DNA from: Tubulanus polymorphus | Lineage: Eukaryota; Animalia; Nemertea | Length of the DNA: 64,000 nt | Reading direction: 5' to 3' | Assembly (NCBI RefSeq): GCF_964204645.1 | Contig: NC_134028.1 | Span: 17,367,653-17,431,652, forward strand | Shown: in pieces, positions 1 through 64,000 of the stretch | Position numbering within the stretch: the stretch's first letter is position 1 | How the letters are laid out: every line of letters starts with the position of its first letter | Translations under genes and position numbers: made by a program | The notes under the pieces: generated by a model | Told to the model about the DNA's origin: nothing | The model's database searches: none | What the model saw: only the letters and a program-made list of their open reading frames with translations

Positions 1-439
1 CGCAGCTGATCCCCGGAACGACGATGTAGTAACACACGTCGATTCGTCGATGTTTACGGCTCGACAGTGCTTTTAAAACCTAAAGTAATAAATTTCCAGT
101 GTATCGGTAATATGATTTGATGAGGAAAATGGGCTATTGTTAAAATCACTGTTTGAAGACCGCGACTGAATTTGAAGTCTGCGGCAATAAATTAGTTCAT
201 TTATACTTGAATTGATAATCGAAGTGACAGTCGGCCTGCGGGTTGATTTCGGGATGACGACTCGAAAAACATGTCGCCCCATTGAATGGGGCTAAATTTT
301 CGATGATTCGTGAAAAAACACGCGGGCTATTTGTAGATCTCAGTGAGCGGAACGATATTATATGGATTGTATATGAAACAGCGGTAAGGTAACAAAGCCT
401 ATGTTCTTTTGGTAAAAATAGTGTGGAAGAAAATAATAA

Positions 440-497
440 TAATAATAATCACGCGGATATCAATAGGGTTTTCTGTGAAATAACAGAAAACCCTAAA
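440..497. repeat. Hairpin end of a Helentron/HINE-like non-autonomous element (tagggttttctgt...acagaaaacccta after an (aat)n run)
   Basis: Perfect short palindrome preceded by ataataataat. It is duplicated in tandem in copy 2 (48700-48806). The family assignment is inferred from general end structure. Confidence 0.45.
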
Positions 498-554
498 TAT
501 AGCTGCAAAGCAGCGATAACGGGTTTTCTGCACAGTCTTAGAATCCTGTTCAAC

Positions 555-770
555 GGTGGATTTTGACGAAGCATTTGATAAGGCACAACATCAGCCATTA
601 CTAAACAGGCTATTAGGAAACAGTTTCAATGATAGGTCGCCCAAATGGCTCAGCAGTTATCTCTGAACGAAAACTTGTAGCCGAAATCAACGGAACGCCT
701 CATCTTGGAATAAGTCGGTCAAACTAGTGGAGTCACGCAAGGTAGTATCCCAAGTTGTCTTCTGTTTAAT
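555..770 (+). pseudogene. Decayed non-LTR (CR1/L2-like) reverse transcriptase fragment
   Basis: Translates to VDFDEAFDK..H..LL..L.....WLSSYL and, after a frameshift, TSGVTQGSIPSCLLFN (compare D..KAFD and GVPQGS.LGPLLF RT motifs). A truncated copy lies at 54927-55110. Confidence 0.75.
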
Positions 771-835
771 GTCCTGACATATGACATACACAGTAATCCA
801 ACATATACCAGACCGAGTAAATTTCTAAATCGACC

Positions 836-1386
836 TTAACACGCTGTTCGACCAAAAAACTTAATGTTCCAACAAGAAAATCTTGTTCGAATGAAAATAA
901 TTCTGTTTGATCGAACAATACGCTTTTTGCTTGAACCAAAAATTTTCTTCATTCTGACAAAAAATGTGTTCGAATAAAAAGCTATGTTATTGTTGAAATG
1001 AAAAAAAATTTGGTTGAGCGAAAACAATTTTTTTCGAACGAATGTTTTAATGAAAACAATTCTGTTCGATTGAACGAAATACTTAATACTTTCGGTTCGG
1101 AGAAAAACTTTTTTTAATATACTTGTTCGAACGAAAAACTTAATGTTCTGACAAGAAAATTCTGTTCAAATTAAAACGATTCTGTTCAGTTGAATGATTG
1201 TTCGAACGAAAAACCTTTCGTTTGGACAAAAAAAAGTTTGTTCAACTTTGTTCTAACGATTTTTTCAAATTGGTTCAATTGTATAGAATATTATTGGTTC
1301 GAACGAAATAAATTTTGTTCCGACGAAAGAATTTCCAAGCGAAAGGTCTTTTGAACGAAAAAAAAAGATATTTCTGGTGCTCCGCA
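836..1386. repeat. Degenerate gttcgaacgaaa-type subterminal repeat array ending ...tggtgctccgca; probable non-autonomous TIR element remnant
   Basis: Many dispersed ttcgaacgaaa / tgttcga motifs. Second copy at ~55180-55743. Confidence 0.45.
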
Positions 1387-1919
1387 GTAACTTAAAGCCA
1401 GACGTAGGTTGTTCTTGTGACACGATGCGATCCTCGCGTTGCATCGCAAGTTTCGATGCAAGTCGCTTGCAATACGATTGTGTGCGACTAGTTTCTGCCA
1501 GTCGCAAGAGCGCGTCGGTTGGTTGTGACAGTCGTGTCGCGTCGCAGAAAGTAGAACACGTACGACTCCATGTGACTGGCGTTGCTGAAAGATGAGGACG
1601 CCAGTGATATGACGACTGAGTTTCAAGTCGTCAAAACGTCACGATATGTCGACATATTCATGTCGAATTGATGCGATATATCGACATAAATATGGTGACT
1701 TGTTGGAACGCAACAACTCGAGGCCCTTTATCGCTTCCGTAGATCTTTCATTAAGTAGGATAACTTGAATGATCGCTTTAATATCACTTTTAAAAAAAAG
1801 AATCTGCCAAAATGACCTTAATATTCGACACTATATCTACGGAAGCGATACGGGGCCTCGAGATCACGCGTTCCAACTCGACAAGTCGCCATATTATTGT
1901 CGACATACCGCGATATATC

Positions 1920-4900
1920 CATTATGAGTTTTCCGGTTTGCTCGGCTACCCGTACTGGCGGGGTAGTCTAGATAGGCAAATGAAAGCTCCGGTTTGCTGA
2001 ACTACCCCTCTTTGCGGGGATGCGGTATGATGTTTGATCTGACAGTTTCAAGTGGTTAATGGGTGTTTCAAGTGCTTACAACGATGCTGATTACTTAATG
2101 TGGTACATGGTGGTTTAAAAAAAGATTTCATAATGATACGCTCAAAGTATAGGCCTACCGCGTGGGCTTCGTAGAAAGACCACTGCCTGTGGCCTTCCCA
2201 AATTTTAATTGTTCTGTCCGATTTGGTTTCGTCCAATTGAAAGACTGCCTTTTCCAGTTAGGGCATTTTTGGATCACATCACTCAGGAAATGACTTACGC
2301 TTTTGGGCCCTTTCGTCGGTCCCACGTGTTTCATTTGAGCTATAGACCACATGGTGACACCATGATGGCCAGAAACTGACCAATTGAGATATTCCCGAGT
2401 CTGAACACCTGACTGCGAATTTCGGAAATTTATCAAGTCATGTTTGTTTTCAAACTACCGAGGTATCATCATTGCAAATTCATAAATTGACCATCACTGA
2501 CCACCACTGACCAATTCAAACTTCTCGAATATGAGAACGATATACAGCGTTATGGTGTCAAACTAGAAAGGATTCGCCATTGAAAATTCATGAATTGACC
2601 ATCACTGACCACCACTGACCAATTGAAACTTCTCGAATGTAAGAAAGATATACCGGTACCGCATTTGGTGTGAAACTAGAAAGCATTCCCCATTAGAATT
2701 CATAAATTGACCTTCACTGACCACCACTGCCCAAGTGAAATTTCTCGAATATCGTCGAATTCGAAAGTGGTTGTCGTCGTATTGTTATTTCTAGAGACCA
2801 GCAGTATGTTTTGCTACTGTTTCTGAATGGCGTTGACATGATGGAAATATATTACTCCTAAATAGGTTACACATCTGGATCACAGCACCTCACTTGCCGC
2901 AGTGCGTAATTTTGACTGCATAGTAATGCTAATACATAAACTTTTTTACTACTTGACTCAAAGCTTGACGCGAATCATCTGAACAGTACTGCGTTTGAAA
3001 ACGAATAGAAAATGTTTGCGAGAAGCACCTGCAAATAAGTTATGATAAGATTAAATCTATGGTTAATCGATGCTTAAAAAAACAATTAAATCACAGGCAA
3101 GATGACTAACAACCGTCTTTCAACCAATCAGCGCGATGCCAATTAATTAAATCATTAAACGCATTAGGCTCCTAATATTTGTAATCATTTGTCGTTCTTT
3201 AAACTTGGCCACTTTTGTTTCAGAAAACCGCGTACTAGACCAGTGGTCACCAAGGCATTAAAAAAGTTTTGAAAATTCGATGTTAACGATTTGTCCGTCA
3301 AAAAACTGTTTCGTTAATATTTCAAGTTTTTTTTACTCTTGTACAGAATTCACTATATGAAAAGTGTTCATAGGAATTGAAATTCGGTGTGATATCAGTC
3401 ACCTGTTACCCATTTTTCATTGTCAGTTCTTTATTGCACTATCATGCGCTCTTCTAAAATATAAAATAACATGTGTGTTTCGTTATAAACAAGGTTAAAT
3501 TCCAAACGCACATGAAATATCACACAATATACACATCTAGCATTTTCTCTAACTAGGCCCTTTCCAAATGGAAATTGTTTAGTTTTTTAACGGCCGACAT
3601 TCAGAAGCACCTAAAAACCAGTGGTAGCGCTTGAGATTTTCAGTGTAGGTCACATCTCACATCGACTCGGCTCGCAGTCGGTTCGTTTAATGGGAACACA
3701 TCTGGTTGACACTAGTTTCACAGTTGACGAAATCAGAAAACTTTTTTCAAATGCCTTTGCTAACATCTTAAACATAGTATTCTTCTTAATTACATTTCGT
3801 TGATTCCATAGATATGTTTTTATGAAAATTGCTCCAGTTATAACGGATTCAAAATATTCAATTTTCTCTGCTTTTGAAGAAATTCTGACACAATATCATC
3901 TCCACTCGACACATGATTTTACTTCGGCGCCTTTAAGGGAGTGTCCCTTAAAGTTGAGTTCTTACTTAGTCAAACAAGGAGATATGCCTGATTCCTTTTT
4001 AAAATTTAGATTTCGACAGATATCATCAAATTACTAGAAAGGGACAGCAGCGTTCGGTCATCCACGAAAAATACCTAAAATGCAGTCCTAGGGTTATGGA
4101 AAAACAGGACACGAAACATACAGAAAAGTCCTTTGTTTGGTTGACTGAAATTATCATTGAACTCTTAAATAGCGACATTCAGAGAAACAAAAACATAAGA
4201 ATATAATCTCGCCCACCCGTTAAAAAACATAACGTAATGATATGAGGCCATGTGTCATCTTTAATTGAAATCACATTATATTCATTCTCATGCGAGGATG
4301 GGTCTCCAAATTCATAGGATAAGGAGAATAATGGTTTGAATGATGAATACAACTGATAAAGCGCCAATTTCACTGATTCTTGCATATAAATGCTCAAAGG
4401 CGCTTTACAGTAATCGAGTAAACAGGTGCGTTTTTAGGAGTCTTTTGAATTTGAATTCAAATCGGGTGTTCATGACGACTATAGGCGCTTTTACGAAACT
4501 GAATCTTTGTAAATCGATTTAAGTTTCACGTTTACGGCACGCGGTTTAGTGAATCCAATTTGGTAAATCAACTCGTTTATGGACGCGGTTTAGTAAATTG
4601 ATTTATTAAATCGACTAACTTGCTCGGCGAGCAAGTTAGTGGCGATTTAGTCAGTGAAATCCAACATGGCGTCCTCTTCGACCGCGGGCTAAAGACATCT
4701 ATTGCAGACCATCATCTATCAATAATTCGGTCACCATTGACGCCCATTTTCTTTCGAATCGCGACCTTTAGATTGATAAATTGATTCGACTCATTTACGA
4801 AAAACGATTCGATTTACTAATCCTTACGTTTTCCAACATCGAATCGGATTTAGCTAAACCGAATCAGATTCAATTTCGTAAAAGCGCCTTAAAATTAGCA

Positions 4901-7900
4901 TTCTAGGGCTGGAGCAAGAAACGTGTGGGATCGTCCGCCAAGGTATCGCTAAGGAGTCAGTCCGTGGTGGCTTTTGAAAGCGACGACCGCATATGAATGC
5001 ATTGATTGAATGACATCTCAAAAGTCAGATTATATAAAATTAAACATGATATACGGATAGGTTCTTCCAATTAGGCCTATACTGGTAAAAATGAAATGAC
5101 CCAATATGTGATATAAATGTTCAATCAAAAAGTAGAAAGTGAATCCGTAATTCAGTATGGTAGGCCTATTGTTACAACATCAAACACTCAAATTCAATCC
5201 TTTGTTGAATTGGAAGCCAGTGTAGATGAGCAAGTATCGTAGTCCCTGATTTTAGTTATCGTAATAATTCAAGCCACGTGATTTTGAACTGTTCAACAAG
5301 TTGGAGTTTGTGTAAAGATGAATGAGTTTGAAATGGAGTGGACTTCAGATATTACTGTTTGCATGCCTATGTCTATTACTTAATCTTTTTACTAATCATA
5401 GAAAATTGTGGTAAAATATTTGACTCGACGGTTGGTTTTAGATTGTATCTCTCCAAGCCAGAGGTAATCACGGATATCGGACTACAAAAAAATTCCTTGT
5501 GTAAAGCTCAACTTTGTAAATTCCTGGAAAAGCTCGCCTCGGATATTTCAATAATGATTAAACATTAATTTTCCCAACGAAAAACCTAAACAACCAATGT
5601 ACGCTTGCTTTAAGTTTACCAATGCACTATCGTTGCTTATTCTAGCTATTTGTACTGTTTGCCGCAAAAAGATTGCATCCTCTATTACAGGATTTAAGGA
5701 TAAAACTCTAAAACCAGTTAGTTTAAATTAACCATTATACAATATGATACATGACCAAATACACTGTTAATATGAAAAAGATCCAATATGTACACATTTC
5801 AAATCTCAAACCAAGTTTTATCATCAGAAAATAACGACACAACGTTCGATCGTTCACTAGAGATCATCTTTTTGAATTTGTACACAGTGAATTTTCGTAT
5901 CGTATTATGGTATTATCAATTCTCCGCATTTGAGTGTGACTATTCTACGAATACAAAGTTATTTTTAGCAATGAAGTTTTAATTGTCATTTTAAATGTTA
6001 ACTATCCACTGGTATGTAAACTTCCTAACTTTTGGCAACTGACCTCAAATCGTGGAATGGGCTCAGGTAGCCTGCTGATCCACTCTTCATTAATACTACA
6101 CACTAAAGAAATATTCAGTATAAGAAGTAAAAAGTATATTAAAGTACTATTTATCTTTATATCGCAATAATTTGTGTACGTATGATTGAAAAACGATATT
6201 CTATGGAGTCTCGTGTTACGTACTTATGATTATTGTGTATAAGATCAATAATTAGCAACCTTCCACGGATACGAAGCGGCCTAAGTTTACATCCTACCAT
6301 AATTTTCTCTAAACTCTCAGCATTATATCAAGATCGGTCTTAGAAAATATATGAAGGACGTGTTCACAGGTTAACGAGGCCAAAAATCTTCCTCAAAATT
6401 TCAAATTTTTACGAGCAAAGATAATGTACTTCATGCTTTTGGTGCAGAAATAATGGATGTCCACAAATTGCAAATTGTGTTTTCAAAGTAAACGATCCGA
6501 CTGTGGAATTGTTTCGAATTCAGGGTTCTCCCATTTACTCTCCGGTATTTTACAATGTTTCAATAAGATACGTTAGTCGCACTTTTGTTGTGATACAGCT
6601 TTCTCTATTGGTCAGCGTTGTGATCACTTAAAATTACCCATAAGTTTGAATTCTCACTGAACTACTACATCCCTTATAACGAATATATATTTCATATGAG
6701 GCGATTAACTTTGATGATCTGCGGTCAATGGACAGCAGTTACGAAACATTCAAAACTACTACATTATCTTCCATCTATTCATTATTCATATATATGATAT
6801 GATATGATATGATATGATATAATATCTCCTTTAGTGTTCAGTTTAAACGTCTTGAACGCAAAAGTTTGACAAGTTTCGCATAATGGTACCGATACGCACG
6901 TTCACACTAGTGAAATGTGCACGTTACAGGCTCAAATGCGCACGTTACAATTACAAATCGAAACGTTGTTCGTTCAAAACCCGATGTGAAAATCTTTTGC
7001 ATTTAGTGGGAAATTTCAAAGTTAGCTCGCTTCCTACAACAAAAATTGGACAAGACTTTTAAAACGACACAATTAATAAGAGTAGTACTGACGAAGGATT
7101 CAGGCAATACTCCGTGTTATTTCTAAAAACATTTAACCGGTAATTAGACAGTACTGGTGTAGCTTGTACAGGTAAAAGAGTTATTATATTTACGTTCAGA
7201 CCGAATGAAATTATTTGATACGAGACACGACTAAGTTGTGTCAGAAACAGATAAATATAGCTATGTGGTCAGTATTGGTCAAGATTTGGTCACTTGAATA
7301 GTTGTTAGATGAAAGCCCACACCATTTCTAATTATTTGACACCAAACACGACTGTGTTGCTTCTAGAATAAACAAATTACTTTAAGGTCAGTATTGGTAA
7401 AATATTGGTCAGTTAAATAGTTGTTAGATCATAGCCCGCACCGTATCTAGTAGCTCGACGCCCAAACACGATTTTATTGCTTTACTTAACATATAAATTA
7501 CATATGGTGGGTTCTAGTTAGTGGTAACTGGTCAGTACTGGTCAAGCATTGGTCAGTTAAACAATTTTTAGTTTAATGTCCACATTATATTTAGTTATTT
7601 GACACCAAATAACTTAATTGTTTGCAAAACAGATAATTTACTATATAGCCAGTACTGGTCATGCATTGGTCAGTTGATAGACCAAGGTCCACGCCACGAG
7701 TTATTTGATACTAAACATTATTGTGTCGTTTCGGAAAATTTTTCTGTTGGGCAATTTGTGGTCAGCCCTGGTTCGTTAGTTCTTATTTTGCGGGCATTTT
7801 ATCTCGAACCACCGAAAGACTGAATTACTAATTAATTCAACAGATCATTAATTAATGGAAATGAAGATCAGTGTTAACTAAGCCCTTAGTCTGAATAAAA

Positions 7901-8131
7901 TGTATGTGGTATTATATGGGTGCTATGGTGCTGTTCAACGAACTGTAACTTTTTATTTTCACTACTACCGTAATTGACTATGATGTTTTCAAGTGGTCTT
8001 AAGTACCGCTAATAGCCGAAAGTCGTTGATTTATGTGAAATTTACACACAGCGCCACCCGTTGGTAGTAAAAGTCACCCGAGCAATACGGGTGTTAAATA
8101 GATACGCTAGCAAACCGGCATTCTCATAATG
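1920..8131. mobile_element. ~6.2-kb non-coding TIR element (CATTATGAG...CTCATAATG), no target-site duplication
   Basis: Imperfect ~23-bp TIRs cattatgagttttccggtttgct / agcaaaccggcattctcataatg. TGACCA subterminal arrays at ~2380-2750 are mirrored by TGGTCA arrays at ~7260-7770. The empty site gatatatc|gcgtcaag is visible at 62040/62041. Confidence 0.8.
4483..4889. mobile_element. ~407-bp MITE, PIF/Harbinger-like
   Basis: Perfect TIRs aggcgcttttacgaaa / tttcgtaaaagcgcct. Absent at the equivalent position in copy 2 (~59083). Confidence 0.75.
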
Positions 8132-9139
8132 GCGTCAAGTCGACATGAATATGTCGATATATCGTGACGTTTTGACGACATATTTCGTTTTCTCAACCAT
8201 TTCCCTCGCGACAAGTCGACATATTCATGACGACTTGAAACTCAGTCGCCATATTACTAGCCTCCTCATCTTACATTTAGACATGTCTTCAAATACGGAA
8301 GCGATAAGGGGCCTCGAGATGTCGCGTTCCAACTCGACAAGTCGTCATATTTATGTCGATATATCGCGTCAAGTCGATATGAATATGTCGATATATCGTG
8401 ACGTTTTGACGACATATTCCGTTTTCTCGACCATTTTCCTCGCGACAAGTCGATATATTTATGACGACTTGATACTCAGTCGTCTTATTTCTGGTGTCTT
8501 CGTCTTCTATATCGGCGCGTCGTCAAATTTATGGCGACTTGTCGTGACCTTATTGCGACTTGTCGACAAAAAATGTCGTCATGTCACGAAGTTTATTCGA
8601 CAAATCAACTTTCCAATGTCGACTGTGAAGCCGTGTCACTGAAATCATGTCGTCAGATCGCGATAGCCTTCTCGATAACTCGACAAAATTTTGTCGACTA
8701 GTGAGGATACACCGACAAGTCGATGCAGATACGTCGACTTGTTTTGACGTCGCGAAAAGTGTCCTAATTTGTACATGCAACCGATGCAGGCCTACCACCG
8801 TTACCAGTGCCGCTGACATACACAGGTCCAAGGAATCGTTTGTGTGTCCCAGTAAGTACATACTGATATGCACGCTGGAATCTTTCAGTCCAACTAAATG
8901 GACGTATCAGCAAGCACTATGGTGCACAGGCGAAGGCTCATTGTGCCATTTCAGTACATAGATATGTTACAAAATTAGTCTATATGGCCCTTTTAAGAAA
9001 ATTCACCCATCCCCTTCCGAAATATAAAAAAAAATTACAGGGCGTCCACGTTGCACCTGAATGTTTACAAGCAGGCCTTACGTTTTTATTGACACGTTTT
9101 GTTCTCACGTTTTATCTCATGTAATTATCATTTCAGGAG

Positions 9140-10330
9140 ATGGATATAGATGTCTTAGTCCGTCATTATTTTGAAAGAATGTACACCGTGACAGAAATTC
9201 GAGCCTCTTTGGAAACCAATCACAGTATACTCATCAGTGAACGGACAATAAAACGCATTAAGAGGAGACTAGGATTGAGGATTCGGCGGGCAGAAGATCA
9301 TATTCAGTTAATCAGACTTATTTTGGAACTACATCAATCTGGTTATGAAAATTACGGTTACAGGAGCATTTGGAGGCTCCTCAATGTGGTGCATGGTGTC
9401 CGAGTCTCCCAAGATACCGTCCGACAATTCCTTGAAGCAATTGATCCCGAAGGTGTTTCTCTCCGTCGACACCGTCGCTTCCGGAGGAGACAATATATCA
9501 GTCAAGGTCCAAATTTTCTCATTCACATCGATGGCTACGATAAGCTAAAACCTTTCGGTATTGCCATCCACGCTGCAATAGATGGTTATTCTCGAAAGCT
9601 TCTTTGGCTCAAATGTGGACCGTCTAACAATAACCCCCGATACATTGCGCAATTTTACCTGGATTTCTTGAAAGAAATAGGGCGAGTACCGAGACTGCTA
9701 AGATGTGACCGAGGGACAGAAAATGCTATTTTGAGGGACATGCAAATTGTACTAAGATTCTCTCATGGCGACCTTATGCGTGGGATGAATAGCTTTATGT
9801 ATGGTAGATCGACTGCTAACCAACGAATTGAACGTTTCTGGTCACGACTTAGATTAAACTTCACTGACTTCTGGCGAAATATCTTCCTGGACATGAGGGA
9901 CACGGGCATATTTCATGACGCCGATGCCATACATGTACAATGTCTCCGATTCTGTTTCCTGCCTGTAATTCAACGACACCTAGACACGTACAGGACCATG
10001 TGGAATTCGCACCGAATAAGGCAGCAACGAAATGGGGAAGGGGGTTTCATTCCCAATATTGCATACGAATCGTGTGAGTTATTTGGGGCCGTCGATCACT
10101 CTTTCCCTTTATCGTGTCGTGTTGATGACCTAGATGAAGTATTTGGAGAATACGTTGACGAATATCCTGAAAGAGGGTGTAGCACTGAATTCTTAGACTT
10201 CATTCGCCGTGCTTGTCGAGCACAGAATAATCAACTTCCTCTTCCTACGTCACCCGATGATGCACTGCAACTTTTCCGAGCAGTTATTGCAGTGATCGAA
10301 ACGATTCAAGATCGTAACTTTATGAGATGA
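9140..10330 (+). CDS. IS3EU-like DDE transposase / rve integrase-core protein, 396 aa, intact
   Basis: N-terminal HTH-like region, GYR motif, GPNFLIHIDGYDKLKPFGIAIHAAIDGYSRK (D1), RCDRGTEN (D2), NQRIERFW (E), WNSHRIR. Splice acceptor ending at 9136 just before the ATG, and AATAAA at ~10387. Confidence 0.88.
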   Translation: MDIDVLVRHYFERMYTVTEIRASLETNHSILISERTIKRIKRRLGLRIRRAEDHIQLIRLILELHQSGYENYGYRSIWRLLNVVHGVRVSQDTVRQFLEAIDPEGVSLRRHRRFRRRQYISQGPNFLIHIDGYDKLKPFGIAIHAAIDGYSRKLLWLKCGPSNNNPRYIAQFYLDFLKEIGRVPRLLRCDRGTENAILRDMQIVLRFSHGDLMRGMNSFMYGRSTANQRIERFWSRLRLNFTDFWRNIFLDMRDTGIFHDADAIHVQCLRFCFLPVIQRHLDTYRTMWNSHRIRQQRNGEGGFIPNIAYESCELFGAVDHSFPLSCRVDDLDEVFGEYVDEYPERGCSTEFLDFIRRACRAQNNQLPLPTSPDDALQLFRAVIAVIETIQDRNFMR

Positions 10331-11099
10331 AATTGTAATATGTGTTCACATGTCAAATATCAAACATATACTTTGATTAGTAATTCAATAAAATGTGATG
10401 AAGATAATCGATAAATTTTTCAATTCTATGAATTATTAGAAATTCTGAGACAACAATTTTGAGGATTCAAGGACGATTATCAAATAGTATACCGAGCTAA
10501 AAACTGTCCTTTGTTACACGACGGGCAGCTTTTTACCCACTGGAAAAGTTGAATTTCTAAACCAGGTCCCACCACCTTAATGAAGATTCAACCTTGCCTT
10601 TTGAGATGACGATGAAAATTAGTCTGAATGGAGGTTTGAGGTTTGTACTGTGGACTGACTGGTCGTAAAGCTATACCCCATTTCATAACATCCGGTTGAA
10701 CATTAAAAATGAATAAAAAAAAAAAGAAATCAAGGACATTCAAAAAGAACAAAGTATAACTGATGGTCCCAATCCTGATAAATGTTGGAATAGAGAAAAT
10801 TGATTAATTATTCATTAATTAATTACTCATTTAATATTGATTAATGTTCCCGAAGTTTTCGGTTTTCGATGGATACCACACTTAAAATGATTCTGAAGAT
10901 TGCAAACTTTTTATAAACTTTTCAACTCACATACATTTTTCCATCAGAGGCATAATGACAGCCGTTACAGGCTAAGGTTTATCTGCCGATATCTTGTAAA
11001 CTAATCGAGATAGAACAGAAGTTAAAACGGTTTTCAACAGAAAAGGACGTGTGGCTTTCAGATGATATACGTTTGGTGGCAGTATCATAAAAACCAGGC

Positions 11100-11204
11100 T
11101 GCAGTTCCACAGTTCGGAATTAAGATTTGACCCTGAGTTAACACATTGAAAATGAACTAATTTTAACTCAGAGTTAACTCTAACTCACAACTGTGGAACC
11201 GGGT
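11100..11204. mobile_element. ~105-bp palindromic MITE; second copy inverted at ~25437-25543
   Basis: gttccacagtt...aactgtggaac termini with internal gagttaa/ttaactc repeats, shared by both copies. Confidence 0.6.
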
Positions 11205-11659
11205 CTAGGTTGCAGTTATTACCGGTACTTAATTAAGAGGGAATTTGTCACTACTATAAAGTACACTGTTACACTGTACTGTGTTAAATCTTGGAGTAAT
11301 CATCCAAGGTTAAATGATGCTCACAGTCATTTTAGTAACATTCCCATATGCTTCCCACGTGCGAGAAAGTAAGCCCGATCAAAAATAGAGTCCGGGTCGG
11401 CTGAAGCCCCATTGAATCCGCGCCTGCTTACTAAAAAAAATTTAACCGGGCGTTCATCTTATCAGAATACATAAGATCGATCTACGAGCAATTAAAATGA
11501 TCTTGCTCGTAGATCGATCTTATGTACTCTAGGCTACCCCTGCTATGGAGAAGGAAAACACAAGGCAGAACTGAGGGCATAGATGATTAGAAGTTGAAAA
11601 CAATAGGAATAACTTCCAGTTGTTTTTAGCACATCGCATCCCAAAGGTCCAGTTGCGAT

Positions 11660-12520
11660 CCTCATCCTCTCCTCTTTAACCTAATTCTACATGCAACCTT
11701 TGGCTTTTAATAACTCGTCCTTATCTCTAAGTCAGCGTCTTCAGAAGGCTCTAGGCAATCTCGACACCTACTGTAGAAAGTGGGGCTTTACAGTGAACTA
11801 GAATAAAACTAAGATTGTAATTTTTAATAAAGGAGGAAATCTCCTTAATAATCACACTTTTTACTATGATGGTTTGGTGATTGAAATTGTCCGTAACTAT
11901 TGCTACTTGGGTATATTATTTTCTGCCTCGTAAATTTAATAATGCTTTTTAACGGCTTCTAGATCATGCAAAAAAGGCTATGTTTAAATTTTAACGTCCA
12001 TCAATGTTAGAAACAATATCACTATCGCCTACAAACTTTTAATCTTTTTGCACCTATCATGTTATATTGTGCTGAAGTTTGGGTGTCAGCTATTTGGATG
12101 GCGTCAGCTCAACCAATTTGCATAATGTTTGTGAATCAATCCCAGATAGAAGGTTGATGTTGAGGTTTGCAGAGTAAAAAAAAAACAATTGTCAAATGCC
12201 GCAGTTAGGTGAACTAGTCCAATTTCCACTTCTCATCAGAATCATTCCAACAATTTCACGTTACTGGAACGACAGTGGAACCTCGTTACAGTGAACTTCA
12301 TGAACCTTCATATCAAATCAACCTCCCAGCTGGGGTAAGTCTATAGCTGCCTCTCTGTCACTTCAATTTTTAACTGTCTGTGGGAAAACCAAGGCTCTTT
12401 GTTTATTAATCAAATCTCCCTTTCTCCCTCTCATCCTAAAGAATGGTTAGCTTATATAAATGGCTCTTCTAGTAATCCTCTTTTAAGAACCTACCGAGAA
12501 ACTAGTCAGCTCTCACAAGC
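11660..12520 (+). pseudogene. Decayed LINE (CR1/L2/Crack-like) RT C-terminal fragment
   Basis: Translates to LQKALGNLDTYCRKWGFTVN*NKTKIVIFNKGG...IEIVRNYCYLGILFS with stops and frameshifts. Confidence 0.8.
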
Positions 12521-13794
12521 TTTCTATAGACAAGGTATCAATTTTTCGCCTGAGGCCTGAGGAAGCGTTTGCACTTCATAAAAGTTCCACTTTCATGCAA
12601 ATGGAGCCCAAAGACAGAGCTGGCTACGGGCTTAAGGACCTTGGCAAAAAACTGTAATGTGAAATGTCAAGACATGGTCAGGAACCTTGACGGACCAGAC
12701 TGGAAAAAAAATAAACAACAATTTCAAACGTATAAGAAGTTTATTCAGACACGTACGGTATACATGAAAATTGGATAACACCAAATAACACCATTGCACA
12801 TATACACCATTTCTGTAACACTACATGTCCAACTATTAATCAGTCGCTACTTTTTCTGTATATATTTCACTACCAAATCTGCATACACGCAAGTTAAAAA
12901 CGTTCAGGTCCCGTAGCTTAGAAACAAGTTTGCTACTGCTAATTGTAAAAGATCTTTTTCTGCTTATAAAAAGAAAATGAACACTAACACTGGTACCCCA
13001 CTAACCTAAGCACCGAGTGGGTTTAAAACAATTACATGCTTAAAATAAAAACAAAATGAAAGACATTTCTCTTGCATATGTCAGAAAACGAAGCTCTTCT
13101 CATGCTCGATGATTATAAATCTATCTGGTCATAGCTAGGTGTTTAAGGTAGCTAGTTGTTTCAACTCTCTCTCTCCCAAGCGTCTAAAACCCTACTAGGG
13201 CGTAGTGTACTCAAAAATACAAAATACACATTCATTTTTCAGTCAAAGAATATAGTATTTGAATACACAACTTTGATCTATAAAATAAGTTTATTCCGTG
13301 AAGTTTAAAAAGAATAGTTTTCCTTCAACTCTCTACACTATTACTTAGAATCATATGTTTCATAGAATCCTTACATTTTGAGTCTAGAGTTTAGATACTA
13401 TGCAAACTAACTACCTTAAGTCCAAGCCTAAAACTGGCCACTGCTAATGAAATATGTGTATTTATACATATCTTAAAACTCTTAAAACCTAAACAGGCTA
13501 AAACAAAATAGTGGAATGGTGTATCTATCAGGGTTCTTACAGATAAGGAAATAGAAAAATCCCTGATTTAAAGAAAAGTCAGTATTCCCTGATGTTCCCC
13601 AGCAAGGAAAAATAAATCTGGAACTAGGCACGTCTCCTCGAGGTAAGGGAACAGTAAAGGGGCAAGAAATTGAAACTGCATACTCCATAAACAGCTGAGT
13701 TTATTTAACTGTTCATCGAGTTTGTAAGAATTATTGTCTTTACTCTCATATCAAGTTTCATAGATATCAATCAAATATACCAACCAGGCTGTTG

Positions 13795-14140
13795 TACGGA
13801 AGCGATAACCTCCAGTTGTCGTGCTTTCCAACTCGACAAATTGTCATACTTATATCAATATATCAGGATATATCGCATCAAGTCGATCTGAATATGTCGA
13901 CATATCGTGATGTTTTGACGACATATTTCGTTTTCTCGACCATTCCCCGCGACAAGTCGACATATTCATGACGACTTGAAACTATGTCATCATATTACTG
14001 GCGTCCTCATCTTACATTTCGACGTGTCTTCAAATGACGACTTGTCCCGTGGAAAATGGGCGAAAAAGCGAAATTTGTCGTAAAAACGTCACGATATGTC
14101 GACATTTATGTCGGCTTGACGGGATATGTGGACATATCGA
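13795..14140. mobile_element. Partial IS3EU-like MITE copy
   Basis: Starts tacggaagcgataa and shows gtcgac-rich homology to the 8294 TIR. Right end is missing. Confidence 0.7.
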
Positions 14141-14412
14141 CATTGTGCTGACAAATTCAAGATGGCTACCGTAGTGGCTGTATTTGATGGTCGATCACCT
14201 CTATTTTGAAAAGGAGTTGATATCTCACCTACCCAAATCCTCACACTAAGTTTAAGAAAAATGCAATAAGAATTTGAGCCTGTATCGCGCTAACGATATG
14301 TCATAGGGAGGGCGGACACCGCACGGCAGACATATGCCTCCCCCATCGAGGAGACATGATTCACTGATATTCCCTGATCTGTAAGAACCCTGATTATTTA
14401 CAAACAAAAATC

Positions 14413-14786
14413 TACGAAGCGATAAAGGGCCTCCCGTTGTCGCGTTCCAACTCGACAAGTCGCCATATTTATGTCGATATATCGCATCAAGTCGACATCA
14501 ATGTGTTGACATATCGTGACGTTTTTACGACATATTTCGTTTTCACGACCATTTTCCTCGCGACAAGTCAATATTTTCATGACGACTTAAAAGTCAGTCG
14601 TCATATCAATGGCGTCCTCATCTTACATTTAGACGTGTCTTCAAATGACGGCTTGTCCCGTGAAAAATGGGCCAAAAAGCGAAATTTGTCATGAAAACGT
14701 CACGATATGTCGACATATTCATGTTGACTTGGCGCGATATATCGACATAAATATGACAGCTTGGGAGGCACTTTATCGCATCCATA
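14413..14786. mobile_element. IS3EU-like MITE copy
   Basis: tacgaagcgataaaggg ... ctttatcgcatccata, flanked by an aaaatc duplication. Confidence 0.75.
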
Positions 14787-14821
14787 AAAATCAAATGCTA
14801 AAATTCACAGTTCGTGTCCTT

Positions 14822-17800
14822 TTAGTAGAAAATGCTCTGAACACGCTCTATTTCTGTTCTGCATGTTGGGCACACATGCCGAGAATCATGGATATGCATT
14901 GAGCACACCAGACAAAATGAATGGCCACATGGTATGAAAAAAGCATTTCTCTGTCGATCATAGCACAAAATACAGAGCTCTCTTGTTGCCGATGTCGCTG
15001 CAGGTGGACATGCTGACGGACATGCTGATGGACATGCTGACGGACATGCTGAGGAATTGCGTTGAACCTAAAATATACGAACAGCAACTTGTATTTGTCA
15101 AATAAAAGGGGTATTTCATCAGAATTATTATGCAATCAGAAAATTTCAATATGCAGCGCCCCTGGTGAAGACATAAAGAAACCAATTAGGTTAAAAAACC
15201 CGCCACAATTATAGACCATGTCATGAACTACAATTTTGTAATTGATTGTGGTGTATTAGGAATTTACAGGTCTGAGAATTCGGACTGAAATTGACCTTTT
15301 GGGCCTAAAAATGTCACATTGACTGGGCCAGTTTTTGGGCTGTAGATGCGTCTAAGGTAAACCAATCCATCGAAGGGTCTTAAAAACTTCCATCAATAAC
15401 TAGATTACCGGTATGTCTACGGACAAACGAAATGAACAGATGGTCGGAAGGTAAGGGCATAAAATAACAATGCAATAGCCCACTGGACTTAAAAAGCAAT
15501 CAAAAATTTCTGTAGAGACTGACTAGAACAAAATGAATACAAAACTTAATGAAAAATTCTTAATAACTCATAATCATAACTGCCTCTAAATATAAAATTA
15601 CTGTGTCCTGGTACTAGCAGAGACAATTATTCATCTGTTGGAGCTACACCTTGTGATAAGACTTAAAACACAAGAATTGGATATTTTACCTGATTTGTTT
15701 CAGACCACGTTGAATTCCCGGTTGGTACTGTATTAAGAACATGAAATACAGGCGAGTTCGGGGAGTTTTCCTTGTTAACAACACCTACAGCATTTGTGTT
15801 TCCGCTTTGTCTAATAGTTAACAGTGGGAGATCATCAAAATCAGAGTCATCGTCCGTGTCTTCGGGTAGCAGCTATACATGAATATAAACATAAATATAT
15901 GATCGGTAAGACCAGGTCATCACAATTGTCAGCCTGTTTGTTGATAGAGCACTGCTGCGTTTTGTGAAATTTGCCATCAATCAATTTATCTAATAGTCCA
16001 ATTAACAAGGGTACCTTCAAGTACTGAAGCGATAAAGGGCCTCTAGTTGTCGTGTTCCAACTCAACAGGTCTTATTGATGACAAATTTTGCTTTTTCATC
16101 TATTTTCTACAGAACAAGTCGTCATTTGATGAGATGTCAAAATGTTAAGACGAGGATGTCAGTAATATGACGACTGAGTGTCAAGTCGTCATGAATATAT
16201 CGACTTGTCACGAGGAAAATGGCCAAGAAAACGAAAAGTCATGTCGACTTGACGTGATATATCGTGACATCTCGACATAAATAGGCGCTTTGTCGAGTTG
16301 CAACGCAACAACTGGAGGCCCCTTATCACTTCCATACTCAAAGGATCAATCTAGGCACAACTAATGTACGAAGTAACTGCTGCTGTAACGAAAAGAATAT
16401 TCATACCAAATATGGTAATGATCTAAAATGGATTATAAACTAAGGGGTCTAATCCAAAATATGGGTCTATATTGTTTAAGGACGCGGTGGATATGTCACC
16501 AAGTTCCATGTCTAGGATTAACACATGTATAAGCCAAACCAAATATCAAGATTATCCATTGAAACATTTTTAACCCATTAGCACTCAAGCCGCCCATATC
16601 CGCCCTGCCTATTACTCCTCAAGCCACCCGAATCTGCCCGGCACTTTTTGCATGCTGCACGAAAACGGTTATAGTGGGTTTTGAACCCAATAGCTTATGA
16701 TGAACAACACACCTAAGTCCTCGAAATACCAAACAGAAATCAACATCCCCTATTTCGATTTCTCGAGTATTTCGAATTTGAACAGGACACATCTGGGCTA
16801 TTACTTCAAATCCAAATAAGTTTGGATAAATTTCGGGGGGCCAAAAGGACAGGATTTTGGCGGCCCACCTCATCAAATCTTACAGCATGTGAAAGCCTTG
16901 ACCATTTGTAATGCATGGAAATAAACAGTAAATGAGTTATTCGGTATCATGATGAACTTGGATTTTGCCCTGAATTTTCTGAGGAGTAATTGACACTACA
17001 TAGTGCAATTCTTGAGTGCTAATGGGTTAATACATCTTTAAATTGATACATCAAAGCGTGTTGAAAACCTAAAATAACTGGATTCTATCTAGACAATCAG
17101 ACAAAAAGTGAATGCCCTAATGAGCTTCAAATACAGTGTAAAATGAAGGTTTTAGAAGTAGGATCCTAACCATATCACTCAAATCTCCTCCACTGCTTTT
17201 CCTTTTCATTTTTTCCATCAAAGTTATCAGCCTTTGCTCTAAAAATATTCACAAACAGATGAATTAGATCTTACGAAAACACCATTTGTATCAGCCCATC
17301 AATTGATTTCAAGGAACTAATTAAGTTGCCTTTATAGGAAAAACCCTGTTAAGTCCTTATAGCTGGGACGATTATTGTGTCGAGTACATATCCAAATAAA
17401 AACTTACACTTTCAATCAAATCGGCAATACAAATGGAATCGAAACACGGATGATGACTAAACCAATTTCGAATATATATATATATGAGTTTAGTAAGGCT
17501 TAAGGCTCTGCGAAGTTACACAACATACCAGTTACTGAGGGAGTAGTATTCATTGTAGCTGACGCCCCTTGGTTTGACTCTAAAAAGACAAAAGATTTTA
17601 AATAACCTATGCATTCACACATATGTAAATCATACTTGGGTCAAACACAAAGCCTAGCAGACAGAATAGAATACACTACAAGGAAAGAAAACCACGTTTC
17701 TTCAGATGTATGTTGTGACTGTACGCATTATTCTGAAATAAATTGCCCATGGGAAAAGTCTAGTTTACCTTGAAAACTGGAGCTTGTTTTGAGCAGGGCA

Positions 17801-18788
17801 TTGCTTATGAAAAATCTTTTTAATTATTGAGTTCAAAGTTCTATTTCATATTGTCTTTTCATCTTTCTCAAGGAATTATTTTGTAGTATAAAAGGCCAAA
17901 ATTATACATTTGTTTATGGTCCACGTCCAATATTTCGTAGGGTACAGGTAGGTAGGGAAATTATTTTATATTTTGAAAAAAATATTTTTCATAATATGAA
18001 AAATATTTAACCCCGAAAATAAAATTCATATTATATCACCAAACAGAGGGTGGCTAAATATTTAAAGTCCTGACAACTTCTTCCAAAGTTCACTAACACT
18101 TCAATAGTCAATCAAAACACACAATGGGTGTTAAATGAAACAATACCTAGTGAAACAATTATACTATCACAAGGAATGAGCAATTGGAATTCGCACATGT
18201 ACTTAGTCCAATGAAACGTTCGCCATTTTATGGCTTTCCCATAATTATTTTAGTAGCACCAGAATCCCCAGAATTTCCCCAATCACATCCACTTGTAGAG
18301 ACGACCCACTCCGCCGCAAATCAAGGTCATTACAATTTTGTGCGCAAGAGCTAAGAATTTCCCCAACAGGTCATCGGCGGAGGTTTCGTTTGTCTTCAAT
18401 CGCATCAATAATACATCATTGGCCGAGAACTAATGAAACAAATGCGCACAATAAAATGAACCTGGATTTTACATAATTGGCTCAATGCCAACTCACCTAT
18501 CACTAACAAAGGTAAACCAAAGAAAACTATTCAGCCAAACTTTTTCCCCTGCTGAGGATGAATGGTATCTAGGAACTAAAAACATTTTTGGTTTGTGTGC
18601 TTTCTCAGGCTCAAAAGATATGCTGTTACCTGGAGGTGATTGATCATACCACTCTTCCTGCTCAGTTAATAACATGAGGATGCTATCATCTGGGACTGCA
18701 TCAAAATAGTCATTGTCGATCTCAGTCCCGTCACTTCGTAAAACAAGTCGAAATATCATTTCACCATCTAAGGAAAACTTTTCCTGAC
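14822..18788 (-). CDS. Spliced gene: CIDE-N domain + low-complexity linker + C-terminal C3HC4 RING (IAP/MDM2-like); first coding exon not found
   Basis: Exons (minus) 18788-18630, 17579-17529, 17238-17171, 15872-15690, 15067-14822, all with AG/GT sites and compatible phases (1-1, 1-1, 1-0, 0-0, 0-stop). CIDE-N motif FRLVLRSDGTEIDNDYFDAVPDDSILMLLTEQEEW. RING motif CILCYDRQRNAFFIPCGHSFCLVC...CPTCRTEIERVQSIFY*. Confidence 0.82.
16022..16336. mobile_element. IS3EU-like MITE copy in an intron of the CIDE-N/RING gene
   Basis: tactgaagcgataaagggcc ... ccccttatcacttccata. Confidence 0.7.
16574..17026. mobile_element. piggyBac-like MITE, 453 bp
   Basis: TTAA TSD on both sides and perfect TIR cccattagcactcaag / cttgagtgctaatggg. 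Confidence 0.85.
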
Positions 18789-19447
18789 CTGTTTCAAGAA
18801 AAGTAATAAATGAAAATACAATTGTAGATCAGGTTAAAGGTATTGGATAGGATGATGTTGTGACATATACCGCTAAATTCTATTTATTTTCGTCTGACAT
18901 CGATATTTTTGGAAAGGCCTATTTCTCTTAATCTTTTGAACACATAGGCCTACTTCAAATCGGTCTTAGCTTAATTAAATAGGACCAGTGAAACTGCGCA
19001 GTCAAGGAAACAATTTTTTTAGAATTCATTTTGCAATGTGTTGATGGATTGCTAAAAGGTCTTCTTTAATTCATTTGAATCAGAGAAAAAAGACTCCAGG
19101 GAGGTGGGACTCCCATCTCCCTGGTTTTATGAACTAATCAATTTTATGTTTCCATGCCAAACATTTTAAATTAGTTTCATATCATCAAAATCATGGTTCG
19201 TATGCATAGAAAATCTACGGAAAGCTATGATGACTTGCTCAGAAATCATATCTGCAACATCTTCTAAGCGTATATCGCTCTTGTCAAGAAGCAGTGACAG
19301 AAAATATATTGTTATAATTTTTAAAACACAGTGGATACTTTACTGTGTACGGCAGAGTGTTTTTCCGCTATTTTACCGTACATCGTCACTGATTGGCTGA
19401 TTTACAGAGGTGCGCGACATAAAATTCGAAGAGTGTGGAGAACAGAG

Positions 19448-19698
19448 TGTTACGGCCAGAAAAAGCCAAACTACAAACACAACTCGGAAGACTGCCATCT
19501 ACATAACACCAACTGCTTTATTAAACAGAACTCAACTGAACTGCTGAATATCAACAGTACGAACATATATATACAGGAAACAACAATAGAAGAATACAGA
19601 CAGAGATTAAAGCTTACAATATTCACAATGAACACTGACATGCGACGAAATAGGAACTTGAAAACCGGTGATGCTAGACAAACATCGAATACGTAACA
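19448..19698 (-). repeat. 3' LTR
   Basis: Direct repeat of 24522-24774. On the minus strand it is preceded by the polypurine tract aagaagggggg (19699-19709). Confidence 0.95.
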
Positions 19699-19754
19699 CC
19701 CCCCTTCTTAAAGAAGAGACCATAAAGTAGTTATTTACAATTACCATTACTAAT

Positions 19755-22700
19755 TTACGCTCTAGACAACGCATCCGCCACAACATTATTACAACCACGT
19801 ACATGTAATATATGGAGATCATACTCCTGTAAGGTTAAACACCATCTCATCAACCTCTTGTTCTTATTCTTCATACTATTTACAAAAGTTAACGGATTAT
19901 GATCAGTATAGACAATCACCGGAAAGAGACACATAGTAGTATATACGTTAAAATGTTCTAAAGCAAGTATCAAGGCTAAACATTCTTTCTCAATAGTTGA
20001 GTAATTTTGTTGCGAAACATCAAATTTTTTTGAGAAGTAACAAATTGGATGGTCTATACCACAATCGTCAGCTTGAATTAATACAGCACCTGCACCAATG
20101 TCACAGGCGTCGATCATTAATTTGAATTGCCTACCAAAGTCCGGCGCAATAAGCACTGGTTTATTACTCAACAATCTTTTTACGTTCAAGAACGCCTCAT
20201 CACGATGATTAGTCCACTCAAATTTAACATTCTTCTTCAACAAATCAGTCAATACCGATGTAACCTGGGCAAAGTTCACACAGAATTTTCTATAATAACC
20301 TGCCATACCCAGAAATCGCATTAAAGATCGACGATCCTGGGGGGCGGGATAATTAACAATAGCTTCAATTTTTGCATTTACGGGTTTAACTTGCCCATGG
20401 CCTACAACGTGACCCAAATATATACATTTAGCTTGACCAAAACCACTTTTAATTAGATTTACCGTCAAGTTAGCCTCAGTTAATCTCTCAAATAGGCATC
20501 GTAATTGATACAAGTGTTCATTCCACGTATCAGAAAATACAATTACGTCATCAATATATACAACAACACATATAAGACCTTTAATGACTTGATTCATCAG
20601 CCGTTGAAACGTGGCTGCCGAATTTTTCATCCCAAATGGCATTCTACAGTATTGGAATAAACCATGAGGGGTACAAAAGGCGGATATTTCCCGAGCACGC
20701 TGAGAAAGAGGAACCTGCCAATAACCTTTTGTAAGGTCAAATTTACTGATGTATTTGGCTCTACCGATTCTATCTATCAAATCGTCAATTCTTGGAATTG
20801 GGTAAGAATCAGATTTGGTAACCGAATTAACCTTACGATAGTCCGTACAGAACCGCCACTTACCATTCTGTTTCGGAACTAAAATACAGGGTGAACTCCA
20901 ATCACTCGTGCTAGGCTCGGCAATACCCGTCTTTAACATAGCGATAACCTCCTCTTTCATAATTTCAGATTTAACAGGATTCACACGATATGGATGCTGC
21001 TTCGTTGGTTTAGCCTCACCAACATCCACATCGTGACAAGCGAGCGTAGTCAAGCCCGGAGTATCTGTAAAGAGATGTTGAAATTCATTTAACAATTGTT
21101 TTAAATCAGATTTCTCACGAGGCTCCAAGTGATCTAATTTGGCATTAATATTATCCATCACTTTCGAATTTTCAAATAGAAAATCTACATAATTACTCTG
21201 ACTGTCACCACCATTAGAAACTGATCCGCTACAAAACGGTAACGTTTTATCAACTGCACTACCGACATCATCCGCATCCAGTAAATTAGAAGAATGAACA
21301 GTATCGATACACATATTTATACTACTAGCAGAGTCTTGGTTTCTTTCTAAATAACGTTTCATCATATTAACATGACAAACCTGACTATCTTTCCTACGGT
21401 CAGGAGTCGCTATCAAATAATTTACATCATTTAATTTTTCGAGTACAATGTAAGGACCTCGAAATTTCGCCTGAAGGCTCGCCCCCTTAAAAGGAAACAA
21501 TACAAGAACTTTGTCCCCCGGACTAAATATTCGTTTCCGAGCCTTTTTATCATACCATGTTTTCATATTCATTTGAGAGTCCTTCAAATATCTACGGCCA
21601 CTCTCCCACGCCTTGAATAATCTATTTCTAAAACTAGAAACATACTTCAATAAGTTACAGTCATTCTGTTTTTCATCATTATCAAGTAGAAATCTTTCTT
21701 TAAGCAATTTAAGCGGACCGCGCACTTCATGCCCAAAAACTAATTCGAAGGGACTAAATCCTAATGACTCTTGGACCGCATCTCTAACGGCAAACAAAAG
21801 AAACGGAACCCCTTCATCCCAATCTTTTTGATTTTCTTCACAGTAAACTGTAAGCATTGTCTTCAACGTTTGATGAAACCTCTCAAGCGCCCCCTGAGAT
21901 TCAGGATGATACGCACTCGAAGTACTTTGTTTAACACCCAGTTGATACATGACCTGTTGAAACACTCCAGAAACAAAATTTGATCCCTGATCAGACTGTA
22001 TACTTTTTGGAAACCCGTATGACGTAACGAATTTTGTGAGTGCTTTTAATATTGTAGGAGCATTAATTGTACGCAGAGGAATTGCCTCTGGATAGCGAGT
22101 TGACTTGCACATGATCGTCAACAAATACTCATTACCAGATCGAGTTTTTGGTAACTTACCAACACAGTCACAGATAACGTCCGAAAATGGTTCATTAAAT
22201 GCAGGTACAGGTATCAACGGATGTTTGGGTATAGCCTGATTAGGCTTACCACATATTTGGCAATAATGGCATGAGGCACAAAAATTACTCACATCTTTTT
22301 TTATGCCCGGCCAAAAGAAATGTTGCAATACTTTGTTATACGTTTTTGTCACCCCAAGGTGACCTCCTAATGGTTTTTCGTGAGCCAAACGCAAAATATC
22401 TTCACGATAAACTGATGGAATGACAATCTGATAATTAACTTTCCATTCAGTAGATGCAGGGACATCAGGTGGGCGAAATTTGCGCATTAGCACACCTGAA
22501 TCCAAAAAATAACCACAATGGCTATCAGCAAGATCCTCTTTTGAGGCATAAACAATAGAAATTAGTTTCTCCAAATCCCTATCACTTTTTTGAAACCTAA
22601 TTAAGTTAGAACGTGACACAACATCAAAATCAGAAACAAGAAGAGAATCATCAAATATCTTCGATAAAAACGTGTCACGTAAATGAAAAGAATTCTCTGA

Positions 22701-23327
22701 ATTTTCATCATCAATAGATCTTAAGTCATTCTTAGATTCTAAATTTTCAAATCCGCCGCTAGTCTTTTTAGACATAGACCTAGTTACCACACATGAGGGA
22801 AATAACCCAGGAATTTCCTGGTCTAATAACTCAGTCTCAAAACTAAGAACAGGGTTCTTAGAAACAAAAGGATTTACCCTAACATTACCACCGGCCAAAT
22901 CATTTCCAAGTAACAGAGAGATACCCTGAACTGGCAACGACGGACACACACCCATCTCAAACCAGCCAGACATTAAATCACAATCCAAATATAGTTTATG
23001 AATTGGTACATCGAGAATCTCGGACCCAACACCCCTAAGAAGTACGTTTTTACCGGTATAAGTGTGCTTAGACAATGGTATGGTTCCTTCTAAAATTATG
23101 GTTTGTGACGCGCCAGTATCGCGTAATATCTTGACACTCACCATTGAATTATTTTCACTGAACGATACTTTGCCATCACTTATAAACGGTTCAAACGACC
23201 TCTTGTAGGTAGTTGATGACGAAATTGTTGATTCATCTGACAGTACTGGAGGATGGGGTGTAAGTAAGGCGATCGACCCAGTAGATTTCCGTTTTCTCTT
23301 TGCCTGTAATTTGAAGCACGAAGACAT
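19755..23327 (-). CDS. pol: Pol polyprotein: aspartic protease, integrase, reverse transcriptase, RNase H
   Basis: LRDTGASQ (protease). HEKPLGGHLGV...CHYC zinc finger, SDQGSNF and ERFHQTLK (integrase). FCTDYRKVN and VYIDD (RT). IDACDIGAG and YSTIEKECLA (RNase H). Confidence 0.95.
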   Translation of the reverse strand: MSSCFKLQAKRKRKSTGSIALLTPHPPVLSDESTISSSTTYKRSFEPFISDGKVSFSENNSMVSVKILRDTGASQTIILEGTIPLSKHTYTGKNVLLRGVGSEILDVPIHKLYLDCDLMSGWFEMGVCPSLPVQGISLLLGNDLAGGNVRVNPFVSKNPVLSFETELLDQEIPGLFPSCVVTRSMSKKTSGGFENLESKNDLRSIDDENSENSFHLRDTFLSKIFDDSLLVSDFDVVSRSNLIRFQKSDRDLEKLISIVYASKEDLADSHCGYFLDSGVLMRKFRPPDVPASTEWKVNYQIVIPSVYREDILRLAHEKPLGGHLGVTKTYNKVLQHFFWPGIKKDVSNFCASCHYCQICGKPNQAIPKHPLIPVPAFNEPFSDVICDCVGKLPKTRSGNEYLLTIMCKSTRYPEAIPLRTINAPTILKALTKFVTSYGFPKSIQSDQGSNFVSGVFQQVMYQLGVKQSTSSAYHPESQGALERFHQTLKTMLTVYCEENQKDWDEGVPFLLFAVRDAVQESLGFSPFELVFGHEVRGPLKLLKERFLLDNDEKQNDCNLLKYVSSFRNRLFKAWESGRRYLKDSQMNMKTWYDKKARKRIFSPGDKVLVLFPFKGASLQAKFRGPYIVLEKLNDVNYLIATPDRRKDSQVCHVNMMKRYLERNQDSASSINMCIDTVHSSNLLDADDVGSAVDKTLPFCSGSVSNGGDSQSNYVDFLFENSKVMDNINAKLDHLEPREKSDLKQLLNEFQHLFTDTPGLTTLACHDVDVGEAKPTKQHPYRVNPVKSEIMKEEVIAMLKTGIAEPSTSDWSSPCILVPKQNGKWRFCTDYRKVNSVTKSDSYPIPRIDDLIDRIGRAKYISKFDLTKGYWQVPLSQRAREISAFCTPHGLFQYCRMPFGMKNSAATFQRLMNQVIKGLICVVVYIDDVIVFSDTWNEHLYQLRCLFERLTEANLTVNLIKSGFGQAKCIYLGHVVGHGQVKPVNAKIEAIVNYPAPQDRRSLMRFLGMAGYYRKFCVNFAQVTSVLTDLLKKNVKFEWTNHRDEAFLNVKRLLSNKPVLIAPDFGRQFKLMIDACDIGAGAVLIQADDCGIDHPICYFSKKFDVSQQNYSTIEKECLALILALEHFNVYTTMCLFPVIVYTDHNPLTFVNSMKNKNKRLMRWCLTLQEYDLHILHVRGCNNVVADALSRA

Positions 23328-23399
23328 TAAATGGCCAGATTTTTTACAATAATTGCAAATAACGGGTGAATTTTGCCCTTTTAGCTGATAACTAGAAGC

Positions 23400-24263
23400 T
23401 TAACTACGAACAGTATCATAAGATTTAACCTCTTTAAAGACCTTATGGGTTAAGGAATAGTCATCAGCAGCTGTAGCTGCCTCATTTAAATCATAAACCT
23501 TTTGTTCATCAAAATAGGTTTTAATTTCCACTGGTACAAACTGTTTAAATTCTTCCAAAAGCATTAACTGTCGCAATTTGTCAAAATCGCTTTTAACTAA
23601 TTTAGAATCACACCAGCGAGTGAACAAGGTTTCTTTTTCCCTAGCAAATTCTAAATATGTTTCATTTTCAACCTTTTTACGATCTCTGAACCGTTGCCGA
23701 TAGGCTTCTGGAACTAATTCATACGCTTTAAGAATACAAGATTTTACAATTTCATAATCATATGACTGTTCGGATGTAAGCGACGAATACACTTCTTGAG
23801 CCTTCCCAGTTAGAACACTCTGGAGTAGCAAAGTCCAGTTTTCCTGCGGCCAATTTAGATTAAGCGCGACTTTTTCAAAATGCAAAAAATACTTATCTAT
23901 ATTGGAATCTTGGAACTTCGGAACCAATCGGATGTGACGTGTAACATCGAAGTGTAGATGATTCGACTGTAGACGATTCGTCTGACGACTGGTCTCAACT
24001 TCACGAAGACGAATTTCCATCTCTCTAAGTTGTAGCTCATGTTGCTCCCGCTCACGATCCCTTTCACGATCCCGTTCGCGTTGTCCGGCTTCAAATTCCA
24101 GCTCCATCTTTCGAATTTCGTAGGCATGGTCAGAAATTGGTTCTACTTCACACTGTTGAAATAAACCCTTCAAAACGAGATAACTGTCTATGACTTCCTT
24201 AATGTTCGATTTTAGCATAGACGATTTAACACCGAGTTCATAAAATGTGGCAACATCCAACAA
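23400..24263 (-). pseudogene. gag: Gag (SCAN-like capsid); in frame with pol but cut by a TAA at 23400-23402 and an upstream TGA
   Basis: YFLHFEKVA...W...LL...LTGKAQEVY...YELVPEAYRQRFR...LRQLMLLEEF, typical of Gmr1 Gag. The zinc knuckle CNYCKKSGHLMSSC lies just past the stop in the same frame as pol. Confidence 0.85.
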
Positions 24264-24499
24264 CTCTTTTTTAGTAAAGAGTCATAAAGCCTCCCTCGTA
24301 GGAGAACTAATAAAAGTATCGCAGCCATTTGACTCGTAGAAATGCTATCGGGATCAGGAAAACGGAAAAAAATCTCTGCAATACCTCAAACTGAAGAAAT
24401 CCTGATTCCGGAGTTCAATTGAAAAGTTGACAATCGTCGACGACAAAAAGCAGTTCAAAATGTACGAATCTTCCAATTGCAGAACGAAACGGCAAGGTC

Positions 24500-24516
24500 T
24501 CCCGGACGAGCCCCCA
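24500..24516 (-). promoter_or_regulatory. Primer binding site, tRNA-Pro
   Basis: Minus strand TGGGGGCTCGTCCGGGA, the known tRNA-Pro PBS sequence, 5 nt inside the 5' LTR. Confidence 0.88.
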
Positions 24517-24521
24517 ATTTC

Positions 24522-24774
24522 TGTTACGGCCAGAAAAAGCCAAACTACAAACACAACTCGGAAGACTGCCATCTACATAACACCAACTGCTTTATTAAAC
24601 AGAACTCAAGTGAACTGCTGAATATCAACAGTACGAACGTATATATATACAGGAAACAACAATAGAAGAATACAGACAGAGATTAAAGCTTACAATATTC
24701 ACAATGAACACTGACATGCGACGAAATAGGAACTTGAAAACCGGTGATGCTAGACAAACATCGAATACGTAACA
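24522..24774 (-). repeat. 5' LTR
   Basis: Differs from the 3' LTR by one substitution and a 2-bp indel as read by eye. Confidence 0.95.
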
Positions 24775-24834
24775 CAGAGTTATAGAAAATAGAGGGAGAC
24801 TCGAACCCGGGCCAGGTAAATTAGCGCTGCGTCA

Positions 24835-25286
24835 GTCTTCCTTATTACCGAGATGACGTAATTTACCAAGATGAACCGAGATCAACGGAGATGACATGAA
24901 ATATAACATATTTATTGATTCCTTATCGATTTTTACACTTGAAATCATATCATATCAGTAATAAATACCTTCTAGAGTCACATTCTACCTATTTTTCAGG
25001 ATATTTTTGTAGAAAAATAACTTTTAACTTTACCGAGATGAGATCGTCAATCAATCAAATTCAATGAAATTTCATTGCTAACCGAGATGACGTATTTGAA
25101 GTCAAAATTTTTTTATACAAAATATCCTGAAAAATAAGTAGAATATGATGACTCTAGAAGGTATTTATTACTGATATAACATGATTTCAAGTGTTAAAAT
25201 CGATAAGGAATAAATAAATATGTTATATTTCATGTCATCTCTGTTCATCTCGGTAAATAACGTCATCTCGGTAATAAGAAGGACCC
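24835..25286. mobile_element. ~450-bp fold-back MITE, Mutator-like
   Basis: Long TIRs (cttattaccgagatgacg...) covering most of the element, flanked by duplicated gcgctgcgtca (24824-24834, 25287-25297). Confidence 0.75.
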
Positions 25287-25630
25287 GCGCTGCGTCATAC
25301 CACTAGACCACCGAGCTCGCTGAAAACCAATCAAATGTTTTAGGGGCCTAACTATCTATGGTTTCTCACCTTACCCTAATCCTATTCCTAGGGGTAAAAC
25401 GGACCCTAACCCTAACTCTAATCCTAACCCTCTGGGCCCGGTTCCAAAGTTGTGAGTTAGAGTTTACTCTGAGTTAAAATCAGTTAATTTTCGATGTTTT
25501 AACTCCAGAGTCAAATCTTAACACAGAACTGTGGAACTGGGTCCTGGACCTGGGTCCTTTAGAACCCGAACCCTAAACCCAATAAAATGATTTTATTCTT
25601 ACTTTGATTAGTTGATACTATAAACGAAGT

Positions 25631-26014
25631 GGCTACTCGTACGGACCCGTACGAATAATTCCGTAGGCTATTCGTACGCACCCGTCGGATAACTCTGAAA
25701 TTATGTGTACGGGAAGGTATAGGGTTAGGGTAAGGTGAGGCTATATGTAGTTAAAACATTCGACCGACTGTCAGCGAGCTCGGTGGTCTAGTGGATTGAT
25801 GCTGCGCTAGTAATTTACTAGCCCGGGTTCGAGTCTCGCTCGATCCGCTATTTTTTCTAACTATTCTCCACACTTTTCTTGAATTTTCTAAGTCGTGCAC
25901 CTCTGTACGCATGCGCGGCGTTTATCGGCCAATCAGCGACAGTTATTAGCGTACAGGTCCTAGTCCCGTACGAATAGCCTCCAGAGTAATCCGTACGGGT
26001 CCGTACGAGTAGCC
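25631..26014 (+). mobile_element. Small IR-bounded element containing a tRNA-like Pol III box A/B head and tagggt repeats
   Basis: Perfect 23-bp IR ggctactcgtacggacccgtacg. Internal TGGTCTAGTGG and GGTTCGAGTC boxes at ~25780-25836. An inverted, diverged relative spans 19384-19447 + 24780-24834 + 25298-25430. Confidence 0.55.
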
Positions 26015-26220
26015 TCAGCGTACTATAAAAGTAATGATGTAAGGTAAAATAGTAGAAGTTAACACTTAGCCGTGGGCCTACGCCAGTTAAATATCCACTT
26101 CGTTTTAAAAATGGCTAAATTTTCTCAATTCAACATGGGAAAATTAAGACCTTTTCGTCAGACGAAAATAGATATACTCTCAAATCAAGTAGAAATAGAC
26201 ATTGGATATCAATCAGCCTT

Positions 26221-27453
<1,233 letters not shown>

Positions 27454-28479
27454 GGTTCGAACCCTGCAATTCCAAAACCTGCCAAAATATTCACGTGCAA
27501 ATGAACCCAGCCTTCGTGCGCGTGGGGCCGTCGCGCAGTTTTGGTCATAAGTCTCAGTGGAAGTACGGCCAGTGCCACGAACCGGGGACTAGAGGCCTGG
27601 CCCCCACTGGGTGGGTGAGCTTAAAAAGATCCAATGCATGCCTTTGCTTACCTCAGCATACACGTGAAGCTTTACCCGACACCGGCTTTGAAAGTCCTGA
27701 ATGATGCTGCGCCAGCGGTTGAGGGCGTTTAAGAAATTAGGACACTTTTCGCGACGTCAAAACAAGTCGACGTATCTGCATCGACTTGTCGGTGTATCCT
27801 CACTAGTCGACAAAATTTTGCCGAGTTATCGAGAAGGCTATCGCGATCTGACGACATGATTTCGGTGACACGGCTTCACAGTCGACATTGGAAAGTTGAT
27901 TCGTCGAATAAACTTCGTGACATGACGACATTTTTTGTCGACAAGTCGCAATAAGGTCACGACAAGTCGCCATAAATTTGACGACGCGCCGATATAGAAG
28001 ACGAAGATACCAGAAATAAGACGACTGAGTATCAAGTCGTCATAAATATATCGACCTGTCGCCAGGAAAATGGTCGAGAAAACGGAATATGTCGTCAAAA
28101 CGTCACGATATATCGACATATTCATATCGACTTGACGCAATATATCGCGATATATCGACATAAATATGACGACTTGTCGAGTTGGAACGCGACATCTCGA
28201 GGCCCCTTATCGCTTCCGCACTTCAAATGACGGCTTGTCCCGGGGAAAATGAGCAAATAAGCGAAATTTGTCGTGAAAACGTCACGATATGTAGACATAT
28301 TCATGTGGACTTGACACGATATATCGCGATATATCGACATAAATATGGCGACTTGTCGAGTTTGAACGCGACAACTCGAGGCCCTTTATCGCTTCCGTAC
28401 TATATCAGATTAATCGACTTCAAAATAGGCGAAAGCATGTGTCTTTATTACGTTATTAATTCGCCTAATTATTCAAAAA

Positions 28480-30259
28480 CTAATAATGTGGGCGACAAAA
28501 CGAAAAAAATTAATTGTCGCGGGCGATAAAACCAAAATAATCAATTGTCACAGGCGATAAAACCAAAATAATCAATTGTCGCTGGTGATAAAACCAAAAT
28601 ATTGAATTGTCGCGGGCGACAAAACCAAAAAAATGAATTGTCGCAGGCGATAAAACCAAAATAATGAATTGTCGCGGGCGACAAAACCAAAATATTCAAT
28701 TGTCGCGGGCAACAAAACCAAACTAATGAATTGTCACGGGCGATTAAACCAAAATAATAAATTGTCGCAGGCGATAAAACCAAAAAAATGAATTGTCGCG
28801 GGCGATAAAACCACAGGGACTTGTCACAATTGATAATGAATGAATAAAACCAATATCAATGACCAGGTCCACTATCCCTGTATAATATAAAAAACAAGGG
28901 TGGCAACAAATTACTACGATATCACGTGATTAATGGCCGCCCAGTTGATGACAAGTTGAACGCCGTGTTCGTCCTCATTTTCGATTTTGAGCTTGTGAGC
29001 TCACCCATCGCGTGGATTATACAAATAAATGAGATAAGCGTACAGGTATGACCGCGTTGTTTTAAAAAATGTATGGTTTGTTGGGGTTTTCTCTAAGATC
29101 TCACATAGAAATCATCGTTTGAATTGAAAAAAACGACCATTTTGCTGTCCACCATAGAATCGGTAGACCTCCATTTTGAGCTATCTCTCGTCAAAAAAAG
29201 GTGATTTCGTTGTGAGATAATTGTCGGAGAGTGGTGGTTGTAGGCTCGTTCGAAGCAGAAAGTCTTCTAGGTTGTATTAAAGCTTATTTCATGTGAATCG
29301 GTTGAGAATTTTTGGAATTACAGTCGATTGAAGTGGAGAAGTCATTGTCAGATTGAAAATTTGTTGCCACCCTTGTTATTTTATTATACAGTTGCAGGGA
29401 TACTGGTACCCCCATCATTGGTCTCATCAATTATCAGTCGTGACAAGTCCCTGTGGATAAAACCAAAATCATGAATTGTCGCGGGCGACAAAACCAAAAT
29501 ATTCAATTGTCGCGGGCGACAAAACCAAACTAATGAATTGTCGCGGGCGATAATACCAAAATAATGAATTGTCGCAGGGATAAAACCAAAATATTGAAGT
29601 GTCGGAGGCGATAAAACCGCGACAAAAAGAAAGAAAAAATTGTCGCGGGCGATAAAACCAAAATAATGAATTGTCGCGGGCGATAAAACCAAAATATTGA
29701 ATTGTCGTGGGCCAAAAATCCAAAAAATGAATTGTCGCGGGCGATAAAACCAAAATAATGAATTGTCGCGGGCGACAAAACCAAAATATTAAATTGTCGC
29801 GGGCGACAAATCCAAAAAATGAATTGTCGCGGCAGAAAAACAAAAATCTTGAATTGTCGCGGTCGACAAAACCAAACTAATGAATTGTCGCGGGCGATAA
29901 AACCAAAATAATGAATTGTCGCGGGCGATAAAACCAAAATAATGAATTGTCGCGGGCGATAAAACAAAAATAATGAATTGTCGCGGGCGATAAAACCAAA
30001 ATATTGAATTGTCATGGGCGACAAAACCAAAATATTGATTTGTCGCGGGTGACAAAACCAAATTAATGAATTGTCGCTGGCGATAAAACCAAAATAATGA
30101 ATTGTCGCGGGCGATAAAACCAAAATAGTGAATTGTAGCGGGCGACAAAACCAAAATTATTGTTTTGTCGCGTTATTTTTGTTTTGTCGTTTTGTCATAA
30201 TGTCGCCCTAATTTGCATATACGTGTTTTTTTTACGCATGGCCCTTATCAGCCACCATA
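28480..30259. repeat. 31-bp minisatellite (ttgtcgcgggcgataaaaccaaaataatgaa)n ending in an IS3EU-like terminus cccttatcagccaccata
   Basis: Tandem 30-31-bp units, interrupted by a MITE. Second array at 62460-63516. Confidence 0.9.
28812..29455. mobile_element. 644-bp MITE with 8-bp TSD (P- or hAT-type)
   Basis: TIR cacagggacttgtcac / gtgacaagtccctgtg. TSD gataaaac at 28804-28811 and 29456-29463. Absent from the copy-2 array. Confidence 0.85.
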
Positions 30260-30756
30260 CTAAAGCCTTAAGGTCGCGTAAAACTCGATAAACACTTCAA
30301 GCGACACAGCGAACGATCTCCTTTCCCCCACAGCGAACGATTAACCTAGTAGAGGCTACTAGCCTATGTAGGCCTATGTATATGCGTAGGCCTAACATCC
30401 GGACAGATTGGTCGTAGGCCTATTGAATTTAATAACCCACCTAAATATCCTAAATTTTGTTTTGAAGTTCAATCCAATGAGTCCGTTAATAAACGCAACA
30501 ATTGTACTGTGTTTGTTTGAGACAGTAAAGCTCAGTACCGGTAGGCCTAAAGCCGCGTCAAACTCGATAAACACTTCAAGCGACACAGCGAACGATCCCT
30601 TTCCCCCACAGCGAACGCTTACTCCGAATGTCAAGTGTGAGTCCAGCATACGGAAAGGATTATGTGTTATATACTTGTATTTAGTAAATACCTTGTGCAT
30701 TTGACAATGATCGGTATGTACTGTAGGAAATATAGAGTATTGATGGTATTGATATA

Positions 30757-31305
30757 AGTAATAGGGGTTTAGTTGTTCTATACCAAAGGTCGAAAGGTCG
30801 AGCCCGAGAAATTTTCCAAATGTTAAAATAACAATAATTTCTACTTGAATTAGTCGCGTACACTCCTAATTCAAGTAGAAATTATTATTATTTTAACATT
30901 TGGAAAATTTATCAACCTCAACCTCTCAACCTTTGATATAGAACAACTAAACCCCTATTACTCTATCTAATCACAAGCCTCATAATTTACAAGTCTCAAC
31001 ACGTTGAGTATTCCCTATTACACTAGCCAATCACAAGCCTCATAATTTACAAGTCTCAACACGCAGCTTGGTTTTCCCCACTGTTGAGTAGTATAAATAG
31101 GCGGGACTCACACGCGGTAGGACTCATACGTGGCGGGACGCGTTGAGAGGTAAGTGTTATGTTCAATTTTAATAAAAAATATAGTATTAAAATGGAAGCA
31201 AATAAGTACTACTGTCCAACATGTAATATCGATATAGATAAATCCCAAAAAGCAAGACACAATAAAACTAAAACACATTTAGAGAATAAATTGAAACTAG
31301 AATAT
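30757..31305 (+). repeat. Polinton left TIR
   Basis: Reverse complement of 47402-47950, with about two mismatches seen by eye. Confidence 0.95.
30967..31156 (+). promoter_or_regulatory. Putative Pol II promoter in the TIR: duplicated 37-bp element, TATA box (31092-31099) and GAG|gtaagt donor (31150)
   Basis: aatcacaagcctcataatttacaagtctcaacacg occurs twice and TATAAATA lies ~60 nt upstream of the ORF. The mirror copy sits upstream of pPolB (TATA at 47608-47615). Confidence 0.55.
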
Positions 31306-31428
31306 TTACAGTTATATTCAGAACAGTTAACAAAGGGAAAAAAATTTATTGAATTATGGAATAATGATCCAAATAATGAACAATACGTTGAGGATCCGAT
31401 GTTTATACTAGAAAATGATTCTATTTGA
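31159..31428 (+). CDS. Chimeric 89-aa ORF: pPolB N-terminal zinc finger fused to a duplicate of the HNH ORF C-terminus
   Basis: The first ~49 aa match the pPolB N-terminus (TIR copy, one substitution). The tail LQLYSEQLTKGKKFIELWNNDPNNEQYVE matches the end of 31555-32229. Confidence 0.6.
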   Translation: MFNFNKKYSIKMEANKYYCPTCNIDIDKSQKARHNKTKTHLENKLKLEYLQLYSEQLTKGKKFIELWNNDPNNEQYVEDPMFILENDSI

Positions 31429-31554
31429 GCCTATATACATTCAATGTACAGAGCTATGGAATAAATCTATAAATTCACAGCTGTTACAGCTGTTACTATG
31501 GCGCTGAGATATTATAAAATATTAACCAATTTAGTAAAAAAATACGTATAATAA

Positions 31555-32229
31555 ATGGAACCAGAACAACCACAAACTATCAATATTACAAATAACACTG
31601 GTGTTATAAACATATACTACAAGAAGTGTTCTAAATGTGAATTAGATAAATCATTAACAGAATTTAGTAAGCGTAAGATTAGCAAAGATGGTTTTCAATA
31701 TTGTTGTAAAACTTGTACTAAACTATATACTAAACAATATCGAGAAGATAATATAGAACATTATAATTATTATATGGCAGAATATATGAGAGAAAGATAT
31801 CAAACAGATCTTAATTTTAGATTGAAACAATGCTTAAGGACTAGATTAACACAATTATTCAACAAAGAAACACATTCAGAAACACTATCTAATTTATTGG
31901 GTTGTTCAGATGAATTTCTCATATCATGGATAATATATCAATTCGATGATAAAATGAATGTAGATAATTATGGGGATTATTACCATATTGATCATGTGTT
32001 ACCAATATCTAAATTTAACATGAATGATGAATACAATAAAAAACTTATTTGGGGTTGGAAAAATTTAAGGCCTTTAGAAAAGAAAGAAAATCAAACCAAA
32101 TCTAATAAACTAGATTTACAGTTATATTTAGAACAGTTAACAAAAGCAAAGAAATTTATTGATCAATGGAATAATAATCCAAATAATGAACAATACGTTG
32201 AGGAATTTGATATCAAGGATCCGAAATGA
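31555..32229 (+). CDS. HNH-family endonuclease-like protein with N-terminal Cys cluster
   Basis: KKCSKC...DGFQYCCKTC and YHIDHVLPISKF...WKNLRPL...EN..KSNK. Confidence 0.75.
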   Translation: MEPEQPQTINITNNTGVINIYYKKCSKCELDKSLTEFSKRKISKDGFQYCCKTCTKLYTKQYREDNIEHYNYYMAEYMRERYQTDLNFRLKQCLRTRLTQLFNKETHSETLSNLLGCSDEFLISWIIYQFDDKMNVDNYGDYYHIDHVLPISKFNMNDEYNKKLIWGWKNLRPLEKKENQTKSNKLDLQLYLEQLTKAKKFIDQWNNNPNNEQYVEEFDIKDPK

Positions 32230-32534
32230 CTTATCTGGACAGTTATAGTTACTGCTCCTAATAGATAGACAATAGTAGTGAGATATCAAATAGAATTTAA
32301 ATAAAATATAATAAAAAAAACAATAACTTCAACTAGCTAGTGAATTCTATTATATTTTTAATATTTTCTTTTCAAAAAGAGAATACTTTATATTTTGAAT
32401 AGATCCGAATAGAAATTCTTTAAATTCAAATAGCTAGTATCAGTAGTCAATACTAGAATTCTTTAGCTTTAACTAGCTAGTATCATTTGAAGAATACTTA
32501 TAATATTTTTTTTGCTTTTTTTTCTCTAATATAA

Positions 32535-33137
32535 ATGTCAAAGAAATCTAATAAGAATAGTATTGATATTGAAAAAACATTAGATGATTTAGGTATTAGT
32601 GATAATAAAGATACAGTTGTTTCTAATTCTATTCAAGTTAATAACAATATAGATTATGAATACTATTTATATTGTAAGCATCATCTTGAATTATTAATTG
32701 CTGGCGGGAAATCTAAGGACTTCTTAGGAAAAATAATAACTTTTCAAGAACTAGACTCTATGAAACCCGATAAAGTAATAAAATATTTTAAGATTTATGA
32801 AGAGGCAAGATTAGCTAGAATAAACGACTCTATAAGTGATGGAATTGTCAAATGTTATTCTAAGTTATGTAACCAGTTAATACCAATTGATGATGAAAAT
32901 AAATTATATAATGATTTGAAAAATGACTACTTAGTTATGACTGAATTACAAAAATGGGTTGGTTATGCTTCATTTCAATTAGGATCGGTTATGACATTGA
33001 TTTCTACTGGTGTCATAACATTTTCGAACATCAAGCCTATGGAATATAAATCAGGCAAGAACGAAACAGATGTACTACAACCAAACAGTGAAACAGAAAA
33101 TGAATCAGAACAAAAATTAACTAAAATAAATGAGTGA
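32535..33137 (+). CDS. Polinton hypothetical protein, 200 aa
   Basis: Long ORF in AT-rich DNA with a TAAATG start, inside the TIRs. Confidence 0.75.
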   Translation: MSKKSNKNSIDIEKTLDDLGISDNKDTVVSNSIQVNNNIDYEYYLYCKHHLELLIAGGKSKDFLGKIITFQELDSMKPDKVIKYFKIYEEARLARINDSISDGIVKCYSKLCNQLIPIDDENKLYNDLKNDYLVMTELQKWVGYASFQLGSVMTLISTGVITFSNIKPMEYKSGKNETDVLQPNSETENESEQKLTKINE

Positions 33138-33513
33138 TGGAGTTAAGAAAAAAGCTAGATCCGAGAAACAAATTAAATGGGCAAGAGAATTAGGTAAAAG
33201 ATCTTCAGAATTAAAAAAAGCTAAGAAAAAGAAATTAACTGATATAAATGAATCACAGACTTTATCTGATGGTGCCGTACGACACCCACACGGTGGTATT
33301 GATTCAAATAATAATCCATCTAATTCTTCTAATGCTGGAAGTAATTATAAATTATATATTACAATTGGATTAGTAACAGTTATTATATTATCCGGTGTAA
33401 TATATAAATCAAAATTCAAATCTGATGATAAAGATGATTCCAATGATGATAAACCTATTATACCAGAAAATAAATCAAATGAAACTAAATCTAAATTATT
33501 ATTAATGGATTAA
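33130..33513 (+). CDS. Polinton hypothetical protein, basic N-terminus and one TM segment
   Basis: LYITIGLVTVIILSGVIY hydrophobic stretch and TAAATG start. Confidence 0.7.
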   Translation: MSDGVKKKARSEKQIKWARELGKRSSELKKAKKKKLTDINESQTLSDGAVRHPHGGIDSNNNPSNSSNAGSNYKLYITIGLVTVIILSGVIYKSKFKSDDKDDSNDDKPIIPENKSNETKSKLLLMD

Positions 33514-33516
33514 AAT

Positions 33517-34605
33517 ATGATGAAAAAAGAACAATATTTGAGAGAGTTATATTATAACCCAGAAAGTGAAGTATCATATTCTAACGTTTCAGAATTATGG
33601 AATAAAATTAAATCTGATAAAGAAAAAATAAAATATAGTGAATTAAAATCATGGTTACAAAATCAACCAACATATCAAATCCACAAGAAAATGGATAAAA
33701 AATATTTAACAAGAAAAGTAATGGTTTCATATATTGACCAACAATGGCAAGCTGATTTAATTGACATGAAAAACTTAGAAGAATATAACAAAGGATATTT
33801 TTGGATACTAAATGTTATAGATATATTCAGTAGATACGCATGGAGTATCCCGATTAAAAATTAAACTGGTATAGAAGTTACAAATTCTTTCAAATTAATA
33901 TTTAAAGAAGCTATCCCAGATAAAATACAATTTGATGAAGGTAAAGAATTTTATAACAAACATTTTAAAAAACTATTATCTGATAACGATGTAGAATATT
34001 TTTCAACACATTCAGATAAAAAAGCATCTGTTATAGAAAGATTTAATAAAACATTGAAAACTAGAATGTGGAAATATTTCACCGCTAATGAAACATATAA
34101 ATATATCGATGTGTTAGATGATTTAGTTAAAGGTTATAATAATTCTAAACATAGTTCTATAAATATGAAACCTATACAAGCTAGAAAAGAAGAAAATTCA
34201 GAAATAGTTTGGAATAATTTATATGGAGCATTTGTTACACATGATTTTGGAGAACCTAAATTTAAAATAGGAAAACATGTTAGAATTTCTAAATATAGAA
34301 AAACATTTTATAAAGGTTATACACCTAATTTTACTGAAGAAATATTTAAAATTAAAAAGATAATATTAACTAAACCATTTGTTTATAAATTAGAAGATCT
34401 AAAAGATGAAGAAATATTAGGTTATTTTTATGAACAAGAATTATCATTAGTACCAAATCCAGATGAAATAGAATACAAAATAGAAAAGGTATTGAAAACA
34501 AAAACTCTTAAAGGAAAAAAGTATTCTCTGGTGAAATATAAAGGATATGATGATAAATTTAATGAATGGATTTTATCTAGTAAAATTAAAAGAATAAATG
34601 AATAA
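33517..34605 (+). pseudogene. Polinton rve integrase with C-terminal chromodomain; one in-frame stop at 33862-33864
   Basis: QWQADLIDM, VIDIFSRYAW, QFDEGKEFYN, IERFNKTLKTRMWKYFT, chromodomain YKIEKVL...LVKYKGYDDKFNEWI. The frame continues through a TAA (KN*TG). Confidence 0.9.
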
Positions 34606-35212
34606 AGATTTATTTATATTTGAACCACATAATATGTTAGTTACTGGAGTTACAAATTGTGGTAAAACACACTTCATATTAGACTTGTTAGAAACTATTT
34701 ATAAGAATCATTTTGATAATATAATATTATTCTGCCCAACTTATGAAATGAATGAAACATATAATAGAGATATAGTTTTTAAAGATAAAAAGTTTATTAT
34801 ATTAAATTCTAAAACAGTGAAAGATAATTTAGATAATTGTATAAAAATTGCATTAGATATTTATAAAGGATCTAATACATTATTTATTATCGATGATTGC
34901 GCAAATTTACATGATTCTAAAATTAGAGAAAGTGAGTTATGTTATTTAGCTTTCTCTGGGAGACATTTTGGGATAACAACTTGGGTTTTAAATCAGAAAT
35001 ATAATTCAATTGTGAAAGACTTTAGAGAGAATATAAGATTTCTAGTTTTATTCTACAACAAAGATAGAAAATCTATGCAACAATCATTGGAAGAAAATCA
35101 AATTATACCTCCTGAATTACATGATGAATATATGAATAAATTAAAAAATAATAAAGGTTCCAAATTACTTATGAGATTACAATTTCCATATGAATATAAA
35201 TTTATAAAATAA
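34598..35212 (+). CDS. DNA-packaging ATPase (A32/FtsK-like)
   Basis: Walker A GVTNCGKT, Walker B LFIIDD, and the GRH and NQ motifs. Confidence 0.92.
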   Translation: MNKDLFIFEPHNMLVTGVTNCGKTHFILDLLETIYKNHFDNIILFCPTYEMNETYNRDIVFKDKKFIILNSKTVKDNLDNCIKIALDIYKGSNTLFIIDDCANLHDSKIRESELCYLAFSGRHFGITTWVLNQKYNSIVKDFRENIRFLVLFYNKDRKSMQQSLEENQIIPPELHDEYMNKLKNNKGSKLLMRLQFPYEYKFIK

Positions 35213-35229
35213 AATCCTAATTCAAAATA

Positions 35230-35600
35230 TTATAGAATTCACTGTATACTAATGGATGAGTGGATGAATTGGATGAATTGGATGAGTGGATGAATGGATG
35301 AGTGTAATAATATATAATTTACATATGTTTTTTATTTTTAAAACAGTAAGAGTTTGATTTGAAGTTATTTTATCAATTTTATACTATATTTAAATATTAT
35401 TTTAATAATATATATATATATATTGTGTTAAATTTAATAAAGAATAAAAATATTATATTTATACTCATACTATTCTTCCAATTTATGTGTTAAAAAGTAA
35501 AATATATATATTATTATACTCATCCACTCTTCCACTCATCCAATTCTTCCAACTCATCCAACTCATCCATTCATCCATCAATATACAGTGAATTCTATAA
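35230..35600. repeat. Internal inverted repeat with (tggatgag/aa)n arms between convergent Polinton gene blocks
   Basis: ttatagaattcactgtata...tggatgagtggatgaa versus ctcatcca...tatacagtgaattctataa. Confidence 0.8.
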
Positions 35601-35605
35601 TCTTT

Positions 35606-36661
35606 TTAATTTTCATTTTCATATTTTTCTTTAAGCTTATTGTATTCTAAATATATATCCCTTTGCATTTTCTTTGGTATAATTCCTAAATAATTCTCGA
35701 GTTTATATTTCCTAAATGTTTCTCTTGAAAATATTTTTGGAATATAATTTTCGATTTCAGTTTTAGATGGATGTTTATTTAAAAATTCTCTAAAATCATC
35801 ATATTTAAGTTCAAATAAATTCATTGCATAAGTAACATTTGGTTTAAAGTTATCTAACTTTTTCAATATGGTAACTATATCATTACTCAATAAATAATCT
35901 ATAAATGTTTTTCTATACCACCGATAATCTAATATATTCTTATTATTAAATTTTGGATTTATAACTGTTGGATTTTCTATTACATTATCTGTACCAATAT
36001 GTTTAATTGAGTATTTATGATTCAATTGTTTATCATATATTACATATTCTTTACATTTTTCACACCAAGATTTAAATACTTGTATTGCATGGGCCGAATC
36101 ATTTCCACCTTTTGTTTTTAATTTATAATGTTTTGCCCAATTAGCCTTTGTTATACATTCATTACAGAAGGCACAATAATTCTGATCCTCTTTGCATTTA
36201 TCTTTATATATATTGGCATATGTTTTTACTAATTGTAAAATATGTTCATCTTTTTTGATGTGTAATAAATAATCATTATAATTATCAAAATCTTCTTCAC
36301 AATACATACATCTGATGTTATCTTTTGGTTGAACATTTGATTTTTCTATTTTAGGTTCAATATTATATTCTATTTTTGTTTCAATCTTATCATCATTCGA
36401 TGTAGAAGGTATAACATTATCTTCTATTTTAGATTCAATATCATTCTTATCTTCTATTTTAGGTTCAATATTATCTTCTTTTTTAGGTTCAATATTATCT
36501 TCTATTTTTGTTTCAATATTCTTATCTATTTTACTTATTCTATATTTGAATTGATTAAAGTAATCTCCAAAATACTTACTGTATTCATCATAAGGTAATA
36601 TATAATATATATCTGATATCATTTCACTTGGAGATTGTATTTCATATATTCCACCTTCCAT
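35606..36661 (-). CDS. Polinton zinc-finger protein with IE(P/T)KIEDN repeats, 351 aa
   Basis: CMYC...H...H, CAFC...H...H and CEKC...H...H motifs, plus tandem 8-aa repeats. Confidence 0.8.
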   Translation of the reverse strand: MEGGIYEIQSPSEMISDIYYILPYDEYSKYFGDYFNQFKYRISKIDKNIETKIEDNIEPKKEDNIEPKIEDKNDIESKIEDNVIPSTSNDDKIETKIEYNIEPKIEKSNVQPKDNIRCMYCEEDFDNYNDYLLHIKKDEHILQLVKTYANIYKDKCKEDQNYCAFCNECITKANWAKHYKLKTKGGNDSAHAIQVFKSWCEKCKEYVIYDKQLNHKYSIKHIGTDNVIENPTVINPKFNNKNILDYRWYRKTFIDYLLSNDIVTILKKLDNFKPNVTYAMNLFELKYDDFREFLNKHPSKTEIENYIPKIFSRETFRKYKLENYLGIIPKKMQRDIYLEYNKLKEKYENEN

Positions 36662-36693
36662 TTATTATATACATTTTTATTAAAGTTAAAATT

Positions 36694-37941
36694 CTAATAC
36701 ATAACACTATCTAATTGTGAATTTACAATATTTAATTGCGCGTCAGATATAATATAAATATGCATTTTAAAATTTTTGATTCCTTTTTTCTTTGTTATGA
36801 ATAATTGGATCCCATCTTTTGTATTTTGTAATTTTTTCCCAGAACCATGTAATAAGTTATCTTCAGTTGTTCTAAAATCTAACCATAATGCATATTTATT
36901 ACCGGTATAATAATCAATTTGATTAATATTACAATTTTCAAATGATTTTACTTTTTCATTCATAAAATGTTTTTTAATTTCTACCCATTGATCAATCATT
37001 CTCATTCCTTGACAAAATATTTTATTTGCTATACCTTCAATAGTTATTTCTACTTTTGTTATTTCAGGATAATAATAATTATCAACATTTATTGCGCCAT
37101 TAGTATACGTTCCAATGGTAAAAAATATTAATATACCTTTAATAGATCTTCTAGGGAAGTTAATATTCTCATTAATTATTTCATCATTTGCATTAATAGT
37201 TACAGTTTTAAATTTATCAATATAATCATATAATAATGAAAACCCTTGATTATATTTAGTTTGAATTATACTTGAAATATTTTCATCAGTTACTGTATCA
37301 TATTCTAAACATATATTCGATAATTTATAACTCATATCTTTATTAACGCTAGATAATACAATTTCATTAACAGGAGCAAATGTTATCTCAAATATAATAT
37401 CTTCTTGAATTGCGTATTTATATAAAGGTGCATTATTATTTATCAATTCAAAGTCTAATGGAATTTTATATTTGCTTCCATATATACTTTTTATCAATTT
37501 ATCTACATCATTTGTTAATATTGCGCTATTAGCTTCTGATCTTAATTTATTTTGGTTTTCTGATTGAATTCCTTGAAATATCATATTATTTCTATTTTCT
37601 TTAGTTAACCATAAATCTTTATAATGCATAAATAAATTATAATCATCTAATGAGAAAACTGTTTCTGGACCAATCTTTATTGTTAACTTTTTAATCAAAT
37701 ATCTTCCAACATTATCAACAACATAATTATTATTATTACCGATTACTTTTATATCAGCTGATAAATAAATACTGTTTGGAACATAAAAAGTATTTTGTGT
37801 TAATCTCGGAATTCTAACATATAAAGTTTCATCGGGATTAATATTTGAAGGGTTATGAGTAATTATATGATGTGATCTTTCTGCTTTAATAGCGTTAGAT
37901 ATTCTAGAAATCTTCGAAGGACTTATATAACTCCCACTCAT
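36694..37941 (-). CDS. Major capsid protein (double jelly-roll, inferred), 415 aa
   Basis: Size and motifs THNPSNINP...VRIPRL, VVDNVGR.LIKKL, Y..YKDLWL, CLEYDTV and ALWLDFRT..D..LHGSG, typical of Maverick capsid proteins. Confidence 0.8.
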   Translation of the reverse strand: MSGSYISPSKISRISNAIKAERSHHIITHNPSNINPDETLYVRIPRLTQNTFYVPNSIYLSADIKVIGNNNNYVVDNVGRYLIKKLTIKIGPETVFSLDDYNLFMHYKDLWLTKENRNNMIFQGIQSENQNKLRSEANSAILTNDVDKLIKSIYGSKYKIPLDFELINNNAPLYKYAIQEDIIFEITFAPVNEIVLSSVNKDMSYKLSNICLEYDTVTDENISSIIQTKYNQGFSLLYDYIDKFKTVTINANDEIINENINFPRRSIKGILIFFTIGTYTNGAINVDNYYYPEITKVEITIEGIANKIFCQGMRMIDQWVEIKKHFMNEKVKSFENCNINQIDYYTGNKYALWLDFRTTEDNLLHGSGKKLQNTKDGIQLFITKKKGIKNFKMHIYIISDAQLNIVNSQLDSVMY

Positions 37942-37986
37942 TTATTTAACAAAAAAAATTAATTATTTATTTTTTGATATCATGGT

Positions 37987-39660
37987 TTACTTGATATTTT
38001 TTGATATCATATTTACTAAACCAAAAATAATAGCACTTACAACCGTAATTAAAAATAAAATAATATGTTCAGCAGCAAAGTTAATAATGTTTCCTGCAGA
38101 TTTCAATATAAAACCAACAATTGAAGCAATAACTCCTGGTAGTGCTGCAGCAGATTTCTTTGATAGTTCCCATAAATATTTTGCTAATTTCTTTAAACCA
38201 TCTTTAACTTTATCTTGTATAGAATTATTATCATTCGGGGGTTTATCCGGTTTATTTGGAGTAGGAGTAGATTTCAAAGCATTTGATATTGCTAAACCAA
38301 TTGTTGTAAATAACATAGTTACAGCTGTTAGAATTGAAAGAATTGTTATTCCTTCTAACTTAAATAATAACTTTATTCTGTCTTTTAATGATATTTCAGA
38401 ATTTGGTTTTATCAACAAATCTTTAAAAATAACTTTTAATCTATTAATATTATAATCATATGATTTTAATAATGATTTAATTTCTTCTTTTTGTAATTCT
38501 ATGTTATATTCTAAATCATCTTTTTCTTTTTCTAAATATGCATTTCTTTTTTTAAATTCAATTTCTTCAATAACTTTATTATCTCTATCTAATTTTAGTT
38601 GTTCTATTTCTTTATTTTTATCAGTTAATTCTTTTTCTAAAGTTCTAATCTTAAAATCTCTTATACTTTTATCATGCGCAATTTTATCAGCTGATTCTTG
38701 CATACCTTCAATTTCTCTACGTGTTTGTTCAGGAAATGCTTCTAATTCATCATCAGTTAAATCAAATAATCCTTTTTCTAGTAAATATTGCAGTCGATTT
38801 ATTCCAGTACTATTCATTTCTTCTTCTGAATCACTTAATCTATTAATTTGTTTTTCTAATTGTAATTGTAATTGTAATTGACTTGAATCATTATCAATTG
38901 GTTGAGTGTCTCTTCTCGATGTTTCGGGTGTTGAAGATCTTAATTTATCTAATCGATTTCTATTCTCTTCCATTTCTGGATCAAAATCAGTAGGATTTGG
39001 ATTTTTAAATGGTGAATATTTGTTTATATCAATATTAGGAATTGGTTCTTCTTCATTTACTCTATCGAGTGCATTCCATATAATTCTGAGAAATTCTCTA
39101 CCACCTTTTGAACTTTCAATTGTAGATGTTGCTCGCATTCCAGGTTCAAAAATATTTTCTTGACCCATTCTAGATAATTGAATTGATACGGTATTCCTAT
39201 TTAATTCAAGATTATAATACCATGCATCATTTTTAAATTCTAAATTATTTGTGAAATATGGGTCATCTTTAAAAATTTGTTCTACAACATCTTCAGTATC
39301 AATTTCATCTATTACAACTTTTGGTAATAATTCGTTAACAATTGTATCTGTTACTCTAGATTTCATTCTATATAATTCCATAGGTTTATCAGGATATTTT
39401 TCTTGTTCTTTTACTAATAGTTCCATAAATTCTTTTCTTTCTCTTCTAGTTGAAATTCTACCCCTTTCAGGAGCTTCTAAATATTTATTTAATTTTTCAC
39501 GTAATTCGGAATCATCATCTTCACCTAAATTAGTATTATATGCTGATTCATCATTATTATCAATATTAGTTTCTACATCATTATAATCATCATCAATATA
39601 TCCTTCATTATTATTTCCCATTTCTCCCATTTCATAATCTTCTCCACCTTCTACATCCAT
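37987..39660 (-). CDS. Acidic/coiled-coil protein with C-terminal hydrophobic helices, 557 aa
   Basis: Heptad-rich centre, then GITILSILTAVTMLFTTIGLAI and AAALPGVIASIVGFILK segments. Confidence 0.82.
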   Translation of the reverse strand: MDVEGGEDYEMGEMGNNNEGYIDDDYNDVETNIDNNDESAYNTNLGEDDDSELREKLNKYLEAPERGRISTRRERKEFMELLVKEQEKYPDKPMELYRMKSRVTDTIVNELLPKVVIDEIDTEDVVEQIFKDDPYFTNNLEFKNDAWYYNLELNRNTVSIQLSRMGQENIFEPGMRATSTIESSKGGREFLRIIWNALDRVNEEEPIPNIDINKYSPFKNPNPTDFDPEMEENRNRLDKLRSSTPETSRRDTQPIDNDSSQLQLQLQLEKQINRLSDSEEEMNSTGINRLQYLLEKGLFDLTDDELEAFPEQTRREIEGMQESADKIAHDKSIRDFKIRTLEKELTDKNKEIEQLKLDRDNKVIEEIEFKKRNAYLEKEKDDLEYNIELQKEEIKSLLKSYDYNINRLKVIFKDLLIKPNSEISLKDRIKLLFKLEGITILSILTAVTMLFTTIGLAISNALKSTPTPNKPDKPPNDNNSIQDKVKDGLKKLAKYLWELSKKSAAALPGVIASIVGFILKSAGNIINFAAEHIILFLITVVSAIIFGLVNMISKNIK

Positions 39661-39676
39661 TTACATAATAAAAAAA

Positions 39677-41065
39677 TTAAAATTTAAAATATAATATTCC
39701 TCCGATTACAATTCCTATACAAGTTATAGCTAATTTAGTATTTTCATGGGATTTATTATCATCATTTTGTTTAATTATATCATGTTGAATTTTATCAGTT
39801 CTATTATTTTCTGATGTATTGTAATCTTTTATTTTAGAATCATTATTTAATTTAATATTCTTAGTTTTAGTTTCTGTTGATTGAATATGTTTTTTATTTT
39901 TTTCACCTTCCATTAATTTTGGAGCAGTAATAATCTTTTTATTTATATCATTTAATCCAAATGAATTATTTATTGTTGCAGTTTTAATTAGATTATTATA
40001 ACCAATTATGTTTCCCATCTTTAATACTAAATCATTAGAAATAATTAATAGATTAGGGCCTATACAATAATTTAGTCTTACATGAGATTTATCTAAATAA
40101 TTTTGATATCTTATAATGTTTTCTGGAATCGATCTATTTTTATCATTATGTATGGAATCTTCAAATAAAACTTTAAATTGTTTTTGTGTATCGAATGATG
40201 TATTCAAATTTCCAATTATCGGTGATCTTGTTTCAACTTGTGATCCTAGAATACATATCAAATAAGTTCTAATAGATTGATTTATTCTTTCTATACCTGA
40301 TTTAGTAAAACCTTCACTATTTTCTAAAATAAAATATACCCAACCATTATTGTTTTCTTGTTTTAAATTATCATCAAATTTCGGTAATTTATTAAAATTT
40401 AATGTTTCTAAATCCTTAGTTTCTATTTTACCATAACCTAATTTATTATTATAGATATTATAAAAACTATTAGATGGTATGGGAAGTGCACAATATTCTG
40501 CAATCTTTTTAGGGCAAGGAAGTGATCTTATTGTTCCAATTTTTGTTCTAAAATCAGAATTATTCATATCTATATTAAATTCATTACAAATCTTATAAAA
40601 CTTAGATAAATTAATATTATTATCCAATTCTTTGAAATATCTAGATCCTGGTAAAGCACACTCTAATTCATTTAATATTATTCTGATTTGAAAGTATGTA
40701 TGAAATCTAAATAAACTTTGAATTAATTTATATTTAGAATTATTCAAATGATCATTCCAACTAATTCCACATCCTGTTGTTGCACAATAAACAGCAAAAT
40801 TTAATTGATTCTGCCAATACTTCATATTAGATTTTAATAACCATTGTTTTTCATCTTTCAATTTTTTAAAATTAATTAAATATACATGAAATATATTTTC
40901 CATCTTTGCATTAAAATTATTAGTTTCAGTAACATAAATATATAAATCAATTAATGAATCTAAAACTTCATTTCTATATGTAATATCTTTATTAAAATCT
41001 ATTGCTGGAATATTATATTTAATTGATTTATTATATCGGAAAGCTTTTGGAAAACTATCTACCAT
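39677..41065 (-). CDS. Polinton conserved hypothetical protein, 462 aa, C-terminal TM
   Basis: WQNQLNFAVYCATTGCGIS and FRFHTYFQIR motifs, C-terminal LAITCIGIVIGGILYF. Confidence 0.82.
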   Translation of the reverse strand: MVDSFPKAFRYNKSIKYNIPAIDFNKDITYRNEVLDSLIDLYIYVTETNNFNAKMENIFHVYLINFKKLKDEKQWLLKSNMKYWQNQLNFAVYCATTGCGISWNDHLNNSKYKLIQSLFRFHTYFQIRIILNELECALPGSRYFKELDNNINLSKFYKICNEFNIDMNNSDFRTKIGTIRSLPCPKKIAEYCALPIPSNSFYNIYNNKLGYGKIETKDLETLNFNKLPKFDDNLKQENNNGWVYFILENSEGFTKSGIERINQSIRTYLICILGSQVETRSPIIGNLNTSFDTQKQFKVLFEDSIHNDKNRSIPENIIRYQNYLDKSHVRLNYCIGPNLLIISNDLVLKMGNIIGYNNLIKTATINNSFGLNDINKKIITAPKLMEGEKNKKHIQSTETKTKNIKLNNDSKIKDYNTSENNRTDKIQHDIIKQNDDNKSHENTKLAITCIGIVIGGILYFKF

Positions 41066-41081
41066 TTATATAATTAAAAAA

Positions 41082-41366
41082 TTAATAATTTATTAATTCT
41101 TTTAATAATTTATCTTGTTCTTCAACTGTTATATGACCATTTAAACTTATTATATAATCTAGTGTATTCTTTAATTTATTAATTTCTTTTATATTAGTTT
41201 TAATTTTTTCTTTATTACTTTTTATATTTAATTTTGAACTTATACCAGTTAAAACACTTGAACTTAATCCTAACACACCAATTGATATAGCTAAAGGTGT
41301 TAATGGACTGAATATTGCTAGAAATGTTATTACAGAACTAATTGTAACCGAACCACTTATAATCAA
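41082..41366 (-). pseudogene. 3' remnant of a membrane-protein gene (5' end apparently deleted)
   Basis: Hydrophobic ORF with no ATG/TAAATG start, abutting the truncated tail of the upstream gene. Confidence 0.55.
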
Positions 41367-41403
41367 ATAATATATAATTTTACTTTTTAAATATTTTATT
41401 ATA

Positions 41404-41768
41404 TTATATTATTTCATATTTCTGTTGTTCTTTACTTGGGGTATAATAATCTGATAATTTAGGTTTGTATAGATGTAATTTTTCTTTATTTGTTACTGCG
41501 TTATATAAACTCATTGCATCATCAACTGAAAATCTCTATGTGAAATCTTCTGATCATATAATTCTTTATTGATGTAATCCATATAGTTTTGTCTCTTTTC
41601 TCTATATTCTTCTGCAGCTTTATTGTATTTCTCTAACGCTAAGTTATGTCTTCTTTGTTCTCCTAATGAACTATTTTTATCAATATGTTTAAATAAATAA
41701 CCACCACCAGTAAATGCTAAAGCGTTAACAATTGCCGATCCTATAATAGTTATAATTGCAGAAGCCAT
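41404..41768 (-). pseudogene. Polinton small protein (MAS...NALAFTG...RRHNLALEK) with a frameshift at ~41530
   Basis: After RDF the shifted frame continues VDDAMSLYNAVT...PKLSDYYTPSKEQQKYEII. Confidence 0.7.
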
Positions 41769-41793
41769 TTATTTAGCAAAAAAAATTATGTAT

Positions 41794-42015
41794 TTATATG
41801 GGAGGAATATATTTTTGTTTTTCCAAATAATCAATAGTTAAATTAGATAAAGTAACTGCTAACGTTAATTTCAAAATATCATTTATATCAAATCTATCAA
41901 CATTAACACTTCCCATTTTGAATACTTTTTTTAATACCATTGAATAACCAACAGTTCCAACTGATAGTAATGCGCCATTATATAATCCAGTTATTATCCA
42001 CTTATTATCACTCAT
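41794..42015 (-). CDS. Small hydrophobic Polinton protein, 73 aa
   Basis: Two hydrophobic segments, TAAATG start, homologous copy at 48908-49105. Confidence 0.75.
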   Translation of the reverse strand: MSDNKWIITGLYNGALLSVGTVGYSMVLKKVFKMGSVNVDRFDINDILKLTLAVTLSNLTIDYLEKQKYIPPI

Positions 42016-42357
42016 TTATTTATCAAAAAAATTACTATCTTCAAAATATTTAGTTAACTTATTTATGATTAATTCAACATTTATTTTATTACTAGTTTTA
42101 TGATTATCATATATTTTGGATAATATGTTTTTAATATCTTCAATAATTCCATCTTCATTTAATTCATAATATTCTAAAGGTGATTTAATTAAATCAATTA
42201 CTTTTTCTATATTATACTTTTCTTTATCAATCATTGATGCATTGTTAAATGATTTACTTTTTATATCAGTAATTACATCATTTAGTTTAATTCTCATTTC
42301 TTTACCATGTTTAAAATCAAACCCAAAACATATACTCGGTCCAACAGTTATATTCAT
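42016..42357 (-). CDS. Polinton hypothetical protein, 113 aa
   Basis: TAAATG start. Its stop codon abuts the next ATG. Confidence 0.7.
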   Translation of the reverse strand: MNITVGPSICFGFDFKHGKEMRIKLNDVITDIKSKSFNNASMIDKEKYNIEKVIDLIKSPLEYYELNEDGIIEDIKNILSKIYDNHKTSNKINVELIINKLTKYFEDSNFFDK

Positions 42358-42374
42358 TTATATAGTGAAAAAAA

Positions 42375-43098
42375 TTACTCTTTACATCTTATAACTAATT
42401 CATAAATTACAGGGAAATTATTTAAATCAATTAAGTATCCATTATGATTTCTAATTTCTAATCTAAAATTATTAAAACTAGGAATGCATTTGCGTTCCAA
42501 ATTCTTTAACATTTTTTAATGGTAAAATATTTAATATACTAGAATTACATGTTGTATCTTTAGTTGCTTCAAATGTTTTTGTTGGGTCAATTAAATTGCA
42601 ATAAATATAAAAATGTGTAAAAGGTATTATATTTGAAATACCTTCTACGTTTACTGTAACAACATCTGGTTCAATTCCTAGCAATTTAGCTATAGGTTTT
42701 TTTACCATAAATGCATGTTGACTTTCATCAAATACCTTTATTTTAATTCTATTTGAGCTATCACTTTTTATAAATCTTATTAAAAATTTATCATCTTTTC
42801 TAATTTTCAACCGTGCTCTACGATTAATTTCTTGAGATAATGTTTCTAAATTATATAATCCTGGTCTTAGAAATAGATGAAACCATTTATTTATATTTCT
42901 AATATGAATTAAAAAAGTATTATGTTCAATAGTTTTATTCGATATATTATAAAAAGAATTACATAAACTTATATTTACTAATTTTAAATCTACACAATTC
43001 TTGAATTCTCTATCTAATTGTACTAATAAATTATGAGATTTATAATTTGTAAGTTTTCTAGAATCTACAAATATTCTGTATTCTTTTAATTCTACCAT
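42375..43098 (-). pseudogene. Minor capsid (penton-like) protein with a frameshift/deletion near 42480
   Basis: IFVDS...NSFYNI...N.F...LRPGLYNL..L...IN...YIYCNLI...IL..LP. The shifted frame gives the expected tail FRLEIRNHNGYLIDLNNFPVIYELVIR. Confidence 0.72.
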
Positions 43099-43113
43099 TT
43101 ATTTTACATATTT

Positions 43114-43455
43114 TCATTCAAAATCAATATCGTGGTGCCCTTTTTCATTCTTACCTTTGTATACGAAATAGAAATCTCCAGAACATAATTCTTCTGGATC
43201 TTCACTTGATAATCTATGAAATCTATCTGGTAAATAAGTTCTGAATTTATATTTATTTCCTTTTAATCCTTCATATTCTAAATGAATTACTAATTTATCT
43301 CCATATTTATTAGTAATTGTTTCAATGTTAGTAATTAAATATTTCTTGTGAATTGTTAACTCAGTTAGTTTTTTAAATTTATAATCTACAGATTTGACGC
43401 TTGAAGTATCTTTAATTCTATCTAAGAATTCACTGTGTACTTGTTTACTCTCCAT
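43114..43455 (-). CDS. 113-aa protein, possible OB-fold ssDNA-binding protein
   Basis: FKKLTEL...Y.I...T.KYG...LPDRF pattern, next to pPolB. The fold is an inference. Confidence 0.6.
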   Translation of the reverse strand: MESKQVHSEFLDRIKDTSSVKSVDYKFKKLTELTIHKKYLITNIETITNKYGDKLVIHLEYEGLKGNKYKFRTYLPDRFHRLSSEDPEELCSGDFYFVYKGKNEKGHHDIDFE

Positions 43456-43483
43456 TTATTATACAAATTTTTATTGAAATTGA

Positions 43484-46400
43484 TTAACACGCTAGAATCC
43501 TTTTCATAATCTCATTTTCTTTTGTTTCTTCTCTTTTGAATTTTATATATTCATCTAAATTGCAACCATAGGCGACTGTGTGGATTCCATCATCTAAAAT
43601 ATATCTTTTATCATCAAATGGATTCAAACTTATCTTCTCTATCTCTTCAATATACATTTCATGATCTTCAGATCTTAAACATTTCATCTTATGTTTTCTA
43701 ACTTCTTCATTAAATATACAATTGATGTAATCTTTGAAATGAATATTCTTTTCTACTACACTTTTGGTTATTCCTTTTAACTTTTTAGCTTCATGTTCTT
43801 TAGTTTTATATGAATACATTTTAGATCTAATACCTATGAACTCTATCATTTCTTCACCACCTAATTCATCCTTAAACTTCCCAGGAACTTTTTTATTATC
43901 ATTGGTAAACAATTCATGATTTTTTGGATAATTACTAAAATCAAAATGGTGTTTTAATGTTTTTAAATCATCTGTTATGTTATCAGTTTTTATCTTTAAT
44001 ATGTAAGAATCTGTATCAAAATATAAGATTTCTATGTGTTTTTCTCCAAAATGAGGTTGTAATATATTATAATAGAATTCATACATTAGTAATTTTGATA
44101 ATTCTAAAACTGCAGCTCCAACATAAATCGGTTTATTAAATTTCATAGAAGTTCTTTTTAATTTAACTGCTGCTAAATTTTCATCGAATATTCTATTACC
44201 TATAAATTTCGGATACGATTGTAAATGTCTAATTCTTTTACCATTACTAACTAACTCAATATCATTTCTATTTCTTATGTTTTCACATGTTTTTCCATAG
44301 AATGCATTATTCATTAACTTAAAAAAATCTTTTTCAAAATCAGTTTTAGATTTAGTTCTCTGTGTAGTATTAAAATCTATATATTTTTCTAACCATTTAG
44401 ATTGACTGAATGAAATATATCTATGTACTTTTTTTAATATCATTCCTTGTCTCAAATAAAACTTCAACATTCTATAATGCACAACGTAATTATATTTATC
44501 TTCTTGAGTTACCATTAACTTTTCAGTATGAATATGATTATCAGGTTTAATTCTTTTTTGATAATTTGATAATTCTTCATGTTTAACAGTTTTATGTTCG
44601 GGACAGTAAGCTAGATTTCTAGATTTGAATTTAATATTTTCAGGATATTCTAAATCTACAACAAAGAAGTAACCAGTATCTGAATCATCTGCAATATCTA
44701 GGATTCTTTTCTTCCAATCAAATTTATCAATTTGTAAAACTTCAGTTATTTCAAACATCCCATAAGGTTGTGGTTCCATCATTGCCCAACCATAAAGATT
44801 ATTTGCATCTATGTATAATAATTTATATCCAGGATTATCATTTACATTGAAATATCTATCACCCAATACACCTGAAACACCTCCTCTTATAGATTTTTCA
44901 AATAATAATAATTGATCTATATTTGTTAACAAATCCATTTTTATATCTGTAAATTTTAATCCACAATCCCATGTTAATCCCGGTGATGAATAACAATGAC
45001 AAGGATCAATATTGAAATATTTTAGGTTTACATCTCTAAACCTTTCGAATATATCGGTTAATAATAATACATCTGATTTTAAATATAAATCTACTAATTG
45101 CCCATGATTTTCTATTTTGAAATGATTCCAAATATTCAATGTTCTATTATATACTTCATCTTTAACATATTCATTTTTTAATTCATCATAAAATTGTTCT
45201 TTCAATAATTCAGTTATTTTAAAATCATTATGATTTTTATAGAAAGAATATGGAATCGCTCCTTTATATCTCATTAATTGGAAATCATCATTATTTGGGT
45301 AATATTCTTTTAATATTTTTAATTCATCATCAACTAATGATTTTGATAAGTTATCTAATGAACTACTTAAAAATCTATATGAATCTATAAATCTTAGACA
45401 ACCAAATTGGAATGATATATAATTCTCAGATGTTTTAGCTAACATTCTAAATTTATAAGTTGGTATTTTATCTTTTGATCTATTTGAATTTAATATTTCT
45501 ATTTCATTATTGATTTCTTCTATTTTATGACATAACTGTTTGATAAATAAATGTGCATCATATCCTGATAGATTATGAAATATAACTGGTACAAAATTAA
45601 TTTTCTTAGCTTGTAAGTTACAATTCTCATGTGCAGCGCCTCTAAACTTTCCATTCAAATGATCATGGTCTCTTACTTTTTTATCAGATGAATAGAATAC
45701 TTGATTACAATAATAACATTTATCTGCAAACGCAAATTCTTCTTTATCTTCTTCTGTCATTATAATTTCTATATTTTTATTTAACTTTTCATTAAATCTT
45801 ATTTCATATTCAATTAATAAGTCACAAAAATGATTGATAACATTTTCATTTCTGTAATGATAATATTCACTTTCAATTAGTTCTGGATAATCAGATTTAA
45901 TATATAACCCGAAAGCAGCAGCTGATTGATGAATCTTTTTAATAGTATTTGTTATTGGTGGTTCATCTGAATAATCACTTTCATTAGAATTTAATTTCTT
46001 TCTTTTATAATATATATCTTTTCTATCTTTATCTGTTAATTCTTTATTTAATGATTCAAAATCTCCATATATTACAAATGGTACTTTATTTTTGTAATCA
46101 TATTTTTTGAATCTTAAAATTTTATCCTTTTCATTTGGTAAAACTAATTTACAATAATCATGATTTTCACATAATTGTTTATGATTTAATAATGCACTTT
46201 CAGTTCTGAATTTATGTAAACATTTTCTACATAGATATATTTTATTATCAAAATCATTTTCTGATTTAAAAAATAAATCAATTCTTTTAATCCACATATA
46301 ATGATTCTCATAATATAGTATATCTATAACATCATTTGAATCATAATATTTTGATAGGTATAAATGTTCTAATGTATAATGTTTAATATTATTTCCTTTT

Positions 46401-47548
46401 GTATTTGGTAATTTGATTAAATCAAATACATTTATCTTTATATTATTATCTCTTTCTATCTTTGGGATGTCTTTAATTATAACAGGATACTTATCTATCT
46501 TATAATTATTTTCAAATGGTTTATAATGAGTTAATCTAAAACTATGTGTAATATCTTCTGTTGGATGTAAACAACTTATTATAGCCCATAGAAAACATTT
46601 ATCATCTTCATTTTGTACGTTTATAACAGCATTAGTTTTAAATGGTAGTTTGATATAACTCGATGCTTCAATATCTGGTTCTTTATAATATGATACATTA
46701 TTTTCATCTATTGGTTTTGATTTAGTTAACTTATTATATTTTGTGTTATAAACATGTAAAGTTATAAATATTATCTCATCAAATATTAAACCAGATCCTT
46801 CAAAATATTTCTCTTCTATTTTAGTTTTTACTTCATTATAACATTTATCTAATTTATCATCTATATGTTGTTTAGATATAATATGTTGTGAATGAGAATT
46901 TATATTATATATTGGTTTATCTTCAGATTTTATAAACTTTACTTTAACTGATATACTAATTTTAGGATATTCAACATCTGTAATTATTTTTATTATTTCT
47001 TTCATATTTTCTAAATGTTTTTTATTTTCTTCTATTGTTTTACTTTTATGAAATTTAAACTCGATAGCTGCTGGACCATTATCACTTTTAAATGCTTCGG
47101 TTATTTCTATATCTTTTTTATTATCTAATGAATTAATATAATTTCTTACATCTTCCATGTATGGTCTTTTATTGTTTGATTTATTTTTTATTCTTTTAAT
47201 TGTCTTCTGTTTCTTATCGTTATCATTATCAAAATAATCTTCACCTAAAATATCATTATTCTTATTTCTAATATGACTTATAGATTTTAAATGTTCTTTA
47301 TAATATCTTTTATCACTGAATGATTGATTACATGTATCACATTTGTATGTTTCTTTTTCATCCTTTAATTCTTCTAATTTATTTTCTAATATATCATCTT
47401 CATATTCTAGTTTCAATTTATTCTCTAAATGTGTTTTAGTTTTATTGTGTCTTGCTTTTTGGGATTTATCTATATCGATATTACATGTTGGACAGTAGTA
47501 CTTATTTGCTTCCATTTTAATACTATATTTTTTATTAACATTGAACAT
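43484..47548 (-). CDS. Protein-primed family B DNA polymerase (pPolB) with N-terminal zinc fingers and an embedded endonuclease-VII-like domain, intact
   Basis: ExoI YGDFES, HNLSGYDAH, CYYC...RDHDHLNGKFRGAAHENCNL, YIDANNLYG, KLMNNAFYGKT, YFDTDS. The start may be the second Met (47515). Confidence 0.96.
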   Translation of the reverse strand: MFNVNKKYSIKMEANKYYCPTCNIDIDKSQKARHNKTKTHLENKLKLEYEDDILENKLEELKDEKETYKCDTCNQSFSDKRYYKEHLKSISHIRNKNNDILGEDYFDNDNDKKQKTIKRIKNKSNNKRPYMEDVRNYINSLDNKKDIEITEAFKSDNGPAAIEFKFHKSKTIEENKKHLENMKEIIKIITDVEYPKISISVKVKFIKSEDKPIYNINSHSQHIISKQHIDDKLDKCYNEVKTKIEEKYFEGSGLIFDEIIFITLHVYNTKYNKLTKSKPIDENNVSYYKEPDIEASSYIKLPFKTNAVINVQNEDDKCFLWAIISCLHPTEDITHSFRLTHYKPFENNYKIDKYPVIIKDIPKIERDNNIKINVFDLIKLPNTKGNNIKHYTLEHLYLSKYYDSNDVIDILYYENHYMWIKRIDLFFKSENDFDNKIYLCRKCLHKFRTESALLNHKQLCENHDYCKLVLPNEKDKILRFKKYDYKNKVPFVIYGDFESLNKELTDKDRKDIYYKRKKLNSNESDYSDEPPITNTIKKIHQSAAAFGLYIKSDYPELIESEYYHYRNENVINHFCDLLIEYEIRFNEKLNKNIEIIMTEEDKEEFAFADKCYYCNQVFYSSDKKVRDHDHLNGKFRGAAHENCNLQAKKINFVPVIFHNLSGYDAHLFIKQLCHKIEEINNEIEILNSNRSKDKIPTYKFRMLAKTSENYISFQFGCLRFIDSYRFLSSSLDNLSKSLVDDELKILKEYYPNNDDFQLMRYKGAIPYSFYKNHNDFKITELLKEQFYDELKNEYVKDEVYNRTLNIWNHFKIENHGQLVDLYLKSDVLLLTDIFERFRDVNLKYFNIDPCHCYSSPGLTWDCGLKFTDIKMDLLTNIDQLLLFEKSIRGGVSGVLGDRYFNVNDNPGYKLLYIDANNLYGWAMMEPQPYGMFEITEVLQIDKFDWKKRILDIADDSDTGYFFVVDLEYPENIKFKSRNLAYCPEHKTVKHEELSNYQKRIKPDNHIHTEKLMVTQEDKYNYVVHYRMLKFYLRQGMILKKVHRYISFSQSKWLEKYIDFNTTQRTKSKTDFEKDFFKLMNNAFYGKTCENIRNRNDIELVSNGKRIRHLQSYPKFIGNRIFDENLAAVKLKRTSMKFNKPIYVGAAVLELSKLLMYEFYYNILQPHFGEKHIEILYFDTDSYILKIKTDNITDDLKTLKHHFDFSNYPKNHELFTNDNKKVPGKFKDELGGEEMIEFIGIRSKMYSYKTKEHEAKKLKGITKSVVEKNIHFKDYINCIFNEEVRKHKMKCLRSEDHEMYIEEIEKISLNPFDDKRYILDDGIHTVAYGCNLDEYIKFKREETKENEIMKRILAC

Positions 47549-47950
47549 AACACTTACCTCTCAACGCGTCCCGCCACGTATGAGTCCTACCGCGTGTGAG
47601 TCCCGCCTATTTATACTACTCAACAGTGGGGAAAACCAAGCTGCGTGTTGAGACTTGTAAATTATGAGGCTTGTGATTGGCCAGTGTAATAGGGAATACT
47701 CAACGTGTTGAGACTTGTAAATTATGAGGCTTGTGATTAGATAGAGTAATAGGGGTTTAGTTGTTCTATATCAAAGGTTGAGAGGTTGAGGTTGATAAAT
47801 TTTCCAAATGTTAAAATAATAATAATTTCTACTTGAATTAGGAGTGTACGCGACTAATTCAAGTAGAAATTATTGTTATTTTAACATTTGGAAAATTTCT
47901 CGGGCTCGACCTTTCGACCTTTGGTATAGAACAACTAAACCCCTATTACT
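47402..47950 (-). repeat. Polinton right TIR (includes the 5' end of pPolB)
   Basis: Reverse complement of 30757-31305. Confidence 0.95.
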
Positions 47951-48806
47951 GATATAGAGGTTGAAGCCCGCGGCCGAATAAAGTAATATATTCTTTTATT
48001 TTGATACCTCGTCGACATAACAGCTTTTCTCCGCTATATCTCTTCGGCGTGTTTAGTTTAGGCCTACGATTCCCCGGTACACTAAAGATTTATCTTAGTA
48101 AATACACGGTTAATTCGGTAAAGAAAAATAGGTATTGTTAAACTTACTCCTTGAAACCCGCAGCCAAATCACTGGTAGTAATAAATTAATGTGTACTCGA
48201 TTTGATTCTCATGATGAGGAGAAACTCGCAGCTGATCCCCGGAACGACGATGTAGTAACACACGTCGATTCGTCGATGTTTACGGCTCGACAGTGCATTT
48301 AAAATCTAAAGTAGTAAATTTCCAGTGTATCGGTAATATGATTTGATGAGGAAAATGGGCTATTGTTAAAATCACCGTTTGAAGACCGCGACTGAATTTG
48401 AAGTCTGCGGCAATAAATTAGTTCATTTATACTTGAATTGATAATCGAAGTGACAGTCGAACTGCGGGTTGATTTCGGGATGACGACTCGAAAAACATGT
48501 CGCCCCATTGAATGGGGCTAAATTTTCGATGTTTACGGCCCGACAGCGCTTTTGTAACGATGATTCGTGAAAAAACACGCGGGCTATTTGTAGATCTCAG
48601 TGAGCTGAACGATATTATATGGATTGTATATGAAACAGTGGTAAGGTAACAAAGCCTATGTTCTTTTGGTAAAAATAGTGTGGAAGAAAATAATAATTAT
48701 AATAATCACGCGGATATCAATAGGGTTTTCTGTGAAATAACAGAAAACCCTAATAATAATCACGCGGATATCAATAGGGTTTTCTGTGAAATAACAGAAA
48801 ACCCTA

Positions 48807-49105
48807 AATATATGATAATCATAAAAGTAGTAATGAAATAAATGTTGAAATAATTATAACTAAGTTAACTAAATATTTTGAAGAAGGTGATTTCTTTTAT
48901 TAATGAATGAGTGATAATAAGTGGATAATAACTGGTTTATATAATGGAGCATTACTATCAGTTAGAACTGTTGGATATACAATGGTATTAAAATTGTATT
49001 CAAAATGGGAAGTATTAATGTTGATAGATTTGATATAAATGATATTTCAAAATTAACGTTAGCAGTTACTTTATCTAATTTAACAATTGGTTATTTGGAA
49101 AAACA
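48807..49105 (+). pseudogene. ~300-bp diverged fragment of Polinton internal genes outside the element
   Basis: Reverse-complement homologue of ~41817-42115 (MSDNKWIITGLYNGALLSV...) with substitutions and a frameshift. Confidence 0.88.
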
Positions 49106-49603
49106 TGTACTTATTTCTCTTTACACGGAGCAAATAGAAGCAGCATGGCAATATATTAGTGCAGGAACTTTAATTAGCTTTCATATGATATATTATATGT
49201 GGGGTTGGTCACACATTTTGTCAGTTTTAGCCATCCACAATGGATTTTTGAGTGGATGTACATCACAGATCTCACTTTGCTACTTGTCAGCAATGTTACT
49301 ATAGTCTACTGTCCTATTTTAGAGCTAGGCCTTGCTGGCATGCCTCAAATGTACCCTTGCTTTTTATGAGGAATGTCTACATTTTGTTACCCTTACCCTC
49401 CTGCTGCTCTGTCTCTCGTCGACGCCGTCGTTAGTGTCTGATGGGTGTTTACTTCTGTCGACTGGCGATCATGACATTTAGATTTGATTAATCCCTAAAA
49501 AATCACTGGATAAAACCAAATGAGCCTAGGCCTATAACAATCAAATTGAAAACTGAATATTATTATATGATTAAATTTAATTTTCCTGTTTGTTTCTTCA
49601 TTT

Positions 49604-50022
49604 GAGGATTCTTTGTTATGCGGGGGACACACTGGGCAATTTCGTCGGCGGGTAAAATCGCCCAGTGTGTCCGGGTCGGCGATTGATGATAGCCCTCGGC
49701 ATTCCAAGAACAAGACTCAAATATTCTCCATTATAACGTATGTATTAATTCAAAAAGTTATGCTTATAATTCATTGATACATATTCATTCATTTTATGAT
49801 TAAATGTATTTGTCGTGTTATTTTCTTCTTTTCAGGATTCTTTGTTAAGCGGGGGACACACTGGGCGATTTCGTCGGCGGGTAAAATCGCCCAGTGTGTC
49901 CGGGTCGGCGATTGATGATAGCCCTCGGCATTCCAAGAACAAGACTCAAATATTCTCCATTATTACGTATGTATTAATTTAAAAATGTATACTTATAATT
50001 CATTGATACACATTCATTCATT
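49604..50022. repeat. 229-bp tandem duplication, each unit with an 18-bp-stem hairpin
   Basis: ggacacactgggcgattt-12 nt-aaatcgcccagtgtgtcc at 49854-49901, and at 49625-49672 with one mismatch. Confidence 0.85.
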
Positions 50023-50291
50023 GACATTGAATACATTGACATTGAATACATTATAGAGAAAACAACAAAATTCCATTAGCCAAAATATCCATGGCATAGA
50101 TCAATGAAATAATTAATTTATTCAATCATCTCTTTATCAGTAGTGATGTATAGTTTCTACATTTCATCTATGCTATTGGAAACTTAGATAAACAAATTAA
50201 CATTAAAAACTGTTACACAATATACCATATTCAAATGATGAAATCTCGTCCACATACTTTTTACTAACGTTGATTAATTGTCATTGTAGGT

Positions 50292-52592
50292 TTAAGCAGG
50301 CTTGTTGCATTGTTGACACAAGCGCTTTCGCTCGGAGGTTTCAGAAGAATAATGATAAAACCCACCACAAGGACATTTGCGTTTCATTAATTTTTCATCA
50401 ACGTCACTGAATTTTGTCGAGTACAACGCCTGATTCAGGAATAGTAATTTTGATCGGCGGACGTTGTCGCGTATCGTGCAATATATTCGGTTGTCGCGAT
50501 TAACACTGGCATGCTTGCATTCCAAGGACTGTTCGGAGAATAATCCTAATGAACCCCACATTTCATGAATGCCGGAGTGTGGTGCAGTAACGTATGAAGC
50601 TTGGGGGTTATATTTACATTAGGAAAGTTCTCAGCAAAGAATTTACCGAACTTCGAAACCTTTTTACAATAATCTTCTACTTCAGTCGCAGATAGAAAGC
50701 GTGATGCAGAATAAAGTGATGCTATCTTGCTGAATTTCTGGAACAATTTAGTGAACTTATTACATTCGTCCGGGTCATGATCTTTTAAAACACTACACAA
50801 TAAAGCTGGATTGTTGACGTCGGCATTCATTCGCAGAATTTTGTAAACATGGTTGCCTACAAAACTCTGGGAATGGTATGCCTGACGGTCAACCCCGATC
50901 TTCTTTAAAATTTCGTTTAAGCCATGTTGAACCGGCCCAAAGGATGCATTAACAGCCTTAAAGGTTTCGGATAGTTCACTCTGTTTGATGCTTATATTTG
51001 ACTTTAACACAGCCTTCTTAGATTTTAAACCTTCTACTTCGGAGGTGAAGTGTTTTACTATCTTGTTAGCAGACAGTGTGTTGCCAGTTTTGCATTCCAG
51101 ACAGATAAAGTTTTCTGCCTGAAATCCAAAACTTGCAACACACTGACTGTGATATAATGCTTCACAACTTTCACACTCCTTGAAATCGTTCGGGGGAGAT
51201 CCTGGCACATTTCTTATGACACATATTTTAGCCTGGCATGATATAACAGCTCTACCTTTTTTTTGAGCCTGTTTTAGTAAGTCTAATATTTGGATTTTAT
51301 TGTCGATTTTAATCTGTGTGTCACTTAGTTCCGCCTCCAGTGCACAGACCGCTGCAGACTGGCTCTTCCATTTTTCATATAATTCATTGTTTCGATCTTT
51401 TAAGCCTTCATTATCACATTTTCGACACTTGTTTTCCAGCAGATTGAAAAATAATAGTACTAAACCGAGTGAAATGTGCAATGAAGGTGGAACTAAGTGA
51501 TCCAGATTCTCTATATCGCACATCATTTTTCGACTGATGCTTTTAGTTGCAGGTCCAGGATTCTGGTTCCCCTGGGATTCAGGTTCTGGATCTCAGAAAT
51601 CTGTCTGAAAATTTGACCGAAGACTTTAGTCAGATTTTCCTCATTGTCCACTGCCTCAAAGTAGGATAACATGTCAGTGTGATCCACACTATCAGCTACA
51701 GTGCTATTGATTATTGAGCATACAAGTTTAGTGGACCCACCACCTTTGTCGGCTCCAACTTTTATCCAAATTTCCCCATGAAAATTTGGATTTTGTTTAT
51801 TCAGGTCTAATTTCTTGCTATCTATCAATGTCTTAATTTTGGATTCAATAAACATTTTGATATTCTTAATTGATACATAGGCCACTGGCTTTCTTTCTAG
51901 AGTTCTCTGATTTACAATTAATTCTAACTGCCCAGTTTCTATATTGTCACTTATATTACTACTGCGAGAAATTATTTCGGCTCTGATCTTATTTGATGAT
52001 GGAAAAATATTGATGTTCATATCTCGTAGCTTCTTTTCTAATAACAAAAACTTACTAAGCGTAAGCCTTAAATCCAGCTTAAGGTCAACAGCTTCTTGAG
52101 GATTGAGCTTTTTTGGCATAGCAAGGATCTTTGATTTACTGATTACCAATTTGCGCAAGTTTTTGCGCATCCTTGTCTAAAAGAAATGCTATTGTTGTGG
52201 CTGTTTCCTCATCACAGGTAGACTTTGATGAAATTGATGAAATAAAAGATTTTATTTTTGCTGCTCGTTTCTCAAGAGTCTGTCGACTAGAATTTGATGA
52301 ACTGGTATTTGGTTCTTCGACCTTGTAAAACTTGGCAGTACGATTTGTTGCTGCAACACGACCAGTTATATAATCTTCTGATGAATTAACAATTATTATA
52401 GTCAGTACATATGTTCTTTATGCGATAATTTTCAGCCAATAAATTTTCATGTTTCAATTCAAGTTCTTCAATTCTTTTTCTTAATGAAATCTCTGTTGTT
52501 GATGATGGTGTTGGACTATTTAGACTTTCTGTGCTGTTGCTACTAGTGAATGGTTCCGGACTGTTTGGCAACTCCATTTGAATATCGTCCAC
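50292..52592 (-). pseudogene. Decayed Chapaev/Transib-like (RAG1-related) DDE transposase with PHD-like insert
   Basis: EIWIKVGADKGGGSTK, PPSLHISLGL, C..C...YH..C...C..C, QAYHSQSFVGNH, ITPKLHTLLHH, GLFSEQSLECKH. Broken into four ORFs by stops and frameshifts. Confidence 0.75.
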
Positions 52593-54926
52593 TTGGTCAT
52601 CGCTGCCTAGTAGGTTATGTGTGTCATGTTGTTTATTACCAGATCCTTATGAAAATAATTTTAAAATGGAATTCTTTCAGGCATTTCTTTCTTTCACCGA
52701 GACACGATATCGTACGAATATCTTTTAAATTGAAAAGAATCATTCTATCATGCTTTATAGAAATATAATTGTGATTTCCTATGCAAGAAATGGGCCTATA
52801 GTTCATATCATTAAATCATGGGCTAGGTTACCAGACTACTTACCAGACTCGCAGGATCAGGATAGTATTAGTATGTGTTAATAATGTTTAAATTAAACTT
52901 ACTTTCCCAAGGAAATACTACACCTGTCTGTGGGTTTGTTAATACTCCAAAGCCTTTTGACCTCGACAAAAGGTTGCCATGGCTCCTACATATCCAGTTT
53001 GTGGAATAAATGAATCCATCACTCTCTTCCAACAATGATTAACTCCAAACTCCCAACTTTATGCTCCATACATAGCTTTCTCGGAACTAAAGTGCAGCTC
53101 GATACCTGAGGGGTCACTCTCTTTCTGAGCAAAGCGCTCTAAGAATTCTTCGATTTTCTAATAATTGCAGGTTTTTTTGGCTGAATAGAACCACTTTACT
53201 TTTTAAGTGTGCCCCAGTATTTTGAAATCCTGATAAAACTGAGGATTTGCCAAAAAAATTCTATGACCCTATTCCTTTCCTCCTGCATCCAGAACATATA
53301 AATAATAACGAGAATAAATTAAATCAATTAATATATTTATTAATAAATTAATAAAGTCTTAACACAATTCTTTTTAATATATAGGTCAATTTTTATCCAC
53401 ATACATATGCATTTAGTTTATGTAATCTAAAATATACCGACGAATAATGTATAATTCCAAAAGTTGTGTATAATTTAGACCTATATTTAGAACTCTCAAC
53501 AATGACAACATTATAATATATACTTACTTGATTCTACGAGCTTTTTAATTTTCTGTTTTGAGGCTTGAGTCTTTCGACCGAAATATCCTTTTCGCTTTCC
53601 TCTTCCACCTTTAGATGACATCTGAAAGGAAAAACATTGCTTTTTGATTTCGCATTGATTTTTTACACTAATCATACATGCCAGGGAGAGATCGCTGATA
53701 CATGTTAGATTATAGAATTTGCCGGGGTAATAATACCGAAAAGGTAAAACGCTCTGAGCAGCCTGGCTGGATTTAACGCATTTTAAGTGCTATTTAGACA
53801 ATAAAATCTGATATTGCATTATACCTATCAGTCATGAGACAACGAAAAATCTAAGATGATGATAATGATAATAATAATACAGAACATACCTTAATGATAC
53901 AACAAGAAAACACCACGGGTTAAATGGTAAAATGTTGGTGATGGATCTAAAATAAAAAGCAAATAGGCTCTAAATATTTCATGGTCACTGGTCAATTTGC
54001 ATCCAGCAATAATCTGTTAATATATTGTTAAATCATCAATTATTATACAGAACATACCTTAACGATACAACAAAAAAACAGTAGATACAATGGTACAAGA
54101 TGGCACTAGTCGACGTCTACAGTCCACTGTGGCGACAGAATATAGCCTAGGTCTAAAAGGAAAAAAAACAAAAAGGCCGTAAATTATATGACAAATAACA
54201 TGGAAAATCACACTCACAAATCAATTTTTATCCAGCAATACATCGGTTTTATAGCCTGCTGCTGGTACTTACTTGTATAGGCCTCAGAACCAGAAACAAA
54301 TTACGAATAGGCTTAGATTTGGCATATGAGTCAGTGGTATATAATTCTCAAAGTATGGGGCATTACAATTTAGTCGTCCAGTGTGTTGTGGATTTGAAAT
54401 TCGGCTGACAAATGGACTATGAAAACTGACATCAATAAAATGAACTTTGAATTTAAATTGAATTTATTTTTTACATAAAAACGGATGATATTTCATAAAG
54501 TACGATATTTCATTATATTTTCGACAAACGTGATACTAAGGCCTTTTTAAAAGTAAAACCGGATAGTATTTGACGAACGATCGCCGGAAAACAACGACGT
54601 AAATTTGGCCGAAATTTAACTTTCAGAAAATTTCTACGCAAAACGGCCGACACACATTTAAGCCATTAAAACACACAAAATAGTCACGGATTTCCTCTTG
54701 GACGTATTTAGCTACATCATTGATCTTTTGTTCTTGGAGGATAAATGGCTAATGGTACATAAAAACATGTAATTTGTATAAAGGAAGCGTTTTAATTTCT
54801 TTACCGGCAATATTCTGTTCAACGCACCGCCATCTTGGATCCACTGTAAACAATCATCGCGCTATTCGGTAAAAGTTGCACACAAGGTAAAGGTCGCGAA
54901 TAGTTAGTATTATGGCAACGGTCGTG
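50292..54926 (-). mobile_element. Chapaev/Transib-like element; only one terminus visible
   Basis: The minus strand begins CACGACCGTTGCC exactly at 54926, where similarity to copy 1 (position 586) resumes. The other end and a TSD were not found. Confidence 0.5.
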
Positions 54927-56104
54927 ACAACATCAACCATTACTAAACAGGCTATTAGGAAACAGTATCAATGATAGGTCGCCAAAATGGCTCAGCAGTT
55001 ATCTCTGAACGAAAACTTGTAGCCGAAATCAACGGAACGCCTCATCTTGGAATAAGTCGGTCAAACTAGTGGAGTCACGCAAGGTAGTATCCCAAGTTGT
55101 CTTCTGTTTAATGTCCTGACATATGACATACACAGTAATCCAACATATACCAGACCGAGTAAATTTCTAAATCGACCTTAACACGCTGTTCGACCAAAAA
55201 ACTTAATGTTCCAACAAGAAAATCTTGTTCGAATGAAAATAATTCTGTTAGATCGAACAATATTTTGCTTGAACCAAAAATCTTCTTCATTCTGACAAAA
55301 AATGTGTTCGAATAAAAAGCTATGTTATTGTTGAAATGAAAAATTTTAAGTCCCGGCAAAAAAATTTGGTCGAGCGAAAACAATTGTTTCGAACGAATGT
55401 TTGAATGAAAACAATTCTGTTCTATTGAACAAAATACTTCATACTTTCGGTTCGGAGAAAAAACTTTTTTCAATATACTTGTTCGAACGAAAAACTTAAT
55501 GTTCTGACAAGAAAATTCTGCTCAAATTAAAAAAGATTCTGTTCAATTGAACGATTGTTCGAACGAAAAACCTTTCGTTTGGACAAAAAAAAGTTTGTTC
55601 AACTTTGTTCTTACGATTTTTTCAAATTGGTTCAATCGTATAGAATATTATTGGTTCGAACGAAATAAATTTTGTTCCGACGAAAGAATTTTCAAGCGAA
55701 AGGTCTTTTGAACGAAAAAAAAAGATATTTCTGGTGCTCCGCAGTAACTTAAAGCCGGATGTAGGTTGGTCTTGTGACACGATCGCAAGTTTCAGTGCAA
55801 GTCGGTTGCAATACGATTGTGTGCGACTAGTTTCTGCCAGTCGCAAGAGCGCGTCGGTTGGTTGTGACAGTCGTGTCGCTTCGCAGATAGCAGAACACGT
55901 ACGACTCCATGTGACTGGCGTTGCTGAAAGATGAGGACGCCAGTGATATGCCGACTGAGTTTCAATTCGTCAAAACGTCACGATGTGTCAACATATTTAT
56001 GTTGACTTGATGCGATATATCGCGATATATCGACATAAATATGGCGACTTGTCGAGTTGGAACGCGACAACTCGAGGCCCTTTATCGCTTCCGTAGATCT
56101 TTCA

Positions 56105-59100
56105 CATTATGAGTTTTCCGGTTTGCTCGGCTACCCGTACTGGCGGGGTAGTCTAGAGAGGCCAATGAAAACTCCGGTTTGCTGAACCATCCCTCTTTGC
56201 GGGGATGCGGTATGATGTTTGATCTGACAGTTTCAAGTGGTTAATGGCTGTTTCAAGTGCTTACAACGATGCTGATTACTTTGTGGTACATGGTGGTTTA
56301 AAAAAAGATTTCATAATAATACGCTCACCGCGTGGGCTTCGTAGAGAGACCACTACCTGTGACCTTCCCAAATTTTAATTGTCCTGTCCGATTTGGTTTC
56401 ATCCAATTGAGAGACTGCCTTTTCCAGTTAGGGCATTTTTGGATCACGTCACTCCAGGAAATGACTTAACGCTTTTGGGCCCCTTCGTCGGTTCCACATG
56501 TTTCATCTGAGCTATAGACCACAATGGTGACACCATGATGGTCAGTAACTGACCAATTGAGATATCCCCGAGTCTGAACACTTGACTTCGAATTTCGGAA
56601 ATTTATCATGTAATGTTTGTTTTCAAACTACTAAGGAATCATCATTGCAAATTCATCACTGACCATCACTGACCACCAATGACCAATTCAAACATGAAAA
56701 TGATATACCGCGTTATGGTGTCAAACTAGAAAGGATTCGCCATTGAAAATCCATAAATTGACCATCACTGACCACCACTGACCAATTGAAACTTCTTGAA
56801 AGAACGATATACCGGTACCGCATTAGATGTGAAACTAGAAAGGATTCGCCATTGAAATTCATAAATTGACCATCACTGACCACCACTGCCCAAGTGAAAC
56901 TTCTCAAATATCGTGGTCGAATTCGAAAGTGCTTGTCGTCGTATTGCTATTTCAAGAAACCAGCAGAAAGTTTTGCTACTGTTTTTGAATGGCGTTGACA
57001 TGATGGAAATTTATTACCCATAAATGGGTTACACATCTGGATCACAGCACCTCACTTGCCGCAGTGCGTTATTTTCACTGCATAGTAATGCTAATACATA
57101 AACTTTTTTACTACTTGACTCGAATCATCTGAACAGTACTGCGTTTGAAAACTCAACGAATAGAAAATGCGGGAAGCGCCTACAAATAAGTTATAATAAG
57201 ATTAATTAATCGATGCATGAAAAACAATTAAATCACAAGGTGACTAACACCCGTCTTTCAACCAATCTGTGCGATACCAATTAATTAAATCATTACACGC
57301 ATTGGGTTCCTAATATTTGAAATCATGTGATACAATAGTTGTTCTTTAGACTTGGCCACTTTCATTTCAGAAAACCGCGTACTAGACCAGTGGTCACCGA
57401 GGCATTAACCATTCCTTCAAGTTTTGGAAATTCGATGGTAACGCGGATTCTTCGCCTTTAAAAACTGTTTCGTTAATAGTTTTCTTTATATGAAAAGTGT
57501 TCATAGGAATTGAAATTTGGAGTGATATAAGTCACAGCTGTAACCCTTTTTCATTGTCAGTTCTTTTTTGGAATTCAAGTAGATTAGTGAAAATATCAAT
57601 GATGAAGTTCACTTATTATACCGTTTTTACTGTCGCATGCGAGTCGAAACAAAAAGATCTATCTAACTGCATATCTTCGGGTATAAACTGTGATATCCTT
57701 CAGTATGTTATGAATATCTTTAAAAATTTGTGTTCTAGTGTAATACCCGAAGGTTTAACTATCGGACACAAGATTCACCATAATCAAAGTTTTTAAGAAA
57801 ATCGTTCTTCGAGAAAGAAAGATCTTTAAAAGAGCGATTGGCGTCAAACTAATCCATAATGGACTGTTGTGAATTTATTGAATAATCCACCTGAGAAATT
57901 TAAAGATTTCGAAGCGAAATTTATTCCTATAAATCAAAAATGCATGAATAACTTGACGTTATTTGCGGGTCTCATGAAACACTTTCGTGCGCTCTTTTTA
58001 AATCTAAAATAGCATACATACATGCGTGTTTCGTTATAAACAAGGTTAAATTCCAAACGCACATGAAATATGGAGCCTGTATCACACGATATACACATCT
58101 TGAATTTTCTCTAACTACGTAGGCCCTTTCTAAATGGGAATTGTTCAGTTTTTTAACGGCCGACATTCAGAGGCACCTAAAAAACCGGTTGTATAGCACT
58201 TGAGATTTTCAGTGTAGGGCACATCTCACATCGACTTGGCTCGCGGTCGGTGGTTAAATGGGAACACATCTGGTTGTCACTAGTTCAACAGTTGACGAAT
58301 TCAGAAAACTTTTTTCAAATGTCTTTGATAACTTTTTAAACATAGTATTCTTCTTAATTACATTTCGCTGATTCCATAGATATTTTTTCATGAAAATTGC
58401 TCCAGTTATAACGGATTTAAACATACATGTAAAATGATTATTTTCAAAATATTCAATTTTCTCCGATTTTGAAGAAATTCTGACACAATATCATCTCCAC
58501 TCGACACATGATTTTACTTTGGCGCCTTTGAAGGGAGTGTCACTTGTTGTTGAGTTCATATTTAGTCAAACAAGAAGATATGCCTGATTCCTTTTTAGAA
58601 TTTAGATTTCGAAGGATATCATCAAATTGCTAGAAAGGGACAGCAGCTTTCGGTCATCCGCAAAAATATACCTAAAATGCTCTCCTAGGGTTATGGAAAA
58701 ACATGTCACGAAACATACCGAGAATCCTTTGTTTGGTAGATTGAAATTATTGAACTCTTAAATAGCAACATTCAGAGAAACAAAAACATAAGAATATATT
58801 CTCGCCCACCCTTAAAAAAAACAACGTGATTTCAATTGAAGATGACACGTAGCCTCATATCAAATGATATGAACGCAACAGAGCCTATTCATTCTCTTTA
58901 CGAGGATGGGTTTCCACATTCATAGGATACGACACGAGATTCGTGGGTACGAATGATGAATACAACTGATAAAGCGCCAATTTCACTGATTCTTGCACAT
59001 AAAGGTGTTTTAGAGTAATCTAGTTAACAGGCGTGTTTTGGGAGTATTTTGAATTTAAATTCAAATCGGGGTTCATGACGAATATTGAGCATTCTAGGGC

Positions 59101-61872
59101 TGGAGCAAGAAACGTGTGGGATCGTCCGCCAATGGTATCGCCAAAGAAATAATAAGGAGCCAGTCCGTGGTGGCTATTGAAAGCGACGACCGCATGTGAA
59201 TGCATTGATTGAATGACATCTCAAAAGTCAGATTATATAAAATTGAACATGATATATGGATAGGTTATTCCATATATACTGGTAAAAATGATGCCCAATA
59301 TGTGATATAAATGTTCAATTAAAAAGTAGAAACCGAATCCATAATTCAGTCTGGTATTGTTATAACATCAAACACTCAAATTTAATCCTTTGTTAGATTG
59401 GTAGCCAGTGTGTAGATGAGCAAGAATAGTGGTCCCTAATTTTAAAGTGGACCGTTCAACAAGTTGGAGTTTGTGTAGAGATGAATGAGTTTAAAATGGA
59501 GTGGAATTTAGATAATACTGTTTGAATGTCTATTACTCAATCTTTTTATTGATCATAAAAAATTGTGGTAAAATATTTGACTCTAGGGTTGGTTTTAGAT
59601 TGTGTCTCTCCACGCCATAGGTAATCACATATCTCAGTAATGATTAATTTTCCCACAAATTCTCCCCTTCGAAAAACCTAAACAACCAATGTACGCTTGC
59701 TCTAAGTTTGCCAATGCACTATTGTTACCTTTTCTAGCTATTTGCACTAGCTGTTTGTCGCAAATAGATTGCATCCTCTATTACAGGAGTAAAGGATACA
59801 GCTCTGGGACCCGTTTCTCAAAAGATAGTTTAAATTAACCATCATCCAATATGATACATGACTAAATACACTGAAAGAGATCAACTATGTACACATTTCA
59901 AATTTCAAACCATGTTTTATCATTAGAAAATTACGACACAACGTTCGATCTCTCACTAGAGATAATCTTTTTGAATTTGTACACTGAGTTTTCGTATCGT
60001 ATTATCGTATTTTCAATTCTCTGCTTTTGAGTCAACAAGTACAAAGTTATTTTAGCAATGAAAATTTAATTGTCAGTATAAATGTTAACTATCCACTGGT
60101 AAACTTACTAACTTTTGGCAACTGACCTTAGATCGTGGAATGGTCTCAGGTGGCCTGCTGATCCACTCTTTATTTATACTACTAAAGAAATATACAGTTT
60201 AAGACGTAAAAAGTATATGAACATATTATTTATCTTTATATCGCGATAATTCGTGTACGTATGATTGAAAAACGATATTCTATCAAATCTCATGGTACTT
60301 ATGATTATTGTGTATAGAATCAATAATTAGCAACCCTCCACGGATACGAAGCAGCCTAAGTTTACATCCTACCAAAATTATCCTCGAAACTCTCAGCATT
60401 ATTTCAAGGGTCGGTCTTAGAAAATATATGAAGGACGTGATCACAGGTTAACGAGGCCAAAAATCTTCCCCAAAATTTCAAATTTTTACAAGCAAAGATA
60501 ATATACTTCATGCTTTTGGTGCAGTAAAAAAATACATGTCCACAAAATGCAAATTGTGTTTTCAAAGTAAACAATTGAGTGTGGAATTGTTTCGAATTCA
60601 AGGTTTTCCCATTAACACTCCGGTATTTTTCATTAAGATAAGTCAAACTATTGTTGTGATGGCCAGTTGAATACTTCATCATTATATTGAAAGATATGTT
60701 ATACTTAATGCATCTTTTCTTAGGCCTTACATCTCTATTGGTTAGCGTTGTGATCACTTAAAATTAACCATAAGTTTGAATTCTCACTGATCTACTACAT
60801 CTCTATAACAAAAATATATTTCATATCAGGCAATTAGCTTTGATCTGTGGTCAGTGGACAGCAGCTACGAAACATTTAAAACTACTACATTATCATTCCA
60901 TCTATTCATGTATATATAATATGATATGATATCTTCTTTGTTCAGTTTAAAAGTCTTGATCGTAAAAGTTTGACAAGTCTCGCATGTTGGTACCGATACG
61001 CACGTTCACGCGAGTGAAATGTGCACGTTACAGGCTCAAATGCGCACGTTACAATTACAAATGGAAACGTTGTTCGTTCAAAACCCTACGTAAAAATCTT
61101 ATGCATTTTAGCGGAATTTCAAAGTTAGCTCGCTACCTACAACAAAAATCGGACAAGACTTTTTCAAGCGACAAATTTAAATGTAAGAGCTAGTAGTACT
61201 AACGAAGGATTCACTAAACATATAAATTGGGGGGTTCTGGTTAGCACTGGTAACTGGTCTGTACTGGTCAAGCATTGGTCAGTTAAACAATTTTTAGATT
61301 AATGCCCACATCATATCTAGTTATTTGACACCAAACAACTTAATTGTATGCAAACAAATAATTTACTATATGGTCAGTACTGGTCATGCATTGGTCAGTT
61401 AAAAGACCATGGTCCACGCCACATTTGATACCAAACATGATTGGATTGTGTCGTTTCGAAAATTTATCTGTTGGGCAATTTGTGGTCAGCCCTGGTTCGT
61501 TAGGTTCTTATTTTGCGGGCATTTTATCTCGAACCCCCGAAAGACCGAATCACTAATTAATTCACCAGATCGTTAATTGCTGAAAATGAAGATTAGTGTT
61601 TAACTAATAGTCCTTGTCTGAACAAAATGTCTCTGGTATGGGTCCTATGGAATCATGTCCGTACACCGTACTGTATCTTTGTACTGTATCTTTTTATGTT
61701 CACTACTACCGTAATTGACTATGATGTTTTCAAGTGGTCTTAAGTAGCGCTAATAGCCGAAAGTCGTTGATTTATGTGAAATTTACATACAGCGCCACCC
61801 GTTGATAGTAAAACTAACCCGAGCATTACGGGTGTTAAATAGATACGCTAGCAAACCGGCATTCTCATAATG
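56105..61872. mobile_element. Second copy (~5.8 kb) of the CATTATGAG TIR element, no TSD
   Basis: Same termini as 1920-8131. The empty site agatctttca|ttaagtagg is at 1750/1751. Confidence 0.8.
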
Positions 61873-61958
61873 TTAAGTAGGATCACTTGAATGATCGCTT
61901 TAATATCACTTTAAAAAAAAGAATCTGCCAAAATGACCTTAATATTCGACACTATATG

Positions 61959-62374
61959 TACAGAAGTGATAAGGGGCCTCGAGATGTCGCGTTCCAACTC
62001 GACAAGTCGCCATATCTATGTCGACATACCGCGATATATCGCGTCAAGTCGACATGAATATGTCGATATATCGTGACGTTTTGAAGACATATTTCGTTTT
62101 CTCGACCATTTTCCTCGCGACAAGTCGACATATTCATGACGACTTGAAACTCAGTCGTCATATTACTAGCGTCATCATCTTACATTTAGACATGTCTTCA
62201 AATGACGGCTTGTCCCGTGGAAAATGAGCAAAAAAGCGAAATTTGTTGTGAAAACGTCACGATATGTAGACATATTCATGTGGACTTGACGCGATATATC
62301 GCGATATATCGACATAAATATGGCGACTTGTCGAGTTTGAACGCGACAACTGGAGGCCCTTTATCGCTTCCGTA
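61959..62374. mobile_element. Uninterrupted 416-bp IS3EU-like MITE
   Basis: tacagaagtgataagggg ... ctttatcgcttccgta with flanks ctatatg / ctatatc. Confidence 0.85.
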
Positions 62375-62459
62375 CTATATCAGATTAATCGACTTCAAAA
62401 TAGGCGAAACCATAAGTCTTTATTACGTTATTAATTGGCCTAATTATTCAAAAGCTAAT

Positions 62460-63516
62460 AAAGTGGGCGACAAAACCAAAAAAATTGTCGCGGGCGATAA
62501 AACCAAAATAATCATTTGTCGCTGGCAATAAAACCAAAATATTGAATTGTAACGGGCGAAAAAACCAAAATATTGAATTGTAACGGGCGAAAAAACCAAA
62601 AAAATGAATTGTCGCTGGCGATAAAACCAAAATCTTGAATTGTCGCCGGCGACAAAACCAAAATATTGAATTGTCGCGGGCGACAAAACCAAACTAATGA
62701 ATTGTCGCGGGCGATAAAACAAAAATAATGAATTGTCGCTGGCGATAAAACCAAAATATTGAAATGTCGCAGGCGATAAAGCCAAAATATTGAATTGTCG
62801 CAGGCGATAAAGCCAAAATATCGAATTGCCGCGTGGGACAAAACCAAAAATATTGAATTGTCGCGGGCGACAAAACCAAACTAATGAATTGTCGCGGGCG
62901 ATAAAACCAAAATAATGAATTGACGCGGGCGATAAAACCAATATAATGAATTGACGCTGGTGATAAAACCAAAATATTGAATTGTCGCAGGCGATAAAAC
63001 CAAAATATTGAAGTGTCGCAGGCGATAAAACCGCGACAAAAAAAAATTGTCGCGGGCGATAAAACCAAAATAATGAATTGTCGCGTGCGACAAAACCTAA
63101 ATAATGAATTGTCGCAGGCGATAAAACCAAAATAATGAATTGTCGCGGGCGATAAAACCAAAATAATGAATTGTCGCGGGCGATAAAACCAAAATAATGA
63201 ATTGTCACTGGTGATAAAACCAAAATATTGAATGTCGCAGGCGATAAAACCGCGACATAAGAAAATTGTCGCAGGCGATAAAACCAAAATAATGAATTGT
63301 CGCGTGCGACAAAACCAAAATAATGAACTGTTGCGGGCGATAAAACCAAAATAATGAATTGTCGCGGGCGATAAAACCAAAATAATGAATTGTCCCGGGC
63401 GACAAAACCAAAATTATTGTTTTGTTGCGTTATTTTAGTTTTGTCGTTTTGTCATTATGTCGCCCTCATTTGCATATACGTGTTTTTTTTACGCATGGCC
63501 CTTATCAGCCACCATA
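62460..63516. repeat. 31-bp minisatellite array, copy 2
   Basis: Same unit as 28480-30259, ending cccttatcagccaccata. Confidence 0.9.
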
Positions 63517-64000
63517 CTAAAGCCTTAAGGCCGCGTAAAACTCGATAAACACTTCAAGCGACACAGCGAACGATCTCCTTTCCCCCACAGCGAACGCTTA
63601 ACCTAGTAGAGGCTACTAGCCTATGTAGGCCTAACATCCGGACAGATTGGTCGTAGGCCTATTGAATAACAACCCACCTAAATATCGTAAATTTTGTTTA
63701 AAGTTCAATCCAATGAGTCCGTTAATAAACGCAACAATTATACTGTGTTTGTTTGAGACAGTAAAGCTCAGTACCGGTAGGCCTAAAGCCGCGTCAAACT
63801 CGATAAACACTTCAAGCGACACAGCGAACGATCCCTTTCCCCCACAGCGAACGCTTACTCCGAATGTCAAGTGTGAGACCAGCATACGGAAAGGATTGTG
63901 TTATATACTTGTATTTAGTAAATACCTTGTGCATTTGACAATGATCGGTATGTACTGTAGGAAATATAGAGTATTGACGGTATTGATATAGAGGTTGAAG

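Follow-up and report, generated by a model that had tools for sequence, protein, structure and literature searches.

IS3EU and GingerRoot elements share an integrase-type DDE transposase, long terminal inverted repeats (TIRs), a TAYGG-type terminus, a second gene facing the transposase, and non-autonomous relatives (PMC10045372, PMC6839031, PMC12730594). The IS3EU termini are given as TAYGG..CCRTA, and in fungal IS3EU an alpha-kinase cargo lies opposite in orientation to the transposase (PMC12730594), while GingerRoot usually generates a target-site duplication (TSD) of 6 bp, with 7 bp in 5 of 77 copies (PMC6839031). CIDE domains, for their part, self-polymerise, their two charged faces building filaments (PMC8647176). 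The literature searched contained no account of a ligase with a CIDE-N domain, nor of an IS3EU-type element that carries CIDE-N. The domain is otherwise described from a few host proteins and from some baculoviruses. The former include DFF45/ICAD (DFFA), DFF40/CAD (DFFB), DREP1-4 and CIDE-A/B/C; the latter include the betabaculovirus CIDE_N proteins, e.g. MyunGV#8 ORF38, which are 91-185 aa long and have no RING described (PMC5245865).

The window, i.e. the whole stretch of 64,000 nucleotides of Tubulanus polymorphus DNA that was analysed, contains an IS3EU/GingerRoot-like DNA transposon of 19,927 bp (8294-28220) with a CIDE-N and RING gene inside it. Its left TIR (477 bp, 8294-8770, plus strand) and right TIR (487 bp, 27734-28220, minus strand) share 470 identical positions in their alignment, which also has 7 mismatches and 10 gaps (98.5% identity at aligned positions), and are flanked by copies of the TSD CTTCAAA at 8287-8293 (plus strand) and 28221-28227. 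An empty site with one CTTCAAA and contiguous flanks (62196-62202, plus strand) is found in a duplicated segment of the window, where 62038-62208 matches 8129-8298 and 62196-62784 matches 28221-28813. An open frame of 401 codons (9125-10330, plus strand), convergent with the cargo gene as in the fungal alpha-kinase case, encodes a DDE transposase of integrase-core type (Pfam PF24764 rva_4, 124.4 bits; HTH_21, 39.8 bits), with D131, D190 and E231 numbered from the Met at 9140. The left terminus, TACGG, fits TAYGG, and the right one, CCGCA, departs from CCRTA by one change, CCGTA being the end of four sister MITEs. Besides this right end, the element differs from the published IS3EU/GingerRoot elements in its cargo, which is alpha-kinase or TET in fungi and host fragments in clubmoss, and in a TSD of 7 bp, the reported minority length, in place of the usual 6 bp (7 bp is also found at the enclosing MITE, and 6 bp at a third MITE) (PMC10045372, PMC6839031, PMC12730594).

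MITEs with the element's termini are abundant in the window and the full element was seen only once, as might be the case if an ordinary host gene had been trapped between two MITE ends to form a composite rather than being regular cargo. We consider this highly improbable, given that the TIRs, at about 480 bp, extend well beyond the stretch common to the MITEs and are nearly identical, that one target duplication encloses both of them, that the empty site is contiguous, that the left TIR is followed closely, on its inner side, by a transposase, and that the mussel relatives of the gene described below are multi-locus and near-identical. Other repeats are also present. A truncated MITE akin to the element's own TIR lies in intron 3 of the gene (16080-16340, minus strand), further such MITEs lie at 13795-14143 and 14413-14786, and a Gypsy LTR retrotransposon (19448-24774, minus strand) with RT, RNase H, integrase and SCAN has inserted on the 5' side of the CIDE-N exon, 660 bp away from it (LTRs with 251 identities, 1 mismatch and 2 gap positions; TSD CAGAG). 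No HECT remnant was found in the 62 frames scanned between the transposase and the cargo gene. A neighbouring Polinton was also considered as the carrier and rejected, as the gene lies outside it (30757-47950).

The initial annotation had proposed a hidden host-type gene of five minus-strand exons joining a CIDE-N domain to an IAP-type RING. The exons hold, but their setting is a TIR transposon with a transposase. All five have canonical splice sites (AG before, GT after), the last ending in TAA, and the 707 nt joined give the claimed stop-free frame of about 235 aa (234 residues and a stop; the other two frames have 13 and 21 stops). From the 5' end, these are an exon for the C-terminal half of CIDE-N (18630-18788), which is phase 1-1 as described for Dffa (PMC2426694); a 51-nt linker exon (17529-17579); a 68-nt exon encoding a helix that resembles one in Mytilus proteins (17171-17238); an acidic low-complexity linker exon with no Pfam match (15690-15872); and a last coding exon with a 12-bp tandem repeat (15006-15052), a C3HC4 RING, a hydrophobic tail and the stop (14822-15067). 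A long 3' UTR probably follows (12740-14821, minus strand), given a minus-strand AATAAA at 12740 and contigs at 12756-14073 and 14090-14465 in X4, a sequencing run whose RNA nature is judged only by joints of the GT-AG type and by introns left uncovered.

Both domains were recovered by HMM, PF02017 in the first exon (44.8 bits against a cut-off of 23.5) and zf-C3HC4_3 (PF13920) in the last (51.4 bits against a cut-off of 27). The best PDB matches of the CIDE-N exon are DFF40/CAD domains, and its atlas match is to CIDE-N clusters (0.92). The suspected 5' truncation is real: the match spans profile positions 31-75/76, and the first exon was not found anywhere in the 64 kb. A profile of the N-terminal half reached at best 8.5 bits over the six frames of the window (in a control, six of seven left-out members scored 13.9-34.2 bits and one 1.0), and none of 50 short window frames matched CIDE-N. 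The domain has the acidic cluster of DFFA, DFFB, DREP1-4 and CIDE-A/B/C; unlike DFFA and DFFB, the gene has a RING instead of a DFF-C or DFF40 domain and is transposon-borne, and a plain DFFA/DFFB orthologue was rejected.

An arginine and a hydrophobic tail in RING fingers have roles in E2 activation and dimerisation. The window RING has both, the arginine after the last ligand pair and a short tail, together with eight zinc ligands and a C-terminal position, as in IAP-, MYLIP-, MEX3- and CBL-type ligases; it scores at most 31.5 bits against any PDB chain. Unlike those ligases, the window and Mytilus proteins have no BIR, FERM, KH or TKB. The IAP-type label thus fits the finger only, since PF13920 is a type common to IAPs, MYLIP, MEX3C and CBL, and Pfam scans of window exons and of eight Mytilus proteins found no BIR; a true IAP was rejected.

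That the five exons form one spliced mRNA was not confirmed, although spliced contigs of X4 cover most of the gene. Two of the four proposed junctions (15067/15690 and 17238/17529) are among the nine joints listed for X4, which supports the linker, helix and acidic exons. However, 17579 joins 18497 in X4, the letters between the two sides being not known, and no joint at 18630 is among those nine. The first exon would thereby gain 133 nt (18497-18629, minus strand; one X4 contig covers 18497-18788), so that the CIDE-N frame runs into a stop where exons 2 and 3 meet, and the RING is out of frame. The donor at 18497 is the stronger one (6.56 against 3.49 at 18630, on a weight matrix). Moreover, the X4 joint between exons 3 and 4 holds 338 intervening letters with no fit to the window at 93%. 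The RefSeq model XP_074649036.1, 100% identical to the first three exons, does use the proposed junctions 18630/17579 and 17529/17238, and then continues into intron 3, where it ends, so that it has no RING.

Relatives with both domains were found in mussels. One of the 36 matches of the CIDE-N exon carries a RING (P0009), and a search from it gave three matches among 402 candidates, all CIDE-N plus RING. The family comprises uncharacterised proteins of M. trossulus (XP_063407171.1, XP_063405306.1) and M. californianus (XP_052098764.1, XP_052100159.1), with a layout of CIDE-N, helix, a middle domain of 126-128 aa, an acidic linker with short repeats, a C-terminal PF13920 RING and a hydrophobic tail. 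The clusters list three M. trossulus loci and eight M. californianus LOC ids that are spread over several long contigs, with in-frame full-length models at two loci in each species. Of eight mussel models scanned, two have both domains, four the RING only, one CIDE-N only and one neither. CIDE-N is complete in P0046, and no DFF-C or DFF40 domain was found in P0046 or P0047, while the control matches P0012, P0029 and P0034 have it. The atlas matches of P0047 are unnamed chordate clusters (0.83-0.85), to be taken as leads only. Neither five locus scans of viral and metagenome contigs nor word-based searches with single exons (5 and 1336 candidates, weak evidence) gave any relative of the gene.

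The window RING scores 52.8-54.5 bits against the Mytilus CIDE-N-RING proteins (44% identity over 59 aa), and the first 85 columns of the alignment with these proteins are 35% identical. The 12 best rows for the 40-residue linker after the self-hit all belong to this family, weakly (E 0.12-0.81), and two exon borders are common to nemertean and mussel, the start of the CIDE-N exon and the read-through point after the helix. These scores, this ranking and these borders speak for a possible common origin of the fusion in the window gene and the Mytilus proteins. A tree of 34 CIDE-N half-domains did not place the window exon together with the mussel sequences, nor did it reject such a grouping (p-AU 0.33). 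The window copy differs from the Mytilus proteins in missing their middle domain, which was not found in the window, and the complete CIDE-N of the M. trossulus ones. The Mytilus middle exon (phase 0-0, 124-128 aa) stands at the place of 339 nt in X4, from which we infer that the 338-339 letters of X4 absent from the window are a middle-domain exon. The gene copy in the window is thus incomplete, as both the N-terminal part of CIDE-N and the middle domain are missing from it: the claimed pairing of CIDE-N and RING exists as a family in Mytilus, with both Pfam domains in one chain, but the 235-aa window product is a reduced form of it.

Since the first CIDE-N half and the middle exon are missing, a full-length working ligase is unlikely to be made from the window copy, which may give separate CIDE-N-only and RING-only products. 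A rival reading goes further and sees two products, or decaying captured fragments, in place of one fusion. The locus would then give a short CIDE-N-only protein, which could at most act as a decoy, and a separate RING protein translated from an internal start, the fusion being a product of annotation. It would account for an X4 form that stops before the RING frame, for a RefSeq model without RING and for the six of eight mussel models that are short of one or both domains, and fragments of host genes are frequent in GingerRoot elements (22 of 77 in a clubmoss; PMC6839031). We nevertheless judge it improbable, in view of the in-frame full-length models at two loci per mussel species, the conserved domains with exon borders shared with the nemertean, and the 18630 donor, which yields a Dffa-like phase 1-1 exon (PMC2426694) and is used by RefSeq.

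Because the gene lies inside a 20-kb transposon and has full-length mussel relatives, it probably encodes a ligase carried by the transposon and does not belong to the ordinary genes of the host. Our preferred reading, to which we give a probability of roughly 0.55, is that the window exons represent a CIDE-N and RING gene of an IS3EU/GingerRoot-like transposon in incomplete form, and that the intact gene would encode an accessory ubiquitin ligase clustered by CIDE-N. The intact protein would start with CIDE-N and the helix, continue with a middle domain (about 113-128 residues) and a linker of acidic repeats, and end in the RING. Its RING would recruit a ubiquitin-charged E2, its middle domain would pick the substrate, for which the transposase of the element itself or a host factor restricting transposition are the likeliest candidates, and its CIDE-N, as a charge-based polymerising module, would raise the local concentration through head-to-tail self-assembly. 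In keeping with this, the M. trossulus CIDE-N retains basic residues in its first half as well as the acidic cluster, the two faces on which CIDE filaments are built (mapped by eye). The out-of-frame X4 joint, the lack of an in-frame joint at 18630 among those listed for X4, the mussel models short of a domain, the 7-bp TSD, the lower conservation of CIDE-N and its tree count against this reading. For the middle domain, AlphaFold gave a mean pLDDT of 36.4 in mussel (eight sequences), and PDB hints are too weak for a fold (a putative transporter, E 0.058; OTU1, E 0.37).

The lower conservation of CIDE-N also bears on a different role, in which CIDE-N would bind the host's DFF40/CAD or DFF45/ICAD for ubiquitination by the RING, letting cells with transposition breaks escape DNA fragmentation. 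Between the two mussels, identity is 95% in the RING, 97% in the helix, 82% in the middle domain, 67% in the linker and 64% in CIDE-N, the least conserved domain. Such faster change fits a host-facing surface, but it also fits relaxed constraint. CIDE domains are known to pair with one another, the exon's closest structures come from DFF40/CAD, DFFA and DFFB are present in lophotrochozoans (P0012, P0018), and an action on host DFF has been proposed for the small betabaculovirus proteins, likewise CIDE-N proteins of a genetic parasite, though viral (PMC5245865). On the other hand, CIDE domains polymerise with themselves, and the conserved middle domain offers an alternative substrate site, which leaves an anti-apoptotic effector doubtful. 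In its boldest form, which we put forward just as tentatively, a lophotrochozoan IS3EU-like lineage would have grafted the docking domain of CAD onto a RING ligase that ubiquitinates CAD or ICAD of the host, and would thus encode a parallel to the baculovirus CIDE-N proteins that suppresses apoptotic DNA fragmentation in an IAP-like manner.

Should CAD/ICAD be the target of the intact protein, this would provide a direct handle on how DNA transposons interfere with cell death. If CIDE-N merely clusters the ligase, as in the preferred reading, transposons would be reusing CIDE-N for assembly, and the ligase slot of IS3EU-like elements would be exchangeable. In either case, transposon cargo may lie behind some of the multi-copy genes that are annotated as 'CIDEA-like' or RING in invertebrate genomes.

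The five minus-strand exons that the initial annotation had joined into one gene (18630-18788, 17529-17579, 17171-17238, 15690-15872 and 14822-15067) are bounded by AG/GT borders throughout and read as a single stop-free frame of 234 residues plus a stop, against the approximately 235 aa claimed. Pfam recovered both domains above its cut-offs, CIDE-N in the first exon, at 44.8 bits over positions 31-75 of the 76-position profile, and a zf-C3HC4_3 RING in the last (51.4 bits). The top PDB matches of the CIDE-N exon were the CIDE domains of DFF40/CAD and DREP2, and the acidic face is retained (by eye). The proposed IAP-type RING held only in part: IAPs are among its PDB matches, but RNF4, MEX3C, CBL and MYLIP match about equally, all at 31.5 bits or less. 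As had been noted, the first part of CIDE-N is missing, its N-terminal half being absent from the 64-kb window; so is an exon for the middle domain, a segment of about 126 aa that separates the helix from the acidic linker in Mytilus relatives. A full ligase from the present window copy is unlikely.

The gene sits within a transposon of 19.9 kb (8294-28220). Its terminal inverted repeats (8294-8770 and 27734-28220) align with 470 identical positions, 7 mismatches and 10 gap positions, and the ends read TACGG..CCGCA; CTTCAAA flanks the element on both sides as a 7-bp target duplication. A segmental duplication (1-8298 plus 28221-30671 versus 48227-63907, 80-96% identity) supplies the empty site, a single CTTCAAA at 62196-62202 in the later segment. 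Just inside the left repeat, a 401-codon plus-strand frame (9125-10330) encodes the transposase, with an integrase core (PF24764, 124.4 bits) and an HTH, and faces the cargo gene. According to the available text of the respective sources, IS3EU ends are TA..TA with target duplications usually of 6 bp (PMC10045372), in contrast to the 7 bp observed here, and 7-bp duplications occur in 5/77 GingerRoot copies (PMC6839031). Fungal IS3EU elements, in the accessible part of their description, have a further gene that faces the transposase, as here, and end in TAYGG..CCRTA (PMC12730594), which the left TACGG fits whereas the right CCGCA differs. From the termini, duplication length and opposed second gene, we therefore label the element IS3EU/GingerRoot-like. 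No HECT remnant was found in the 62 frames scanned between transposase and cargo gene, and no paper on a HECT ligase in an IS3EU element in the searched, mainly open-access, literature; by title, none of 20 papers listed out of 193 on transposons and HECT was relevant. MITEs sharing the element's termini lie around and within it. That an ordinary host gene was trapped between two MITE ends is highly improbable.

Four sequencing runs, all from a single study and none recorded as RNA, cover the window. One of them, X4, behaves as RNA, because the unique parts of three introns are uncovered and the joints between its contigs have GT-AG ends; it also lacks cover upstream of the first exon. Two others, X2 and X3, read through the last intron, unlike X4. 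Evidence for spliced forms comes from this one sample, and rare forms get dropped from contigs. Among the nine joints listed for X4, the predicted junctions 15067/15690 and 17238/17529 were recovered, but the first junction uses donor 18497 instead of 18630 (+133 nt) and an insert separates exons 3 and 4. In the 18497 form the CIDE-N frame ends at the exon 2/3 border, assuming no extra letters at the joint. The insert comprises 338 letters without fit to the window (339 nt counting one chance-matched base) and is in frame. A contig runs 50 letters past 18788, and therefore some upstream exon exists. The RefSeq protein XP_074649036.1 (Tubulanus polymorphus, LOC141904349), identical to three window exons, has donor 18630 in its model, which then enters intron 3 and stops. 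This donor yields a phase 1-1 exon, like that described for Dffa in the available part of PMC2426694.

Searching with the CIDE-N exon returned 36 proteins, 34 with CIDE-N and one, an uncharacterised Mytilus trossulus protein (P0009), with an additional RING. Residues 15-215 of P0009 gave three matches among 402 candidates, from M. trossulus and M. californianus, 3/3 with CIDE-N and RING. The suggested pairing thus exists in one chain in Mytilus proteins, which are present in RefSeq as uncharacterised. The clusters of these fusion proteins cover 3 loci in M. trossulus and 8 LOC ids in M. californianus, on several long contigs, dispersed near-identical copies that would fit transposon carriage of the mussel genes. 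The window RING scored 52.8-54.5 bits against these proteins; the window linker showed weak similarity, its 12 best matches other than itself all belonging to the Mytilus fusion family. Exon borders correspond: window and Mytilus genes begin the CIDE-N exon at the same residue, and truncated models of both read through at a common point after the helix, where the next Mytilus exon, in phase 0-0, encodes 124-128 residues and X4 has 113 codons at the equivalent place. Identity between mussels is 58/61 in the RING, 28/29 in the helix, 103/126 in the middle domain, 68/101 in the linker and 29/45 in the CIDE-N half. Both domains were present in only 2/8 scanned mussel models. Separate products or decaying fragments, rather than one fusion, appear rather improbable. 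The tree of 34 CIDE-N half-domains, which left out the non-CIDE P0002 and P0030 and the window's own P0001, was poorly resolved and neither supported nor rejected monophyly of the fusion.

In the searched literature (mainly open-access papers) we found no description of a CIDE-N and RING fusion or of its carriage by transposons; one paper on transposons names CIDE-N and the RING finger solely among its references. In Hydra, both CIDE-N and transposase domains are over-represented, and the available part of the source describes no fusion of the two (PMC7642931). CIDE-N occurred in none of the best 15 of 1,359 matches in the bivalve literature. Two Logan proteins have an unusual layout: P0039 (493 aa) begins with a cysteine-rich part and has a hydrophobic segment and apparently three tandem CIDE-N domains, and P0006 (223 aa) has two by Pfam.

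The window holds several further elements. A young Gypsy with near-identical LTRs (19448-24774), 660 bp upstream of the exon encoding CIDE-N, has its integrase before the reverse transcriptase and a SCAN-like gag sharing one frame with pol, a single stop between them. The IS3EU-like element also contains a 1.2-kb (CA)-rich microsatellite (26287-27454) and, at about 11650-12400, a degenerate stretch resembling by eye the terminal part of a LINE reverse transcriptase, with no Pfam match. A Polinton/Maverick-like element (30757-47950; 554-bp TIRs 99% alike, 6-bp duplication GATATA) carries an integrase (33514-34605) that a single stop divides into two frames, an A32 ATPase (34598-35212) and a polymerase-like frame of 1358 codons (43484-47560); a 317-bp repeat inside it (41816-42132) recurs inverted outside (48790-49105, 90%). 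Another element, 6 kb long and bounded by short, imperfectly inverted ends, lies at 1920-8128 and 56105-61872, its insertion sites in the two duplicate segments differing by about 170 bp; the former copy and the IS3EU-like element interrupt one and the same MITE. Two overlapping minus-strand frames at 50546-52176, one with DUF1280 (86.4 bits), are probably a decayed transposase gene, and 31-bp minisatellite arrays occupy 28490-30172 and 62465-63414.

RINGs of PF13920 type recruit charged E2. CIDE domains bind each other via an acidic face on one side and a basic face on the opposite side, and assemble head-to-tail into filaments, according to the available text of PMC8647176, and the M. trossulus CIDE-N retains both faces (by eye). 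Direct docking of CIDE-N on host DFF40/DFF45, damping DNA fragmentation, is conceivable but unlikely; a parallel would be the action on host DFF proposed for CIDE-N proteins of baculoviruses in the accessible part of PMC5245865. We favour, with a probability of roughly 0.55, an intact protein that would act as an accessory ligase of the element, clustered through CIDE-N, and whose substrate would be selected by the middle domain.

Follow-up and report, generated by a model that had tools for sequence, protein, structure and literature searches.

The Polinton-type element in the window (the whole 64,000-nt stretch of Tubulanus polymorphus DNA that we analysed) opens its genes with a distinctive signal, TAAATG over the start codon. 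This signal lies at a nearly fixed distance from an upstream T, is conserved in close relatives, and is absent from most other elements with a protein-primed family B DNA polymerase (pPolB). On balance we think it somewhat probable that the element is a satellite whose genes are transcribed in the cytoplasm by the polymerase of a pox-type helper, with an additional host-type promoter in its terminal repeats. Given the near-universal use of TAAATG in the element and its close relatives, a pox-like virus is the likely source of the transcription machinery that would turn its genes on.

The element has a G+C content of about 24%, vs 32-43% in the surrounding host region. It is flanked on both sides by the 6-bp target-site duplication GATATA, and its terminal inverted repeats are identical at 547 of 549 bp. 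The pPolB, rve integrase, terminal repeats with 6-bp duplication, double jelly-roll capsid, and A32 ATPase are traits of Polintons/Mavericks in the broad sense. Its features are listed below, with T-run and A-run classes referring to positions -13 to -10 upstream of the motif.

30757..47950, no strand: Polinton-type element, 17,194 bp, delimited by terminal inverted repeats, 6-bp duplication and composition
30757..31305, +: left terminal inverted repeat, 549 bp; carries the terminal palindrome and duplicates the pPolB start region
31555..32229, +: HNH/endonuclease VII-like nuclease, 224 aa (PHROG 1035, E 7.8e-18); TAAATG, A-run class
32535..33137, +: conserved protein, 200 aa, no assigned function; TAAATG, T-run class
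33130..33513, +: basic protein with hydrophobic stretch, 127 aa; TAAATG; 8-nt overlap with the upstream gene
33517..34605, +: RVE integrase with chromodomain; start TAAAAT-ATG; premature stop near 33862
34598..35212, +: A32-like packaging ATPase, 204 aa (Pfam Pox_A32, E 1.8e-12)
35229..35601, no strand: long inverted repeat lying between the ATPase and 351-aa genes, whose 3' ends converge
35606..36661, -: zinc-finger-like protein, 351 aa; TAAATG, A-run class
36694..37941, -: major capsid protein of the double jelly-roll type, 415 aa; TAAATG, T-run class
37987..39660, -: coiled-coil protein, 557 aa, hydrophobic C-terminus; TAAATG, T-run class
39677..41065, -: conserved protein, 462 aa, hydrophobic C-terminal tail, no assigned function; TAAATG, T-run class
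41082..41400, -: gene remnant, read in three frames beside L001:2541-2975 (144 aa in L001)
41511..41768, -: small hydrophobic protein; TAAATG, T-run class; reading frame disrupted close to the end (139 aa in L001)
41794..42015, -: hydrophobic protein, 73 aa; TAAATG
42016..42357, -: 113-aa protein, no assigned function; TAAATG
42478..43098, -: candidate minor capsid (penton) protein, 206 aa; TAAATG, A-run class
43114..43455, -: 113-aa protein adjoining pPolB, no assigned function; TAAATG
43484..47515, -: protein-primed DNA polymerase of family B, bearing an endonuclease VII insert; likely conserved start at 47515
47402..47950, -: right terminal inverted repeat, predicted to act as a host RNA polymerase II promoter

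We count 15 genes, most of them only 0-45 nt apart, so there is scarcely space for a polymerase II promoter in front of each. Four genes are damaged in this copy, which may no longer be able to complete its cycle alone. The integrase, in two pieces, gives weak Pfam matches (rve, E 0.0086; Chromo, E 5.4e-5) and is 76-87% identical to the intact integrases of the relatives L001, L002, and L004; the TAAATG of the ATPase (34598) sits within its 3' end. The remnant at 41082..41400 has lost its 5' part and promoter. The candidate minor capsid protein (42478-43098), which we infer to be the penton, ends early (206 aa vs 254 aa in L001) and has no family match. The capsid model (pLDDT 81.6) resembles iridovirus and PBCV-1 capsids (Foldseek E 2.7e-15); it has no match to the Maverick-type capsid family PF21738, which is found in L013 (E 7e-56) and L018 (E 3e-47), and the capsid profile matched no ORF in 33 pPolB loci. 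Homologs of the 200-aa protein (32535..33137) occur in L001, L002, L004, and L010, and those of the 462-aa protein in L001, L008, and L009; the latter was modelled at pLDDT 36, with no match in the Atlas or the PDB. The 351-aa protein has C2H2-type look-alikes scoring 0.90-0.92, which are a lead only. The pPolB ORF spans 1354 aa, and its homologs bear PF03175 and PF02945. Family searches of the element's proteins matched no RNA polymerase or capping family, and no pox-specific family beyond the A32 ATPase, which is common to Polintons. For an adenain-type protease, tblastn with two Polinton protease queries gave a best E of 0.87, a result compatible with a very divergent protease.

A preliminary description had listed 13 TAAATG starts in the element, and each proved to be an ORF start directly preceded by TAA. 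They make up 13 of the 15 gene starts. Among the remaining ATGs, leaving aside those in frame within a gene, TAAATG is found at 37 of 585 (binomial P 2.4e-14), and at 2 of 60 if non-coding ATGs alone are taken. Using the local frequency of TAA upstream of starts (57 of 870 positions) gives P 3.8e-14. ATGs of the host flanks, standing in for host gene starts, carry the motif in 47 of 1718 cases. The motif had been linked to the switching on of structural genes; it is not restricted to these, as the HNH nuclease, ATPase, and zinc-finger genes also start with it, along with the L001 nucleoside kinase. The integrase was said to lack the motif. The window start does differ, but it reads as the near variant TAAAAT-ATG, and the L001 and L002 integrases begin at TAAATG.

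Relatives with capsids 70-76% identical have TAAATG at 30/31 starts, and those at 51-52% identity at 7/9. Distant relatives (capsid identity 33-36%) have it at 0/7 starts; four of these seven read TAAAATG, and the rest neither. Among the retrieved pPolB loci (33, of which 22 with an intact pPolB longer than 900 aa entered the tree, a quick version of the search), 32 serve as controls and have TAAATG at 20 of 374 starts; in all, the motif was absent from 32 of 33 other pPolB elements. L031, on a separate pPolB branch and with 38% G+C, has it at 7/7 starts. Scans of viral contigs with the capsid, a capsid alignment, pPolB alone, or an ATPase alignment found no relative. Four more runs labelled as this species yielded 3, 3, 9, and 0 contigs, which were scattered and told nothing about expression.

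The preliminary description also noted T-runs upstream of several starts. A T-rich stretch at -13 to -10 is present in seven of the 13 window starts, but the other six have an A-run there. The class is constant for some genes across relatives (T-run in 4/4 for the 200-aa protein and in 4/4 for the capsid; A-run in 3/3 for the 351-aa protein), and five genes change class. Common to both classes is a T at -9, counted from the T of TAAAT: it occurs in all 13 window starts and in 45 of 47 starts overall, vs 30 of 83 TAAATG sites that are not starts (Fisher p 2.7e-12, computed over homologous promoters that are not independent). T at -10 is found in 30/47 starts. In vaccinia, late promoters place TAAAT(G) over the start codon; the 10th base upstream is a conserved T (PMC11980589), and the core lies about 6 nt upstream (PMC12722222). 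By-eye counts put T at both -9 and -10 in the three labelled vaccinia late promoters, L3L, A17L, and C3L. The element likewise has the initiator over the ATG, a T-rich core, and a T near the 10th base, with a one-base ambiguity in counting: the reviewed 10th nucleotide is the -9 T if counted from the first A and one off if counted from the T. The A-run class departs from the intermediate promoter of poxviruses, in which T follows an A-rich core located 15-19 nt upstream, since its A-run lies at -13 to -10 with T at -9, about 3 nt nearer the initiator than in vaccinia A1L. The near-invariant T is a new feature that the earlier reading did not use, and as far as sequence goes it matches the poxvirus post-replicative promoter.

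The pPolB gene was described as having no motif and as being driven by a host TATA promoter. Its first in-frame ATG (47548) indeed lacks TAAATG, but the second (47515) reads TAAAATG and corresponds to the start of the closest homologs, P0363 and P0365. Position 47515 is therefore the likely conserved start, and its A-run register is within one base of those at 36661, 43098, and 43455. Thus, pPolB probably carries a variant of the signal too. The host-promoter part of the claim finds support: the terminal repeats hold CCAAT (31027 left, 47680 right), TATAAATA (31092, 47615), and a splice-donor-like GGTAAGT (31149, 47558), and the repeat upstream of pPolB is predicted from these motifs to be a host RNA polymerase II promoter.

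Viral contigs were scanned twice for the motif (27 and 57 loci); the matches were mostly due to chance, and the second set had TAAATG at 43 of 546 starts. The richest of the 57 loci is a pox-like contig, L131 (Pfam Pox_A32, Pox_ser-thr_kin, Pox_L3_FP4), with TAAATG at 11 of 16 starts and further starts of the TAAAT-ATG variant type. Its upstream T is looser than in the element (-9 in 5/11, -10 in 6/11). Its scan match lay off gene starts, so we treat it as a comparator and not as a candidate helper. Element proteins matched nothing in L131 or L060, a fragment of a giant-virus bin, and none of the 38 matches to the L001 nucleoside kinase has a name indicating a helper.

Could TAAATG be a by-product of translation or packing, through stop-start coupling, an overlapping AATAAA polyadenylation signal, or A+T bias? 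The genes lie close together, the ATG follows AATAA in 9/13 window starts (24/47 overall), and the TAA of the 73-aa gene (42015) doubles as a genuine upstream stop. That gene is the sole such case among the 13; TAA closes any upstream ATG frame in 3/13, and neither TAG nor TGA takes its place at any start of the window or L001-L004. The motif persists in divergent pairs, which lack an upstream gene (L001 10981/11054, L002 5548/5568, L031 684/719). AT-matched controls lack it (10/114 starts in 12 pPolB controls below 33% G+C; 4/44 in giant-virus bin G002, equally AT-rich at 22-24% G+C), L031 has it at a higher G+C, and the fixed T is left unexplained. The motif is conserved and caused neither by A+T content nor by stop-start coupling; we reject these causes together with AATAAA overlap, and the by-product explanation, very improbable, is largely refuted. 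It is also quite unlikely that no helper is involved and that host polymerase II acts at or just upstream of the motif, perhaps steered by the zinc-finger-like protein, or from the terminal-repeat promoters with splicing, the pox likeness being convergence. The element does encode such a protein, and both repeats hold a complete host-type promoter and splice donor. In addition, three near-identical fragments, prasinovirus-like by our reading, have TAAATG at 4/9 to 4/11 starts, without the upstream T; prasinoviruses are not known to have a polymerase of their own. TAAATG starts are not exclusive to poxviruses. However, no splice acceptor was found: just 6/47 starts have an AG anywhere from the fixed T to the ATG. 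Trans-splice acceptors are likewise rejected. A templated leader would put T at -3 of the start codon, vs A at -3 in 218/374 control starts, and a cap two bases from the AUG would give poor translation. The absence of the motif from nearly all other pPolB elements also weighs against this explanation.

The same satellite logic could apply with another helper, either a non-pox large cytoplasmic DNA virus or a yeast-like linear plasmid with a pox-related polymerase, which we consider unlikely. Among yeast virus-like elements, one depends on another's pox-related polymerase. These elements have protein-primed ends, a TAAAN initiator, 5' poly(A) leaders, and stem-loop termination (PMC6211774), and strong hairpins lie at convergent gene ends of the Polinton element: the repeat at 35229..35601 folds with z -14 (0/100 shuffles fold equally well), and the same junction in L002 and L004 forms hairpins of unrelated sequence. 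L060 has TAAATG at 4/4 starts (one picked by the search pattern), with T at -9 in 3. On the other hand, the yeast UCS ATNTGA is found at 0/47 starts, mimivirus-type AAAATTGA at 1/47, and CroV-type TCTA at 6/47. The TATA initiator that defines asfarvirus late promoters (PMC7163114) occurs at 18/47 starts overall and 3/13 in the window. Bin G002 is poor in TAAATG starts, and the richest scanned locus is pox-like. A baculovirus TAAG reading was rejected (9/47 within 45 nt).

Under the preferred reading, a pox-type helper, the two-part signal (T- or A-rich core, T nine bases up, TAAATG) is a likely promoter, to be read in the cytoplasm by an RNA polymerase that a co-infecting pox-like virus would supply. 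By analogy with poxviruses, transcription would start inside the AAA, slip, and add an untemplated 5' poly(A) leader, which would replace the unfavourable T at -3, and the long hairpins would end read-through transcripts. With the terminal-repeat polymerase II promoter, pPolB may be made in the nucleus from an integrated copy even when no helper is present, the copy awaiting one as a provirophage awaits its giant virus.

More broadly, we tentatively suggest, with somewhat less than even confidence, that a widespread animal Polinton lineage consists of endogenous poxvirus virophages. These would stay dormant in the germ line, controlled by a host promoter, and switch to pox-type promoters on infection by an invertebrate poxvirus, and this wiring would have arisen in at least two Polinton lineages. 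If so, the sequence of a promoter would be enough to identify the helper class, and would indicate that there are poxviruses yet to be discovered and that animals have a heritable defence against them. We know of no sighting of animal Polinton virions, and how they are made is a long-standing question; for this lineage a helper-specific promoter would answer it, the genes staying silent until a pox-like virus arrives. Start codon context could then sort Polintons into helper-dependent and autonomous ones.

Compared with known systems, the element shares with Mavericks/Polintons and adintoviruses (PMC8502044) the pPolB, rve integrase with chromodomain, A32 ATPase, double jelly-roll capsid, long terminal inverted repeats, 6-bp target duplication, and many copies in an animal genome. 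It differs in having no PF21738 match, no detected adenain-type protease, several predicted membrane proteins, and TAAATG rather than AAA-ATG starts. Yeast pGKL1/pGKL2 (PMC6211774) are also linear, with terminal repeats, a TAAAN initiator, and stem-loops near gene ends; the element, in contrast, lacks the UCS and polymerase genes, has a capsid and integrase, and resides in a nuclear genome. Polinton-like viruses in entomopoxvirus occlusion bodies have been proposed as poxvirus parasites (PMC11296320). Compared by description, they are ~12 kb, with a protease and without an rve integrase, unlike the element. The main text of that paper contains no "promoter", "motif", or "TAAAT"; a TAAATG-started Polinton signal was not found in the literature searched. 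The post-replicative (late and intermediate) promoters of poxviruses, vaccinia and entomopoxviruses (PMC11980589, PMC12917281, PMC12722222, PMC3061580), share with the element TAAAT(G) over the start codon, a T-rich core ~6 nt upstream, the TAAAATG/TAAAT-ATG variants, T-rich and A-rich classes, and T about ten bases up. Unlike a poxvirus, the element is a Polinton without its own polymerase, with predicted start sites and an upstream T that is stricter than that of the pox-like contig. Mavirus/EMALEs with CroV (PMC8547959) and Gezel-14T with PgV (10.1101/2022.07.28.501842) each have a promoter motif common to satellite and large cytoplasmic virus. Like them, the element is a small integrating dsDNA virus with pPolB or integrase; unlike them, it has an animal host, a pox-type motif instead of TCTA or AAAATTGA, and another capsid lineage, and no protease was found in it. 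A pox-type helper would extend the provirophage system from protists to animals.

The element spans 17,194 bp (30757-47950) at ~24% G+C, within a host region of 32-43% G+C, and is bounded by 549-bp terminal inverted repeats (547/549 identical) with a 6-bp duplication at both ends. Its genes include those for pPolB, a chromodomain-bearing rve integrase, an A32 ATPase, an HNH-type nuclease and a double jelly-roll capsid protein of 415 aa, for which the protein collection contains 749 relatives, many from megabase contigs. The Maverick capsid profile PF21738, matched by two other pPolB loci (L013 and L018), does not hit this capsid, and no adenain-type protease was found in the element. The element is a broad-sense Polinton rather than a typical adintovirus. 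DUF1280 and SCAN in flanking ORFs indicate an animal host. DNA reads that share the species label give deep coverage across the full element, most of it at 90-99% likeness, and the element therefore has many diverged copies. Four genes are damaged in the window copy:

integrase, with a stop near 33862
small gene, damaged near 41511
gene remnant at 41082-41400
candidate penton gene

Each terminal repeat opens with a 206-nt imperfect palindrome (30757-30962 and 47745-47950) with 97-nt arms, 91% complementary, in which the terminal sequence is repeated in reverse; it may have a role in replication priming. Just inside the left repeat (31300-31390), a second copy of the HNH gene 3' end (about 32115-32205) is joined in frame to a copy of the pPolB start. 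Outside the right repeat lies a decayed inverted element fragment (48790-49119, ~90% alike to 41802-42132) with the start context TGA-ATG, which is also that of the decayed capsid gene of the relative L007. A GT-rich simple-repeat array (26111-27700) carries long spurious ORFs on both strands.

All 13 starts read as TAAATG in the preliminary description were confirmed as ORF starts with the motif, which heads 13 of the 15 element genes (P = 2.4e-14 against background; 3.8e-14 against the local TAA frequency). By comparison, TAAATG occurs at 37 of 585 ATGs that lie out of frame and start no gene, at 2 of 60 non-coding ATGs and at 47 of 1718 host-flank ATGs. The proposed tie to structural genes fails, because non-structural genes are headed by the motif too. 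The integrase, described as lacking the motif, indeed reads TAAAAT-ATG here but starts with TAAATG in the relatives L001 and L002. The same description of pPolB needs revision: its likely conserved start, the second ATG (47515), reads TAAAATG under an A-run, and its closest homologs (P0363 and P0365) start at the equivalent position. The terminal repeat contains CCAAT, TATAAATA and a splice-donor-like GGTAAGT; therefore, pPolB may have both predicted promoters, host-type and pox-type. An AG follows the splice-donor-like site after 35 nt, just ahead of the conserved pPolB start (47557-47523). Speculatively, a very short putative intron there, in which a pyrimidine tract is absent, would take out the first pPolB ATG.

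Relatives of the capsid gene are carried by seven metagenome loci and three genome-bin loci (L001-L010). Starts were picked by hand, with antisense ORFs, ATGs inside genes that are cut or broken, and the whole of the decayed L010 set aside. Among them, TAAATG is found at 30/31 in L001-L004 and 7/9 in L005-L007, counts that include the near copies L002/L003 and L005/L006. The distant L008-L009 have TAAATG at 0/7 and TAAAATG at 4/7. An automatic count agrees with the hand-picked one (L001 15/16, L002 7/7, L003 3/3, L004 5/6, L005 3/3, L006 4/5, L007 0/2, and 0/4 each for L008, L009 and L010) and gives 13/17 for the window. The motif is kept although gene order and orientation vary. Counted upstream from the T of TAAAT, a T stands at -9 in 45 of 47 starts (13/13 in the window), compared with 30 of 83 non-start TAAATG sites in the same sequences (p 2.7e-12). 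One relative has a deoxynucleoside kinase gene with the same promoter (L001:10340-10981; Pfam dNK E 1.7e-31). The fragments L008, L009 and L010 come from genome bins of bacteria and archaea and are probably contaminants there, derived from a eukaryote or from a virus of one.

The control set comprised 33 viral contigs with related pPolB. In 32 of these, TAA precedes 20 of 374 starts, and A is favored at -3 (218/374); the 12 of them below 33% G+C have TAA at 10/114 starts. The highest value is 3/14 (L040). An AT-rich giant-virus bin (22-24% G+C) has TAAATG at 4/44. The exception is L031, a second Polinton lineage, with 7/7 TAAATG starts at 38% G+C, including those of pPolB and a protease-integrase fusion; by our own reading, T is at -9 in 4/7. 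A quick pPolB tree places L031 with L013/L014/L018 (support 98), apart from the window clade (100), a topology that requires two changes of motif label; the ATPase tree forces no more than one. The start signal is real, conserved and specific, and it is rare among pPolB elements.

Stop-start coupling accounts for 1 of the 13 window starts, and any upstream ATG frame is closed in 3 of 13, making it very improbable that TAAATG is a by-product. Other signals were rejected as the part common to the 47 starts: AATAA of the polyadenylation signal precedes only 24, TATAA of the ASFV late initiator (PMC7163114, accessible text) only 18, and ATNTGA, AAAATTGA and TCTA occur at 0, 1 and 6, respectively. 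An acceptor AG is present in 6/47. That a host polymerase reads the signal appears quite doubtful.

Another viral or plasmid polymerase as the reader is unlikely, if less so. Pox specificity is weakened by a giant-virus fragment (L060) with 4/4 TAAATG starts, one selected by the search pattern. Three similar fragments, read as prasinovirus-like, also count against it (4/10, 4/11 and 4/9 TAAATG starts), with the upstream T absent. A TAAAN initiator and stem-loop ends are features of yeast virus-like elements (PMC6211774, accessible text). Strong hairpins lie between convergent genes in the element and two relatives (z -14, -10, -12; sequences unrelated). These hairpins (window 35229-35601; L002:3740-3830; L004:3180-3260) retain structure but not sequence. 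Of six further stretches that were folded, five had z from -2.4 to -4 and one had -1.4.

No RNA polymerase family matched within the element. We lean toward a combination of a cytoplasmic pox-type polymerase, a dormant integrated copy and a terminal-repeat promoter for pPolB. The polymerase would initiate within AAA in the cytoplasm and give transcripts a poly(A) leader; the dormant form would be the integrated copy, with pPolB provided in the nucleus by the predicted terminal-repeat promoter. If a helper exists, the provirophage idea gains a new variant. According to the accessible texts, small integrating viruses of protists share promoters with their helpers (PMC8547959; 10.1101/2022.07.28.501842), and entomopoxvirus occlusion bodies contain PLVs (PMC11296320). 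Term searches found no "promoter," "motif" or "TAAAT" in the accessible text of PMC11296320, and no "promoter" in the available main texts of PMC8502044, PMC11131425, 10.64898/2026.06.19.733378 and 10.1101/2024.03.23.586382. A search of paper listings and openly accessible main texts returned nothing on pox-type promoters in animal Polintons; the start signal is apparently undescribed.

Upstream of -9, the starts have a T-rich or an A-rich stretch at -13..-10. The T-run class includes the capsid gene (4/4), a 200-aa gene (4/4) and four further genes (2/2), and the A-run class a 351-aa gene (3/3) and the candidate penton (2/2); five genes are mixed or switch between classes. In the accessible portions of the poxvirus literature, TAAA is read by the polymerase itself (PMC12917281), entomopoxviruses use TAAATG (PMC3061580), and the late core lies ~6 nt from the initiator (PMC12722222). 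Vaccinia late promoters have TAAAT(G) across the start codon, and their 10th upstream base is a conserved T amid other Ts; intermediate promoters combine TAAA with an AT-rich stretch located 15-19 nt upstream (PMC11980589). Counting by eye in supplement 1 of PMC12722222, as far as available, we found T at -9 and -10 in late L3L, A17L and C3L, at -9 only in intermediate A1L, at -10 only in G8R, and at neither in early D5R. A natural 17-kb pox-like virus fragment (L131/L079, 19% G+C), with L3, kinase, A32 ATPase and NAD-dependent ligase genes (Pox_L3_FP4, Pox_ser-thr_kin, Pox_A32 and NAD ligase families), has TAAATG at 11/16 starts and T at -9 in only 5/11. Based on comparison of the start counts with the vaccinia promoters and this contig, the initiator is a good match to poxviruses and the T-run class matches their late promoters, whereas the A-run class differs in register from vaccinia intermediate promoters.
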